A DNA stretch of 64,000 nucleotides, taken from Terriglobia bacterium (GTDB lineage: Bacteria; Acidobacteriota; Terriglobia; JAJPHL01; JAPKYU01). Shown in pieces: positions 1-64,000 of the stretch (positions within the stretch are counted from its first letter, which is position 1; each line of letters starts with the position of its first letter). The notes beneath the pieces were generated by a model. The model was not told the origin of the DNA, searched no databases, and saw only the letters and a program-made list of their open reading frames with translations. A program made the translations under genes and the position numbers. The stretch lies in the NCBI GenBank assembly GCA_965206645.1, contig CBDBKE010000003.1:32001-96000 (forward strand), in the 5' to 3' direction.

Positions 1-2403
1 GACGGGCGCACGCTTGAAGGTGATACTGCCGAAGACACGCTGCGGAGTCTTCTCGGCTTTGACGAACCGGGCAAGACCGGTGCAAAGGCGGAAACGCTCG
101 GCATGTGGAATGTCCTCTGGGTACAGCAGGGGCAGTCCTTCGGCGCGCTCGATCTTCCCGAAAGTGCCCGATCGAACCTGCACAGCGCCCTGGAATCCGA
201 AGTCGGCACCGTCCTCGGTGGCCGCCGCGGGCGTGCTTTGCCGCAGGTGATCGAGAAACAGCTTGGCGAACTGGTCACAAGCAACAGCAAGCCGCGAGGC
301 GCATACAAGGACCTCATTGAGAAAACGGACGCTTTGCAGAGCGAGCTTGAGGGCCTGAGCACGCGGCGGCACGAACTTGCCAAAACGCTTGATGACCTTG
401 AAGAAGCGCAGGAAAAGCTGGCACGCTTGTCCGCCGGCGACCGCGACCAGGCCGACCAGACGGAACTGACCGAAGCGCGCAAAAGGCACGCACAACTGAC
501 CGAGCTAGAAGCGCGCATCGCAGCCGCCGCCAGTGACCTGGAACTGAAAAAACGTAATCTTGAGCAAGCCAACAATGCACAAACGGAACGTGCTGGCCTT
601 AAGGAAACTATTACTGCGGAAGAAAAGGCCGTTGAACAAGCCGGGCAGCGGCTGAAAAACGTACGCCAGCATGAAAAGGACGCCCGGTCGCAACTTGATG
701 CGTTGCGCGCCGGTGTGCGTGAAACCGAGGCGGCAGTCACCCAAGCTGACGGTGTCGTTTCACGGCAGCGCCGCACACTGGCCGCCGTGGAACGGCAGGC
801 GCGGATTCGCGAGTTGGAGAGCCGCTGCGGTAAAGCGCAGGCCGCTGAAAAACGTCAACACGAGGTCCAGCAGGGCGCCGCCGCCATCCTGGTTACGGAC
901 GAGGTAATTGAAGCGATACGCGGTGCGGCCAAGGGGCTGGAGACTGTTGAAAGCCGCCTTAACGCCGCCGCTACCCGCATCGTTTTTGATATGACCCCGG
1001 AGGCTCTGTCCGGCATCGAAATTGACGGTCAGGCGTTGTCGGCCGAGCAGCCTTCGGTTCAGGCCGTCGAGCCGGTAACAATCGCGATCCCCGATCACGG
1101 CCGAATCACGATTGAGCCGGCCATCAAGGACCGGGACAAGTTACTTGGTCAGCAGCGGGACACTAAGGCCACGCTGAAGGACGCGTTGCAGGCGGGTGGC
1201 ATCAAGACCGTCAATGATGCTGAAGATCAGTACACCCGGCGTCAGAAGCTCCTGCAGGCGGCGGAGCTTGCCCGGCAGGAGGCAGAACTGCACGCCCCGG
1301 CCACAGACGATCATGACGCCGGAGCGCAGGCGCTTTCCGACTATATCGAGGGTTTTCGAAAAATCCTGACCCGCGAGATGGCCGACCTCGACGCGGAGAA
1401 ATTGCCCGAACACGCGGAAGCCGAAGCAGAATTCCGGGCCGCTGTGGAGCACTCCGAAGAGGCACGGCGTGCTGTGGTCACGGCACGGGCCGCACTTGCC
1501 GGCCCGGAGAAGACTTTGAGCCATTTCCAAACCGAACGTGTCACCGTCAAAGTGCGGTATGACGACGGCAAGGAGCGACTTGAAAGGCTCCGGCGTCAGC
1601 TCGCGGACGCGGAACAGGAGCTTTCTGACGATCAGCTTCAGGCAAGAATAGATGCCGCCCAGGCCGAATTGTCAGAGCAGGAAACCGCCGTCGCAGGACT
1701 TGAGGCGCAACGCACAGACGAAACGATCCCGCAGTTGGAGGCTCGCACTACGCGTCTTGACAGGGCTATACAGGACAGGCGGGACAAGCCCGGCAATCTC
1801 AAGGAGAAGATTGCCGGGCTCCGGTCGCATGTCGAAGCGCTGGAAGGTGCCGGGCTTGACGAAGCCATTCAGCAAAAGGCGCGTGAGCTAGAATTCTGCG
1901 AGGAAGAACGTCGCCGCACTGCGCGCGAGGTGCAGGTTCTCAGTCTCTTGCTGTCAACGCTGCGTGCTGCCGAGCAGGATGCCAAGGAACGCTATTTGTC
2001 GCCGGTGATTAATCGCGTCCGGCCTTATTTGCAGCTCCTGTTTCCCGGTGCCGAAATCACGATCGACGAGAATCTGCACATCGTCGGCGTGGTCAGAGAA
2101 GCAGGCTACGAGGAAGCCTTTCATCATTTGAGCATGGGAACCCAGGAACAGATCGCCGTTCTGATCCGGCTCGCGTTTGCGGAGATGCTGGTCGAACAGG
2201 GGCATCCGGCAACCGTCATTCTTGATGATGCGCTTGTGTTCTCCGATGACCGGCGGGTGAGCCGCATGTTCGACATCCTCAATATGGCTGCGCGGAACGT
2301 CCAGGTGATCATCTTTACGTGCCGGGAGCGACTGTTCGAGGAACTTGGCGGTAGGCAATTGTCGTTGCTGCCCGGAAGCAGTGAAGAGCTGGTATCGGCA
2401 TGA
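1..2403 (+). CDS. YhaN/SbcC(Rad50)-like coiled-coil ABC ATPase, 5'-partial
   Basis: Frame is open from base 1. Long coiled-coil; C-terminal ABC signature LSMGTQEQ and Walker B VILDDALVFSD; LWVQQG motif typical of YhaN-like proteins. Confidence 0.8.
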   Translation, partial: DGRTLEGDTAEDTLRSLLGFDEPGKTGAKAETLGMWNVLWVQQGQSFGALDLPESARSNLHSALESEVGTVLGGRRGRALPQVIEKQLGELVTSNSKPRGAYKDLIEKTDALQSELEGLSTRRHELAKTLDDLEEAQEKLARLSAGDRDQADQTELTEARKRHAQLTELEARIAAAASDLELKKRNLEQANNAQTERAGLKETITAEEKAVEQAGQRLKNVRQHEKDARSQLDALRAGVRETEAAVTQADGVVSRQRRTLAAVERQARIRELESRCGKAQAAEKRQHEVQQGAAAILVTDEVIEAIRGAAKGLETVESRLNAAATRIVFDMTPEALSGIEIDGQALSAEQPSVQAVEPVTIAIPDHGRITIEPAIKDRDKLLGQQRDTKATLKDALQAGGIKTVNDAEDQYTRRQKLLQAAELARQEAELHAPATDDHDAGAQALSDYIEGFRKILTREMADLDAEKLPEHAEAEAEFRAAVEHSEEARRAVVTARAALAGPEKTLSHFQTERVTVKVRYDDGKERLERLRRQLADAEQELSDDQLQARIDAAQAELSEQETAVAGLEAQRTDETIPQLEARTTRLDRAIQDRRDKPGNLKEKIAGLRSHVEALEGAGLDEAIQQKARELEFCEEERRRTAREVQVLSLLLSTLRAAEQDAKERYLSPVINRVRPYLQLLFPGAEITIDENLHIVGVVREAGYEEAFHHLSMGTQEQIAVLIRLAFAEMLVEQGHPATVILDDALVFSDDRRVSRMFDILNMAARNVQVIIFTCRERLFEELGGRQLSLLPGSSEELVSA

Positions 2404-2422
2404 ATTGAGCAGGGGAGCCGTT

Positions 2423-4364
2423 ATGAGAATATCGTCTGTTCGCATTGAGAACTTCAGATCATTTAAGGACGAAACGCTGCCGCTGAACAACTATGCGTGC
2501 CTGGTTGGCTCGAACGGTGCTGGCAAATCGACGGTACTTACAGCCCTCAACGTCTTTTTTCGGGAGTCCGAGAATCTACCTACCGATCTGAGCCAGTTGG
2601 ACCAGGAGGATTTTCACTGCAAGCACACCGACAAGCCGATCCAGATTACCGTCACATTCACTGACCTTGATGACGAGGCCCAGGAAGACTTTTCTGACTA
2701 TGTGCGGCAGGGTCAGCTTGTTGTCTCTGCTGTTGCCACGTTCGACGGTGCCACGGGGAAGGCACAGGTCAAACAATACGGACAGCGCATCGGCATGCGC
2801 GCGTTTGCGCCATTCTTCGAAGCGGCGGATGCGGGCAAGAAGGTATTGGAGTTGAAGGAGATTTATGCCGGCCTTCGCGAAACCTGCCCAGACCTTTCGG
2901 CGCCCGGCACCAAAGACGCCATGATCCATGGCTTTGCACGATTTCGAAGCAGCGCGGCCGGGCGAATGCGAGCTTATCCCTAGCGAGGATCAGTTCTACG
3001 GTTTCTCTAAAGGCGCCAATCGGCTCGCCAAGCATATCCAGTGGGTATACGTCCCGGCGGTGAAAGATGCGACATCCGAGCAAGTCGAAGCGCGGAACTC
3101 GGCTCTCGGCAGACTTCTCGCCCGCACCGTCCGTTCAAAGACCAATTTTGATGAGACGGTGAAGGCCTTGCGAGCGGAGATGCAGCAGCAATATCAGGCT
3201 CTTCTCGATGGCAACCAGCACGTCCTTGATGATATCTCCTCGGCTCTTCAGATGCGGATTTCAGAATGGGCGCATCCCGATGCGCGATTGCGCTTGCAGT
3301 GGAAGCAGGACCCCGACAAATCCGTGCGCGTTGAAGAGCCATGGGCTCACATTCTTGCAGGTGAAGGCGATTTCGAAGGGGAACTCGCACGCTTCGGCCA
3401 CGGGCTTCAGCGGTCATACCTTCTTGCCCTGCTACAGGAACTTGCAGGCACGGATGCTGCAGGAGGCCCCACACTGATACTCGCCTGCGAGGAACCAGAA
3501 CTTTATCAGCACCCGCCGCAGGCGCGTCACCTCGCCGCCGTATTAAATAAACTCAGCCGTAGCAACTCGCAGGTCATCGTCTCCACCCACGACCCATTGT
3601 TCGTATCTGGTGAAGGTTTTGAAGACGTGCGGATGGTACGCAAAGACGCCGGTAGCCCATGTTCGTCGGTTTCCCACATGTCTTTTTCTGAGATCGCGCA
3701 ATCTGTTGCAGCGGCTACCGGCGAACAGCCTGTCAAGCCAAAAGGCGCTCTTGCGAAGGTCCATCAAGCCTTGCAGCCGGCTCTTAATGAGATGTTTTTT
3801 ACCCGCCGGCTTGTTCTGGTCGAAGGTCGAGAGGATGTAGCCTATATTCTTGCGTACCTCAATCTACTCGAAAAGTCAGAAGAATATCGCCGCATGGGTT
3901 GTCATATCGTCGCTGCGAACGGAAAGAGCGAGCTGTTGCAGCCATTGGTCATTGCGAAGCATATGAGAATACCGACTTATCTCGTCTTTGATGCTGATGC
4001 GGACAAGCCCGATAAGTATGGCAGGAGAGCCGAGCATGAAAAAGACAACAAGGCGATTCTGACGCTCGTCAACAAGCCGAACGAAGAGCCGATGCCGACT
4101 CAAACAATCTGGGGCGATGGCTTCACCATCTGGCATGCCGATATTGGTGCCGTTGTCGAAGCGGAGATTGGGAAGGAGGACTGGGAAACATTTCGTGCCG
4201 AGGCCGATAAGCGTTACGGGCATGCGGGCGGACTCAGGAAGAATTCTCTACATATTGGTGCGAGCCTCGCTTTTGCATGGGAGGCGGACAAGCGTTCGGA
4301 CAGCCTCGAACAGCTTTGTACCGCTATTTTGTCCTCGGGTAACAATGTGCCCTGGGGGCAGTAA
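2423..4364 (+). pseudogene. OLD-family ATP-dependent endonuclease (ABC ATPase + TOPRIM), split by one frameshift near 2928
   Basis: MRISSVRIENFRSF start, Walker A GSNGAGKST, EEPELYQHP, VSTHDP, TOPRIM LVEGREDV and FDADAD. Removing one base in ATGATCCATGGCT joins the two ORFs. Confidence 0.85.
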
Positions 4365-4439
4365 AGAATGCTGGTTAACCGATGAGTGACTCCCCGACAT
4401 TGGAGAATATCGATCCGAAATCGGCTTCGGCAGCGCCGA

Positions 4440-4789
4440 CCGCCGCTCAGGTTTCGGGTGGAATCCCGGGATCAATGGTTGTCGGCTGGCGGTTTGTTGA
4501 CGACAACCGACTATGTGATCGACGAAACTCTGACTACCCTCCGCTTCCGCCTCGGTCTTGATGCCGCTGAAGCGTGGTGGCTTCAAATCGATGGCTCAAC
4601 TCGACTGCGCATTGAGTCCATTGACGAAGCGCGAGGAGAACGGGCAAGGTCGCTCTTTTTCCGCTATCGCGACAAGGAATTTTCATTTACCGACTGCTGT
4701 AGCTTTGTTTTCATGCAAGAACTGCGAATTCTCCGGGTATTGACATTGACCATCACTTCCGGCAGATGGGCTTTGAGGTTGTTCCGTAA
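4440..4789 (+). pseudogene. VapC/PIN-domain toxin remnant
   Basis: TTTDYVIDETLT...FSFTDCCSFVFM; the canonical DHHFRQMGFEVVP* end lies in another frame after about 4748; N-terminus not recognisable. Confidence 0.7.
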
Positions 4790-4821
4790 AGTTCGCGGGG
4801 TTGTTCTCTGCTGCCTAGCCT

Positions 4822-5495
4822 TGGCCTGACCGGCCCTTTTTGTACCAGCTGAAGTGAGAGAGAATCTCACGAAGGAGGAAGCTGGAGATGCCGATCAGGA
4901 AGTACAAGGCGGAACAGATTGTAACCGTGCTGCGGCAGATCGAAGTGCAGATGGCAAATGGGAAGACCGCGCCGCAGGCGTGCAAGGAAGCTGGCATCCA
5001 CACCCAGACCTGTTACCGCTGGCGGAAGGAATACGGCGGACTCAAGCTAGACCAAGCGAAGCGGCTGAAGGAACTCGAGAAAGAGAACTCTCGGCTCAAG
5101 CGGTTGGTGGCCGAGCTTTCCCTGGAGAAGCAGGTTTTGCGGGATGTGGCGCAGGGAAACTTGTAAGCCCTGAGCGGCGACGTTGTGCGGTGGAGCGGGC
5201 ACGGGGGAAGTATGGCCTGTCGGAACGGCATGCCTGCCGGCTGCTGGGGCAATGGCGAGGGACACAACGATACGAGCCGAATCCTGTGCTGGACGAAGAT
5301 GGCCTCACCCGAGCGATCGTTGCCCTGGCGACGCAGTACGGGCGCTACGGCTACCGGAGGATCGCGGCCCTGCTGCGGGGTGCAGGCTGGCCAGTGGGCA
5401 AGGATCGGGTGCAGCGGATCTGGCGGCGGGAGGGGCTGAAAGTGCCGCAAAAGCAAAGACCCCGGGGATGGTTGTGGTTGAACGCGGTCCGGTCA
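4822..5495 (+). mobile_element. Internally deleted IS3-family element (orfA 4888-5166 intact, orfB truncated)
   Basis: IRL TGGCCTGACCGGCCCTTTTTGTACC; right tip CGGTCCGGTCA; 4-bp TSD GCCT (4818-4821, 5496-5499); GGGAAAC slippery site. Confidence 0.85.
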
Positions 5496-5536
5496 GCCTG
5501 GCCGTAGATTCAAAAAGAAGAGAAGGATGGAGAGGA

Positions 5537-6997
5537 ATGTTCAAATTCAATCTGTTTGCGGCCATGCTATGTCTGTTAACCCTAAACTTGATGGCGCAAA
5601 CCGTGCCGCGGCCCGCAGGTCCCTACTTCGAGCCACTCCTGGATTGGCAATACAGAGCAGGAATATCGAAGCGCGACATCGTGATCGCCCCCGGCGACAG
5701 CATCATTCCCCAGATTGCAAACAGTGGGACCCCGCAAAACGGGGGATTCTTTATGATCTTCCAGGCCAGTAATGTCTCGACGACCGTGGCGACGTTCCAA
5801 GTGGACTTCTTCGACCCGAACGGGGAATCCATGAACATGCCACTCGCAACAAGTCCCGATGACCTGACTGGCACACCTGCCCGTGGATTTCAGGGGGCCC
5901 TCTCCCCGGGCGGTTACGGTGCGCAAGTTACGATTCCAGACGGCTCTCCCACGGCCATTGGTTATGCCGTGGTGACCATGAATCCGGCCAAATCGGTTGC
6001 AGTCAACGCGACGTTCTTGCAGTTAGTTCCAGGGCGCCCGCTGTTTATGGCCGGCGTGCCACTGTCGAACGTCCTTCACAAGACGGCATTCATGCCGTAC
6101 CTATCAGGGGCTGGGTTCACTCCCACCCTGGCTTTGGTGTCGCTGCAGTCTCAGGATGTGACACTGATTGCGCGCACCGGCTTTGACGGAGCCGAACTCT
6201 GTAGAGCCACAATGGACTTCGGTGCTGGGCATCACCGAGCGTTCCTGTTAAGGGACGTTCTTTCCTGTACGTCTACGTCGGAGGGAACGCTTGAAATTCG
6301 CGGAGATCCTCTGTTGCCTGGCTCCATAACAGGGATTGGCTTTGAAGCGCATGACGAAGGAGCGTTTGTGACCCAGCCGATCTGGACGAGCTTGGCGCGA
6401 GTTACGGGCGAGATGTTCGCTCCGGCAGACGAAGCTGCGTTCAACGATCTCTTCGTTGGCAAACGGGGATCGACGAACTACCCGACAGCATATGTGGATT
6501 TTGTCAGTCCTGGGCGTTTCAGGGAAACCGAGGGCGCGGACACCTATACAGGAAGCTATACCTATCGGAACACGGGTCCGAATACGGGAACGTTAACGTT
6601 TAACTACGATGACGGCGATCGCTGTACGGCCAGCCTTACGTTTGATTCGACGACCTCGGGCACCGCAACCTCCACGTGCGACGACGGATCGAGCGTAGAA
6701 TACGACTGGCGGTTGATTGATATTCCCACCGGCGGAGACGATACAGCCGAAACACGGTACAACGTGGGTGACGTGATCACCACCTTGCCCACCGGAACCT
6801 GGTTTCCTGACCGGCTCAGCGGCAGCGTCGGGTTCAGGTTCGTAGACGGCAAGGCGGACATCCGCTTCGGCAACGGCGGGCTTATCGAAGAGAATGGCTA
6901 CAGATACATGTGCGAGAATGCCGGAGGTTGCCACGTCAATGACCGGGAGGTAAAAGCCAGGACGATTGTGGAAACCTCAACAGAGAACAACAACTGA
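5537..6997 (+). CDS. Secreted hypothetical protein
   Basis: RBS GGAGAGG; signal peptide MFKFNLFAAMLCLLTLNLMAQ; beta-rich Thr/Gly-rich modules. The longer ORF-track start lies inside the IS. Confidence 0.7.
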   Translation: MFKFNLFAAMLCLLTLNLMAQTVPRPAGPYFEPLLDWQYRAGISKRDIVIAPGDSIIPQIANSGTPQNGGFFMIFQASNVSTTVATFQVDFFDPNGESMNMPLATSPDDLTGTPARGFQGALSPGGYGAQVTIPDGSPTAIGYAVVTMNPAKSVAVNATFLQLVPGRPLFMAGVPLSNVLHKTAFMPYLSGAGFTPTLALVSLQSQDVTLIARTGFDGAELCRATMDFGAGHHRAFLLRDVLSCTSTSEGTLEIRGDPLLPGSITGIGFEAHDEGAFVTQPIWTSLARVTGEMFAPADEAAFNDLFVGKRGSTNYPTAYVDFVSPGRFRETEGADTYTGSYTYRNTGPNTGTLTFNYDDGDRCTASLTFDSTTSGTATSTCDDGSSVEYDWRLIDIPTGGDDTAETRYNVGDVITTLPTGTWFPDRLSGSVGFRFVDGKADIRFGNGGLIEENGYRYMCENAGGCHVNDREVKARTIVETSTENNN

Positions 6998-7393
6998 CAG
7001 GCTCTATGTGCTCGATTCGCAGCACAAGGTCCACACGTATTGGACCTTAGGACAGCGCGATCCGGCTTTTGACTTCGACCTGGACGCCGAGATTGTACTT
7101 GCTGACGGGCTCAATCCTACTACTTTCTTCTCCGGGGACTAGAGTTTTAGAGTGGAGGTCCCCGAGGGGGCGGCAGCGCTCAGCGCCAATCTGGACGAAC
7201 ATGGCGCGAGTTCTAGAGTAGCGCATCGCCTTTTTGTGACGAAACGTGGCCTTGTCTGGCAATTCCGGCGATGTAGGGTGCCGCCCGGATTGCTGCAACA
7301 ATATCTTTTCAGGACGATGAGCCTGTGACTGCGGCTAGGAAGAAAAACATGCTACTCGGAAAGCTTGACGAATCCGCCGGCAGGGTGAGTTCC

Positions 7394-10231
7394 ATGGTGT
7401 CTCTGGTGTTGCGCCGCTCAGGGATTTTCTTTCTCCTGGCATTTTCTCTGCTGGCGCAGTCAGCCTGGGGCCAACGGATCGGGCCGCTGGTTCTGGACAA
7501 CCAACAGCGGTCGAAGGCGTCGCCGGCCGAGCGCGCGGTGGCGGTCGGGCCGCCCAGCCTGCGACTGAGCCTTCCGCCGCCAGCCGCGATTGCTCTACCG
7601 CCGTTGGGTCCCGACGATTTGCAGCGTTTGCAACCGCAGGAGGGCCAACCTCCCGTCATCGGCGTTCACCGTCGGTTGCCGCCGGGAGCGGTCACGCGGA
7701 GCTTCTCCGGGGGGGCCGTCAAGACGACCGCCGAGCGAGCGTGGCAATCAACCGCAGTCGGACGCCTTTGGCGTCTGAAGACAACCTCCCCCGGCGCTCG
7801 CGCGATGCGCATTCACTTTCGGGACTTCGCCATCGGGGCGGGCAGCCTCTGGCTCTACTCGGCGAGCGGGCAGGTCGTCGGGCCCTATACCGGCTCGGGT
7901 CTGTACGGGGACGGAGACTTCTGGAGCGGCATCGTTTTCGGTGACAGCCTGACGATCGAGTATATGCCCGATGGGGCGTCGGCGAAAGAAGCCGTGCCGT
8001 TCCAAATTGTGGCGATCAGCCATATCTGGGACGATGCTTTTGGGGGCGGCGTGGGGGGGGGCGTCCGATGGCCGCAGGGCGCGTTGGGAAGCTCAGACAG
8101 GCGAGGATCGCTAAAGCCGCTGCCCGACCGGATCGACGTTGCGGTGGGAACGCAGTTGAAGAAGTCGCGGCTGACAAAGTCGCGGCTGACAAAGGCAATA
8201 CAGTCGGTCGAGCGGTCCTCCTCCCTGCAACAGCCGCGCCCGAAAGCGGCAAGACAACTCACGCCCGGACAACCCGTCAGCTTCCGCCGGGGGCCGGCTG
8301 ACGCGCCGACGCTCTTCAACGGGGATAACTCGTTCCGGCTGGAGGTTCCCGAGAACGCCTCCCGCGTAACCTTCACGCTGGAATCTGATGTCGACGTGGC
8401 TCTGCTTGTCCGCTATGGCGAGGACAACGACGTTCAGGATGGGAGGCCTGTCTTTGACTACGCCGCTGACGAGTTCTTTGCGGGCACCGAGGAGATTGTC
8501 ATTACCTCCCCATCCGATCCGCCGCTCCGATCTGGAACTTACTTCGTCTCGGTATTAGTCTTTGATACGGGCGTCGTCGCCAACTGCACGCTCACGGCGG
8601 AAGTGGAACTCGACGGAGAAGCTCCGCCGCCGATGCCCGGCGGCCGCCCGCTCACGCCCGGACAACCCGTCAGCTTCCGCCGGGGCCCGGTTGACACCCC
8701 GACGCTCTTCCATGGGGATAACTCGTTCCGGCTGGAGGTTCCTGAGAACGCCTCCGGCGTAACCTTCACGCTGGAATCCGATGTCGACGTGTCTCTGCTT
8801 GTCCGCTATGGCGAGGACAACGCCTTGCAGGATGGGAGGGTTGTCACGAACTACAGCTCCAGAAACCCCACGGGCAACGAAGAGATTGTCATTACCCCCC
8901 AATCCGATCCGCCGCTCCGATCCGGAACTTACTTCGTCTCGGTAGGAGTCTTTGCTACGGGCGTCGTCGCCAACTGCACGCTCACGGCGGAAGTGGAACT
9001 TGACGAAGAGGATCAGACACCGATAAGCGGCGGCACGCTCACGCCCGGACAGCCCGCCGACTTCCGCCTGGGACCGGTCGACTCCCCGACGCTCTTCACC
9101 GGAGATCACTCGTTCCGGCTGGAGGCTCCCGAGAACGCCGCCCGCGTAATCTTCACGCTGGAATCCGTCGATCCCGATGTTGATTTGGCTTTGTTTGTCC
9201 GCTATGGCGAGGACAACGCCTTTCAGGATGGGAGGCCTGTCTTTGACCACGGCTCCAAGAACCCCACTGGCAATGAACGGATCGGCATCACCCGACGCTC
9301 CGACCCGCTGCTGCGAGCCGGAACCTACTTCGTCTCGGTATTAGTCTTTGATACGGGCGTCGTCGCCGAGGGCACGCTCACAGCGACAGTGGAGACGGAC
9401 ACCGTGGACTGTCACCTTGACGTGACCTGCTACCCAGAATGGTCGAGTTCCGCAACGGGCGTCGCGCAAATTCTCTATGAGACAAGCGAGGGCAGTTTCG
9501 TCTGTTCGGGCACATTGCTGAATAACCGCCAGCAGGACTTCATTCCCTACTTTCTCACCGCCGCCCACTGCGTGCATACCGAGGAGGAAGCGCGGAGCGT
9601 GACAGCGTTCTGGTTATACCAGACACAAACCTGTAACGGAGAACTGCCGGACTTTCAGAGCGTGCCGCATACCGAGGGAGCGCGCCTGCTCTCGACCTTG
9701 GGCGGCGGCACCATCGAAGGAAGAGCGTCCCCCGACGGCGATATGACGCTGCTGCGGCTCGAAGGTGGTTTACCGGACGGTGTGATGTTCCAAGGCTGGG
9801 ACGTGGAACCTCAACCTATCGGCGCGCAGGTCACCGGCATTCATCATCCCGGGAGCGATTGGGGCTTCTTTAAGCGGATTTCCTTCGGTCAGATCATTCC
9901 CGACCCAGCATCTAGAATTTCCGTCGATGTCTACGCCTTCGTCTCCAATACGCAAGGCTACACGGAGGGAGGCTCTTCCGGGTCCGCCCTCTTTAGCAGT
10001 CCCGGAACCGTGGTTGGGGCGGCTAGTTTTATCCGTGGCGGAAGAGCAGAAGCAGAAAACGCCTGCCGGACCGGCAGCGCTCGTCATGGCGGCTACACGC
10101 ACTTGTCGCTTTTCTATCCCCATATCCGGCAGTTCATTGACAGCAGCGACGGCGCGCGAGCGCCGCTGTTGGAAGAAATACGAGGTCTCCTTCCACTAGT
10201 CTCTCGTCCGACAAAAGAGTTGACGTACTAA
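7394..10231 (+). CDS. Secreted trypsin-like (lysyl-endopeptidase-like) serine protease with three PPC-like repeats
   Basis: Signal peptide; catalytic motifs CSGTLLN..LTAAHC, DMTLLRL and GGSSGSALF; three ~125-aa LTPGQP... repeats. Start codon uncertain (7325-7394). Confidence 0.8.
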   Translation: MVSLVLRRSGIFFLLAFSLLAQSAWGQRIGPLVLDNQQRSKASPAERAVAVGPPSLRLSLPPPAAIALPPLGPDDLQRLQPQEGQPPVIGVHRRLPPGAVTRSFSGGAVKTTAERAWQSTAVGRLWRLKTTSPGARAMRIHFRDFAIGAGSLWLYSASGQVVGPYTGSGLYGDGDFWSGIVFGDSLTIEYMPDGASAKEAVPFQIVAISHIWDDAFGGGVGGGVRWPQGALGSSDRRGSLKPLPDRIDVAVGTQLKKSRLTKSRLTKAIQSVERSSSLQQPRPKAARQLTPGQPVSFRRGPADAPTLFNGDNSFRLEVPENASRVTFTLESDVDVALLVRYGEDNDVQDGRPVFDYAADEFFAGTEEIVITSPSDPPLRSGTYFVSVLVFDTGVVANCTLTAEVELDGEAPPPMPGGRPLTPGQPVSFRRGPVDTPTLFHGDNSFRLEVPENASGVTFTLESDVDVSLLVRYGEDNALQDGRVVTNYSSRNPTGNEEIVITPQSDPPLRSGTYFVSVGVFATGVVANCTLTAEVELDEEDQTPISGGTLTPGQPADFRLGPVDSPTLFTGDHSFRLEAPENAARVIFTLESVDPDVDLALFVRYGEDNAFQDGRPVFDHGSKNPTGNERIGITRRSDPLLRAGTYFVSVLVFDTGVVAEGTLTATVETDTVDCHLDVTCYPEWSSSATGVAQILYETSEGSFVCSGTLLNNRQQDFIPYFLTAAHCVHTEEEARSVTAFWLYQTQTCNGELPDFQSVPHTEGARLLSTLGGGTIEGRASPDGDMTLLRLEGGLPDGVMFQGWDVEPQPIGAQVTGIHHPGSDWGFFKRISFGQIIPDPASRISVDVYAFVSNTQGYTEGGSSGSALFSSPGTVVGAASFIRGGRAEAENACRTGSARHGGYTHLSLFYPHIRQFIDSSDGARAPLLEEIRGLLPLVSRPTKELTY
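8257..9390 (+). repeat. Three intragenic ~380-bp repeats encoding PPC-like domains
   Basis: CTCACGCCCGGACA at about 8258, 8651 and 9038, each followed by near-identical sequence. Confidence 0.85.
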
Positions 10232-10432
10232 ACCCGGATTTCCACTTTAGTTTCGGTTCTGCTAACCATCGGGTGGCCTCGGACGCCTTTATTAATGCGG
10301 GTTTGAAAGCACTCAAGGCACTGAGGAGATCAACACTCAATGGGTGAAAAAGAAAACAAATGAAGAATCAATCGTGTGTTCGACCGCGGCAAGAACAAGA
10401 ACGACTCCCGAGAGCAAGGCAATGCGTAGCGC

Positions 10433-11236
10433 GGTACTGTCAAGTTAGCGTTCGTCGAGCGAGCCGGTACTCGGGATCGTGATCTCAGTTCGAGTCAGGC
10501 GGCGATCGTGACTGCATCCCAAATGAGAAAAGAGCGTCCTCGTAGCTCCCGATGATGCACCGCTCGCACCAGGTGACGGCCAACGCGGAAGAGGTTGCGG
10601 ACGAGTCCATGCACGGACAAGAATCGTTGTGCCTGCCCGGGAGATTTGAACCGGCGCATTTGTCGCTCGCGTTGCCGTGTGGGCTGGTGGGAGACTTCGG
10701 CGCGATTGTTCTCGTATCGGTCCGTGCGATGGGCGACGGACGGCATGACCGCTCGGTGCGCAGCCCTGTAGCTGCTCAGCTTGTCGGTGACCAACCGCCC
10801 AGGCGTACGCTCCTGGCCCTTCAACAGCTTGCGGAAAAAGCGTGTAGCCGCCCGACAGTCGCGACGCGACTGGACGAGGATATCGATGACGTCACCATCT
10901 TGATCGACGGCACGCCAGAGATAGCGCCGCTGTCCCTGGATGGTGACGAAGACCTCGTCCAGGTGCCAGATGTCGCCCAGCCGGCCCTGTCGACGATTGA
11001 GCCGGCGAGCGTATACTGAACCGATCGTGAGGCACCACAGCCGGATCGCTTCGTAGGACACCGTAATGCCGCGTTGGGCCAGGAGATCTTCGACATCGCG
11101 AAAGCTCACACCGAAGCGGTGATACAGCCAGACGGCGTGGCTGATAATGTCGGGTGGGAATCGATATCCATGGTAGCTCAGCGTGTCGCGTTTCATCGGC
11201 CAAGTCTGCCACGCTCCCACTGAACTTGACAGTACC
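10433..11236 (-). mobile_element. IS6-family element, copy 1 (transposase ~10495-11196)
   Basis: 14-bp IR GGTACTGTCAAGTT / AACTTGACAGTACC; WHLDEVFV, YLWRAVDQDG, TDKLSSY, NNRAEVSH. Confidence 0.95.
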
Positions 11237-11870
11237 TGGCAGCGAGTTCGTCGTCGAGTGGAAAGTAGGTGTCCTCCGCCGACCACTCGGCGAAGTGCTC
11301 ATAGGCGCGCTGTTCGTCGATGCCGCACGAAACCAGGTGGGCGGCCCATAGACGGTAGGACCGCGCGCGCGCCACCGGGTGTGCGCTGATGATCACGTCG
11401 GCGTTCACGAATACGCCGCCGGGGCGGAGCGCCCGGTAAATGCGTTCATATAGAGTGAGTTTGCGTTCCATGGTGGGGACGTGGTGCAGGGCCAGGGAAG
11501 TGGCCACGGCATCACATTCGGGGAGCAGAGCATCGAACGAACGGCGGCGGCAACGCGCGCGGGTTCCAAATCGCTTGAGCCGGATGCGCGCCTGGGCCAG
11601 CATCTCCGGATCTATGTCCACAGCTTCAACGGAACCGACGCATTCATGTTCCAGCACCGCTTCGGCCAAGGCACCCGTTCCCGCGCCGAGGTCAAGCACC
11701 AGGGTTGGGTGGGCACCGGCGATTTCGTTTGCGGCCCTGGTCAATCCTTCTTCGTAGCCTGGGATGAACTTGCGGATGGTATCGTCGTAGGCATCAATCT
11801 CAAGGCGAAGATGACTGCGGACGGAGTGGCTCATAATTTGATCGTAGGCCGATGGTTCATAAACGCTCAC
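11237..11870 (-). pseudogene. Class I SAM-dependent methyltransferase, C-terminally truncated by IS6
   Basis: VLDLGAGTG motif I, SLALHHV, LRPGGVFVNAD; frame runs into the IS6 IR. Confidence 0.8.
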
Positions 11871-12084
11871 GTGCAGAACTTCTTTGCATCATCAAGTGGC
11901 ACTGGTGCATGAATCGGCATAAGCAAGCACGCTGGAAACGCTTGTGAAACTGCAGGTTGGCTTATTCCAGGCTTGTTCTGGCTTAACCAAACGCAGACTG
12001 AGCCGCCCGCAATTCATATTCAGCGTAATGTAAAGCAGGCTCTGTTCAACCATCAAGACGTGTCAGGCTCACTTGTGAAGGTTC

Positions 12085-12118
12085 GGAGAGCGGCGGGTAC
12101 CGGCCCCGCCGCTCTCCG
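12085..12118 (-). terminator. GC-rich hairpin downstream of the 12133-12381 gene
   Basis: GGAGAGCGGCGGG ... CCCGCCGCTCTCC inverted repeat; no clear U tract. Confidence 0.5.
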
Positions 12119-12132
12119 ATGCCTGCCGCACA

Positions 12133-12381
12133 CTAGGACTCCGCCTCCGGCTGTTCTTCCTGCTGAAGCTCGAAGATGCGCGAGCGGGCCTGATCGGCCA
12201 CTTTCGCCAGCACCAACAGGTCGTTGCGACCGAAGCTCTGCGTCCTCCTCCATGCATCGCCGTCCTTGTAGAGACGGGAGAAGGTGACATTGTGCCTCGT
12301 TCGGCCTCCGGTTTCGTTCGACCAAACGGTAGCCTTGACGCGACCGATACGGACTTCAGCAACGGGTTTGGAGTTAGCCAT
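12133..12381 (-). CDS. Small mobile-element-associated protein (possible PC4-like ssDNA-binding fold); paralog of 35063-35314
   Basis: RBS CAGGAGG; RIGRVKATVW...RLYKDGDAW...SFGRNDLLVLAKVAD shared with the paralog. Fold is inference. Confidence 0.7.
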   Translation of the reverse strand: MANSKPVAEVRIGRVKATVWSNETGGRTRHNVTFSRLYKDGDAWRRTQSFGRNDLLVLAKVADQARSRIFELQQEEQPEAES

Positions 12382-12544
12382 GATCTGTTTCCTCCTGTGA
12401 AGTTAAGGGTTTGTGAGCGTTTCCGCTCACCCCCGAATGGCGGAAACGGCCAAACCCTGACACGGGAGGAACAGCGCCACCGAAGCCGGTGACGGGCAGA
12501 GCCGACAAGGGCAACGGCGAGTGCCAGACGCCGGAAGGCGAGGG

Positions 12545-13824
12545 TGACCTGCCTGGCGATTTCCGGACCAGCTGAAGCCTGAGAGAATGGCGCCCTCGGA
12601 GAAACGAGGGAGCCATGAAGAAGACCCGGTTTACCGAAGAGCAGATGGTGACGATCCTCCGCGAGGCCGATCAGCGGCCCGTTCCGGAGGTGGCCAAAAA
12701 GAACGGCGTCAGCGCCCAGACGCTCTACGCCTGGCGGAAACACTTCGGCACGTTGGAGCCCGCCGATGTGAAGCGGCTGCGGCAGCTCGAGCAGGAGAAC
12801 GGCCGGCTGAAAAAGATGGTGGCCGATCGAGATCTGGAGATCGACGTGCTCAAGGAGATCACCCGAAAAAAATGGTAGGCGCACGCGTGCGCCGGCCGCA
12901 GGTCGCGTATGCACGTGCACGCGGTCTGTCGGGTCGCCGCGCGTGCGCCTTGCTCTCCGTCGCACGGTCCACGCTGGGCTACCAGTCGCGGCTGGTCGAC
13001 CGGGATGCCCCGGCGCTGGCCGCGATGCGTCGTCTGGCGGCGCAGTATCCGCGGTACGGCTATCGCCGGATTCGGATTTTCCTAAAACGCGAAGGGCACA
13101 CGATGAGCACGGACCGGACCCATCGCCTCTGGCGCCAGGCGGGGTTGCAGGTGCCTCGGCGGCGGCCGCGGCGCCGGGTCGCCCTGAGCCGGCCCCGCCC
13201 GGTGCCCGCCACTGCGGTCAATCACGTCTGGGCGTACGACTTCGTGTTCGACACCTGCGCGAATGGGCAGACGCTCAAGTGCCTCACCGTCGTCGACGAA
13301 TGGACCCGCGAGTCACTCGCGATCGACGTGGCCGGCGGCATTCGGTCCGGGCGCGTTATCGAGGTGCTCACGCAGCTCGTGAGCGTCCACGGAGCCCCAC
13401 GTTACCTCCGGTCCGACAACGGCCCCGAGTTTGTTGCGGGTGCGATTCTCCGGTGGCTGCTCCAGGCGCAGATCGAAACCGCGCTCATCGAGCCGGGGAA
13501 GCCGTGGCAGAATGCGACCGACGAATCGTTCAACGGGAAGTTCCGCGACGAGTATCTGAGCCTGCAGTGGTTTCGGAACCGCGTGGACGCGAAGGTGGGG
13601 ATCGAGCAATGGCGACGGCACTACAACGACGTGCGACCGCACTCGAGCCTTGGCTATCTGACGCCAGCCGAGTTCAAAGCGCAGCTCCGTGCTGGCTCGG
13701 ATGACGGTGGGCGCTCGCCGGCGATGCCGGCTCACGCTGACCAAGAAGAACACGAGAGCGACTTAACCATGCCGACTGGCGCTGTTCTCCAGTAATCGGT
13801 GGTCCGAAGAAAGCCGGCAGGTCA
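12545..13824 (+). mobile_element. IS3-family element type B, complete (orfA 12615-12878; orfB to 13795)
   Basis: TGACCTGCC...GGCAGGTCA ends; 4-bp TSD AGGG; A7 frameshift window; WAYDFVFD, SDNGPEF, ESFNGKFRDE. Confidence 0.95.
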
Positions 13825-14110
13825 AGGGGACCCGTTCTGGCGCAAGCCGTGCGTCGGAACCAACCGGAACCGGTGAAGGCCAGCGGCAAATGGCGCAACC
13901 CCATACCCGGCTTCCGGTCGGAGGCGGCGAGCCCGATTGGGGAATTGCAACCGGGACGGGGTACCTGGAACCGGACGCGCCATGCTCCGGCGAATGGAAC
14001 GCAGAGCGATGGGAATGGCAGGATAGATTCTTGCCAAACTGAACGGTGTTGGCCCACAAGCTTCATTTCAGCAGGAAGCCTCGCCAGGATAACACGCGCA
14101 TCAGCGAGGG

Positions 14111-16720
14111 TGTCCATTGCGAATTGATATGTTGAGCGATTCTACCCGTGACCGCTGCCCCAGTGAGGCGAGTGCACACTGGCGGAGTACCCTCGGTAGC
14201 AGCGAAACAATCAGATCAGACAACCGCTCCGCGTTGACAAGCTAAAACAGCGAATGGTTTCGTAGGAAGTGCCCGCCTGCCGATGTCCGCCGGTTACCAC
14301 AGGGAGCACCAGTCTTTGGAGAATCAGGCAGTCATTGGGGTGTGATAGAGGCCTCTGCAGTGGCGTTGCCATCCATAGGAATGGAGCCTGGCGACTGGTC
14401 GTGGTATAGGCGTGACTGGATCAGGCGTTCTCCCTTCCAGTCCAGTGTGCGAGCGATACGCATTGAAATATGTCCTGAAATCGAGCAGCTTGTTCTCCAG
14501 GTCCGCCGTCGTCCAGAACAACCTGCGATCCAAATACTCGCGTCGAATCGTGCCGATCAACCGTTCCACAAAGGGATGGGACAGGGGAACATAGGGGACG
14601 GTTTTGATTTCGATTACCTCCAGGATCCGCAGATTGGCTTGCCACTGCCCAAACCGATACAGGGGATCATGGTCGGAGCTGAGGTAGTTGAGCATACAGG
14701 GTTGCCATCGAATGGCGCGGTTGAACATGCGGCAAAGTGCCACGCCATTGACGGTTCCGGCGTGGACGCCGAACCCAATGATCCGGCGGGTGTATTGATC
14801 CATGACGACCAAGTGACCTGACCGGCACTTTTTGTACCAAGTGGAAAGAGAGAGAATCCACTTGAGGAGGAAGTGAGGTCATGCCGACAAGGAGTTACAA
14901 GCCGGAGCAGATTGTAGCGGTGCTACGGCAGATAGAAGTGCAGATGGGGAACGGGAAGACTGCGCCCCAAGCCTGCAAAGAAGCTGGAATCCACACCCAA
15001 ACCTACTACCGGTGGCGGAAGGAATACGGCGGGCTGAAGGTGGTGCAGGCAAAACGGCTGAAGGAGTTGGAGAAGGAAAACACGCGGCTGAAGCGGTTGG
15101 TAGCGGAGCTTTCTCTGGAGAAGCAGGTGCTGCGGGATGTGGCACAGGGAAACTTCTGAGCCCTGAGCGGCGGCGTTGTGCGGTGGAGCGTGCGTGGGAG
15201 CAACACGGGTTGTCGGAACGGCATGCCTGCCGGCTGCTGGGGCAATGGCGAGGGACACAACGATACGAGCCGATTCATCGGGTGGACGAGGATGCTCTGA
15301 CCCGAGCGATCATTGCCCTGGGAGCGAAGTACGGGCGATATGGCTACCGGAGGATCACAGCGTTGCTGCGGAGTGCGGGCTGGGAAGTGGGCAAGGACCG
15401 GGTGCAGCGGATTTGGCGGCGGGAAGGGCTGAAAGTGCCGCAAAAACAAAGGCCGCGAGGACGGCTGTGGCTGAACGACGGTTCCTGTGTACGACTGAGG
15501 CCGGAGCGACCGAACCACGTGTGGAGCTACGACTTCATGAGTGCCAGAACGCACGAGGGGAGAACGCTGCGGCTGCTGACCTTGCTGGATGAGTACACGC
15601 GGGAATGCCTGGCGATCCGGGTGGAGCGGAGAATGGGCAGCCAACAAATCATTGAGGCGTTGTCGGACGTGATGTTGTGGCGAGGGATACCGGAACAGAT
15701 TCGATCCGACAATGGTCCCGAGTTCATCGCCAAACAACTGCGCCAGTGGTTGGCAAATCTAGGGACCGGGACACTGTACATCGAACCGGGCAGTCCCTGG
15801 GAGAACGGGTACTGCGAGAGTTTCAATGGGAAGCTGCGGGACGAATGCCTGAATGGAGAGATCTTCTACTCGTTGAAGGAGGCACAGGTGGTGATTGAAC
15901 AGTGGAGGGTGCAATACAACACGGTGCGGCCGCACTCGGCGCTCGGCTATAGGCCCCCGGCGCCGGGGGCCTATAGCCCTCCCCTGCCACTGAAACCAGT
16001 TTCACAGCCCCAGGCTGCGATGTAAACTCTCACTACGGTTGGTACAAAAAATCGGTCTGGTCAGTCCGCAACGTGGCCGATTCGCACCGGAACAGATCTA
16101 TACTCCAGAGGCTGTCCTTCATGTGGCCAATGAGGGTCAGCCAGGATGGACCACCGGAGTCCTTTTTCGGCCGATAGTGGCTGGCGAGAATCCTTCGAAC
16201 AACGTCTTTGTCGATGAGGATGTCGAAAGCCAAGGCAATCTGCTGAGCGATTCGCGGGCAGCCCCAGGCGGGATTGCGCTGCTTCATCTGGACAACAGCG
16301 TCGATGAGTTCTTTGTTGGGTCCGTTTGGTCCGGGCTTACGCCGGTGCTTGGATGAAAAGAGCAGGCAATATTTTCGGTTCCTCAGAGCCCGGTGGAGGC
16401 CCAAAAGAGTCGAAGGCTTCAGCACGATTGCTGAGCGGATCAGGCGGGCGGGGCGGATGAGGAGAGCACACAGGCCGGCGGCGAGGCGATCTGAAGTGCG
16501 TAGATTGGGAGATCGCTGTCGCGAACGATTGAGGATCAGGAGTTGTTGCTTGACAAGAACGGACTCGGCGATCACAGAGCGAATGCCACCCGGACCCAAG
16601 AGCCGGGCAAGAGTAGCCATGACATGGACAACAAGGATAACGAGATTGCGCATCTCAGCATCTTAGCAAGAACCGCTAAACCCAGGAATTAGGCCGTAAA
16701 CTAGCAATTCGCCAGGGACA
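14111..16720 (-). mobile_element. IS481-like integrase-core element, copy A, interrupted by IS3
   Basis: Ends TGTCCATTGCGAATTG / CAATTCGCCAGGGACA; transposase halves 16064-16653 and 14324-14813 match the intact copy at 41901-42989. Family label is tentative. Confidence 0.8.
14814..16063 (+). mobile_element. IS3-family element type A, complete, 1250 bp (orfA 14881-15159; orfB to 16025)
   Basis: IRL TGACCTGACCGGCACTTTTTGTACCAA, IRR TTGGTACAAAAAATCGGTCTGGTCA; GGGAAAC slippery heptamer; DDE motifs WSYDFM, SDNGPEF, ESFNG. Confidence 0.95.
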
Positions 16721-16769
16721 TCTTGAGTTCTCCAAGCGCGCGCTCTGTTAGCAGCGCCGCCGCAACGTG

Positions 16770-17039
16770 TCATGCAGCCGATTTCTCCTGGCGCAAACGC
16801 TCTTGTGCCAGTTCGTAATGCGCCTGGCGCCGTACCCAGAAAGCAGCGTTGCTCCAGCCGATGCGCTCCAACGCCAGCGCCATAGCTGGCGATATGCCGC
16901 CGCGCCCGTTCAGCACCCGTGAGAATGTTTGCCGGGTACAGCCCAGTTTCGCGGACGCCTCGGTCACGGTCCATCTCTCCGCGGCCATCGCGTCCCGGAG
17001 GCTCTCGCCTGGGTGCGCTGGATCGTACATCATCGTCAT
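16770..17039 (-). CDS. higA: HigA-family antitoxin
   Basis: PAHPGESLRD...HTH...GISPAMALAL..W; RBS AGGAGG. Confidence 0.85.
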   Translation of the reverse strand: MTMMYDPAHPGESLRDAMAAERWTVTEASAKLGCTRQTFSRVLNGRGGISPAMALALERIGWSNAAFWVRRQAHYELAQERLRQEKSAA

Positions 17040-17049
17040 TGTTCGCCTC

Positions 17050-17322
17050 CTAGTGGTAATCAATCAGGCCCACGTCCACTGCCACGCCGTCCACGAAGCG
17101 GAAGACGATGCGCCAGTTCCCGGATACGCGTACGCTCCATTGGTCGCGCCGGTTGCCAGTCAGCGGGTGCAGCCGATAGCCGGGAATGTCCATGTCCCCC
17201 GACCGTAGCGCAGCGTCCAGGTCCGACAAGATGCGCCGAATACGCGGGGCCAGTGCCGCAGGGATTCGGCGTGCGTCACCCCGCTCGAAGAATGCCCGCA
17301 GTCCCTTGTGCTTGATGACTAT
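17050..17322 (-). CDS. higB: HigB (plasmid maintenance killer, RelE fold) toxin, not in the ORF track
   Basis: Manual translation: IKHKGLRAFFERGD...PGYRLHPLTGNRRDQWSVRVSGNWRIVFRF...IDYH*; only a non-canonical ATA/ATC start is available. Confidence 0.85.
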   Translation of the reverse strand: MVIKHKGLRAFFERGDARRIPAALAPRIRRILSDLDAALRSGDMDIPGYRLHPLTGNRRDQWSVRVSGNWRIVFRFVDGVAVDVGLIDYH

Positions 17323-17389
17323 AACGAGTTATCGTAACATGGAATATGTCATATTGCAATCTGTCGGAATAGACGATAGTCGGCGACCA

Positions 17390-18318
17390 ATGATCGAGCA
17401 CTTGGAGGCCGGGAGCGAAAGCTGGAAACGCTCGGCTGGACGGGCCGGGAAGCGGAGTGGATCGCGCTTGTCTGTCTCCATAGCGGGGTTTTTATCCGGC
17501 CTCAATTTTGTCACTACTTCAACACGGATCGAAAACAGGCTCTCCGGGTTGTCAGGGCATTGGTGGCGCGGCGGGCTGGCATCGAAGGGGATTCAATGAT
17601 GTTTCCCGGTGGCGCTCGATTGTGCCGGATTTCGAACATGGCGATCTGCCGGGCGCTCGGTGTCGAGAATATCCGGCATCGGCGGAAGGCCCGGAACTCT
17701 GTTCTGATGCGCCGGCTCCTGTCGCTTGATTTTGTCCTGGAACATCCAGGGTTGAACTGGCTTCCCACCGAACCGGAGAAGGTCGAGTTTTTTGAAGGGC
17801 TCGGCATTTCTTCCCGCTTGGTTCCCCGCCGGATTTACTACGGAGACGATGGCGCGAAGAACCGCTACTTTACGCTCAAGCTCCCCATCGCGGGGGGCGC
17901 TGAAACTGTCACCTTTGCCTATGTCGATCCAGGCCGGGAGAGCACCGGTGAACTCAACACATGGGGAGCCGCGCATGTTCCGCTTTGGGATGCGATCCGC
18001 GCCAAGGGACGACAGGTCCGAGTGGTTGCCATTGCCGCCGAACATGAACCCATTGAGCGGGCGGATCGGGTGCTAAGGGCATGGGCGGCGGCACCGGAGA
18101 AGGATGGAACCGGCATGTCGGTGAAGCAGGAGATCGCGGCGATCAAAGATGGGATGCTGCGGGGCGATCACGAATTTTTGGAGCAGCGGGGAGGGTGGCA
18201 CCCGGCCAGGGAGCGGTGGTTCGAGCTTGAAAAACTCCCGGAGGCTAACCTGGCGGAAGGGGTTAAGATTGACGAGTGTTCGACGTACCGGGCAACCCGG
18301 TTTGCGGTCCCGGTATGA
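17390..18318 (+). pseudogene. Plasmid-like hypothetical protein with a frameshift near 17405
   Basis: MIEHL then, in another frame, RERKLETLGWTGREAEWIALVCLHSGVF..., which is continuous with ORF 17560-18318. Confidence 0.6.
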
Positions 18319-19114
18319 GGGGCCATATATATCAAATGCTATATAAATCAATACTCCGCGAGAAGGTGCGCCCGGAGAGGCTAAATCGAGGGGTTTTTCT
18401 TGCCACAAGTGACCGCTTATTTTTTGTTACAGGGACAAAGGGGGGGGTGTGACAAGATTCGGGACGAAGGTGTGACAAAGCCCTATTCCCATATCTCTCT
18501 CAGTCTGTTGTGGTTATACCATACTCATCGACCCCCGCTGTGCCGAGCAAGGAAAAAAAAGGGGGACGATAGCGACCCCCCTCAAAAGTAGGGGGTCATG
18601 CGGCCCCGCGTAGGCGTGCAATGTGGCACGCCTTCCCGGGGCTCCCAGGGGGTCGCTATCGTCCTCATTGATCCCTGCGGGAAGGCTCGGAGCAGCCCCC
18701 CCGGCGGGGGCGATGAAAGAAGGGAAACGGACTCTATGAAATGGCGGTTGCGCCAGTGGGCAAGAACCCCCTTTTCCCTCTCCCTTGGATGATTCCAGAT
18801 CGGTCCTCGCCGTCAAGGGTCCGCTTTCGCCGCTTCGCGCCCTGGACTGCTGCGGGCCGATCCGAAGGGGATGGCTGTTTATGAGGGAAAAGGGGGGTAA
18901 GAGCTTTTTCCGCTGCCTGCCGCTGGCCCTTGTTTCGCCGTGGTTTGCCGTAAGTTTTTTGTTTTCAGTTTTTACCCATAAGGAAGGTTTTGGTTTTGCC
19001 TTTTGCGGGGGGCGTTAGCCCCTCTCTTGGGTGGTTTATCTTTTGTTTTCAGCGAGTTACCCACAGCCGTAGCCGCTCCTACTACTTGTTCTTTAACTAC
19101 TTGTCTTACGACTT

Positions 19115-19170
19115 GTATGGGTAGCCGGTATATGCGGAAAACCCAGTGGTATGGGTAGCCGGTATATGCG
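19115..19170. repeat. 22-bp direct repeat x2 (iteron-like)
   Basis: GTATGGGTAGCCGGTATATGCG at 19115-19136 and 19149-19170. Confidence 0.8.
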
Positions 19171-19236
19171 TGGCCCCCCCCCTGGATCACCGGCACCTGT
19201 GCAAAACTTCGCAGCGATTGAGCTTGTAGGCCGCCC

Positions 19237-19712
19237 TGACCTGACCGGCACTTTTTGTACCAAGTGGAAAGAGAGAGAATCCACTTGAGGAGGAAGTGAG
19301 GTCATGCCGACAAGGAGTTACAAGCCGGAGCAGATTGTAGCGGTGCTACGGCAGATAGAAGTGCAGATGGGGAACGGGAAGACTGCGCCCCAAGCCTGCA
19401 AAGAAGCTGGAATCCACACCCAAACCTACTACCGGTGGCGGAAGGAATACGGCGGGCTGAAGGTGGTGCAGGCAAAACGGCTAAAGGAGTTGGAGAAGGA
19501 AAACACGCGGCTGAAGCGGTTGGTAGCGGAGCTTTCTCTGGAGAAGCAGGTGCTGCGGGATGTGGCACAGGGAAACTTCTGAGCCTGAGCGGCGGCGTTG
19601 TGCGGTGGAGCGTGCGTGGGAGCAACACGGGTTGTCGGAACGGCATGCCTGCCGGCTGCTGGGGCAATGGCGAGGGACACAACGATACGAGCCGATTCAT
19701 CGGGTGGACGAC
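19237..19712 (+). mobile_element. IS3 type A, left-end fragment (orfA 19304-19582)
   Basis: Near-identical to 14814 onward; cut by an inverted copy of itself. Confidence 0.9.
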
Positions 19713-20962
19713 TGACCAGACCGATTTTTTGTACCAACCGTAGTGAGAGTTTACATCGCAGCCTGGGGCTGTGAAACTGGTTTCAGTGGCAGGGGAGGGC
19801 TATAGGCCCCCGGCGCCGGGGGCCTATAGCCGAGCGCCGAGTGCGGCCGCACCGTGTTGTATTGCACCCTCCACTGTTCAATCACCACCTGTGCCTCCTT
19901 CAACGAGTAGAAGATCTCTCCATTCAGGCATTCGTCCCGCAGCTTCCCATTGAAACTCTCGCAGTACCCGTTCTCCCAGGGACTGCCCGGTTCGATGTAC
20001 AGTGTCCCGGTCCCTAGATTTGCCAACCACTGGCGCAGTTGTTTGGCGATGAACTCGGGACCATTGTCGGATCGAATCTGTTCCGGTATCCCTCGCCACA
20101 ACATCACGTCCGACAACGCCTCAATGATTTGTTGGCTGCCCATCCTCCGCTCCACCCGGATCGCCAGGCATTCCCGCGTGTACTCATCCAGCAAGGTCAG
20201 CAGCCGCAGCGTTCTCCCCTCGTGCGTTCTGGCACTCATGAAGTCGTAGCTCCACACGTGGTTCGGTCGCTCCGGCCTCAGTCGTACACAGGAACCGTCG
20301 TTCAGCCACAGCCGTCCTCGCGGCCTTTGTTTTTGCGGCACTTTCAGCCCTTCCCGCCGCCAAATCCGCTGCACCCGGTCCTTGCCCACTTCCCAGCCCG
20401 CACTCCGCAGCAACGCTGTGATCCTCCGGTAGCCATATCGCCCGTACTTCGCTCCCAGGGCAATGATCGCTCGGGTCAGAGCATCCTCGTCCACCCAATG
20501 AATCGGCTCGTATCGTTGTGTCCCTCGCCATTGCCCCAGCAGCCGGCAGGCATGCCGTTCCGACAACCCGTGTTGCTCCCACGCACGCTCCACCGCACAA
20601 CGCCGCCGCTCAGGGCTCAGAAGTTTCCCTGTGCCACATCCCGCAGTACCTGCTTCTCCAGAGAAAGCTCCGCTACCAACCGCTTCAGCCGCGTGTTTTC
20701 CTTCTCCAACTCCTTTAGCCGTTTTGCCTGCACCACCTTCAGCCCGCCGTATTCCTTCCGCCACCGGTAGTAGGTTTGGGTGTGGATTCCAGCTTCTTTG
20801 CAGGCTTGGGGCGCAGTCTTCCCGTTCCCCATCTGTACTTCTATCTGCCGTAGCACCGCTACAATCTGCTCCGGCTTGTAACTCCTTGTCGGCATGACCT
20901 CACTTCCTCCTCAAGTGGATTCTCTCTCTTTCCACTTGGTACAAAAAGTGCCGGTCAGGTCA
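19713..20962 (-). mobile_element. IS3 type A, complete inverted copy (orfA 20617-20895; orfB to 19751)
   Basis: 1250 bp, both IRs present, near-identical to 14814-16063. Confidence 0.95.
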
Positions 20963-21468
20963 GATGGACCTGACTGCGAGCAACGTCCACGACGCCCGAA
21001 GGCTCTCTTCGTTGCTGTCTAAGACTCCTGGTTCGATCGGGCAAGTCTCCGCAGACCGGGCCTACGACACGGGTTCCTGCTACGAGGCCGTGCTCCAGCA
21101 CGACGCTATCGTGACGATCTTGCCGCGACGCAATGCACGATGCAGCCGAGACTCTCATCCGCCTCCGTGGCGTGCGATGCGTGATACCCATCTCCGGCGT
21201 ATTAGGACGCAGGGCCGTTATGAGTGGCGGAAGTCGAGTGGCTGCACTCGCCAGAGCGTGGCGGAGAATGCGGTCTCACGGTACAAGGCGATACTCGGGG
21301 TAAGCCTCTCGGCCCGCACGGTCAGGAACCAAAAAGTCGAAGCCGCGATCAAGTGCGCTGTGCTGAACCGGATGGCAGAGCTTGGAATGCCACGATCGGA
21401 GCGCGTGTGCTGAGGCGGATGAGCTTCTCGGCCCGGTTCGCCGCGAGCGCGAATTACGCAACAACGCC
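20963..21468 (+). mobile_element. IS5-family (IS903-like) 3' fragment
   Basis: Near-identical to 45233-45738; ends GCAACAACGCC. Confidence 0.9.
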
Positions 21469-21606
21469 ATGTGTTCCCCATATGTTGAGGTTCTCCCAAG
21501 CACGTTGACTTGCCTGGGAGTGGCGCGTAACATGGCCACCCCCAATGCGGCTAAGCCACGACCGAGCCCTCCAGGAAGGGCGGCTGCGGACGGAAGGAGG
21601 CAACCT

Positions 21607-22476
21607 ATGAGAAACTTTTCTTTGATCACACCCCTGGCTCTGCTTGTTCTCAGCACGGGCCTGGCAATGGCCCAGCAGGACTTCTCCAAAGTCGAAATCA
21701 AAGCTGCCCATGTGAGAGGCAATATTTACATGCTGAATGGGACAGGCGGAAACGTGGGGGTTTCGGTCGGCGCAGATGGGGTTCTCATCGTTGATAACAA
21801 GTTCGCCCCGTTGGCGGACAAAATCCGAGCGGCCCTGAACGATATTGGTGGCGGCAAACTCGAATTCATTCTTAATACTCACTTCCATGGTGATCACGTG
21901 GGCGGGAATCAGGCGTTTGGGCCGGAGGCTCTCATCATTGCCCATACCAATGTTCGAAAACGCTTGATGAGAGAACCAGAAGAAGCCTGGCCCGTCATTA
22001 CTTTCGATGAATCTCTGTCGGTTCACTTCAACGGAGAGGAAATCAAGCTGATCCACTTCCCTCATGGGCATACCGATGGCGATGCTGTCATGTTCTTCAC
22101 CGGATCCAATGTGGTCCACATGGGGGATGAGTTTTTTTACGAACGATTTCCGTTCGTCGATCTAAACAGTGGAGGAGACGTCGAGGGTCTCACCAAGAAT
22201 ATTGCGGCGGTGATCCGCCAAGTTCCTGCCGATGCGAAGATCATTCCGGGCCACGGCCCAGTTTCCACTCCGAATGATCTAAAAAACTACCATCGAATGC
22301 TGGTTGAGACAACTGCCGTCATTCGCCAGCGGATGGCTGCAGGGAAAGGTCTCTATCAAATCAAGGCAGAAGGTTTGCCCGAGAAATGGAAGCCGTGGGC
22401 CACTGGGTTTATTTCAACCGAGCGATGGATTGAGACGATTCACCGGAGTCTCTCTCGGAACTCGACCAACCAATGA
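21607..22476 (+). CDS. Secreted MBL-fold metallo-hydrolase (cyclase-like)
   Basis: RBS AAGGAGG; signal peptide; THFHGDH, GHTDGD, HMGD, IPGHG. Confidence 0.9.
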   Translation: MRNFSLITPLALLVLSTGLAMAQQDFSKVEIKAAHVRGNIYMLNGTGGNVGVSVGADGVLIVDNKFAPLADKIRAALNDIGGGKLEFILNTHFHGDHVGGNQAFGPEALIIAHTNVRKRLMREPEEAWPVITFDESLSVHFNGEEIKLIHFPHGHTDGDAVMFFTGSNVVHMGDEFFYERFPFVDLNSGGDVEGLTKNIAAVIRQVPADAKIIPGHGPVSTPNDLKNYHRMLVETTAVIRQRMAAGKGLYQIKAEGLPEKWKPWATGFISTERWIETIHRSLSRNSTNQ

Positions 22477-22808
22477 GCTGACATTCCCATTGTGGTGCAG
22501 AACCCCGCTAGTGACGCTACCGCCCGATTGCTTCGCAAGGTCCCGACAGCGCGCCTCACCAGCTTGCCCGGTCCTCAGGGTTGGAACGAAACCATCCTAG
22601 AAGTGGTGAACCAGCACCCTGTGTTGGCTAAATAACCTGCGGCGAGCAGAGTCACCAGACTACACATCAGCACTTTTTAGCTTGATGGCCGCTGCATGAG
22701 GAATTCGATGATCAGATCCATGTACTCATGCACAGCCAATCGCAGTTCATCTGCAAGGCGGCCGTGCAGCTTGATGTCCTGCGGCTGAGAGCTTGGTCTT
22801 TTCACGTA

Positions 22809-22939
22809 GGTACTGTCAAGTTAAGCAGTTTGGCGGCATTCTCGCCGCCCGCCGCCACCGCTAAGTCATTGATTCTCAGTCTCTGATCCAACAGAATCCT
22901 TCCGCAAAACGGGCAGATTCTGCTCAACTTGACAGTACC
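22809..22939 (+). mobile_element. 131-bp MITE with IS6-type ends, copy 1
   Basis: GGTACTGTCAAGTT(A/G)AGCAG 20-bp IR; four near-identical copies in the window. Confidence 0.9.
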
Positions 22940-23295
22940 GCATCGAGAGCTTTATTTCTTTCGTGTGCTCGGGTAAGCACGGAGAGGTCTATATTGGCTT
23001 CGACCGTCAGGTCCGAATTCGGTGGGATGAGGGGTTTTTGGGCACAAAGAAGCTCCGGGCCAAGTGGAGCGGACGATCCAAGCCCGAGGAAGCCTATTTT
23101 GTGGAAAATGGGAGATTCATTCACTTCGTCAAAGTCGAGGAAACGATGAAGCACTTGGTGGAATGGAAGCGGAAGGAGTTGAAATTGGAGGTTCCTCTCG
23201 TTCCCGAAGGGAACGCGGTCTTCCGGTATGATCTCAGTGGGGCAGCCCGTGGAATCGCCGAGGCAAGGGAGAAGTGTCGAAAGGGAGAGGCGTAA
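22940..23295 (+). pseudogene. Hypothetical protein, probably 5'-truncated by the MITE
   Basis: ORF begins at the MITE boundary; protein-like composition. Confidence 0.45.
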
Positions 23296-23495
23296 TAGTC
23301 TTCGTCAATGAGCAAGCCACAACGCCTGCCGCAGCCCCGTCCCAAACAGAAGCAGCAGCAACAGGCGCGGGAACGGCAGCGCGGGCCGGAGCGGGACTTT
23401 GGCCCGAGCCGGTAATGACGAGGCGGATGCTGACGTCACAGGCGGCCTAGTTTAGGCCGCCGAGTTGTCCAAGAAACCGGGTCCGATACAACTAC

Positions 23496-24077
23496 ATGAA
23501 GGACGATCTTCTCCCTCACATTCGCCATGCCTATTCGACGGCTGAAGCGCAACGCTACGCGGACTTCGCCGACGAGAAGAAGTGCCTGGACAAGGTCGTT
23601 TCGATCAGCAAAGAGGTACTTGGGCACGTTCCTCCTTGTGCTGGGGCGTGCGCGATCATGAGTGCGTTATGGACAGCGCTTGTTCGAGATCGTCTCGACT
23701 TACCTGTTTACTGCGTTGCCGGAGATCTGTTGGCAGACGGCAGACTGGTCTTCGGTCACGGCGCCTCCTCAACAGAGTTCGCAGTGGCCTTTGGCGAATC
23801 AAACCTAGATTGGGATGGCCACTGTTGGCTTGTGCTTGGAGAGTACATCGGGGACCTCTCCGTGTTTCGAACGGCTTACGCCGCGACCAGTCCAAGACCG
23901 CTACGTGACCTAGTCCTCTCAAGGTTCGGGCTTGGAAGGGGACTCTGGCTTGCAACTGAGGCGGTATCTGTCGCAAATGGCTTGTCCTACAAACCGAGGT
24001 ACGTATTAACCAATCAACAGCTTGACGGCCTCGTGCTTGGAGGACGAGCGTTGTTCGATTCAGGCGGTGCCGTTTGA
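23496..24077 (+). CDS. Hypothetical protein
   Basis: 193-aa ORF; GAC...GHCWL..D spacing faintly resembles a transglutaminase-like Cys-His-Asp triad (inference). Confidence 0.6.
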   Translation: MKDDLLPHIRHAYSTAEAQRYADFADEKKCLDKVVSISKEVLGHVPPCAGACAIMSALWTALVRDRLDLPVYCVAGDLLADGRLVFGHGASSTEFAVAFGESNLDWDGHCWLVLGEYIGDLSVFRTAYAATSPRPLRDLVLSRFGLGRGLWLATEAVSVANGLSYKPRYVLTNQQLDGLVLGGRALFDSGGAV

Positions 24078-24495
24078 CAGACGAATGGAGCTGACGCGAG
24101 ATCGGTCTCGCCTAGTGGCGGTCCGAATCCCTGTTTACGTGCTTCATTAAATCCGTCATAAGCGCAAGGTCCCCAGACGTTGCAGCAAGGTATCGCCGAT
24201 CACCTGGATTTGGCAATACCGTTTCGCACGGCGTAACCCGTTGGAAACACGTCCGGGGTCGAAGTGTTGCAGAACCGTTCCTTTGTGCAACCCCGTCCAC
24301 TGATGGGCACGGCCCGGAAGGAAAGAAGCTCCATAGAAGCTCCATCGGCAAGCGCAAGCGCTCATGGCCGCTCTCAGTGAGAGCGCTCGTCACGTCGTTC
24401 TCACGCTGTGTTGTAGACGGGCCCGATGGAGTACGTGCCTTCACGTAGCTCCTGTGCACTTGCAGTGTGATCACTGAATCACTCTAATTATTCCA

Positions 24496-26112
24496 ATGAT
24501 CCCGTCACTACGGTCACGACTTTTGGGTAAAGAGCGTCCTCCATTTGAGCCGGGCGGGCGACATTTACGCGTAACGGTGTACTGCCCGCAGCCAGACCGG
24601 CTCTCGGAAGAGGATCAGTTTCGCCTGCGTTTCCTGCGAGAGTTGGCTTACCTTGACCCTCTCCGGGTCGTCGGGACGGATCGGTCGTTCCCTTGGCGCA
24701 TCGAGATCGATCCGACACCGAATGAAAACGGTGTGGGCGCAGTTAATTTTGTTGACCCAGAAGATCGATACGCCATTGAGCACGCGTTCCGGTCGACCGA
24801 TTGGAGCGAGGAGGCGATCAGGTTCAGGTTGCTCGGCACTGGAAGCCCGCCGGACCAAAAGGCATGCGCCTTAGCTCTCCGTTTGCCCGTACTCGAAGCG
24901 CACACTCAGACCCATCGAGACTTGTTTATCACATCTCACCCGGACTTCTTGACCCTAAGGTCGCGCATTCTCGATGCGAACATCAAGGATCTCTGCGAAG
25001 GGCTGCGGATCGTCGGACTTTATCTCCGTTGGTCGGGAGACTTTACAATCCGCGCGTCACAGAAGACCAAAAGGTGTTTCTATCGCCACTTGTTCTACTG
25101 GGTCTTGTGTAGGCACCGGCTGCCCGCGATGTGGAGATACTTCTCAGCCTGTCTGCAATATGGCCGGGAGACACACACCCAAAACAAGGAGCTCGGGGAC
25201 CTCGCGGGTACCATTCTCAATCGCTGTGTTCGTGTGCTGCAGGCACGCGACGAAGTGGGATTTAGGTTCTACCAGCGGCAAGACTATACGACGCGCGACG
25301 AAATGCTTTACCACTTCAACTACTTAACGATTCTGCTCTCTGGTACGTTCGACGCTGAGGCGCGCATCGCTCGACAGGTATACGAGATTACAAAGGTTCC
25401 CGCGCGGAGCACAAGTTTCCGCAACCATGATTTTCGTAAAGCTCTGAGAGACGCTGGCGGTCAGAGCCTCGCCGATGTGGTTAATGATGTTAGCTTTCAA
25501 GCATTCCAACGGTTTCTCGGAGTGTTGAGGAATTCTATCCACAGCGTCGGCCTTCACGGTCTCGGCGTAAGTCGGGCCGGAGAGCAAGAGTCCTCCCTTG
25601 GGCGGGTCTTCGAGGGCGACAAGGACATCTGGGAAGCGGCCGTTGCACTTGGCTCATGCGACGATATCGGTGTCACAAAACACAAAGCGGGATCGGAGGT
25701 AGCGGTCGAGCCATATACGTGTGCCGTCCGGCTCTGTGAACTCGGCTTCAGGAATTCTATCCACAGCGTCGGCCTTCACGGTCTCGGCGTAAGTCGGGCC
25801 GGAGAGCAAGAGTCCTCCCTTGGGCGGGTCTTCGAGGGCGACAAGGACATCTGGGAAGCGGCCGTTGCACTTGGCTCATGCGACGATATCGGTGTCACAA
25901 AACACAAAGCGGGATCGGAGGTAGCGGTCGAGCCATATACGTGTGCCGTCCGGCTCTGTGAACTCGGCTTCAGGTATGTCAATCACGTCGCTGAAGCGAC
26001 GGATGTTGAGCGGCTACTGGCCGCTGGACCGACAGCGGAATTATTGGCCGGCCCACCCGAGGACAGAATATTTGGGAGCAATATCCGTCGGCGGATCGAC
26101 GCTTTGGGGTGA
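24496..26112 (+). CDS. Hypothetical protein with PIN-like and HEPN-like hints and a 74-aa tandem duplication
   Basis: 538-aa ORF; EAH...DLFIT..DFL segment; RNSIH motif present twice. Confidence 0.6.
   Translation: MIPSLRSRLLGKERPPFEPGGRHLRVTVYCPQPDRLSEEDQFRLRFLRELAYLDPLRVVGTDRSFPWRIEIDPTPNENGVGAVNFVDPEDRYAIEHAFRSTDWSEEAIRFRLLGTGSPPDQKACALALRLPVLEAHTQTHRDLFITSHPDFLTLRSRILDANIKDLCEGLRIVGLYLRWSGDFTIRASQKTKRCFYRHLFYWVLCRHRLPAMWRYFSACLQYGRETHTQNKELGDLAGTILNRCVRVLQARDEVGFRFYQRQDYTTRDEMLYHFNYLTILLSGTFDAEARIARQVYEITKVPARSTSFRNHDFRKALRDAGGQSLADVVNDVSFQAFQRFLGVLRNSIHSVGLHGLGVSRAGEQESSLGRVFEGDKDIWEAAVALGSCDDIGVTKHKAGSEVAVEPYTCAVRLCELGFRNSIHSVGLHGLGVSRAGEQESSLGRVFEGDKDIWEAAVALGSCDDIGVTKHKAGSEVAVEPYTCAVRLCELGFRYVNHVAEATDVERLLAAGPTAELLAGPPEDRIFGSNIRRRIDALG
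25528..25971 (+). repeat. 222-bp in-frame tandem duplication
   Basis: AGGAATTCTATCCAC at 25528 and 25750; AGG microhomology at the junctions. Confidence 0.95.
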
Positions 26113-26238
26113 TGGAAATCGCGACGACGCTGTACAGCCTGCCCTGACGCCAGGCTGGGGTGTACTTCACTCCGACATCGCCAGAGGCCTAGTGTCGGTC
26201 CGTGAGTCTGGACAGCGTGCGATAATGGAGCGCGGAGC

Positions 26239-26580
26239 ATGGCGAAAAGACCGGCGAAGCAGCGGGACGGTGCGGGGGCGACCCTGAATGGCGGCGCCAC
26301 GACGGGCCATGAAGCGGAACTGTGGGCCATGGCCGACGCCCTGCGCGGCTCGATGGACGCCGCCGAGTACAAGCACGTCGTGCTCGGCCTGATCTTCCTG
26401 AATTACATTTCAGACGCCTTCGAGGAACGCCGCGCGGCGGTGCTCGCCCAGTGGGGCAAAGACACTGCGGAGGACCGAGACGAGTACATCGCCGAGAACG
26501 TCTTCTGGGTGCCGCCGGAGGCCCGCTGGTCGCATCTCAAGGCGCAGGCGCGGCTTGTGGTGACAAAGAACCCGGGGTGA
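26239..26580 (+). pseudogene. hsdM: Type I restriction-modification M subunit, N-terminal fragment
   Basis: [27 protein letters not shown]...[11 protein letters not shown]; stops after 113 aa. Confidence 0.9.
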
Positions 26581-26597
26581 GGGAGTGTACTCGAGGC

Positions 26598-27581
26598 TCA
26601 CACCGAGATGCGCTCGACGATGTTGCGGGTGACCCGCTTCTGCCGCCGGTCGTAGATCTGGGTGGTCTTGGGGTTGGCATGGCCGGCCAGGTACTGGACG
26701 TCCTCGAGAGGCACGTCCTGGGTGAGCAGGTCGGTCACCACCAGGACGCGGAAGCTGTGGGGGCTGAAGATGTCGGGCAACCGGGCATCTTTGAGCCGTC
26801 GCTTGAGCATGCGCCGCATGGAGTTGGCCGACAAGGGGTTCCTGGAGAGCTTCTTCTGTTTTCCCAGGGCCGCCCGGAACAGGGGCGTCTCCTTGGGGTC
26901 CGCAGCGATCCGGGCCGCCTGCAGGTACGCCTCGAGCCAGCGATCGAGGTCGTGGCGGACGGGGATCTCGCGCTGCTGGCCGCCCTTTTCCCGGAACCGC
27001 AGGACGCGCTGGGCGCCCTGGTCCTCGAGGTCCCCGCAGCGCAGCCGGGCGAGGGCGCCGACACGGGCCCCGGTGTAGGCGAGGGTTCCCAGGAGGGCGC
27101 GGTCGCGGAGGCCGACGACGTGGGAGAGGTCGATGGAGGCGAGCAGGTCCCGGGCCTGCTGGATGGCGAGCTGGGGGGTCTTGCCGTCCACGACGGCGTG
27201 CTTCCGCCCCCGCACGGAGGAGAACGGGTTCAGAGCCACGGCATGGCGGATGACCAGGGCGTCGAAGAAATGCCGCAGCGCCGCCAGCGCCAGATTCTTG
27301 GTGGGGTCCGATCCGGGAATATCCTCAATGAAGCGCCCGGCCAGCCCCGGCGTAACCTGACGGAGCTCGATTCCTTGTTCTTCGCACCAGGCGAGGAAGC
27401 GGCCAACGATACGGGCGTAGGCGCGGCGGGTGTGGGGGTTGGAGATGCGGGCGGCGAAGAACTCATCGGCGGCGAACAGGGCGTTCTTCCCGGCGCGCCG
27501 CAGGACGGCGGGAGCGGAGGGGGCACGATCCAGGGCCTGGGCAGCGGGCAGGAGGGCGGCTTGGGAAGGGGCTTGAACCAT
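26598..27581 (-). CDS. Tyrosine recombinase / integrase
   Basis: RDRALL..TGARV, EKGG, HSFR, LAGHANPKTTQIY (R-K-H-R-H-Y set). Confidence 0.9.
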   Translation of the reverse strand: MVQAPSQAALLPAAQALDRAPSAPAVLRRAGKNALFAADEFFAARISNPHTRRAYARIVGRFLAWCEEQGIELRQVTPGLAGRFIEDIPGSDPTKNLALAALRHFFDALVIRHAVALNPFSSVRGRKHAVVDGKTPQLAIQQARDLLASIDLSHVVGLRDRALLGTLAYTGARVGALARLRCGDLEDQGAQRVLRFREKGGQQREIPVRHDLDRWLEAYLQAARIAADPKETPLFRAALGKQKKLSRNPLSANSMRRMLKRRLKDARLPDIFSPHSFRVLVVTDLLTQDVPLEDVQYLAGHANPKTTQIYDRRQKRVTRNIVERISV

Positions 27582-27605
27582 GGTGATATAGGGGATGATA
27601 ACAAC

Positions 27606-28835
27606 GGTGGTCTCAACCCATCGACGCAACACTTTGCCTTGAAAGGAGGAGGTGGAGTGTATGCGGATGAAGCAAAGAGCTCGTCGCGGTTACACGCTGG
27701 CGGAACTGGAGGAGGTGTGGGATCGGTGGAAACGAGGGGAGTCGCTCAAGTCGATTGGACGAGTGTTTTGTAAGCAGCCATCGTCTGTTTACCATCAGCT
27801 TGCTCCGTACGGAGGCATCCGTCCTCGGCCACCACGCCGTTCATGTTGGGCACTGACGTTGTCGGAGCGCGAAGAGATCTCTCGAGGCATTGCGGCACAT
27901 CAATCGATACGATCCATCGCCGGGTTGCTGGGTCGCTCACCATCGACGGTGAGCCGGGAGATTCGGCGGAATGGCGGCGATAATGACTATCGAGCAGCGG
28001 AGGCCGATGAGCAAGCCGGGGAGAGGGCCCGCCGGCCGAAGCGGTGTCAGCTGGTCAAGCATCCACAACTACGACGGGTAGTGGCCAGAAAGCTCAGCAT
28101 AAACTGGTCGCCTGAGCAGATCGCCAGCTGGCTGAAACGAGCCTATCCGAAGGATCCGTCCTATCACGTGTCTCACGAGACCATCTACCGCAGCCTGTTT
28201 GTTCAAGCCCGCGGTGCGCTGAAGGCAGAGCTGATGCAGCATCTGCGGTCAAAGCGGACGATTCGTCGATCCCGACATGCAAGTCTGAGAGGCCATGGAC
28301 GAGGACAGATCACCGACATCGTATCGATCCGTGAGCGCCCGGCCTCGGTCGAAGATCGTGCCGTGCCCGGTCATTGGGAAGGCGATCTGCTGTCCGGATC
28401 GAAGAACAGCCACATTGCGACTCTGGTCGAACGTCATACGCGCTACGTGATGCTTACGAAAGTATCCAGCAAGAAAACGGAGACGGTCGTGTCGGCGCTC
28501 ATCAAGCACGCGAAGAAGCTGCCGACGGAACTGTACAAATCTCTGACTTGGGATCGAGGCCTGGAGCTCGCCGAGCATCGACGGTTCACGTTGGCGACCG
28601 ACATTGACGTATACTTCTGTGATCCTCAGAGTCCATGGCAGCGCGGTTCGAATGAGAACACCAACGGTCTACTCCGACAGTACTTCCCCAAGGGAACGGA
28701 CTTGTCGGTGCACTCTCAGGCGCATCTGAACAAGGTGGCACGTCAGCTGAACGAACGGCCCCGTCAGACGCTGGAGTTTGAAACTCCGGCAGAACGATTT
28801 AACGCTTGTGTTGCATCGACCGGTTGAGCTGGCAA
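27606..28835 (+). mobile_element. IS30-family element (transposase ~27667-28827)
   Basis: IR cores CTCAACCCATCGACGCAACAC / GTGTTGCATCGACCGGTTGAG; GHWEGDL, LTWDRG, ENTNGLLRQYFPKG. Exact tips approximate. Confidence 0.9.
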
Positions 28836-28907
28836 CCTTTATCGGGCTCTATTAACTCGCCCTCCCCCGCTTCCTCCAGCCAGCGATCCGGAACACCAGC
28901 AGCGCGG

Positions 28908-29198
28908 TTATGCTTGGCCCGAAGACAGCAATGCACGCTTGACGGCCTCCGGTTCCCTTTCGATCACCCGCAGAAGAGTTGCGGCCGGGCCACTAACCCG
29001 GCGCGTCCCTTGCTCCCATTTCCGGTAGCCGGAAAGGCTCATGCCCATCAACGGTGCCATCTGCGCCTGCGTGAGGTTCGCATGCTCCCGAACCTCACGC
29101 GGGGTCACGGGAGCGTGCAGGATGGCGGGGCCATCTCCCTTTGCGTGAGCGAGGGCTTCATTGAGGGACTGGATTAGATCGTCGCCAAATGTGCTCAT
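28908..29198 (-). CDS. XRE-HTH antitoxin (HigA2-like)
   Basis: LTQAQMA..G.S...RKWEQG.R..SGPA; overlaps the toxin stop (ATGA). Confidence 0.85.
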   Translation of the reverse strand: MSTFGDDLIQSLNEALAHAKGDGPAILHAPVTPREVREHANLTQAQMAPLMGMSLSGYRKWEQGTRRVSGPAATLLRVIEREPEAVKRALLSSGQA

Positions 29199-29533
29199 TT
29201 CATCTCCTTCCGGGCGGCCTTGAGTGCGGCTGCGAGCTTTGAAACCGTGCGCCTTTCATCCGGTGTCATGTCCGTTTTCGCGGTCTTCGCATAGGCGAGC
29301 AGCGCGTAGACCGGCATCGCTTCTTCCAGGTAGTAGTAGATCACCCGCGCACCGCCTCGCTTGCCCCGTCCGAAGGCCGCAAAGCGTAGCTTCCGGACGC
29401 CGCCCGTGCCAGGAATTTCATCACCCGCCAGCGGATTCTCCGCGAGGAAGTCGATCAGTTCGCGCTTCTCGTCCTCACTGAACAGCTTGTCAGCTTGACG
29501 GGAGAATGTCGGGGTCTCGGCTACTGTCTGCAT
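29195..29533 (-). CDS. RelE/HigB2-family toxin
   Basis: ETPTF...NPLAGDEIPGTGGVRKLRF...GKRGGARVIYY. Confidence 0.9.
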   Translation of the reverse strand: MQTVAETPTFSRQADKLFSEDEKRELIDFLAENPLAGDEIPGTGGVRKLRFAAFGRGKRGGARVIYYYLEEAMPVYALLAYAKTAKTDMTPDERRTVSKLAAALKAARKEMK

Positions 29534-29541
29534 CGAGCAGT

Positions 29542-29567
29542 ATTATATACCCCATTGGGGTAGTCAA
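29542..29567 (-). promoter_or_regulatory. TA promoter with palindromic operator
   Basis: TACCCCA-T-TGGGGTA palindrome (29548-29562) between TTGACT and TATAAT on the minus strand; spacing is short (14 nt). Confidence 0.65.
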
Positions 29568-29782
29568 GATAGGCGTGGCGGGTTTTCTAGTCCCGCTTAG
29601 CGGGCTACAACTCGGCTTGTTGGTAAGAACTCAATGATCTCTGAGGGGCACGCGCTTTGTCAGCTCGAATTCTGCGATGTGTTGTGGTCGTGATCGGGGA
29701 AGGGATCTGTCTGAAACGGAAGCTCTGCTAGCTGAACAGCGCCGTTCGCAAGAGCATATTGATTGCTAAAAACAGGTTCTGA

Positions 29783-30333
29783 GGTTGTGCCCTTCTAAGA
29801 ACGCTTCGGTCGTCTCAGCCGGAAACGCCATCACGAAGCAGTCGTCCGATTGCGGCAGGTCCATCACGAAATAGTGCGCCTTGCGCTCCACCCCGCCGAT
29901 CACCACTTGCGCTTCCCCAAAGTCGGCCTGGGCGTCGCCCGGTGGATGCTCCAGCGGCACGAACATCTCCCGCTGGCTCAGCTTCCGCAGCCGCACGTAG
30001 TCCTTCACGATGGTGTATCCGCCCGGGAATCCGTGCTCCTCCCGCAGCCGCTCAAAAACCTGCTTGGCCGTGTGGCGTTGCTTCTTGCTCTGGGCCTGAT
30101 CTTGCTCCAGGATCTGGTCGATGATCCCCACCCAGGCATCCAGCTTCGGCCGCCGCGCCGGCTGCTGCCGCCGATAGCCCGGAGGGATCGAGTACCACAG
30201 CATCTTGCGGACCGTCTCGCGGGCCAGCCCGAACTGCCGCGCCGCCTCCCGTTCACTCCTCCCCTCAGCCTGAACTGCTCGTCGAACACGCGCATAGAGT
30301 TCTACTGTGTGCACACCTCCGGTGTTCCACAAA
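29783..30333 (-). pseudogene. istA: IS21 istA 5' fragment
   Basis: Near-identical to ~47065-47612. Confidence 0.9.
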
Positions 30334-30989
30334 ACACGGTCCAAGGGATCGCTGTCGTAGGCCTTATCCCCGATCAGTTTCGCCGGAAGTTCATTGAGGA
30401 AGCTGTTCCCGAGGGCCTCTTCGACGAGTTGGCTTTCATGCGGCGAAGCAGCCTGGACACTGACGGCGAGAGGAAGACTGTGGCCAGTGGCGATAGCCGT
30501 GATCTTCGTCCCTTTGCCTCGCTTGGTCGGGCCAACCCCAAGCCCCCTTTTTTTGCCGCCGCAAAGGGTCGCGTCGATGAAGGCTTCTTCCAAATTCAAC
30601 CGACCCTCGGCCTGCAACCGTTTCGCCAGCTTCCGCAAGACCTTCTCCAACGCTCCCGAACGCACCCACTGCTGGAACCGGCGATGGCAGGTCTGGTAAG
30701 GGAGGATACTTGCTCGGCAACTCCCGCCACTGCGCCCCCGTACCCAAGATCCATAACACCCCATTCAGCACCGCTCGGGTATCCGCCGGCGGTCTCCCCT
30801 TCCCATCAGGCCGTTGCTGCGGCCGCAGAATCGGCTCCAAAAGACTCCACTGCTGATCGCTCACCTCCCAGCGTCCACGCATCTCTATGGTTTTGCTTCA
30901 AATCGCCAGAACTCCTTCAGTTTCTATCCTTTCCCGCTGCTCCTGTTACTCCTTTCTTGGCCCTCGAACCATTCTTGAGACAGGTTGCA
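30334..30989 (-). mobile_element. IS5-family (split-ORF type) fragment
   Basis: SDQQWSLLEP...GRPP..TRAVLNGVLWIL.TGAQW; IDAT; GDKAYDSD; frameshifted and truncated. Confidence 0.8.
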
Positions 30990-31004
30990 GTAAAATGGTG
31001 GCGG

Positions 31005-33305
31005 ATGATCAACAGCGTCCAGCTACTCAGAAACATCGGCCTGTTCGATTCCGTCAGCGCCGGTGCCAATATCTCCCTCGCGCGCCTTACGCTGGTGTAT
31101 GCCGAGAATGGCAGAGGTAAGACGACCCTCGCTGCGATTCTGCGTTCGCTAGCAACTGGCGACCCGATCCCGATCGCGGAGCGGCGTCGACTTGCTGCCC
31201 AGCATCCCCCGCATGTTGTTCTGGACTGCGACGGCGGCACTGCGCCCGCGATGTTTCAGAATAACGCCTGGAACCGCATGTTATCGAACCTAGATGTGTT
31301 TGACGACGTGTTCGTTGACCAGAACGTCTACTCAGGTCTGGCCGTTGAGGCGGGACACCGGCAAAACCTGCACGAGCTGATCCTTGGCGCTCAGGCAGTG
31401 GCGCTGAACCAGCAACTGCAGCAGCTTGTTCGGCGGATAGAAGAACACAATGCTGCCCTTAGGGAAAGAGCGGCGGCGATACCAACAGCAGAAAGAGACA
31501 GGCTTTCGGTAGATGATTTCTGTGCGCTTCCGGCGCGTTCAGACATCGACACGGCGATCGAAGCCACAGAACGCAACCTGGCCGCGGCACGCGAGCGAGA
31601 TCCAGTTCGGACCACCGCGCTCTTCGACGCCCTGAGCTTGCCAGCCTTTGACATCGTGGCCATCGATCGAATCCTCGGGGAAGACCTACCGTCCCTTGAT
31701 GTGGCTGCCGCGGCGCAGGTACAAGTTCATCTAGACGGACTGGGTCCAGGTGGCGAGACATGGGTAGGCGAGGGCATGCTGCGCGTACGGCAGCCGGCCG
31801 CAGGGACGAGGAGGGTGAACTGCCCATTCTGTGCCCAGGATCTCACCGGATCACCCGTCATCAACCACTACCGCGCGTACTTCAGTGCGGCATACGCCGA
31901 CCTGAAGCGCAGGGTTTCGGAGGCTCTTGCGGATATTAATCACACGCATGGGAACGATCTTCCGGCGGCGTTTGAGCGAGCGGTTAGGGTCGCTGTAGAG
32001 CGACGGCAATTTTGGTCGCGGTTTTGCGATGTGCCAGAGATCACTGTTGACACGGCAGCGATCGTGCGCGATTGGCGATTTGCACGTGAAGCCGTCGCGG
32101 CGGCGCTGACTGGGAAGAAAGCCGCACCGCTGGAGCGCATGACGCTCGCGCAGGGGGCGCGGGATGCCGTCGCGGCATATGAAGCGCACCGGCATGGGAT
32201 CGCGGAGCTTAGCGCTGCTCTTCAGCACGCAAACGCGGCGATCCGGGTGACCAAGGAACAGGCGGCAGCGGGCAACCCGGCGGCGATCGCCGCCGATCTC
32301 TCGCGGCTCAAGGCCGTGAAGGCGCGGCACTCTGTTAGGATCGCGGCACTTTGCCATAGCTATCTGGCTGAGAAGGCCGCCAAGACGGAAACGGAGCAGC
32401 AGCGGGACCAAACCCGAGCCACGCTCGACCAGCACAGAACGACCGTGTTCGCTGGCTACGAGACCGCAGTGAATCTGTACCTGCGGCGATTCAACGCGGG
32501 CTTCCGGCTGGGCAGCGTGACTTACGCGCAGACAAGGGGGGGGGCGAGTTGCACCTATAATGTGGTCATCAACAACACGGCTGTGGCCGTGGGGGCGGTA
32601 GCACCGCCGGGGGAGCCTTCGTTCCGCAACACCCTGAGCTCGGGAGATCGCAAGGCGCTCGCCCTTGCATTCTTCTTCGCGTCTCTTGACCAGGACCCTG
32701 CGCTGGGCAACAAGGTTGTAGCGATCGATGACCCGATATCGAGCCTCGACGACCATCGCTCCTTGACCACGGTACAAGAGATACGACGCCTTGCGGAGCG
32801 GGCTGACCAAGTGGTTGTGCTCTCTCACAACAAGCTGTTCCTATGCCGCATCTGGGAGGGGACCGATCATACGATCCGCGCCGCACTCCAGGTGGTGCGC
32901 GACGGAGCGGGATCGACCATGCACTCGTGGAATGTCGACCAGGACTGCGTCACCGAACATGATCGGCGCCACGCGATGTTGCGCGAGTACCTTGCCGGCG
33001 GCACACCCAACAATCGCGAAATCGCGAAGGCCATCCGTCCTTTGCTGGAAGCGTTTCTCCGCGTGGCATGCCCGGAGTATTTCCCTCCAGGAAGGCTACT
33101 TGGCCCGTTCTGTAATCTGTGCTCCCACCGAGTCGGCACGCCGCAGCAGATTCTGGATGCACAGGCCACTCAGGAGCTACGTGACCTAATCGAGTACGCG
33201 AATAGATTTCATCACGACACGAACGCGGCTTGGGAGACGGAGCAAATTAACGACACCGAACTTCAGGGCTTCGTACGGCGAGCGCTTAACTTTGCGAAAC
33301 CGTAA
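31005..33305 (+). CDS. RloC-like AAA_13 ATPase with zinc hook and C-terminal HEPN-like domain
   Basis: YAENGRGKTT Walker A, CPFC hook, LSSGDR signature, IDDPISSLD, LSHN, C-terminal ANRFHHD. The 1151-aa ORF-track call is read-through from antisense IS sequence. Confidence 0.8.
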   Translation: MINSVQLLRNIGLFDSVSAGANISLARLTLVYAENGRGKTTLAAILRSLATGDPIPIAERRRLAAQHPPHVVLDCDGGTAPAMFQNNAWNRMLSNLDVFDDVFVDQNVYSGLAVEAGHRQNLHELILGAQAVALNQQLQQLVRRIEEHNAALRERAAAIPTAERDRLSVDDFCALPARSDIDTAIEATERNLAAARERDPVRTTALFDALSLPAFDIVAIDRILGEDLPSLDVAAAAQVQVHLDGLGPGGETWVGEGMLRVRQPAAGTRRVNCPFCAQDLTGSPVINHYRAYFSAAYADLKRRVSEALADINHTHGNDLPAAFERAVRVAVERRQFWSRFCDVPEITVDTAAIVRDWRFAREAVAAALTGKKAAPLERMTLAQGARDAVAAYEAHRHGIAELSAALQHANAAIRVTKEQAAAGNPAAIAADLSRLKAVKARHSVRIAALCHSYLAEKAAKTETEQQRDQTRATLDQHRTTVFAGYETAVNLYLRRFNAGFRLGSVTYAQTRGGASCTYNVVINNTAVAVGAVAPPGEPSFRNTLSSGDRKALALAFFFASLDQDPALGNKVVAIDDPISSLDDHRSLTTVQEIRRLAERADQVVVLSHNKLFLCRIWEGTDHTIRAALQVVRDGAGSTMHSWNVDQDCVTEHDRRHAMLREYLAGGTPNNREIAKAIRPLLEAFLRVACPEYFPPGRLLGPFCNLCSHRVGTPQQILDAQATQELRDLIEYANRFHHDTNAAWETEQINDTELQGFVRRALNFAKP

Positions 33306-33468
33306 GGTTATGAGAGCAGGTCGCGTCACAGAATTCATGCTCGGAAGAAGGTGCGCGATTCGCCTGTGATGTTCGCGGATCGGCCCAATCTTGTCGGCAA
33401 GAGTTCAGGAACGCGGTCTCCAGTGGAAGGTCTGCCCACTTGGCCGTAAAACGCCCATCCCGTCCTTT

Positions 33469-34748
33469 TGACCTGCCGGCTTTCTTCGGACCACCGATTA
33501 CTGGAGAACAGCGCCAGTCGGCATGGTTAAGTCGCTCTCGTGTTCTTCTTGGTCAGCGTGAGCCGGCATCGCCGGCGAGCGCCTACCGTCATCCGAGCCA
33601 GCAGGGAGCTGCGCTTTGAACTCGGCTGGCGTCAGATAGCCAAGGCTCGAGTGCGGTCGCACGTCGTTGTAGTGCCGTCGCCATTGCTCGATCCCCACCT
33701 TCGCGTCCACGCGGTTCCGAAACCACTGCAGGCTCAGATACTCGTCGCGGAACTTCCCGTTGAACGATTCGTCGGTCGCATTCTGCCACGGCTTCCCCGG
33801 CTCGATGAGCGCGGTTTCGATCTGCGCCTGGAGCAGCCACCGGAGAATCGCACCCGCGACAAACTCGGGGCCGTTGTCGGACCGGAGGTAACGTGGGGCT
33901 CCGTGGAGGCTCACGAGCTGCGTGAGCACCTCGATAACGCGCCCGGACCGAATGCCGCCGGCCACGTCGATCGCGAGTGACTCGCGGGTCCATTCGTCGA
34001 CGACGGTGAGGCACTTGAGCGTCTGCCCATTCGCGCAGGTGTCGAACACGAAGTCGTACGCCCAGACGTGATTGACCGCAGTGGCGGGCACCGGGCGGGG
34101 CCGGCTCAGGGCGACCCGGCGCCGCGGCCGCCGCCGAGGCACCTGCAACCCCGCCTGGCGCCAGAGGCGATGGGTCCGGTCCGTGCTCATCGTGTGCCCT
34201 TCGCGTTTTAGGAAAATCCGAATCCGGCGATAGCCGTACCGCGGATACTGCGCCGCCAGACGACGCATCGCGGCCAGCGCCGGGGCATCCCGGTCGACCA
34301 GCCGCGACTGGTAGCCCAGCGTGGACCGTGCGACGGAGAGCAAGGCGCACGCGCGGCGACCCGACAGACCGCGTGCACGTGCATACGCGACCTGCGGCCG
34401 GCGCACGCGTGCGCCTACCATTTTTTTCGGGTGATCTCCTTGAGCACGTCGATCTCCAGATCCCGATCGGCCACCATCTTTTTCAGCCGGCCGTTCTCCT
34501 GCTCGAGCTGCCGCAGCCGCTTCACATCGGCGGGCTCCAACGTGCCGAAGTGTTTCCGCCAGGCGTAGAGCGTCTGGGCGCTGACGCCGTTCTTTTTGGC
34601 CACCTCCGGAACGGGCCGCTGATCGGCCTCGCGGAGGATCGTCACCATCTGCTCTTCGGTAAACCGGGTCTTCTTCATGGCTCCCTCGTTTCTCCGAGGG
34701 CGCCATTCTCTCAGGCTTCAGCTGGTCCGGAAATCGCCAGGCAGGTCA
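33469..34748 (-). mobile_element. IS3 type B, second complete copy
   Basis: 1280 bp, near-identical to 12545-13824; no TSD. Confidence 0.95.
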
Positions 34749-35062
34749 ACCCCATATTGGCCGCTTCGGCTGCACCTGTTGTCACCCGCGTTGCGGCTGC
34801 TTTACCGCCATCCTGTCACTCTCGCCCGGCCTAACCATCGGCTTTCGGTTGTTTGCCCTTCTCCGCTTCCCGTCACCCTCTACGGCCCGCTACGCTGCAT
34901 CCCTTCCGCCAGATGCGGCGCCTGTCAGTCGGGTTGCTTGCCGCTTCGCTGGACCGCGCTGGGAGACGGGGGCGCTGATCCTCCCGGCCAGGGTTCATCC
35001 ATTCCCGCCTGTATGGGTGAGCGGAAATGCTCTAAACCCTAACCTCGAAGGAGAAAAAACAC

Positions 35063-35314
35063 ATGGCAAACCACAGGCCAATTAATGAAATCCGGATCGG
35101 GCGAATCAAGGCAACAATATGGCTCAACGGCACCGAAGATCAGCCGCGCCACAACGTCTCTTTCGGTCGAGTCTACAAAGACGGCGAGACCTGGAAGACC
35201 ACGCACAGCTTCGGGCGCAATGACCTGTTGGTGCTTGCGAAAGTTGCCGACGTGGCTCACACGCTCATCTTGGAGATGGAGAACAAAGACACCGAAACCG
35301 GTGCCGGGTTCTAG
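35063..35314 (+). CDS. Small mobile-element-associated protein, paralog of 12133-12381
   Basis: RBS AAGGAG; shared motifs with the paralog; followed by a hairpin. Confidence 0.75.
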   Translation: MANHRPINEIRIGRIKATIWLNGTEDQPRHNVSFGRVYKDGETWKTTHSFGRNDLLVLAKVADVAHTLILEMENKDTETGAGF

Positions 35315-35324
35315 TAACCTTCCG

Positions 35325-35352
35325 GGGACGGCGGGGATTCCCGCCGTCCCTT
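35325..35352 (+). terminator. GC-rich hairpin
   Basis: GGGACGGCGGG-GATT-CCCGCCGTCCC then TT. Confidence 0.55.
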
Positions 35353-35884
35353 ACGGGAGGAAAAATATATGAACCAGAAACCTATCCTCAAAACAAACCA
35401 TCTAGGCCGCGATCATGGGCTACTTGCGGGAGCTAGTTGTGCTTCCCGGCTGGCCGCAGTATTGCGACCCCCGGAGAGTTCTGTATCGTCTGGCAGACAA
35501 TGCCCCGGCATCCGGTGGGATGGCGCGCCGGGAGAAGAGCTAGTTTATCGCCTGTATTCCCGTTGCCGGTCCGGAGCCGGTAGAGGTGGACTACCACGAG
35601 GCGTTAACTCAGGTTTGCCAAGGGTTTGGATAACTTCTCTCATATCAACAGCCTACGTTGTCGAGAATCCGCGTAAGGCACTACAAACGCGCGGCAACCG
35701 TTTTTTCTCGGGCTCAAACGATCATCTTCCTCGTCCCGCCGGCCGCTCCCCTCCCACAATGCCCATAAATCAATCACTTACGATGACAAAATCCGGCACT
35801 TGGGGCCAAATTACCCACGATCTTGGTAAAGATGGGTTAAACTGATCGTCAATAAAGCCAGACAGCGAGGACTGGGCTTTCACC

Positions 35885-36337
35885 ATGTTGAACTCTCAGG
35901 AGTCAACGCAAGGAATGAGGATGGCGTTCTATCGATTGTTTTTGTACGTCCCGGAAGAATCATGCTTCGCGTTTCGGATTCGCCTCTGTCCTGATCGGGA
36001 GCAGCTTGGCACTGTTGCGGCACCAACCGCCGTCATTTCGCTATCGAGTGACGAGGCGCTGAGCCTCTGTCTCGCCGAACTCGGCGTCACAGGCTATTCC
36101 CGATTTCGTGACGATACGCTCGCCGGGCCGCGTTTCGACTACATCCAGAACACACCGGAGGATATTGTTGCCGCTATCAGAGCAAAGCCGTTCTCAAGCG
36201 TCAGTCATGTAACCTTAATCGCGAAAGACACACCGCCCAGTGAGATGCGCCGTCGCCTCGACTCCCTACGCGAGAAGATACCCGACACCGTTGAAATCGT
36301 TGAGCCCGCTGAGACAAGTTCGGTTAGGCTCTTATGA
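35885..36337 (+). CDS. Hypothetical protein
   Basis: 150-aa ORF with no recognised motif; convergent with the repeat array. Confidence 0.5.
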   Translation: MLNSQESTQGMRMAFYRLFLYVPEESCFAFRIRLCPDREQLGTVAAPTAVISLSSDEALSLCLAELGVTGYSRFRDDTLAGPRFDYIQNTPEDIVAAIRAKPFSSVSHVTLIAKDTPPSEMRRRLDSLREKIPDTVEIVEPAETSSVRLL

Positions 36338-36494
36338 AAGGGGATTATAAAGAACGCTTGACGAGGATGGAATCAGCTATGACTTCGCCCAAAAAGCGCG
36401 TAGAGCTTGCAAGGAGCTGACGGCGTGAGTGCAACGAAGTTCTTGTTGGGAAAGAGTCTCGGAAGGATACTACTAAATCGGAGAGAAACCCTAA

Positions 36495-36536
36495 TTATCG
36501 GGTTTCAATTGGAAAGTCGGGGCGTCCTGTTTCCAT
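36495..36536 (-). CDS. Micro-peptide METGRPDFPIETR
   Basis: AAGGAGGTGA SD, 7 nt from GGAGG to ATG; homologous to the two neighbouring micro-ORFs. Confidence 0.65.
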   Translation of the reverse strand: METGRPDFPIETR

Positions 36537-36691
36537 TCCATCACCTCCTTTTTTAGTTGTACCCAGGGGGTCGTGTAGCCCTCTGAGCCAGCCTTCCGAG
36601 ACTCATTCCCTACAAGACTGCACCTACCATGATCCGTTGTTCTTGTAGGGGAGAGACCCCGAAAGGATACTAAATGGGGGAGAAACTTTAA

Positions 36692-36736
36692 TTATCGGGT
36701 TTCAATCGTAAAGTTTGCGTATTCCGGTTCGTGCAT
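36692..36736 (-). CDS. Micro-peptide MHEPEYANFTIETR
   Basis: AAGGAGGT SD, 7-nt spacer; same IETR-TAA end. Confidence 0.65.
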   Translation of the reverse strand: MHEPEYANFTIETR

Positions 36737-36899
36737 TTCCGTACCTCCTTTTTAGTTGTACTCAGGTCGTTCTGTCCGGCCTGAGCCAAGCTTTCGGGGT
36801 CTCTCCCTTGCAAGACTGTACGATACTCTGATCTATTATTGTTCTTGTAGGGAAAGAGTTCGGGAAGGGATTCTGAATTGGAGAGAAACTCACATTTAC

Positions 36900-36938
36900 T
36901 TATCGGGTTTCAATTGGACAGTTAGGTCGTGGTTCCAT
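36900..36938 (-). CDS. Micro-peptide MEPRPNCPIETR
   Basis: AAGGAGGTGA SD, 8-nt spacer; synonymous changes versus unit 1 (CGC/CGA, CCC/CCT). Confidence 0.65.
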   Translation of the reverse strand: MEPRPNCPIETR

Positions 36939-37147
36939 TTCCATCACCTCCTTTTGTAGAGTACTCGGGTCTTATTCACCCGAGTCATACTTTCGAGGTC
37001 TCTCCACTACAAGATCGCATTATATCGGCTATCCAATTTATACCTTGCCGTTAGCGAGCTGTCTGCATTAGGCTGAAGCCTGCTGCAACGAGTCCGCTGA
37101 GTGCTTAAACGCCCAGTGGCCTTAATTTAATAAGGACGATTAATGCC

Positions 37148-37678
37148 ATGCAACGTGAGAATCTGAAGGGAGTCTTGCCGGTAGTCTCGCTGTTACTTTT
37201 TTTGGGTGTGTTGGGATATCTAACCAGAGACCCTTCGGCAAGAGTCCGGCAGCAGTCTACCCAAGAGGAACGAGCCTATCAAGAGAAGTTGAAAGCGATT
37301 CAGGAGCAAGTGCAAGCTCGCGTAAAGAAATACGGGGAACAGCATGAAGCTGAAGAAGCGGCGAAACGGAAGGCTGAAATACGTCGTCGTTTGGAACTGA
37401 TGAATGCCGATCTTTCGGGTATATGGAATACGGGTGTTGGGTGGGCGTACATGTACCCGAATGGAAAGGTAACACTGTACAGTCGTGATTGCACCGTGAA
37501 ACGACAAGCCACATGGAAGTATGAGTACGGGGCTCTGACAATACACCAGAGGCATCTGAACAGGAACTTTCAAATCTCTTTTGCAAACGTCATAGGGTTC
37601 GAGGGGGTTGGCTTGACTTTTGATACGGGTGGGGAATGGATTCGCCTTAGCAAGAAAATGGACGAACGGCTCTGTTGA
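37148..37678 (+). CDS. Hypothetical membrane-anchored protein
   Basis: RBS AAGGA; N-terminal TM helix, coiled-coil, small beta domain. Confidence 0.7.
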   Translation: MQRENLKGVLPVVSLLLFLGVLGYLTRDPSARVRQQSTQEERAYQEKLKAIQEQVQARVKKYGEQHEAEEAAKRKAEIRRRLELMNADLSGIWNTGVGWAYMYPNGKVTLYSRDCTVKRQATWKYEYGALTIHQRHLNRNFQISFANVIGFEGVGLTFDTGGEWIRLSKKMDERLC

Positions 37679-37727
37679 GGCTAGATCTTATTTCCGACAT
37701 TAGGAATTATTTAAACAGGGAGGCGTA

Positions 37728-38051
37728 ATGTCACAAGACGAACGAGATGCCATCATTGGAAAGACTGGTCGACTGTACCAGGCGGAAACGAAAAGGCGGG
37801 CTTGCCTGAAGACGAAGATATCCTCTATAGCTGACGCTCTTAAAATCGTTCAGGAGGCGCTTGACGGCTGCTTCGACTCCGATTCCGATTATGAGTATTC
37901 TGATAAGAAGAGGCTCATCCAGCGCCGTTACGGTGGTCGGCAAGTTGAGTTACCGGCAAGCGAGGAGTTACACCAGGTGTTTCTCGACGTTGCCGCTACA
38001 GAACGTAGGATCGAGGAGCTTAGGCAGCACCCGAGAAAACGGTTCCGATAG
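37728..38051 (+). CDS. Hypothetical protein
   Basis: RBS GGGAGG; 107 aa. Confidence 0.6.
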   Translation: MSQDERDAIIGKTGRLYQAETKRRACLKTKISSIADALKIVQEALDGCFDSDSDYEYSDKKRLIQRRYGGRQVELPASEELHQVFLDVAATERRIEELRQHPRKRFR

Positions 38052-38334
38052 CCCCCAGGAATGGAGAGGTGTCTGAAAAAGCTGGTTCTGGAAGCCGAGC
38101 GACGGGCTTTCAGGACCCGGCGAGGACCGCTCGGAGCCCCCAGAGAGAAGAACTGTGCTGGAAGGGCTCAGTTGGAGGCCAATGGTTGTATACTCACGAG
38201 TGCCGGAGGGCCAAAAAACTAATTCCGGCTGAATGAAGTGGATACCCCATTCGCGTGATATAATGGAGCCGGTTTCTATGCCTGCTTCGCTTTTGCGTTT
38301 TGTCAAGACCTGAGCCGAAACCGGACATAGTTCT

Positions 38335-38622
38335 ATGAAGACTGGGCTCATCGGTTTCGCCGTCCGACTGCTCGCCGCGGCTGCGGTCTTTGCATTCTGT
38401 GTCATTACTACGGCCGCAGCAACACCCGGTCTGTTCCACGGTGACGATCTGGACCACTGTTGTGAGTTCTGTCACCTCGGTCACCTCCCCATACTGAAGC
38501 CGGGCGTGGGCGTCACCTATCAGCCGCCGCCGAGATTGGCTGTCCCATTCCGATTCCAAGCCGCTCCGCAGGAGAGCCATTTCTCGCTGAGCGTCCACCA
38601 CTCCCGCGCTCCCCCTGCGTAG
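38335..38622 (+). CDS. DUF2946-like (CruR/CutF-type) leader protein
   Basis: Hydrophobic N-terminus, HCCEFCH (CxxC), C-terminal SRAPPA*; directly upstream of a TonB receptor. Confidence 0.75.
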   Translation: MKTGLIGFAVRLLAAAAVFAFCVITTAAATPGLFHGDDLDHCCEFCHLGHLPILKPGVGVTYQPPPRLAVPFRFQAAPQESHFSLSVHHSRAPPA

Positions 38623-38842
38623 ACTCTCCTCACCCAATCTCAAGGGTCGCTTGAAAGTTAGGGGGCCTTTGTCGTAACCAGATTGCCGCTCCAGAGGCTA
38701 TCCGGGCGCTGGCACACTGCCAGTTCCGGTAACACGGGAAGGGCCGCCGTGTTGACTTAAGCGAAGTCGATCAGCTGCCGCCTTGCGATATGGGTCTAAG
38801 CGTTCTTCAACATGAACAAATTCGCAAAAGAGAAGCTCTACC

Positions 38843-41239
38843 ATGCTATTGAATACTATCGCGCGTTGCTTCTTTCTGTCCGCCCTGCTGATGTTGGTTG
38901 CCTTAAAGGCCTGGGGTCAGCAGAGTGGGCAGATCTCAGGGAAGGTCTCGATGAAGGAGACGGGCGGACCGCTCCACGGGGCGCGCGTCTTGATTGTTGA
39001 GCTGGGACGAAGCACGCTCAGCGATGACGATGGCTCGTACGAATTCAATCGCGTCCCCCCAGGCAATTATCACGTGGTCGCCCATCTGGAAGGTATCTTC
39101 ACCGAAGCAGCCAGTGTTGTAAGCGTTGCAGAGGGGGGCAAAACGACCGTCGATTTCCTTCTGAAGCTGGCGACGCTACGAGATACGATCACTGTCACGG
39201 CTGGCGAGAAAAGTGAGCCCGTTTTCGAAGCGTTTCAGAATGTCGAATCGATAGGAGCGTTGGAACTTGCGAGAACCCCTGATGTCTCCCTCGGCGAGAT
39301 GCTTGACCATAGGGTCGGGACTGGGATCGCGAAGCGCAGTTTCGGACCGGCAGCGGCCAGGCCGATCATCCGCGGATTTGACGGCGACCGTGTGCTCATC
39401 ATGGAAGATGGCATTCGGACCGGGACGTTGTCATCGCAATCGGGAGACCACGGCGAACTCATCAACACCGCCCAACTCGAACGGCTGGAGATCGTCAAGG
39501 GCCCGGCCACACTTCTGTACAGCGGCAACGCCATGGGCGGCACCGTGAATGCTGTGAGTCGACACCATGATATGCACAGCCACGCGCATCAGGGATTGCG
39601 GGGTTTCCTCCTGGGTTCCGGAGGGTCCAACAATAGCCTGGGTGGCGCAAGCGCCGGTTTTGAATACGGTGTCGGGAAATGGATGATCTGGGGACAAAGC
39701 GGCGGCGTACGCAGCAGCGACTACACTGCGCCGGATCAGGGCGAGATCTACAACAGCCGTTCCCGCACAACCAATGGCGGTGGGGGATTTGGCTGGTATG
39801 GCAGCAAGACATTCTTCAGCCTTGAGGCCCGGTACGCCGAGGGTTCCTACGGCGTGCCATTCGTTGCGGATTTCCATGGTCGCCATGATGACGAGCACGA
39901 CGAAGATCATGGGGGGGTGGACGAAGATGAAGAACATGACAAGGATGAGAACGGACATGAGGAAGAGGAGGAACTCGATCGCGTTTCGCTAGACTCCGCT
40001 CGTACGCACTTTCGCTTCAACTGGGGCCTGAGAGATCTCGGCGCGGCCATCAACAGCTTCACATTGAAGCTGGGCTACACCGACTGGATACACGACGAGG
40101 TCGAGTTCTTCGAGGACGGCAATTTCGAAGTCGGCACGACGTTTAGCCAGCAGCAGGTCATCTACAGGGGGGTCTTTGAGCAAGGCCATGTCGGTAAGTG
40201 GAGCGGCCGTTTCGGTTTCTGGGGAATTGATCGCGATTACGAGGCTGTGGGCGAGGAAGCCCTTTCGCCGCCGGTCAGCCAATCCGGCTTTGCGGTCTTT
40301 GCTCTGGAAGAAGTGGACTTTGAAACGGTGAAGTTTCAGTTCGGCGGCAGGCTGGAAACCCAAAAGTACACGCCGGCATTCGCAGAACGTGAAATGGACG
40401 AAGGGGGGGATCATCACGAAGAAGAGGGTCATGACGAAGAAGAGGGGGAACAGTACGAGCCGCCAGATGCGATTCAGCGGACTCTGACAGGAGTCTCAAT
40501 ATCTGCGGGTCTTCACGCCAATACGTGGAAGGACGGTGCGCTCGTGATGAACTACGCACACTCGTATCGCGCGCCGGCTCTGGAAGAGCTCTACAATTTT
40601 GGACCGCACGCAGGCACACTGTCGTTTGAAATCGGTGATCCGCAGCTCGAAGCGGAAACGGGCAACGGCGTGGACCTCTCCCTTCGCCACAAAGGCGGCC
40701 TTATACGAGGAGAGCTCAACCTTTTCTACTACGATTTCGACAATTTTATCTTTCCTTTCGCACCCGGCGGGGAGGAAGATGGGCTGCCAGTGATCGAGTT
40801 CACCCAGCGCGACGCACGATTCATGGGAACCGAAGCCGGTCTGGATGTCTCCATTCACCCCAACCTATGGCTGAATCTGGGTGCGGACTTTGTCGATGCG
40901 CAAGAAACCAACCTGAACACTCCTCTGCCCCGCATACCACCGTTGCGGGGCAAGATCGGTTTCGATGTCGACTACAGCGGCTTCCGCTTCACACCGCAAC
41001 TGATCCTCGCGAGCCAGCAGCATCAGACCTATACCAGAGAAACACGCACTCCCGGCTATGCCGTTGTAAACCTGAAGGCTTCCTATACGATTGTTCGGCA
41101 GCACTTGGTGCATCAATTCTCTGTGAATGTCTTCAACATCGGCGACCGCCTTTACCGCAACCACTCGTCGTTCATCAAAGACCTCGCGCCGGAAATTGGC
41201 CGTGGTGTGCGGTTCACCTACACCATGCGTTTCTTCTAG
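38843..41239 (+). CDS. TonB-dependent receptor, ZnuD-like with His/acidic loops
   Basis: Signal peptide; RPIIRGFDGDRV, DHG plug motif, LEIVKGPATLLY; C-terminal Phe; two His/Asp/Glu-rich loops. Confidence 0.9.
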   Translation: MLLNTIARCFFLSALLMLVALKAWGQQSGQISGKVSMKETGGPLHGARVLIVELGRSTLSDDDGSYEFNRVPPGNYHVVAHLEGIFTEAASVVSVAEGGKTTVDFLLKLATLRDTITVTAGEKSEPVFEAFQNVESIGALELARTPDVSLGEMLDHRVGTGIAKRSFGPAAARPIIRGFDGDRVLIMEDGIRTGTLSSQSGDHGELINTAQLERLEIVKGPATLLYSGNAMGGTVNAVSRHHDMHSHAHQGLRGFLLGSGGSNNSLGGASAGFEYGVGKWMIWGQSGGVRSSDYTAPDQGEIYNSRSRTTNGGGGFGWYGSKTFFSLEARYAEGSYGVPFVADFHGRHDDEHDEDHGGVDEDEEHDKDENGHEEEEELDRVSLDSARTHFRFNWGLRDLGAAINSFTLKLGYTDWIHDEVEFFEDGNFEVGTTFSQQQVIYRGVFEQGHVGKWSGRFGFWGIDRDYEAVGEEALSPPVSQSGFAVFALEEVDFETVKFQFGGRLETQKYTPAFAEREMDEGGDHHEEEGHDEEEGEQYEPPDAIQRTLTGVSISAGLHANTWKDGALVMNYAHSYRAPALEELYNFGPHAGTLSFEIGDPQLEAETGNGVDLSLRHKGGLIRGELNLFYYDFDNFIFPFAPGGEEDGLPVIEFTQRDARFMGTEAGLDVSIHPNLWLNLGADFVDAQETNLNTPLPRIPPLRGKIGFDVDYSGFRFTPQLILASQQHQTYTRETRTPGYAVVNLKASYTIVRQHLVHQFSVNVFNIGDRLYRNHSSFIKDLAPEIGRGVRFTYTMRFF

Positions 41240-41324
41240 AGGCGCACCCGATCCTGACTGACCGGCGAGACTGTGGGTGCATTCCATCCCCGGCAGGTCA
41301 AGGAAGGTATCTCGCAGCTCGAAA

Positions 41325-41688
41325 ATGTCGGTCCACCGTCGGTTGCCGCTGGGGGCGGTCACGCTGAGCTTCTCCGGGAGGACTGCCAAGACGACCGCCG
41401 AGGGAGCGTGGCAATCGACCGCGGTTGGACGCCTTTGGCGTCTGAAGACAACCTCCCCCGGCGCTCGCGCGATGCGCATTCATTTTCGGGACTTCGCCAT
41501 CGGGGCGGGCAGCCTCTGGCTCCACTCGGCGAGCGGGCAGGTCGCCGGGCCTTACAGCGGCTCGGGTCTGTACGGGGACGGAGACTTCTGGAGCGGTATT
41601 GTTTTCGGCGACAGCCTGACGATCAAGTATCTGCCCGATGGAGAGTCGGCGGAAGAAGCCGTGCCGTTCCGAATCGTGGCGATCAGCC
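41325..41688 (+). pseudogene. Fragment of a paralog of the 7394-10231 protease prodomain
   Basis: High nucleotide similarity to ~7665-8020; cut by the IS at 41689. Confidence 0.85.
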
Positions 41689-43055
41689 TGTCCATTGCGA
41701 ATTGATATGTTGAGCGATTCTACCCGTGACCGCTGCCCCAGTGAGGCGAGTGCACACTGGCGGAGTACCCTCGGTAGCAGCGAAACAATCAGATCAGACA
41801 ACCGCTCCGCGTTGACAAGCTCAAACAGCGAATGGTTTCGTAGGAAGTGCCCGCCTGCCGATGTCCGCCGGTTACACAGGGAGCACCAGTCTTTGGAGAA
41901 TCAGGCAGTCATTGGGGTGTGATAGAGGCCTCTGCAGTGGCGTTGCCATCCATAGGAATGGAGCCTGGCGACTGGTCGTGGTATAGGCGTGACTGGATCA
42001 GGCGTTCTCCCTTCCAGTCCAGTGTGCAAGCGATACGCATTGAAATATGTCCTGAAATCGAGCAGCTTGTTCTCCAGGTCCGCCGTCGTCCAGAACAACC
42101 TGCGATCCAAATGCTCGCGTCGAATCGTGCCGATCAACCGTTCCACAAAGGGATGGGACAGGGGAACATAGGGGACGGTTTTGATTTCGATTACCTCCAG
42201 GATCCGCAGATTGGCTTGCCACTGCCCAAACCGATACAGGGGATCATGGTCGGAGCTGAGGTAGTTGGGCATACAGGGTTGCCATCGAATGGCGCGGTTG
42301 AACATGCGGCAAAGTGCCACGCCATTGACGGTTCCGGCGTGGACGCCGAACCCAATGATCCGACGGGTGTATTGATCCATGACGACCAAGACCCAGCGGG
42401 TCCGCAACGTGGCCGATTCGCACCGGAACAGATCTATACTCCAGAGGCTGTCCTTCATGTGGCCAATGAAGGTCAGCCAGGATGGACCACCGGAGTCCTT
42501 TTTCGGCCGATAGTGGCTGGCGAGAATCCTTCGAACAACGTCTTTGTCGATGAGGATGTCGAAAGCCAAGGCAATCTGCTGAGCGATTCGCGGGCAGCCC
42601 CAGGTGGGATTGCGCTGCTTCATCTGGACAACAGCGTCGATGAGTTCTTTGTTGGGTCCGTTTGGTCCGGGCTTACGCCGGTGCTTGGATGAAAAGAGCA
42701 GGCAATATTTTCGGTTCCTCAGAGCCCGGTGGAGACCCAAAAGAGTCGAAGGCTTCAGCACGATTGCTGAGCGGATCAGGCGGGCGGGGCGGATGAAGAG
42801 AGCACATAAACCGGCGACAAGGCGATCTGAGGTGCGTAGATTGGGTGACCGCTGTCGCGAACGATTGAGAATCAGGAGTTGTTGCTTGACATGAACGGAC
42901 TCAGCCACCACAGAACGGAAGCAACCCGGACCTGCAAGTCGCGCAAGAGTAACGATTAAATGAACGAAAAGGATGACAAGATCACGCATCTTGGCATTCT
43001 ATCAAATCTTGATAATGGCAGAATATTGGCCCGTTTTAGCAATTCGCCAGGGACA
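41689..43055 (-). mobile_element. IS481-like integrase-core element, intact copy B (transposase 41901-42989)
   Basis: TGT...ACA imperfect 16-bp IRs; NPTWGCPRI, SIDLF, SDHDP, ERLIGTIRRE. Confidence 0.8.
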
Positions 43056-43072
43056 GGCATGTCCGATTCTCG

Positions 43073-43711
43073 ATGAACGATCACTTCGCGACCGAACAGG
43101 ATGCACGCAACGCGGTCGACGATTACATTCGAGGTTGGGAACTCGACGCAGCTCTAGTACGGGGCCCGAACGCGTTCAAGCTCCGTTTCGACCGAGCAGA
43201 GATCGAGGATCGAAACCCGACGCAGGGCGTTATGTACGCACAAGCGGGATCTGTTCGTTTCAACTTTACCGTAAGCGCGGCACAGGCCACCGTCTCGCCG
43301 CGTACTTATCCGAGGCCGCCGTCGGCACGCCTCAAGCGAACTCCCGATGTCGAGAGCATGTTCTACCGTTACGTCGGGCATCGTGAGGGCAAGGAGCCGC
43401 TCACGGCCATGGCGTATTTCTGTCTGACCGTCCTGGAGGCCTCTACCGGAAAGCGCCAAGGCCAACGCGCGGCGGCGGCGAAGCAATACCACATCAACAG
43501 ATGGGTCCTAAATCAGCTCGCAGAACTGAGCACGACCAAAGGTGGTGCCCACGCCAGAAAAGCAGAAGGCGTCCATCGAGACTTGACCCAGCAGGAAAGA
43601 CAGTTCCTAGAAGCGGCTGTCGAGAAGATCATCCGCAGGGCGGCAGAGGCAGGTGACGATCCGACCGCGTCTCTCGAGGAAATCACGATGCTCAACTTTC
43701 CACTTAAATAG
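43073..43711 (+). CDS. Hypothetical protein, probably 5'-truncated by the IS
   Basis: 212-aa ORF starting 17 nt from the IS end with no RBS. Confidence 0.55.
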   Translation: MNDHFATEQDARNAVDDYIRGWELDAALVRGPNAFKLRFDRAEIEDRNPTQGVMYAQAGSVRFNFTVSAAQATVSPRTYPRPPSARLKRTPDVESMFYRYVGHREGKEPLTAMAYFCLTVLEASTGKRQGQRAAAAKQYHINRWVLNQLAELSTTKGGAHARKAEGVHRDLTQQERQFLEAAVEKIIRRAAEAGDDPTASLEEITMLNFPLK

Positions 43712-43794
43712 GGAACACTGCCAGCTTTAAGATGTGAGCGGGGCTGCTCCAACTGAGTCAACTGACATGAGTTTCCAGAAACCACAGTCCCACA

Positions 43795-43926
43795 GGTACT
43801 GTCAAGTTGAGCAGAATTTGCCCCGTTTTGCGGAAGGATTCTGCTGGATCAGAGACTGAGAATCAATGACTTAGCAGTGGCGGCGGGCGGCGAGAATGCC
43901 GCCAAACTGCTTAACTTGACAGTACC
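43795..43926 (-). mobile_element. IS6-end MITE, copy 2 (132 bp)
   Basis: Reverse complement of 22809-22939 with one extra C. Confidence 0.9.
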
Positions 43927-44240
43927 TTTAACAGAGCTCATTCGTTGATCCACGGCGAAGCCGAGCAGAAGCGGAAGGCAGGGAACCCGTGGGACCGCGT
44001 TGAGGGTCGAATTGAGAGCCTTATCCAAGGCAGAGTGCGCAGCCGTGACCGTGGTGGGCCTGATCGATAACGAGGATTGAGTAAACAGAGAAGCAATGGA
44101 ATGAAAACGAGACGGCTTGGTCTCGGTGTTGCGCTTCTGGTGGGCGGGATGATCCCCTCTCAGAGTGCCACCGGAACCGGAATTACCGCTATCCAACCAC
44201 AGCCGAACGAACTCGAAGCACGGGGTGTCTGTGCGGGAGA

Positions 44241-44669
44241 ATGGCCATGACGATCACTGGGAAAGCAACAACCAACTATTGCAAGAACTGTCATTTTCTG
44301 GCGAAAACCAGCATTGATTGTGGTGGCGGCACACATCGATCTTCATGGGATAAAGAAGAGCGCGATAACTATCATTCGCCCGATCATCATAGTGCAGAAT
44401 GTGCCAAAGGTATTTGGAGCACAAGAATCGATCCGCGCTTGGAAGAATCCCTTAGTAGCATTTTGTTAGAAAATAGAAAGGACAATTGTTTTTATATCGA
44501 AACTCACGACGGAATGTCGTTTGAAGCAGCCAGTGAGCTTCATCGGCTCAGGAACGACAATCGCCAGCTAAAGCGCAGCTATCGATACACGCAAATTGGA
44601 TTGTGGATCGCGGCTGGTAGCTTGCTTGCGAATCTCCTGATGAAAGTTTTTAAGGAAATCACTGGCTGA
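44241..44669 (+). CDS. Hypothetical Cys-containing protein with a C-terminal TM helix
   Basis: CKNCHF at the N-terminus; hydrophobic C-terminus; lower GC. Confidence 0.6.
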   Translation: MAMTITGKATTNYCKNCHFLAKTSIDCGGGTHRSSWDKEERDNYHSPDHHSAECAKGIWSTRIDPRLEESLSSILLENRKDNCFYIETHDGMSFEAASELHRLRNDNRQLKRSYRYTQIGLWIAAGSLLANLLMKVFKEITG

Positions 44670-44676
44670 TCTGCAT

Positions 44677-45738
44677 GGCGTTGTTGCAGAAATCTGACTC
44701 CATCCCCAACGCTCTCCCTCCTGATAGGCTAGGGGATGGGCAAAAGCGACTACACCTTCCGATATAAGGTTCGCAACTGGCCGGAGCACAACCGGGCTCT
44801 GGTGAAACGTGGGCAGCTGACACTGTGGTTCGACACGGAGGCAGTCGCTGCCTGGCGTCATCCAGGACCCTTCGAAGGGCGAGGCCGGCCCAAGGTCTAC
44901 GCAGATGCGGCGATCCAATGTGCGCTGGTCCTGAATTCGGTGTTTCACCTCAACCTACGGACCACTCAAGGGTTCCTTCAATCCATCGTGGCGCTCATGG
45001 CTCTCGACCTCCCAGTGCCCAACTACAGCACGGTGAGCCGAAGGCAAAGCGCCGTCGACGTCCGACTGAGTGTAGGGCCCACGGATCGACCACGACATGT
45101 CGTCATCGATTCGACGGGCCTGAAGATCTACGGAGCCGGTGAGTGGCACATCAGAAAACACCGAACCCTCCGCCGTAGGACATGGCGAAAGCTCCACCTA
45201 GGCATCGATGAGACGACGAAAGAGATCGTTGCGATGGACCTGACTGCGAGCAACGTCCACGACGCCCGAAGGCTCTCTTCGTTGCTGTCTAAGACTCCTG
45301 GTTCGATCGGGCAAGTCTCCGCAGACCGGGCCTACGACACGGGTTCCTGCTACGAGGCCGTACTCCAGCACGACGCTATCGTGACGATCTTGCCGCGACG
45401 CAATGCACGATGCAGCCGAGACTCTCATCCGCCTCCGTGGCGTGCGATGCGTGATACCCATCTCCGGCGTATTAGGACGCAGGGCCGTTATGAGTGGCGG
45501 AAGTCGAGTGGCTGCACTCGCCAGAGCGTGGCGGAGAATGCGGTCTCACGGTACAAGGCGATACTCGGGGTAAGCCTCTCGGCCCGCACGGTCAAGAACC
45601 AAAAAGTCGAAGCCGCGATCAAGTGCGCTGTGCTGAACCGGATGGCGGAGCTTGGAATGCCACGATCGGAGCGCGTGTACTGAGGCGGATGAGCTTCTCG
45701 GCCCGGTTCGCCGCGAGCGCGAATTACGCAACAACGCC
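44677..45738 (+). mobile_element. IS5-family (IS903 group) element (transposase 44736-45683)
   Basis: IR GGCGTTGTTGC / GCAACAACGCC; YKVRNWPEHN.AL..RG, IDSTGLK..GAGEW, ADRAYD. Confidence 0.9.
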
Positions 45739-45903
45739 GCCTTCAAGATCACCTGAAGTGGACTCGATGAACTTGGCAACTTCTTCGTCGATCGATTCAA
45801 TTTCCTCGTCGATTAATTCTTCTCGGCGTTTCAGTGTCATCGTGGCAATCAACCTTTAGCCAGTATCATCTGAGAGATTTTAGATGTAGCTTAGCGTCCA
45901 CCA

Positions 45904-46121
45904 TCAAGTAATGCGGTGATGTAGAGTATGTCCTGCGATTGTCCCGCCAGCGTTCGCCAACGTCTGTTCCCATTGCTGCTGATAGCCTATTCCTTCTTGC
46001 GAAAGCAGGCCGAGCTTCTCCTCCTTTTCCGTTAAGGCACGGAACTTGTCGACACCCGGATAGGATGGGAGCACGAAAGTTTCTTTACGATGCAGAATCG
46101 GTGGATTCAAAGAGTCCGAAT
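45904..46121 (-). pseudogene. C-terminal fragment resembling the DNA phosphorothioation-associated putative methyltransferase
   Basis: NPPILHRKETFV...F..LT..EE..GLL....IG....W motif recalled from that family; cut by the MITE. Confidence 0.65.
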
Positions 46122-46252
46122 GGTACTGTCAAGTTAAGCAGTTTGGCGGCATTCTCGCCGCCCGCCGCCACCGCTAAGTCATTGATTCTCAGTCTCTGAT
46201 CCAGCAGAATCCTTCCGCAAAACGGGCAGATTCTGCTCAACTTGACAGTACC
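46122..46252 (+). mobile_element. IS6-end MITE, copy 3
   Basis: Near-identical to copy 1. Confidence 0.9.
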
Positions 46253-46309
46253 TTACGGGATCGAGCTGACCCGCGACGAGGTGGACCGCATCGAGTCGAT
46301 CGCGGGTTG

Positions 46310-46676
46310 ACAGCCTGTCGTGAAGTTGCCTGAAGCTGTAGGGCGCTCGATGAGCGCCCCTGGGCCGTCGCAGACCCCCAAGGATGGTCTGACTTCCACC
46401 GCAGGCTGCTGACCGCTCGTGGCCGGCCGGACCGTCGGCGGCCCGGCTCCCCGGCTCCCCGGGCTCGATCGAGCCCAGCGGGCCGTGGCAGAATGAATGG
46501 ATCAGGAACTTCAGCGCTCGGAAGCCCCGTGGGCGCCCAGAGGGTTACGGCGGCATCGCGCCATCTGCGGTGTTGCCGCTCCTCACGGATGGAAGAGCAT
46601 CGCCCTCGTCGCGGCGCCTAACATCCGGCGCGATGGCGCTCGTAACGCGACCCCGCAGACTTCCACCACGGGCTGT
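46310..46676. mobile_element. Hairpin-rich non-coding MITE-like element
   Basis: Imperfect ends ACAGCCTGTCGTGAAGT / ACTTCCACCACGGGCTGT; several internal palindromes. Confidence 0.45.
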
Positions 46677-46775
46677 TAGGCTCTCGCCAGTCCTCATGTC
46701 CCTTCCTCCGTCATGCGTTGCTCTCGAACTGAGGTCCCTTCCCTCCACCGGCATTACCCGGCTTCCTTGGTATTG
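46677..46775 (-). ncRNA. Group II intron remnant (region just upstream of the RT ORF)
   Basis: Minus strand GAAGCCGGGTAATGCCGGTGGAGGGAAGGGACCTCAGTTC resembles bacterial group II intron DIII; no RT ORF is present. Confidence 0.6.
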
Positions 46776-47081
46776 CGGAGACAGGCCTACTGCGGGGATG
46801 GCTGCCGGAAGAGAGCGCAACTGCAACAACATCGCAACGCCAACCGGAAACACCAGGACAGCCCGGAAGGACGGCTCGATCACCGGGACCGGCAGCGGGC
46901 CTACCGGAAACGGCTCCGCCGCCGCGTGACGGATGCAACTTCCCCCGGTATGAACGCCGGAGCAATAATAGACCAGGGAGCGCCGCGTAAGCGGCGGTTT
47001 CTGGCGGTGCAAAATTAGACCAGCGCAGTTCGATTCCATCAAACATTGTGATTCTGATGTGTTTTGTGAAACACCGGAGGT

Positions 47082-48581
47082 GTGCACACAGTGGAACTCT
47101 ATGCGCGTGTTCGACGAGCAGTTCAGGCTGAGGGGATCAGTGAACGGGAGGCGGCGCGGCAGTTCGGGCTAGCCCGCGAGACGGTCCGCAAGATGCTGCG
47201 GTACTCGATCCCTCCGGGCTATCGGCGGCAGCAGCCGGCGCGGCGGCCGAAGCTGGATGCCTGGGTGGGGATCATCGACCAGATCCTGGAGCAAGATAAG
47301 GCCCAGAGCAAGAAGCAACGCCACACGGCCAAGCGGGTTTTTGAGCGGCTGCGGGAGGAGCACGGATTCCCGGGCGGCTACACCATCGTGAAGGACTACG
47401 TGCGGCTGCGGAAGCTGAGCCAGCGGGAGATGTTCGTGCCGCTGGAGCATCCACCGGGGGAGGCCCAGGCCGACTTTGGCGAAGCGCAAGTGGTGATCGG
47501 CGGGGTGGAGCGCAAGGCGCACTATTTCGTGATGGAGCTGCCGCAATCGGACGACTGCTTCGTGATGGCGTTTCCGGCTGAGACGACCGAAGCGTTCTTA
47601 GAAGGGCACAACCAGGCGTTCGGCTACTTCGGCGGAGTGCCTCGCACGATCCTGTACGACAACACCAAGCTGGCGGTGAGGCAGATCCTGGGTGACGGAA
47701 CACGGAACAAGACGCGGGCGTTCTCCGAACTGCAGAGTCACTACCTGTTTGCGGAGAAGTTCGGACGACCGGGCAAGGGCAATGACAAAGGGAAAGTGGA
47801 AGGACTAGTGGGTTACGTGCGGCGGAACTTCCTGGTGCCGGTGCCGCGGTGTGCCAGCTGGGAGGAGTTGCACGCGAAGCTGCGGGAACAGTGCACCCGG
47901 CGGCGAGAGCGGCGTCTGCGAGGACATCAAGAGACGATCGGCGAGCGGTTCGCGAAGGATCAACAGAGGCTGCTGCCCCTGCCGGCGACGCCCTATGAGG
48001 CCTGCGACAAACGGACCACACGGGTGACGTCACTGTCGCTGGTGCGGTATCGATCCAACGACTATTCGGTGCCGGTGGCTTGGGGGCACCGGGAGGTGCT
48101 GGTGAAGGGATTCGTCGAGGAAGTGGTGATCTGTGCAGCGAGCGAAGTGATCGCACGCCATGTCCGGAGCTAGGAACGGGAAGAGATGATCTTCGATCCG
48201 TTGCACTATCTGGCGCTGCTGGAGCAGAAGCCGAACGCGTTGAACCAGGCCGCCCCCCTGGCCGGCTGGGAGTTGCCGGAAGGCTTCGCGCAACTGCGGC
48301 GGCTGATGGAGGCGCGGTTAGGCAAGAAGGGCAAGCGGGAGTATGTGCAGGTCCTGCGACGGCTGGAGACGTTCCGTTGGACGGAAGTGTCGCTGGCCGT
48401 CGAGGACGCCTTGCGGCTGGGGGCGATCTGGTCTGACGCGGTCAAGCATCTGCTGCTGGGCCGGATCGAGCAGCGGCCGGCGCGGCTGGACCTGGAGCAC
48501 TATCCGCACCTGCCGGCGACGCAGGTGGCCACCACAGCCGCCGCCGACTATCTGACCCTGCTCCGGGAAGGAGTCTGCTGA
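47082..48581 (+). pseudogene. istA: IS21 transposase IstA with an in-frame TAG at 48171-48173
   Basis: AQADFG, ILYDN, KGKVE; the frame continues after the stop. Confidence 0.85.
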
Positions 48582-49345
48582 TGGACACGCCCCAGGTGTT
48601 GCTGGAACACCATCTGAAGGCCCTGCAATTACCCACCTTTTTGCGTGAGTACGACAAGGTGGCGCAGCAGTGCGCTGCCGAGGGCGTGGACTTCCCGCGC
48701 TACCTGCTGCGGTTGACGGAGCTGGAGCTGCTGGACCGGGAACGGCGCGCCACCGAGCGGCGCATTCACCAAGCCAGGTTCGACGTGGTGAAGAGCCTCG
48801 ACAGTTTCGATTTCCTGGCCCTTCCGTCGCTGAATAAGGCCTTGGTGCTCGAGCTGGCCCGAGGCGAGTTCATCGAACGCAAGGAGAACATCCTGGCTTT
48901 AGGGAACTCGGGCACGGGAAAAACCCACATTGCGTTGGCGCTGGGACTGGCCGCCTGTCAGAAAGGGTTCCGGGTCCGGTTCACTACGGCGGCCTCCCTG
49001 GCGCATGAGCTGATCGAGGCCAAGGACGAGCGGCGCCTGATGCGGTTCCAGAAGATGCTCTCCAGTTTCGAGCTGTTGATCATTGACGAGCTGGGTTTCG
49101 TGCCGCTATCCAAGACTGGGGCGGAGTTGCTGTTTGAGGTCTTCAGCCGGCGCTACGAACGCAGCGCCACCGTGGTGACCAGCAACCTGCCGTTCAACGA
49201 ATGGACGGAGGCCTTCGGATCGGAGCGGCTGACCGGAGCCCTGCTGGATCGTCTCACCCACCATGTCCACATCCTGGAGATGAACGGGGAAAGTTGCCGG
49301 CTCAAGGACAGCAAACGAAGGCGTTCCGGAAAGCCTCGCGCCTGA
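48581..49345 (+). CDS. istB: IS21 helper ATPase IstB
   Basis: GNSGTGKTH, LLIIDELG, ALLDRLTH. Confidence 0.95.
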   Translation: MDTPQVLLEHHLKALQLPTFLREYDKVAQQCAAEGVDFPRYLLRLTELELLDRERRATERRIHQARFDVVKSLDSFDFLALPSLNKALVLELARGEFIERKENILALGNSGTGKTHIALALGLAACQKGFRVRFTTAASLAHELIEAKDERRLMRFQKMLSSFELLIIDELGFVPLSKTGAELLFEVFSRRYERSATVVTSNLPFNEWTEAFGSERLTGALLDRLTHHVHILEMNGESCRLKDSKRRRSGKPRA

Positions 49346-49670
49346 TCTCACCCAATACTGGGCGACGAGTTGCGAGGGCGGCTTCCACTCCAGCCTAACC
49401 GCGCCGCCCTGCGGGCGTCGCAGGCCTCCGCTCCAACCGCCCCCGCAACTCCCTCTCAAATCAAAGCTTCCACCACCCCTGAACTGGTCTACTTTCTCTC
49501 CGCCGGAGTGGTCTAGTTTTACTCCGCCCTTGACAAAGCGCCGCCGTCGATGCGATCAACGGCCGCTATGGCCGCACCGTCATCGGCTACGGCCAGTGTG
49601 GCGATCCGGGTGGCTATACCGGAGCCAAGATCGCCTATGGCCGTATTCCCGATTGGGAGGACTTTCAGTA

Positions 49671-49925
49671 ATGCCGCTCCAGTTAGGAGATTATGCCGAC
49701 GTGGGAGACTGGTATTTCATCGCCGTATGCGGGGCCTGCGGCCGTGAAGCAATCTTGGAGCCGGTCGATATCCTGGCCCATGCGGGGACAGGAAAAGTGC
49801 ATCGCGGTATGAACCTGAGTGACCTTGAGGCTCTCTTGCGTTGTCGGGACTGCCAGTGCAGAATGGCGCGTCTCGAAGCGGTCGCCAGAATTCCTAAGCA
49901 GGCCTTCGTCGCAGGGATGCTCTGA
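49671..49925 (+). CDS. Small zinc-ribbon protein
   Basis: RBS GGGAGG; CGAC...CRDC; 84 aa. Confidence 0.7.
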   Translation: MPLQLGDYADVGDWYFIAVCGACGREAILEPVDILAHAGTGKVHRGMNLSDLEALLRCRDCQCRMARLEAVARIPKQAFVAGML

Positions 49926-49946
49926 GGCAATGGCTTCCTGAAGAAT

Positions 49947-50062
49947 AGATTCTCTCTCACTTTCGCTGGCACAAAAATCCCCGGCCGGGTCAGGTGACCT
50001 GACCGGCCCTTTTTGTACCAAGTGGAAAGAGAGAGAATCCACTTGAGGAGGAAGTCAGGTCA
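49947..50062. mobile_element. Abutted IS3 ends: inverted IRL fragment (49947-49992) plus 68-bp mini-element (49995-50062)
   Basis: ...GGCCGGGTCA-GG-TGACCTGACCGG...GAAGTCAGGTCA. Confidence 0.75.
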
Positions 50063-50240
50063 GCTGCCCGGGGCCTGTGAGGTTTTTATTTGCAACTGCT
50101 GTGATCAGCCCGAAGATCAATGCGATTGCGGCCGTTCTTGCGCCCTCTGCCACTCGTTTTATGGAAATCGGCTCTGTGAGGACGGCTTATACTATTGTAA
50201 CGATTGCCGCGACGCCAGTGATTATCGTACCCAGGATTAG
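50063..50240 (+). pseudogene. Cys-rich protein fragment
   Basis: CNCC..CDC..CALC..C..YYCNDC; 5' end replaced by IS3 sequence. Confidence 0.45.
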
Positions 50241-50398
50241 GTGTGACGGTTCGGGGATTGAACCGGTGTTCCTTGCTTCTACGGGTGACGCCGAGATGAG
50301 AAGTATCCGCGGATGCCGAAGGAAACAGATTTTTCGGCTCGTTATGTGTAGCCTAGCGGAACGAAAACGACGTTCCGATGTTTTTCTTCCTAACGTCC

Positions 50399-53300
50399 TC
50401 AGAAAGGAATCGAGATTCCTAGCATCATGCCTAGATCGATCATGCGGTTGGGGGTTTCCCGCCTGATCCATTCCAATTGGAACTTCGCGGGCTGCGCTGG
50501 CAGCCCGCGAGAAAGCAGGCTGAATTCGGTGCCCACGCGCAGATCGCGCCCATAGTCGGCAAGTTGCAGGCGGCTGTAGGGCGTCAGCAAACCCCGTCCG
50601 CCGAAGATGTCCATCCCGTAGGCCACCTCGCTGCTCGTGCTGGTCTGGGAGGCGTTGGACATGTAGCCCGAGCCCATGGGACGGGTGACCAGGGCCGAGT
50701 TGTTCCACAACGTCGTCCTGCCACCCCCATCGTTTCCGCGCGAAGACATCATCGACAGTTGCAGACCCCGACGTTTCTCCCCCGAGTCCCAGCTTACCTG
50801 CATTCCCAGTCCTAAGTCGCGGTAGTCACTTTCACGCACCAGCAGCATCCGGCCGTGCGACGCGATGCCCAGACCGCCGGCCGCATCCAGATAGCCTAGA
50901 CGGAAGCCGGCTTCGGCTCCAGAACCCCGATCCGCGTCGCCCGCGTCGTGGCGGTACCCAAGTTCTGCCTTAATGCTTAGCGATCTCTCCGCTTCCAGAG
51001 GCTTGTCGTGGACCATTTCCAGCATCATCCGGGTCCGGCTGGCTTGGCCACTTACATTTTCGATGTCCTTCCAAGCTTTGGTTCCGAGGCGTGCAGTGAA
51101 AGAATCTAAAACAACGCCCACCTCCGTGTTGCCCCGCTTGGCCAGCACCGAGCGCATCCCGCCCGAGAACATACGAAAGTCGGAAGCTAAGTCGTGAGCC
51201 CGGCGCGGCTCATTGACATCAACTTCACCTCTTCCCAAGCCTCCAATGACCCACGTACTGAAGCGCTCGTTGGGCTGCCAGTACAGATACGGATGAGCAG
51301 TGTTCATACCATTCCTAAACATCCCATGGACCCCATCGGCGTTGTAATTGATACGAGCAAAGCTTCGCATGAAGGAGAGGCCGACGAGCATCTGTTCGCT
51401 GTTGTAGAAGTCCAGTCCAACGTGAGCGGCCCCCATGACACCGCGATAGTCCATCCCGCCCCGGGTGATATTCCCGTTGAAGTTTTGCAGGTCGCCCTGA
51501 ACCCACAGAGCTACACTCCCACTCCCGTCGTTGCCCCTGGTGCTTTCTCCCATTTGGAGGTTGAAGGAAGCCTGGGAAAAGATCGGTTGTCGAGCCCTTA
51601 TCCCGGAGAACTGGCGAGCCACAAGCGTTGTGTCGGCCGTGGATGTCCTTTGGAGCGTAACGTGCCCGTAGGCCGCTTGGGTGGGCGCGATGCCATAGTC
51701 GGGAGCCAAGGAGTTATGCAAGCTGCCTGGTCGGATCGAGCCCATCGACGGACCAGCGCCCTCGGCCAGCCTGGGGGGTGCGAAGCCGAATCTATCGGCC
51801 TCTGGCATGTGATTTAAAGCACCGGCCCTGCTGAGACCCGAACCGTTGCTGCCGGTCTGGCCGGCAGACAGGCTTCCCCCCGTGTTCGGACCGCGTGCGG
51901 ACAGCCTGTTCCGCATCAACTGGCGCTTGTGCTGGAATCGAGACTGGATCGCCGTCTGCGCGCTATCTCCCACCGAACGGGCAGTTACCGCCAGCAGGAT
52001 CTTCAGCGATGCCGAAAACTGCTCTGCGCTGCGTTGCTGGGTGAACTTCACCGTGGTCTCTGAGGGGTCGCCTTCGCTGACCGCCTCCGGCAGATCCCCG
52101 AATCCAAGGACAATACTCTCGCCCGGATCATCCTCCTGATCCGCCGGCGCGGTCACCTGGAAAGTGACCACGGTCGCGCCGACCTCGAATACGATCGACG
52201 CCGGCACCCCGCCGTAGTCCTGGCTCGTCGCACCTCCTTGCGGCGTCACTACTAGCGGCACTTCCACCCGGCGGTCCGCAGCCGGGGAGATGTTCACATT
52301 GATGCTGGCCGGATCGCCACCTTCGGCAATTGTGTGCTCGGCCCGCGCAAAGCTTACCGCCAGCTCCGGCAGGTCAGCGTCCACGATGGTGAGGGTGGCC
52401 GTGGCCGTCTCACCTTTACTGACCCCCTCCGGCAGCGTCCCGAAGCCCAACTCTATCGTCTCATCGTCGCTGTCGGTGTCCTCGTTGGCCACGATCATGA
52501 AGGTCTTGGAGAGGTCTCCAGGAGCAAAATTCAACGTTCCATCGGTGAGACCGGAAACCGTGTAATCGTCCGCCTCGGTCGCGCCTTGCGGCATCAGCGT
52601 GATCGGAATCGTGAGGTCCTGGTCGGAGGTCCGGTTCAGCATCACCTTCAGCGTCACCGGATCGCCACCTTCGGTCGTGCTGTAGCTCGCCAAGTCGAAC
52701 GCCACCGTCAGGGCCGGCGGAACGTCGTCGTCGGTGATGGTAAGGGTGGCCGTGGCTGTCTCACCTTGGCTGACCCCCTCCGGCAGCGTCCCGAAGCCCA
52801 ACTCTATCGTCTCATCGTCGCTGTCAGTGTCCTCGTTGGCCGCGATCATGAAGGTCTTGGAAAGGTCTCCGGGAGCAAAACTCAACGTCCCATCGGTGAG
52901 ACCGGAAACCGTGTAGTCGTCCGCCTCCGTTGCGCCTTGCGGCATCACCGTGATCGGAATCGTGATGTCCCGGTCGGACGCACGGTTCAGCGACACCTTC
53001 ACCGTCACCGGATCGCCACCTTCCGTCGTGCTGTAGCTCGCCGGGTCGAACGCCACCGTCAGGGCCTGCCTGGGTAGGGTAACCGCATCCCTGACCGCGG
53101 CGGTCGGCTGGCTGGTCACGGCTTCCTCGGTGCCGATGCCGTCGGTGAAGCTCACCGTGACCGTGATCCGCTTGCCGACCTCATTGTTGGTCAGCCTGTA
53201 GCTTAAATCCATTGCCCCGGCAATATTCGTTCCGTCGGCCTTCCACTGATACACGAAGTCGCCCAGGCCGTCGGCATCTTGAATGTCGGTCGTCACTGCC

Positions 53301-56050
53301 GTCAGGGTCTGGCCCACCTGCGGCGCACCGGTAATCCTCGGCTGCCCCGTCGGCGGATTGTTCGGTGTATCGTCGTCGGTGATGGTGAGGGTGGCCGGGT
53401 TGATAGTGGTGATGCCCGAGACTGTGGTGGTCCCGCTCACCGTCACCGTCTCGGAACCTTCCATGGAGGTGTCGTCGTTGGGCGTAAACTGAAAGGTTGC
53501 CGTCCCGCTACCGGCGCTGGCGGGGATGGTGACGTTGAAGGGCTGCACCGGGGTGAAGTCGGCAGTCTGGGCGGTCGCTGCCGCCAAGGTAACGTTCACC
53601 ACCGTGGGCGATGACAGGGTGGCGCTCCCCTGCGGGAAAGCTGCCGTCACCATGATGTCTGTCTCCCCGGCGTTCTCGGCGACGCTGTCGGGACTCACAC
53701 TCAGCTCGATGGTGTCCGGCGGGGCGTCGTCGTCGATGATGGTGAGGGTGGCCGTGGCCATCACACCTTGGCTGACCCCCTCCAGCAGCGTGCCGAAGCC
53801 CAACTCTATCGTCTCATCGTCACTGTCGGTGTCCTCGTTGGCCACGATCATGAACGTCTTGGAGAGGTCTCCGGGAGCAAAACTCAAGGTTCCATCGGTG
53901 AGACCGGAAACCGTGTAATCGTCCGCCTCCGTTGTGCCTTGCGGCATCACCGTGATCGGAATCGTGAGGTTCTGGTTGGACGTCCGGTTCAGCGTCACCC
54001 TCAGCGTCACCGGATCGCCACCTTCCGTCGTGCTGTAGCTCGCCAAGTCGAACGCCACCGTCAGGACCGGCGGGGGTGGAGGTGGGGGCGGGGTAACCGC
54101 CTCCCTGACCGCGTCGGTCGGCAGGCTGGTCACGGTTTCCTCGGTGCCGATGCCGTCGGTGAAGCTCACCGTGACCGTGATCCGCTTACCGACCTCATTG
54201 TTGGTCAGCCTGTAGCTTGAATCCATTGCCCCGGCGATATTCGTTCCGTCGGCCTTCCACTGATAGGCGAAGTCGCCCAGGCCGTCGGCGTCTTGAATGT
54301 CGGTCGTCACCGCCGTCAGGGTCTGGCCCACCCGCGCCGTACCGGTAATCCTTGGCTGCCCCGTCGGCGGATTGTTCGGTGTGTCGTCGTCGATGATGGT
54401 GAGGGTGGCCGGGTTGATGGTGGTGATGCCCGAGGTGGTCCCGCTCACCGTCACCGTCTCGGAACCTTCCATGGAGGTATCGTCGTTGGGCGTGAACTGA
54501 AAGGTTGCCGTCCCGCTACGGGCGCTGGCGGGGATGGTGAGGTTGAAGGGCTGCACCGGGGTAAAATCGGCGGTCTGAGCGGTCGCTGCCGTCAAGGTAA
54601 CGTTCACCACCGTGGGCGTTGACAGGATGGCGCTCCCCTGCGGGAAAGCTGCCGTCACCATGATGCCTGTCGCCCCGGCGTTCTCGGCGACTCTGTCGGG
54701 ATTCACGCTCAGCTCGATGGTGTCCGGCGGGGCGTCGTTGTCGATGATGGTGAGGGTGGCCGGGTTGATAGTGGTGATGCCCGAGGTGGTCCCGCTCACC
54801 GTCACCGTCTCGGAACCTTCCATGGAGGTGTCGTCGTTGGGCGTGAACTGAAAGGTTGCCGTCCCGCTACGGGCGCTGGCGGGGATGGTGAGGTTGAAGG
54901 GCTGCACCGGGGTGAAGTCGGCGGTCTGGGCGGTGGCTGCCGCCAAGGTAACGTTCACCACCGTGGGCGTTGACAGGGTGGCGCTCCCCTGCGGGAAAGC
55001 TGCCGTCACCATGATGCCTGTCGCCCCGGCGTTCTCGGCGACGCTGTCGGGACTCACCCTCAGCTCGATGGTGTCCGGCGGAACGTCGTCGTCGGTGATG
55101 GTGAGGGTGGCCGGGTTGACAGTGGTGATGCCCGAGGCGGCGGTGGTCCCGCTCACGGTGACCGTCTTGTCGCTCTCGACGACGACGTCGTCGGTCGGCG
55201 TCAACGTGAACCTCTCCGTCGCACTCGTCAATCCCTCGGGAATCGTCACCGTCAGGTCATCGACCGTCTCGTAGTCCGTCCCCTCCGTCGCGCTGTCTCC
55301 CGCCTTGCCCACCGCCACCTTCACCGGCGTCGATCCCAACCGCGCCGCTCCGTTCAGCGCCGCCCTCACCGTCACCGTCGTTCCGCCCGCCCCTTCGCTC
55401 ACCGTCATCGGATTCACCGACAACGCCACCCCCGTCGACGCCGTCTCGTCGTCCGTGACTTGCACCTCCACAGGGGCCACACCGTGCAGGGACGGTGGGC
55501 AATTGCTCTTCTCGTCCCACACCTCGTGGGTGATGGTCACAAACTCATCCTTATCATCGTCGTCTTGGAATGCTGTAATATGAACGTTTCGCCATTGTGT
55601 TGGACCCGGGTTGTCAACCGGGTCTCTATCCTGATTGAATTCCCAGCCGACGGACGGCACCCAACGAATGCCTATTCCCTCGCTGTTGTCGTGGTTGCCG
55701 GCGTAGTACACCACTCCGTTGACATGGATCCGTACCCACCAGCCGTCGGCGGCCGGTTGCTCACTGAGCCTAATGTTGTAGGAGAGGGTTTCTCCCTCCC
55801 TGATCGTCAACGTGGACGTCGACACTTGCACTTCCCCTTGCCAGTTGAAGATCGGGGCGTTGTTCTGGGCGTGGACTTGGTGCATGGCGACGCCGGACAG
55901 GAGCGCCAACAGCATGATGGTGGAGGCGACGAGACGCGAGGATCCAAGGACCGGACTCTCTTCCAGTCCAGGAACGGACCTGAAGCAGACAAGTGAGCTA
56001 AACATTTTGGTCAGCCGAATCAATGGATTGGAAACGCTGGGCGCAGGCAT
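50399..56050 (-). CDS. Large autotransporter-like adhesin with Calx-beta/Ig-like repeats
   Basis: Signal-like N-terminus; repeated TATLTIxDDD modules; C-terminal beta-barrel (AHPYLYW, LLTPY, terminal F). Confidence 0.85.
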   Translation of the reverse strand: MPAPSVSNPLIRLTKMFSSLVCFRSVPGLEESPVLGSSRLVASTIMLLALLSGVAMHQVHAQNNAPIFNWQGEVQVSTSTLTIREGETLSYNIRLSEQPAADGWWVRIHVNGVVYYAGNHDNSEGIGIRWVPSVGWEFNQDRDPVDNPGPTQWRNVHITAFQDDDDKDEFVTITHEVWDEKSNCPPSLHGVAPVEVQVTDDETASTGVALSVNPMTVSEGAGGTTVTVRAALNGAARLGSTPVKVAVGKAGDSATEGTDYETVDDLTVTIPEGLTSATERFTLTPTDDVVVESDKTVTVSGTTAASGITTVNPATLTITDDDVPPDTIELRVSPDSVAENAGATGIMVTAAFPQGSATLSTPTVVNVTLAAATAQTADFTPVQPFNLTIPASARSGTATFQFTPNDDTSMEGSETVTVSGTTSGITTINPATLTIIDNDAPPDTIELSVNPDRVAENAGATGIMVTAAFPQGSAILSTPTVVNVTLTAATAQTADFTPVQPFNLTIPASARSGTATFQFTPNDDTSMEGSETVTVSGTTSGITTINPATLTIIDDDTPNNPPTGQPRITGTARVGQTLTAVTTDIQDADGLGDFAYQWKADGTNIAGAMDSSYRLTNNEVGKRITVTVSFTDGIGTEETVTSLPTDAVREAVTPPPPPPPPVLTVAFDLASYSTTEGGDPVTLRVTLNRTSNQNLTIPITVMPQGTTEADDYTVSGLTDGTLSFAPGDLSKTFMIVANEDTDSDDETIELGFGTLLEGVSQGVMATATLTIIDDDAPPDTIELSVSPDSVAENAGETDIMVTAAFPQGSATLSSPTVVNVTLAAATAQTADFTPVQPFNVTIPASAGSGTATFQFTPNDDTSMEGSETVTVSGTTTVSGITTINPATLTITDDDTPNNPPTGQPRITGAPQVGQTLTAVTTDIQDADGLGDFVYQWKADGTNIAGAMDLSYRLTNNEVGKRITVTVSFTDGIGTEEAVTSQPTAAVRDAVTLPRQALTVAFDPASYSTTEGGDPVTVKVSLNRASDRDITIPITVMPQGATEADDYTVSGLTDGTLSFAPGDLSKTFMIAANEDTDSDDETIELGFGTLPEGVSQGETATATLTITDDDVPPALTVAFDLASYSTTEGGDPVTLKVMLNRTSDQDLTIPITLMPQGATEADDYTVSGLTDGTLNFAPGDLSKTFMIVANEDTDSDDETIELGFGTLPEGVSKGETATATLTIVDADLPELAVSFARAEHTIAEGGDPASINVNISPAADRRVEVPLVVTPQGGATSQDYGGVPASIVFEVGATVVTFQVTAPADQEDDPGESIVLGFGDLPEAVSEGDPSETTVKFTQQRSAEQFSASLKILLAVTARSVGDSAQTAIQSRFQHKRQLMRNRLSARGPNTGGSLSAGQTGSNGSGLSRAGALNHMPEADRFGFAPPRLAEGAGPSMGSIRPGSLHNSLAPDYGIAPTQAAYGHVTLQRTSTADTTLVARQFSGIRARQPIFSQASFNLQMGESTRGNDGSGSVALWVQGDLQNFNGNITRGGMDYRGVMGAAHVGLDFYNSEQMLVGLSFMRSFARINYNADGVHGMFRNGMNTAHPYLYWQPNERFSTWVIGGLGRGEVDVNEPRRAHDLASDFRMFSGGMRSVLAKRGNTEVGVVLDSFTARLGTKAWKDIENVSGQASRTRMMLEMVHDKPLEAERSLSIKAELGYRHDAGDADRGSGAEAGFRLGYLDAAGGLGIASHGRMLLVRESDYRDLGLGMQVSWDSGEKRRGLQLSMMSSRGNDGGGRTTLWNNSALVTRPMGSGYMSNASQTSTSSEVAYGMDIFGGRGLLTPYSRLQLADYGRDLRVGTEFSLLSRGLPAQPAKFQLEWIRRETPNRMIDLGMMLGISIPF

Positions 56051-56082
56051 CGTTGTGGAAGACCAGACGCATGCGTCTCCAC

Positions 56083-56887
56083 GGTACTGTCAAAGTTAGC
56101 GTTCGTCGAGCGAGCCGGTACTCGGGATCGTGATCTCAGTTCGAGTCAGGCGGCGATCGTGACTGCATCCCAAATGAGAAAAGAGCGTCCTCGTAGCTCC
56201 CGATGATGCACCGCTCGCACCAGGTGACGGCCAACGCGGAAGAGGTTGCGGACGAGCCCATGCACGGACAAGAATCGTTGTGCCTGCCCGGGAGATTTGA
56301 ACCGGCGCATTTGTCGCTCGCGTTGCCGTGTGGGCTGGTGGGAGACTTCGGCGCGATTGTTCTCGTATCGGTCCGTGCGATGGGCGACGGACGGCATGAC
56401 CGCTCGGTGCGCAGCCCTGTAGCTGCTCAGCTTGTCGGTGACCAACCGCCCAGGCGTACGCTCCTGGCCCTTCAACAGCTTGCGGGAAAAGAGTGTAGCC
56501 GCCCGACAGTCGCGATGCGACTGGACGAGGATATCGATGACGTCACCATCTTGACCGACGGCACGCCAGAGATAGCGCCGCTGTCCCTGGATGGTGACGA
56601 AGACCTCGTCCAGGTGCCAGATGTCGCCCAGCCGGCCCTGTCGACGCTTGAGCCGGCGAGCGTATACTGAACCGATCGTGAGGCACCACAGCCGGATCGC
56701 TTCGTAGGACACCGTAATGCCGCGTTGGGCCAGGAGATCTTCGACATCGCGAAAGCTCACACCGAAGCGGTGATACAGCCAGACGGCGTGGCTGATAATG
56801 TCGGGTGGGAATCGATATCCATGGTAGCTCAGCGTGTCGCGTTTCATCGGCCAAGTCTGCCACGCTCCCACTGAACTTGACAGTACC
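56083..56887 (-). mobile_element. IS6-family element, copy 2 (transposase ~56146-56847)
   Basis: Near-identical to copy 1, same orientation. Confidence 0.95.
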
Positions 56888-56893
56888 ATAAAT

Positions 56894-57700
56894 ATGGCAC
56901 TATCCCCGATGAATAACCAGAATGGTTGTGGTGGGCGGCTCGCAGCTAACCGGAGCACATCTCGGCATAACCATCAGATCGTAACAGGCCTATTTTGGTG
57001 TGCTGTTCTTTGTCTTGTTGCGGTGAGCGCCGATGCGCAGTTGCTTTCTTTCGGGGTCAAGGGCGGCATTCCGCTAAACGACGCATTCCTATTCACCAGC
57101 TTAGGCACGATTCCCCCGAGGGTAGCCGTTACCCGCGAATCGCACTTCTGTAAAACAAGGAGATATGTCGTGGGCCCGACGGTGCAAGTCCATCTGCCGT
57201 TGCGCCTTGCCCTCGAGTTCAATGTTCTCTACAGGCGGCTGAACTACGACAGGAATTTCTATGCTCGCACGCCATCGTCAGGGGAGCATTTCGTCAACAC
57301 GCATAATGTAGCCAACAAGTGGGAATTTCCTCTTCTGATGAAATATCGTTTTTCGGGTGCCACCGTACGTCCCTTTGTGGCGGCAGGCGTGAGCGTGAAC
57401 CGGATCAACGGAACCAGGCAAGTTAGAGATACAGGTAGTCGAACCTTCACCGAGTGGTACTATACGCGCAATGTCAGCCAGTCAGGGTTCGCTTTGGAGG
57501 AGCTTGCGCGTTTCTCCACCGGAGGATTTGTGCTTGGAGGCGGCGTGGAGATGCCGTTGAGTTTTATCCGTATTACCGCGGAAATGCGCTATACCCGCTG
57601 GGCACACGAGAATTTCCGCGAGGGGACGAAGTGGTTTGGGACACCCTTCGGTTCCAACCTTAATCAGGCGGACTTTCTGCTGGGAATATCATTCCGATAG
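56894..57700 (+). CDS. Outer-membrane beta-barrel (PorT-like) protein
   Basis: Signal peptide ADA-Q; FGVKGGIP, WEFPLLMKY, NQADFLLGISF. Start uncertain. Confidence 0.75.
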   Translation: MALSPMNNQNGCGGRLAANRSTSRHNHQIVTGLFWCAVLCLVAVSADAQLLSFGVKGGIPLNDAFLFTSLGTIPPRVAVTRESHFCKTRRYVVGPTVQVHLPLRLALEFNVLYRRLNYDRNFYARTPSSGEHFVNTHNVANKWEFPLLMKYRFSGATVRPFVAAGVSVNRINGTRQVRDTGSRTFTEWYYTRNVSQSGFALEELARFSTGGFVLGGGVEMPLSFIRITAEMRYTRWAHENFREGTKWFGTPFGSNLNQADFLLGISFR

Positions 57701-58100
57701 TGCCTAGTCGGCAGACGTACCGGAAGCTTTGCGGCGAGATTCTGGAGAAACTTCAAGAGGGTACGGACCCCTACAAGATTCAAAATGAAGAAATCTATAC
57801 AGCACTGCCGTAGGCCGTCGCAAAGCCTTCGGCGGAGCGACGCGGTGATTGTTTGAACCCGCATCAATATTGACGTTGGAGATTAGCAGAAGGATGCCGC
57901 CGACCATTCATGAAGAGAATCCGGGTTAATTTTGTTTGTAACAGCTGCGAAGCGACCAATGTATTGCCGATGGAATCCTTTGAGAGAGAGACTGGGGTAT
58001 GCTCTTCCTGCGGCTCCACGGTTCGCAACCGGAGCGTTATCCATCTTCTAACGAAATACCTTTTAGATTGATTGTAGAATCAGCCGCAATTGCCAGTCGA

Positions 58101-58242
58101 ATGTTCTGGCAGATCACGGCGCGGCGGCATCCAGTTCCCCCGGAGGCAAGGAGGAGAATACGGGAGCGGCTTCGAAGTTGAGCGACAGACTGACGATGGG
58201 CGCCGTGGAGGTGATTTTGAGCGATCCGGCAAAACTGCTGAG
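58101..58242 (+). pseudogene. Possible ribosome hibernation factor (HPF)-like N-terminal remnant
   Basis: MFWQITARRHPVPPEARRRIRERL / KLSDRL..AVEVILS; one frameshift; cut by the MITE. Confidence 0.35.
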
Positions 58243-58373
58243 GGTACTGTCAAGTTGAGCAGAATCTGCCCGTTTTGCGGAAGGATTCTGCTGGATCAGA
58301 GACTGAGAATCAATGACTTAGCGGTGGCGGCGGGCGGCGAGAATGCCGCCAAACTGCTTAACTTGACAGTACC
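58243..58373 (-). mobile_element. IS6-end MITE, copy 4
   Basis: Reverse complement of copy 3. Confidence 0.9.
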
Positions 58374-58848
58374 TTTCCATGTCCGTCAGGTTCAGGTTGG
58401 TGGCGAGGTTGGAAAGCAGCGTCAGGAACCGGTTTCCCTGCGTGTGCCAGAACCGAGTCACACGGCGGGTAGAGCCGGCGAAGCGCGAGCCGTAAACCAC
58501 GTCGGCCTTCCCTTCCAGGATCGGCGCAATCAGGCGCGGGTATTCAGCCGGATCGTATTCCAGGTCCGCATCCTGGATCAAAATGATCTGGCCCGAAGCG
58601 CGCTCAATGCCGGCCCGCACAGCCGCCCCTTTACCCCCGTTGCGGGGCTGGTGAATCACCCGGAGACGAGGGTCAGTGGCGGCCAACTCGTCCAGCAGCT
58701 CTCGACTGCCGTCGGTAGAGCAATCGTCCACCGCGAGGATCTCTTTTTCGATCGGCACCTGGTGCACGCGGCGCAGAACTTCGTGAAGCGTCCGCCGCTC
58801 GTTATAGACTGGCAGGATCACCGATAGCAGCGGACCACCTTCGGCCAT
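58374..58848 (-). pseudogene. GT2 glycosyltransferase (Dol-P-Man synthase-like), truncated by the MITE
   Basis: [38 protein letters not shown]; ends at TDME. Confidence 0.9.
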
Positions 58849-58989
58849 GCGACTAACTCTAGACTCCGGCCCAGCCCGCGTCAAGGCCGCCAGCTTTTGT
58901 TTCTTTGGTGTTTCTTGGCGTTTCTTGACGCCGCCCAGATCTAAGCACAGCACCCTTGCGCGGCGCGCAACTTTGGGGTAGCATTCCTC

Positions 58990-59176
58990 CGAACATTGGG
59001 TTCCCGGTGTCCGCCGGATGGTCCGGCGGCATGGGAAGCTGGTGCAAATCCAGCACGGCCCCGCCACTGTGATTGCCGAGGACGTGCCCCGAACGCCACT
59101 GTCCGCAAGGATGGGAAGGCGGGCACGGCCGTTCCCGAGAAAATCGGGAGTCAGGCATAAGTCAGGAGACCGGCCG
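58990..59176 (+). promoter_or_regulatory. Cobalamin riboswitch
   Basis: GGGAAGCTGGTGCAAATCCAGCACGGCCCCGCCACTGTG, GCCACTG...TGGGAAGGC, B12 box AAGTCAGGAGACCGGCC; upstream of a TonB receptor. Confidence 0.95.
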
Positions 59177-59216
59177 GGAATCTCACTCGTTCCCCTGTCG
59201 AGGGATAGGAGGAGAG

Positions 59217-61415
59217 ATGACTCGCCGGTTTTCAATTTCCCTGCCCTTAGTTTCGACAGTTTCGACCCTACTGTTGCTTCTGCCTTCGGCTCTCTTTGCC
59301 CAGATCACTGGGACAGTCCTGGACCCGCAAGGCGCGGCGATCCCGCGCGCGGTCGTGTATCTGTCGGGAGCCGCCTCTTCGCGCACCGTCGGCGCCGACG
59401 CCGACGGGCGCTTTCGTTTTGAGTCGCCAGCCGACGGCACCTACACGCTGCTGGCCTCGGCCCCGGGACTCAGCGGCGCGCCGCAAAAAATTCGCGTGAA
59501 GGGCGGTGCGGTGCACGCCGATCTCCGCCTGCAACTAGCCGCACGCAGCGAGGTCCTGGTCGTGACCGCTGAGCGCGCCGAGTTGCCGACCTCGGCAGTA
59601 GCCTCCTCGACCACCGTCCTGACCCGGGACCAACTGGAGGAGATGCACGCTGGAAACGTGGCCCAGGCGCTGCGCCACGTTCCCGGTCTGGCTGTAGTGC
59701 AGACAGGCCGGCGAGGCAGCGTCACCAGCGTTTTCGCGCGTGGTGGCGACTCCAATTTCAACTTGGTGATGGTGGATGGCGTTCGGGTCAACGATTTTGG
59801 TGGCGCATTCAACTTTGCCCACCTGCCTGTGGAGATCATCGACCGCATCGAGGTCGTGCGCGGCCCGCAGAGCGCGCTCTACGGGCTGAACGCTATCGGC
59901 TCGGTCGTCCACATCATTACCCGCCGGGCCACAAGCCCGTTCCAGTTTCACGGCGAGGCCGAGGGCGGCAGCTTCGCGACCGCCCGCGGCTCGTTCGGCG
60001 CCGGAGGCCGAGCGGGCCGCTTCGGCTGGAATTTTGACTTGGTGCGCCACTCCAGCGACGGTGTGGTCCCCAACGATGACTACCTTAACCGGGCTGGCTC
60101 GCTGAATCTGGAATACGAGCCGACCGCTGCCAGCCGCATCCGCTACACGCTGGTGGCCGGCGCCAACGAGTCCGGCGTCCCCGGTCCGTTTCGTGTCGCC
60201 CCGGTGAACCGGGTCAGCCGCCTCCGGGAGAACTCCCTCGTCAACGGCCTGGAGTTCGAGTTCACGCGCGGGCGCTTCCACCAGAAGCTGACCGGCAGCT
60301 TCTACACCGATCGCCGGGACTTCACCTCGTCGTTCGGCACTTCTCTCTCCCGCCAGTTTCACGGCGGCTTCGGAACCGAGACGCGCGTGGCGCTGGCGGA
60401 AGACGATACGCTCAGCTTTGGCTTCGATTACCAGCGCGAGCGATTCCGCAACACCTTCATCACGGATGAACGAGGCAGCGACTTTCCCCTGTTCCGCAAC
60501 AACTTCGGATGGTTCGTGGAAAACCTCTACGAGCACGACGGGCGCCTGTTCCTCAGCACGGGGTTCCGCCTGGAAAATATCCGCACCTCGGCGCTGCCCG
60601 CCGACGCCTTTGGCATCCGTCCGGCGATTGACGCCCACAGCAGGCTAGCGCTGAGCCCGAAGGTCTCAGTGGCGTATCTGCTCGGACCGGGCCCCGCCAC
60701 CAAGCTCCACGGCAGCGCGGGGACCGGGCTGCGTGCTCCGGGTGGTTTCGAACTGACTTTCACCAACAATCCGGAGTTGGCCCCGGAACGTACCACCAGC
60801 TTCGACCTGGGAATCCAGCAGGAACTGGCTCAGCGCCGGGTGGTGCTGGACCTGACCTACTTCTACAACCGCTATCACGACCTGATTGTCACCCTGCGGG
60901 GCGACCTTAGCGAGCTGAGCAGCTGGCAGTCAGACAACCTGGCCAACTCACGCGCGCAGGGGCTGGAGCTTTCCGGCGCCTTTCGTCCCACCGGGTGGAT
61001 CAACTTCAGCGGCCATTACACCTGGCTAAAGAGCGAGGTGCTTTCGCTGGATGGGGCTCCCGGGCGCGGGCCAACGCCGTTCCGCGTGGGACAGCGCCTG
61101 CTGCGCCGACCCGCACATTCGGGCGCCTATCTGGCCACCTGGCGCATTAAGCGCCTGCGCCTCAAGCTGAACACCGGCGCCTTTTGGCGCTCCGAAACCC
61201 TCGACGCCGACCCCATCCTGGGCCCGAGCGGTGGCCTGCTGATCAACCCCGGCTACGTTCGCCCGGACCTTGGCGCGGAGATCGCCTTGAGCCCGGAGGT
61301 TGCCCTGTGCGGGCGCCTATACAACTTCAGCGACAGCCGCTACGAGGAGGCGCTGGGCTTCCCCGCCCTGCGGCGCAATTTCGTCGCTGGCCTAAAATTC
61401 CGCTGGCGGAAGTAA
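59217..61415 (+). CDS. btuB: TonB-dependent cobalamin receptor
   Basis: RBS AGGAGGAG; signal peptide; VVTAER TonB box; [14 protein letters not shown]; riboswitch context. Confidence 0.85.
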
Positions 61416-61464
61416 CCGGGTCCCGCTGGCCCTATGACACACCTCCAATGGAAGGAGACGAGAG

Positions 61465-62053
61465 ATGTTGCCCACCTACTCAAGCAAATCGAGCCAATCC
61501 CTGAGACCACTGACGCTCTCGCTGTGCCTCCTGAGTGCCGTAGCGCGGTTGATGCCGCATCCGCCCAACGTCACTCCGGTGGGCGGTCTGAGCCTCTTTG
61601 GCGGGGCACGGTTGCCAGGCTGGCAGGCTTACCTGATGCCGCTGCTCGTCATGTCCGTGACCAATCCGATCCTGGCCGTGCTGCACGGATACCCCGTGTA
61701 TCCGAAGACCACCTTGTTCGTGTACGCCAGGCTTCCTGGTCAACGTGTGGATTGGGCGCCGACTGCGCCGTTCGGAAAACGCGCTGTGGATCGGGGGAGC
61801 GGTCTTTCTATGCAGCCTGCAGTTCTTCCTGCTGACCAACTTTGGCTGGTGGCTAACGAGCGCGGCCTACCCGAAGACATGGGCCGGACTGCTGTGGTGC
61901 TATTGGGTCGCCCTTCCGTTCTTCGGCCATACCCTGGGAGGTGATCTGCTCTACTCGGCAATCCTGTTCGGGCTCCACTCCTGGTTGAGCCGGACCATGT
62001 TTCCACGCGAGAAGGTAGCCAAGGTATCCAGGGAAGCGACTGGCGCTGCCTGA
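61465..62053 (+). pseudogene. DUF6580/BtuM-like membrane transporter with a frameshift near 61728
   Basis: RLMPHPPNVTPVGGLSLFGGA; FFLLTNFGWW...CYWVALPFF..T..GDLLY in the second frame; extra G in GCCAGGCTTC. Confidence 0.75.
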
Positions 62054-62072
62054 GACAGGCAAGGAGGCCTGC

Positions 62073-62729
62073 GTGAAGAAGGCTCTTGTTTCCTGGAGCA
62101 GCGGCAAAGACAGCGCCTGGGTGCTGCACGCGCTCCGGGACCGCGACGTTGAAGTCGTGGGCCTGCTGACGACGCTGAACCAGGCGTTTGACCGGGTGGC
62201 CATGCATGCCGTCCGGCGGACTCTGCTGGAAGCCCAGGCGAAATCGCTAGAGATACCGCTGTGGACTGTGCCTCTGCCCTGGCCCTGCTCAAACCAGCAG
62301 TACGAAGAAATCATGGCTGAGGTGTGCCAGCGCGCTGTGGGAAAGGGAATTGAGGCCGTAGCCTTCGGCGATTTGTACCTCGTGGACGTCAGGCAGTACC
62401 GGGAGCGCCAGCTGCAGGGAACCGGTCTGTCGCCGCTGTTCCCACTTTGGGGAATCCCCACCGACGCCCTGGCCCGCGAAATGATCGCTAGCAGCCTCAA
62501 AGCCAAGATCACCTGCGTGGACCCAAAGGTTCTGCCCGGCCGCTTCGCGGGCCGCGACTTCGACGAAGCTTTCCTCGCGGAGCTGCCGGATGGCACCGAT
62601 CCCTGCGGAGAAAAAGGTGAGTTTCATTCCTTCGTCTATGACGGACCTATGTTTCAAGAACCGATCCCTGTGACGGTGGGAGAGATCTGCGAGCGGGACG
62701 GCTTCGTCTTTGCCGATCTGCTAGGCTGA
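62073..62729 (+). CDS. PP-loop ATPase (diphthine-ammonia ligase / DUF71-like)
   Basis: SWSSGKDS, AFGDL, PLW, DPCGEKGEFHSFV. Confidence 0.9.
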   Translation: MKKALVSWSSGKDSAWVLHALRDRDVEVVGLLTTLNQAFDRVAMHAVRRTLLEAQAKSLEIPLWTVPLPWPCSNQQYEEIMAEVCQRAVGKGIEAVAFGDLYLVDVRQYRERQLQGTGLSPLFPLWGIPTDALAREMIASSLKAKITCVDPKVLPGRFAGRDFDEAFLAELPDGTDPCGEKGEFHSFVYDGPMFQEPIPVTVGEICERDGFVFADLLG

Positions 62730-62786
62730 TCTGCTGGCTAGTCGCTGAGCGCCGACGGTGCCAAACATCTGCTCGGTGGTATAGGA

Positions 62787-63134
62787 ATGACAGCTTCCGA
62801 ACAGAACCCTGAGGAGAAGCGCCGAGCCGCAGAGCGGGCCGTCCTGCGGGCCATGTGCCAGGGTACTGAGGAAGGGCCGGTGTGGGATGAGGGCATGCGC
62901 CTGCTTCGCTCCTACCGCTTCTGCGACATCCACCATCAGGTGGTCTTCGAGGCGCTTCAGAAAATCTCCTCCGCAGAGCCGCCACTCATTCGCGAGCAAT
63001 TGCAGCAACGGGTGGTGCTGGCAGGTTTTCCCGACCTCGACGCGCAGGAATTTTTTGTACCGCACCAGCTAGACCGTCAGCAAGCCCTGGATCTGATCCA
63101 GTGGCTGGCCCAAGCGGGCCAGCAAGACCGGTAG
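62787..63134 (+). CDS. DnaB N-terminal-domain-like small protein
   Basis: AERAVL.AM....F...HQVVFEAL pattern. Confidence 0.55.
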   Translation: MTASEQNPEEKRRAAERAVLRAMCQGTEEGPVWDEGMRLLRSYRFCDIHHQVVFEALQKISSAEPPLIREQLQQRVVLAGFPDLDAQEFFVPHQLDRQQALDLIQWLAQAGQQDR

Positions 63135-63293
63135 CAGGAGTGAGGCTCTTGTGGCGCTGGGTCAGGCCTTGACTGGCTTCAAAGCTGAGAGGCAGCTTGC
63201 CGAGGTGACCTGCCTGCTTATTGCCCGCCGAGGCGGTGGCCTTCTGTAGGAGCCGGATAGCGGCTGACCATTTGGATATAGGGACTAGGTCAG

Positions 63294-64000
63294 TTAGGGG
63301 CCCTTAGCCCGTTGCCTGCTCGGGCCTATGGTTCTGTGGCCACTGAAGGACGGCGGCCTTGGTGGCCGAGATGTCGCCCGGGGCCGAGATGTCGCCCGGG
63401 GCCGAGATACCGCCGGGGGGGCAGCCTGGGTGGTCCGACCTCCCCTGGAGGACCATCCCCTAGGGTAGGAAGGGTTCTTACGCACAGATTTCGGGCCTTT
63501 GGTCCATTGCTTGCTCGGGCCTATGGTTTTGCGGCCACCGAAGGACGGCGGCCTTGGTGACCAAGATGTCGCTGGTGGCCGAGATGTCGGTGGTGGCCGA
63601 GGTATCGCCGGGGGGCCAGCCTGGGTGGTCCGACCTCCCTCGGAGGGCCGCACCTCAGGGTGGGAAGGGTTCCGACGCCCATAGTTCGGACGAGGGCAAC
63701 GGTAGACGTAACCAAAGGGCGATCGGATTGGGTAGCCGTACGGCAGGAAGGTGTAGTAGCCCAAGCCGGAATGGAAGAACCACTGGCTGGACCAGAAGGA
63801 GGAGCGTTGATTTCGGAAACTATTGACCGCGGCATAGGAGGCGGTGGCCAATTCCGAGGACCGGACCCGATTCCAATGGTCAAACTCATCCAGGTCCTTC
63901 CGGTTGTACTTGACTGCCCCGCTGGCAGTTCCTGCCGCGGCCAACTCCACGAACCTCCCCCCCTTGAGGGGACCCTTCTTCCCGGGCACTTGCAACTTGC
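63294..64000 (-). CDS. C-terminal part of a protein with a Pro/Arg/Ser-rich repetitive tail, 5'-partial
   Basis: ORF open to the window end; 195-bp (65-aa) duplicated tail containing 18-bp ATSRPR-type repeats. Confidence 0.6.
   Translation of the reverse strand, partial: KLQVPGKKGPLKGGRFVELAAAGTASGAVKYNRKDLDEFDHWNRVRSSELATASYAAVNSFRNQRSSFWSSQWFFHSGLGYYTFLPYGYPIRSPFGYVYRCPRPNYGRRNPSHPEVRPSEGGRTTQAGPPAIPRPPPTSRPPATSWSPRPPSFGGRKTIGPSKQWTKGPKSVRKNPSYPRGWSSRGGRTTQAAPPAVSRPRATSRPRATSRPPRPPSFSGHRTIGPSRQRAKGP

What the first reader, a model, noticed from the sequence alone, without database searches (positions are those of the whole stretch)
36441..37014. Tandem array of three fold-back RNA units, each encoding a 12-14 aa peptide ending IETR-stop
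Seen: three ~175-nt units at ~200-bp period, on the minus strand. (i) A ~25-bp stem joins each unit's ends, and the arms co-vary within units: unit 1 GAGTCTCGGAAGG/CCTTCCGAGACTC, unit 2 GAGACCCCGAAAG/CTTTCGGGGTCTC; unit 3 is looser. (ii) A second hairpin just before the RBS keeps its pairing with different sequence (CAGGGGG/CCCTCTG, CTCAGGTCG/CGGCCTGAG, ACTCGGGT/ACCCGAGT). (iii) A perfect AAGGAGGT SD lies 7-8 nt from the ATG. (iv) The ORFs METGRPDFPIETR, MHEPEYANFTIETR and MEPRPNCPIETR differ in length only by whole codons, show synonymous changes, and share an invariant ATTGAAACCCGATAA end. (v) TTTCTC(T/C)CC after each stop could act as an anti-SD. (vi) TATAAT lies 4 nt upstream of the first-transcribed unit, and TATCGT at the same position before the next. 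Known: 5'-3' fold-back mRNAs in tandem copies typify type I TA loci (hok, ldr, ibs, aapA), but those toxins are longer and hydrophobic, while these peptides are hydrophilic. Inference: an undescribed micro-peptide/structured-RNA system, such as termination-arrest peptides, signalling or RiPP-like peptides with a variable N-part and constant tail, or RNase III-released cassettes.
Basis: partly seen in the sequence, partly recalled or inferred. Interest (0 to 1): 0.92.

Follow-up and report, generated by a model that had tools for sequence, protein, structure and literature searches.

The report
Orphan triple array of fold-back micro-ORF RNAs
Three neighbouring ~180-base units that each fold into a clamped hairpin structure and carry a very strong ribosome-binding site plus a 12-14 codon reading frame are really there, match nothing known and were found nowhere else, so what they do remains an informed guess.

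Summary
Window 36439-37016 carries three diverged tandem units (about 77% column identity), each closed by a 25-26 bp terminal stem, with an inner hairpin, AAGGAGGT 6-7 nt before ATG, a 12/14/13-codon frame ending ATTGAAACCCGATAA, and a following TCTCC that is predicted to pair with the SD. Units B and C differ at 11 of 25 stem pairs; 7 are fully compensated. The region matched no Rfam family. I found no further copy in the own genome, 100 relatives, 150 plus 400 genomes of the phylum, plasmids, phages, or pattern scans of genome, metagenome and viral collections. The array lies in a low-GC islet, absent from three same-genus genomes, in an IS-rich region. My best reading (about 0.4) is minus-strand, self-locking micro-ORF RNA cassettes built like type I toxin mRNAs. 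They fail membership of that family: the peptides are too short and hydrophilic, and no terminator or convincing antisense promoter was seen. The strand is not settled: the plus strand folds at least as well, and wobble against mismatch counts tie. No expression data were available. Non-coding RNA and a DNA-level palindromic repeat remain live rivals.

The parts
36841..37016 (-). Unit A (first on the minus strand), 176 nt. Looser terminal stem; chimeric arms.
   Evidence: CM R1 gives 153.1 bits. MFE -53.5, z -4.49. The 5' arm matches B at 21/25 and C at 17/25; the 3' arm matches C at 21/26 and B at 16/26.
36639..36818 (-). Unit B, 180 nt
   Evidence: CM 192.3 bits. MFE -68.1, z -6.63. Arms 36641-36665/36791-36815, 25 nt, 92% complementary (I3).
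36439..36620 (-). Unit C, 182 nt
   Evidence: CM 185.6 bits. MFE -79.9, z -7.13. Arms 36441-36466/36592-36617, 26 nt, 92% complementary (I2).
36900..36938 (-). Micro-ORF A, MEPRPNCPIETR plus TAA
   Evidence: SD AAGGAGGT at 36946-36953.
36692..36736 (-). Micro-ORF B, MHEPEYANFTIETR plus TAA
   Evidence: SD at 36743-36750.
36495..36536 (-). Micro-ORF C, METGRPDFPIETR plus TAA
   Evidence: SD at 36543-36550.
36963..36985 (-). Inner hairpin P2 of unit A (B: 36760-36786; C: 36561-36588)
   Evidence: helix 2: 10 pairs, 3 with changes on both sides, 86.7% of cells paired. Coordinates.
36880..36911 (-). Hairpin P4 (GAAAC...GUUUC, stop codon in the loop) plus anti-SD UCUCC of unit A (B: 36677-36703; C: 36480-36506)
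   Evidence: helices 3 and 5. Coordinates. P(unpaired) of GGAGG is 0.08-0.19 in the full-length folds.
37019..37024 (-). TATAAT, 4 nt before the first stem base of unit A. The homologous hexamers are TATCGT (36820-36825) before unit B and TAGGTG (36621-36626) before unit C.
   Evidence: Read. No -35 match. The consensus scan found no full sigma-70-type site inside the array on either strand.
35885..36337 (+). Flanking gene, 150 aa, no family. A real gene, with relatives at 73% and 38% identity.
   Evidence: No Pfam, NCBIfam or PADLOC hit. AF2 pLDDT 74, no PDB fold at E<=0.001.
37148..37678 (+). Flanking gene, 176 aa: N-terminal hydrophobic anchor, coiled-coil-like middle, C-terminal domain with two conserved Cys.
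   Evidence: 15 relatives besides itself at E<=0.001. Alignment A5.

Best explanation
The three units are minus-strand RNA cassettes of about 180 nt. They are probably transcribed from the TATAAT just upstream of unit A, and perhaps also from TATCGT before unit B.

In each cassette the first and last 25 nt clamp together (P1), as in the fold-back of type I toxin mRNAs. An inner hairpin (P2) follows. Next comes a very strong SD: 12 nt complementary to this genome's own 16S tail in units A and C, and 9 nt in unit B. It sits 6-7 nt before an AUG that opens a 12-14 codon frame. The stop codon lies in the loop of a small invariant hairpin (P4), and the UCUCC straight after it pairs back onto the SD.

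Inferred mechanism. The SD is free only while the RNA is being made, or after the clamp is opened or cut; a 25-bp P1 is long enough to be an RNase III substrate. The finished RNA is locked. A ribosome that reads the micro-ORF to its stop would melt P4 and the anti-SD. The product that matters could be the hydrophilic peptide (variable head, constant ...IETR tail) or the act of ribosome engagement itself.

What is shown: the repeats, the stems, the compensatory changes, the SD/ATG/frame/stop layout, and the absence of relatives. What is inferred: the strand, transcription, translation, processing, and any biological role.
For: Structure. z-scores are -4.5 to -7.1 with 0 of 200 shuffles as stable. 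In P1, B against C gives 14 pairs the same, 7 changed on both sides with pairing kept, 0 changed on one side only, and 4 with a mismatch in one unit. Overall, 10 pairs carry double changes against 6.0 in shuffles (4 of 500 reach it).

Translation signals. AAAAGGAGGT is invariant in 3 of 3 units although the units are only 77% alike. The 12-nt complement of the 16S tail occurs at only 8 non-rRNA loci in 4.4 Mb, and two of them are units A and C. ATG is kept at 6-7 nt.

Frame. The stretch from ATG to the constant block is 24, 30 and 27 nt, so all three frames agree. My estimate for two independent indels both being multiples of 3 is about 1 in 9. Units A and C show two third-position synonymous differences.

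SD lock. P(unpaired) of GGAGG is 0.08-0.19 in full-length folds, against 0.11-0.51 in prefixes that end before the anti-SD.

Transcription start. -10-like hexamers sit at a fixed 3-4 nt before the first stem base of each unit. A start there would put the 5' end inside the clamp, as in type I toxin mRNAs (architecture as described in passages of PMC8594479).
Against: No expression data exist: no RNA holder was listed.

The strand is unresolved. The plus strand has the lower MFE in all three units (A -57.9 vs -53.5, B -82.2 vs -68.1, C -82.5 vs -79.9). In units B and C I count 5 positions that pair only on the minus strand and 5 that pair only on the plus strand.

The conserved block carries a stop in all three frames (TAA; TAG or TAA; TGA; read). 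An ORF ending there is therefore guaranteed whatever the frame.

The N-terminal codons change mostly non-synonymously.

No -35 element and no terminator were found (0 terminator-like sites; both promoter-like sites lie outside the array).

Both flanking genes are on the plus strand, so read-through on the plus strand is plausible.

There are only three paralogues, one of them chimeric, and no relative anywhere, so nothing can be tested by comparison.
Confidence: 0.4

Rival explanations
1. Non-coding structured RNA, with the micro-ORF incidental. There are two forms. Either a minus-strand RNA whose SD-like element binds 30S subunits or 16S rRNA; or a plus-strand RNA, read through from the 150-aa gene towards the 176-aa gene or made as an antisense RNA. 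In the plus-strand form AUCACCUCCUUU copies the 16S 3' tail and, with CAU 6-7 nt upstream, could pair with translation-initiation regions, or the long hairpins act as REP-like intercistronic stabilisers.
For: The plus strand folds better in 3 of 3 units (unit B z -8.66). Both flanking genes are real and on the plus strand. The plus strand carries a 12-nt copy of the genome's 16S tail in units A and C. An anti-SD plus anti-AUG RNA would account for SD and ATG on the opposite strand. The constant 'IETR' nucleotides are partly a hairpin arm.
Against: It does not explain why the three frames agree (24, 27 and 30 nt) or the synonymous changes between A and C. There is no terminator on either strand. 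There are no targets or partners: CsrA was not found in the 97.9%-complete genome, and the GGA count of 16 is reached by 14.7% of genome windows. No Rfam family matched.
Confidence: 0.3
2. A DNA-level palindromic repeat with no RNA role: a relic of a MITE-like element, a set of invertible segments, or another recombination substrate. The arms would be kept alike by conversion between arms rather than by selection on RNA.
For: 25-26 bp inverted repeats flank about 125 bp. The outer 10 bp (TCTTGTAGGG/CCCTACAAGA) is shared by the units (I8). The wobble tally shows no strand preference. The surroundings are dense in mobile DNA: rve transposases at 19751-20764, 33498-34706 and 41901-42989, a DDE transposase at 44736-45683, and a tyrosine recombinase at 26598-27632. 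Unit A looks like a product of unequal exchange.
Against: There is one locus only: BLAST and CM find no other copy in the genome. The inner hairpin P2 also keeps its pairing with changed sequence. The invariant SD/ATG layout is unexplained. Nine of the 10 B/C differences in the 5' arm are transitions, the path expected through G-U intermediates (read). No recombinase lies within 9 kb. Contigs of two studies show a single orientation, though contigs drop rare variants.
Confidence: 0.15
3. A true type I toxin-antitoxin array: each unit is a toxin mRNA plus an overlapping plus-strand antitoxin RNA.
For: The unit size of 176-182 nt falls in the 150-400 nt range. A 5'-3' interaction, SD/anti-SD pairing and tandem copies are all typical (PMC8594479 passages). 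A weak plus-strand promoter-like pattern (TTGTAG or TTGTTG, 17-18 nt, GATACT or GATTCT; 7 or 8 of 12 matches) sits at the same place in each unit (my reading, family D3).
Against: The peptides are 12-14 aa against 20-60 aa. They are hydrophilic, GRAVY -1.07 to -1.34, and too short to span a membrane. No terminator hairpin was found. The promoter pattern is below the scan's threshold. No Rfam antitoxin family matched.
Confidence: 0.07
4. Decaying, function-less tandem duplication carried in on foreign DNA.
For: It is an orphan, present in one genome only. The islet has 47-55% GC against 61% for the genome. The first unit is chimeric and loosened.
Against: At 23% divergence, neutral decay should have broken the stems. 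Instead 7 of the 11 differing P1 pairs between B and C are compensated and none is changed on one side only with pairing kept. The 10-nt SD and the 15-nt block are invariant.
Confidence: 0.08

Closest known systems
Type I toxin mRNAs with 5'-3' fold-back (hok/sok, aapA1/isoA1, ibs/sib, ldr/rdl)
   Same: A short self-contained RNA (176-182 nt). Its ends clamp together, the SD is hidden by a downstream anti-SD, and copies lie in tandem (family description from PMC8594479 passages).
   Different: The peptide is 12-14 aa and hydrophilic, against 20-60 aa and hydrophobic. There is no 3' terminator hairpin, no demonstrated antisense RNA, and no sequence or CM relation.
Short regulatory leader or arrest peptides (ErmCL, CmlAL, TnaC; recalled, not tested here)
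   Same: A very short ORF with a strong SD inside a switching RNA structure. The last residues and the stop context are constant.
   Different: No downstream gene on the same strand that the switch could control. Three self-contained copies. No antibiotic-resistance or catabolic gene nearby.
Tandem arrays of paralogous small RNAs (Sib, LhrC1-5, RsmX, NsiR1; recalled)
   Same: Head-to-tail paralogues of 100-200 nt, each possibly with its own -10 element.
   Different: No terminators. CsrA was not found. Each unit carries a full SD-ATG-ORF-stop layout.
MITE or REP-like palindromic elements (Correia, ERIC; recalled)
   Same: About 25-bp terminal inverted repeats around an interior of about 125 bp, folding as RNA when transcribed.
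   Different: A single locus with no dispersed copies. The interior is asymmetric and has its own covarying hairpin.
Type III TA RNA arrays (ToxI/ToxN; recalled)
   Same: A tandem array of structured RNA repeats next to a gene of about 170 aa, in a defence-rich neighbourhood (PDC-S06-like ATPase at 29850-33305).
   Different: The units are about 200 nt rather than about 36 nt. The 176-aa neighbour looks like an exported protein with conserved cysteines and has no ToxN match. The genome-wide ToxN search was blank, but its control rang nowhere.

Membership tests
Type I toxin-antitoxin | Toxin of 20-60 aa (PMC8594479) | tested here: not met
   12, 14 and 13 aa.
Type I toxin-antitoxin | Hydrophobic, membrane-active peptide (hydrophobicity as a search criterion is; membrane action is recalled) | tested here: not met
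   GRAVY -1.34, -1.07 and -1.18; net charge -0.5 to -2.4.
Type I toxin-antitoxin | Toxin mRNA of 150-400 nt with a 5'-3' long-distance interaction and the SD sequestered by an anti-SD | tested here: met
   In prediction only. P1 has 25 pairs, 7 with compensatory change. SD P(unpaired) is 0.08-0.19.
Type I toxin-antitoxin | Antisense RNA antitoxin of 60-200 nt with its own promoter | tested here: inconclusive
   There is only a 7 or 8 of 12 promoter-like pattern on the plus strand (my reading), below the scan's threshold. No RNA data.
Type I toxin-antitoxin | Terminator stem-loop at the 3' end | tested here: not met
   0 terminator-like sites in 35800-37800 on either strand.
Any Rfam family | Covariance-model match | tested here: not met
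   35000-39000 at E<=10 gave 2 chance rows, both outside the array. The whole window at gathering score gave only a cobalamin riboswitch.
MITE / dispersed palindromic repeat | Many dispersed copies in the genome | tested here: not met
   BLAST and CM R1 find only the three units.
CsrB/Rsm-type protein sponge | CsrA/RsmA present; GGA motifs enriched | tested here: not met
   PF02599 was not found in the 97.9%-complete genome, and the control rang in 3 genomes. The count of 16 GGA is matched by 14.7% of genome windows.
Type III TA (ToxIN-like) | Short (about 36 nt) RNA repeats upstream of a ToxN-type endoRNase | tested here: not met
   The period is about 200 nt. The neighbours have no ToxN or Abi hit. 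The genome-wide PF13958 search was blank but its control was uninformative.
Retron msr-msd | Reverse transcriptase gene directly downstream | tested here: not met
   The only RVT_1 match in the genome is on another contig.
Integron attC / CALIN | RYYYAAC ... GTTRRRY cores (motif recalled) and an integron integrase | tested here: not met
   The arms read TCTTGTAGGG...CCCTACAAGA, which does not fit the recalled cores. The nearest tyrosine recombinase is 9 kb away. No attC model was available.
Invertible DNA segment | Both orientations present; recombinase adjacent | tested here: inconclusive
   Contigs of two studies show one orientation and no joints in the array, but contigs drop minor forms.
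CRISPR-repeat mimic (RNA anti-CRISPR) | Likeness to the host's CRISPR repeat | tested here: not met
   The one small array found in the genome has a different repeat (beginning GTTTCCCCCGCACACGCGGG). The ATTGAAAC likeness is to repeat ends recalled from other systems.

The most novel reading that the evidence does not exclude
A new class of mobile, self-contained RNA cassettes. Each is a roughly 180-nt clamp-locked transcript that presents an exceptionally long SD (up to 12 nt) and a 12-14 codon frame with a constant ...IETR-UAA end set in a hairpin loop. Its function would be ribosome engagement itself, as a termination- or arrest-based sensor or a 30S trap carried by foreign DNA, or release of a family of hydrophilic micro-peptides with variable heads. 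It would be unrelated to any toxin-antitoxin, leader-peptide or sRNA family.
Probability: 0.15. Interest if true: 0.8.

Novelty: new variant of a known kind. Interest (0 to 1): 0.55.

Why it matters
If the units are transcribed and read by ribosomes, they would be among the shortest structured coding units known in bacteria. They would also show the type-I-toxin mRNA design (end-to-end clamp plus SD lock) put to a use other than making a membrane toxin. That would widen what to look for in the unannotated gaps of mobile islands.

The weakness is that this is a single-genome orphan with no expression data. At present it is a well-documented curiosity, not a system.

Tried and rejected
Searches for relatives. 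All were blank or gave chance hits.
- Own genome by BLAST and by CM R1: only the three units.
- CM on 100 relatives: 1 weak hit of 22.3 bits in G019, which lacks nearly all interior positions.
- CM on 150 genomes of the phylum: 1 hit of 24.3 bits, an AT-rich simple hairpin.
- blastn on 400 genomes of the phylum: one 22-nt match inside what reads as coding sequence.
- blastn against plasmids and phages: none.
- Pattern AAGGAGG..GAAACCCGATAA..GTTTC: 1 stretch in genome contigs and 2 in metagenome contigs. None is a unit by CM. I expected about 2 chance hits by my own estimate.
- Two looser viral patterns: 7 and 0 stretches, none a unit.
- Search with the 67-aa spurious plus-strand ORF over the array, in case gene callers had translated related arrays: 1 candidate, none scored.
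- The strict patterns would miss diverged relatives.

Route through the flanking genes. The genes were not found in 400 phylum or 400 class genomes beyond weak rows, in viral contigs or in plasmids.

Expression. No RNA holder was listed. The runs laid were contigs only.

Ideas rejected.
- CsrA sponge.
- CRISPR-repeat mimic.
- Retron.
- ToxIN.
- attC (reading).
- Hammerhead or other ribozymes (no Rfam row).
- Coding repeat of a decayed large gene: the periods of 197-208 are not multiples of 3, and all frames are broken.

Function of the 150-aa neighbour. AF2 model pLDDT 74. Foldseek against PDB gave 0 matches at E<=0.001. The Atlas gave no usable hit.

Literature. Two full-text searches listed nothing like this array. 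I read passages of PMC8594479 only and saw only listings and abstract starts for the rest. Supplementary tables of that paper were not seen.
Full report
What is there.

On the minus strand of window 36439-37016 lie three head-to-tail units: A 36841-37016, B 36639-36818 and C 36439-36620. Repeat finding gives four families of three copies at 197-208 bp spacing, and terminal inverted repeats of 25-26 nt at 92% complementarity for B and C. A MAFFT alignment has 77% mean column identity. Tandem Repeats Finder reports nothing, as expected for copies this diverged with indels.

Each unit folds far better than its shuffles: z -4.49, -6.63 and -7.13, with 0 of 200 shuffles as stable. The consensus fold has these parts:
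- a 25-pair terminal clamp, P1;
- a 10-pair hairpin, P2;
- a 5-pair SD:anti-SD helix, P3 (GGAGG with CUCC/UCUCC);
- a variable inner hairpin;
- an invariant 5-pair hairpin, P4 (GAAAC/GUUUC), whose loop holds the stop codon.

On this structure 87.3% of pair cells are paired, against 83.3% in column shuffles (0 of 500 reach it) and 37-59% when partners are slid. Ten pairs carry changes on both sides, against 6.0 expected (4 of 500).

The sequence is not an assembly artefact. A 2015-nt contig of run X1 spans it without a difference, and two small contigs from a second study match it exactly.

How strong the covariation really is.

Unit A is a mosaic. Its 5' arm is B-like (21/25 against 17/25 to C) and its 3' arm is C-like (21/26 against 16/26 to B). 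That explains its loose stem.

That comparison is clear. Between B and C, 14 P1 pairs are identical, 7 are changed on both sides with pairing kept, none is changed on one side only with pairing kept, and 4 have a mismatch in one unit. Nine of the ten differences in the 5' arm are transitions (read), the route expected through G-U intermediates. P2 also keeps its pairing with different sequence in all three units (helix 2).

Some process therefore preserves pairing. Selection on an RNA is the simplest account, but conversion between the arms of a DNA palindrome cannot be excluded.

Translation signals.

AAAAGGAGGT is invariant. The genome's 16S rRNA ends GGATCACCTCCTTTCTAAG. Units A and C carry the 12-nt perfect complement and unit B carries 9 nt. 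Only 8 non-rRNA loci in the 4.4-Mb genome have 12 nt or more, and two of them are these units.

The ATG follows at 7, 6 and 6 nt. The frames are 12, 14 and 13 codons and end in the invariant ATTGAAACCCGATAA. The variable stretch is 24, 30 and 27 nt, so all three frames agree. For two independent indels I put that at about 1 in 9 by chance. Units A and C differ by two synonymous third-position changes and two replacements in RP(N/D)(C/F)P.

Three caveats apply.
- The conserved block has a stop in every frame (TAA; TAG or TAA one base later; TGA in ATTGAAA), so any ATG would give a short ORF ending there.
- The N-terminal codons mostly change the amino acid.
- GAAAC inside 'IETR' is a helix arm, so nucleotide and amino-acid constraint cannot be separated.

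The peptides are hydrophilic (GRAVY -1.07 to -1.34).

In full-length folds the SD is mostly paired, with P(unpaired) of 0.08-0.19. In 5' prefixes that stop before the anti-SD it is 0.11-0.51. This fits a lock that closes only once the unit is complete. It is a thermodynamic prediction only.

Strand and transcription.

TATAAT (37019-37024), TATCGT (36820-36825) and TAGGTG (36621-36626) sit 4, 4 and 3 nt before the first stem base of A, B and C. I see no -35 element. The consensus scan finds no full promoter inside the array and no terminator on either strand.

Against the minus-strand reading:
- The plus strand has the lower MFE in all three units.
- Positions that pair only on one strand tie at 5 to 5 in B plus C.
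- Both flanking genes are on the plus strand and are real genes.

On the plus strand each unit carries a 12-nt (A, C) or 9-nt (B) copy of the 16S tail. It also carries a weak promoter-like pattern in its first arm (7 or 8 of 12 matches, my reading). An antisense or read-through RNA is therefore conceivable. No RNA run holds the stretch.

Context.

The array fills most of an 810-bp gap between a 150-aa gene (35885-36337) and a 176-aa gene (37148-37678).
- Neither gene has a family hit.
- The first has relatives at 73% and 38% identity. Its AF2 model (pLDDT 74) has no PDB fold match.
- The second has 15 relatives and looks like an anchored or exported protein with two conserved cysteines.

The stretch from 35000 to 38500 has 47-56% GC, against 61% for the genome. 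It has no counterpart in three same-genus genomes, apart from small repeats.

Around it lie:
- a PDC-S06-like AAA_13 ATPase (29850-33305);
- an IS with an rve transposase (33468-34748), present in many near-identical copies in a same-genus genome;
- further transposases;
- a tyrosine recombinase 9 kb away.

So the array arrived on foreign DNA from a donor that has not been sampled.

Is it known?

No Rfam family matches, even at E<=10. No copy or relative turned up in any of these:
- the own genome;
- 100 relatives;
- 150 and 400 genomes of the phylum;
- plasmids and phages;
- exact-pattern scans of the genome, metagenome and viral collections;
- a protein search with a spurious ORF over the array.

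The patterns were strict and would miss diverged relatives.

Membership tests.

Against the T1TAdb description (passages of PMC8594479), the RNA size, the end-to-end clamp, the SD lock and the tandem copies fit type I toxin mRNAs. Peptide length (12-14 against 20-60 aa), hydrophobicity and the terminator do not fit, and an antitoxin RNA is not shown. So it works like such an mRNA in design but is not a member.

Other families failed on defining features:
- MITE: single locus.
- CsrA sponge: CsrA not found.
- ToxIN: unit size and neighbour.
- Retron: no adjacent RT.
- attC: cores.
- CRISPR-repeat mimic.

An invertible segment is undecided.

Verdict.

- Best reading, 0.4: minus-strand, clamp-locked micro-ORF RNA cassettes. 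The SD is available only during synthesis or after the clamp is opened, and the product is either the micro-peptide or ribosome engagement itself.
- Non-coding RNA on either strand: 0.3.
- DNA-level palindromic repeat: 0.15.
- True type I TA: 0.07.
- Junk: 0.08.

Noticed in passing
window 38094-38235: A roughly 140-nt element is shared at 95-97% identity with two same-genus genomes, at several places. In run X4, contigs skip 104-105 nt here (table 5). It may be a small mobile or repeated element.
   Followed up: no
window 35063-35314 (+): An 83-aa ORF with no Pfam, NCBIfam or PADLOC hit. The stretch 35123-35263 has very high summed depth, with many variant contigs, in two metagenome-like runs. 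Atlas neighbours are unnamed clusters of 84-90 aa, with Planctomycetota commonest among the few members whose phylum is known. It looks like a widespread small gene of mobile DNA.
   Followed up: partly
window 33468-34748: A 1.28-kb IS with an rve-type transposase (402-aa ORF on the minus strand). At least 16 copies at 99-100% identity occur in same-genus genome G003.
   Followed up: partly
window 29850-33305 (+): A 1151-aa AAA_13 ATPase matches the candidate defence family PDC-S06 (E 9e-60), with weaker PrrC and LmuB rows.
   Followed up: no
window 58988-59192 (+): A cobalamin riboswitch (109 bits) lies at the start of a 780-aa ORF (59073-61415) that I did not annotate. Ordinary.
   Followed up: no
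window 37026-37044: Just upstream of unit A there is a 19-nt stretch 79% complementary to the conserved block of unit C (36501-36519), and 81% over 16 nt to that of unit A (I5 and I7). It could be chance or the trace of an inverted partial unit.
   Followed up: no
G000 contig C4, about 1993815 and about 740471: A small CRISPR-like array (3 repeats, 61-bp period) and a 36-bp-period tandem repeat of at least 13 copies.
   Followed up: no
window 37254-37282 (-): A sigma-70-like site (TTGATA, 17 nt, TAGACT; 9 of 12) on the minus strand, about 240 nt upstream of unit A and inside the start of the 176-aa gene. It could feed a minus-strand transcript into the array. The number of such sites found matches chance.
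   Followed up: no
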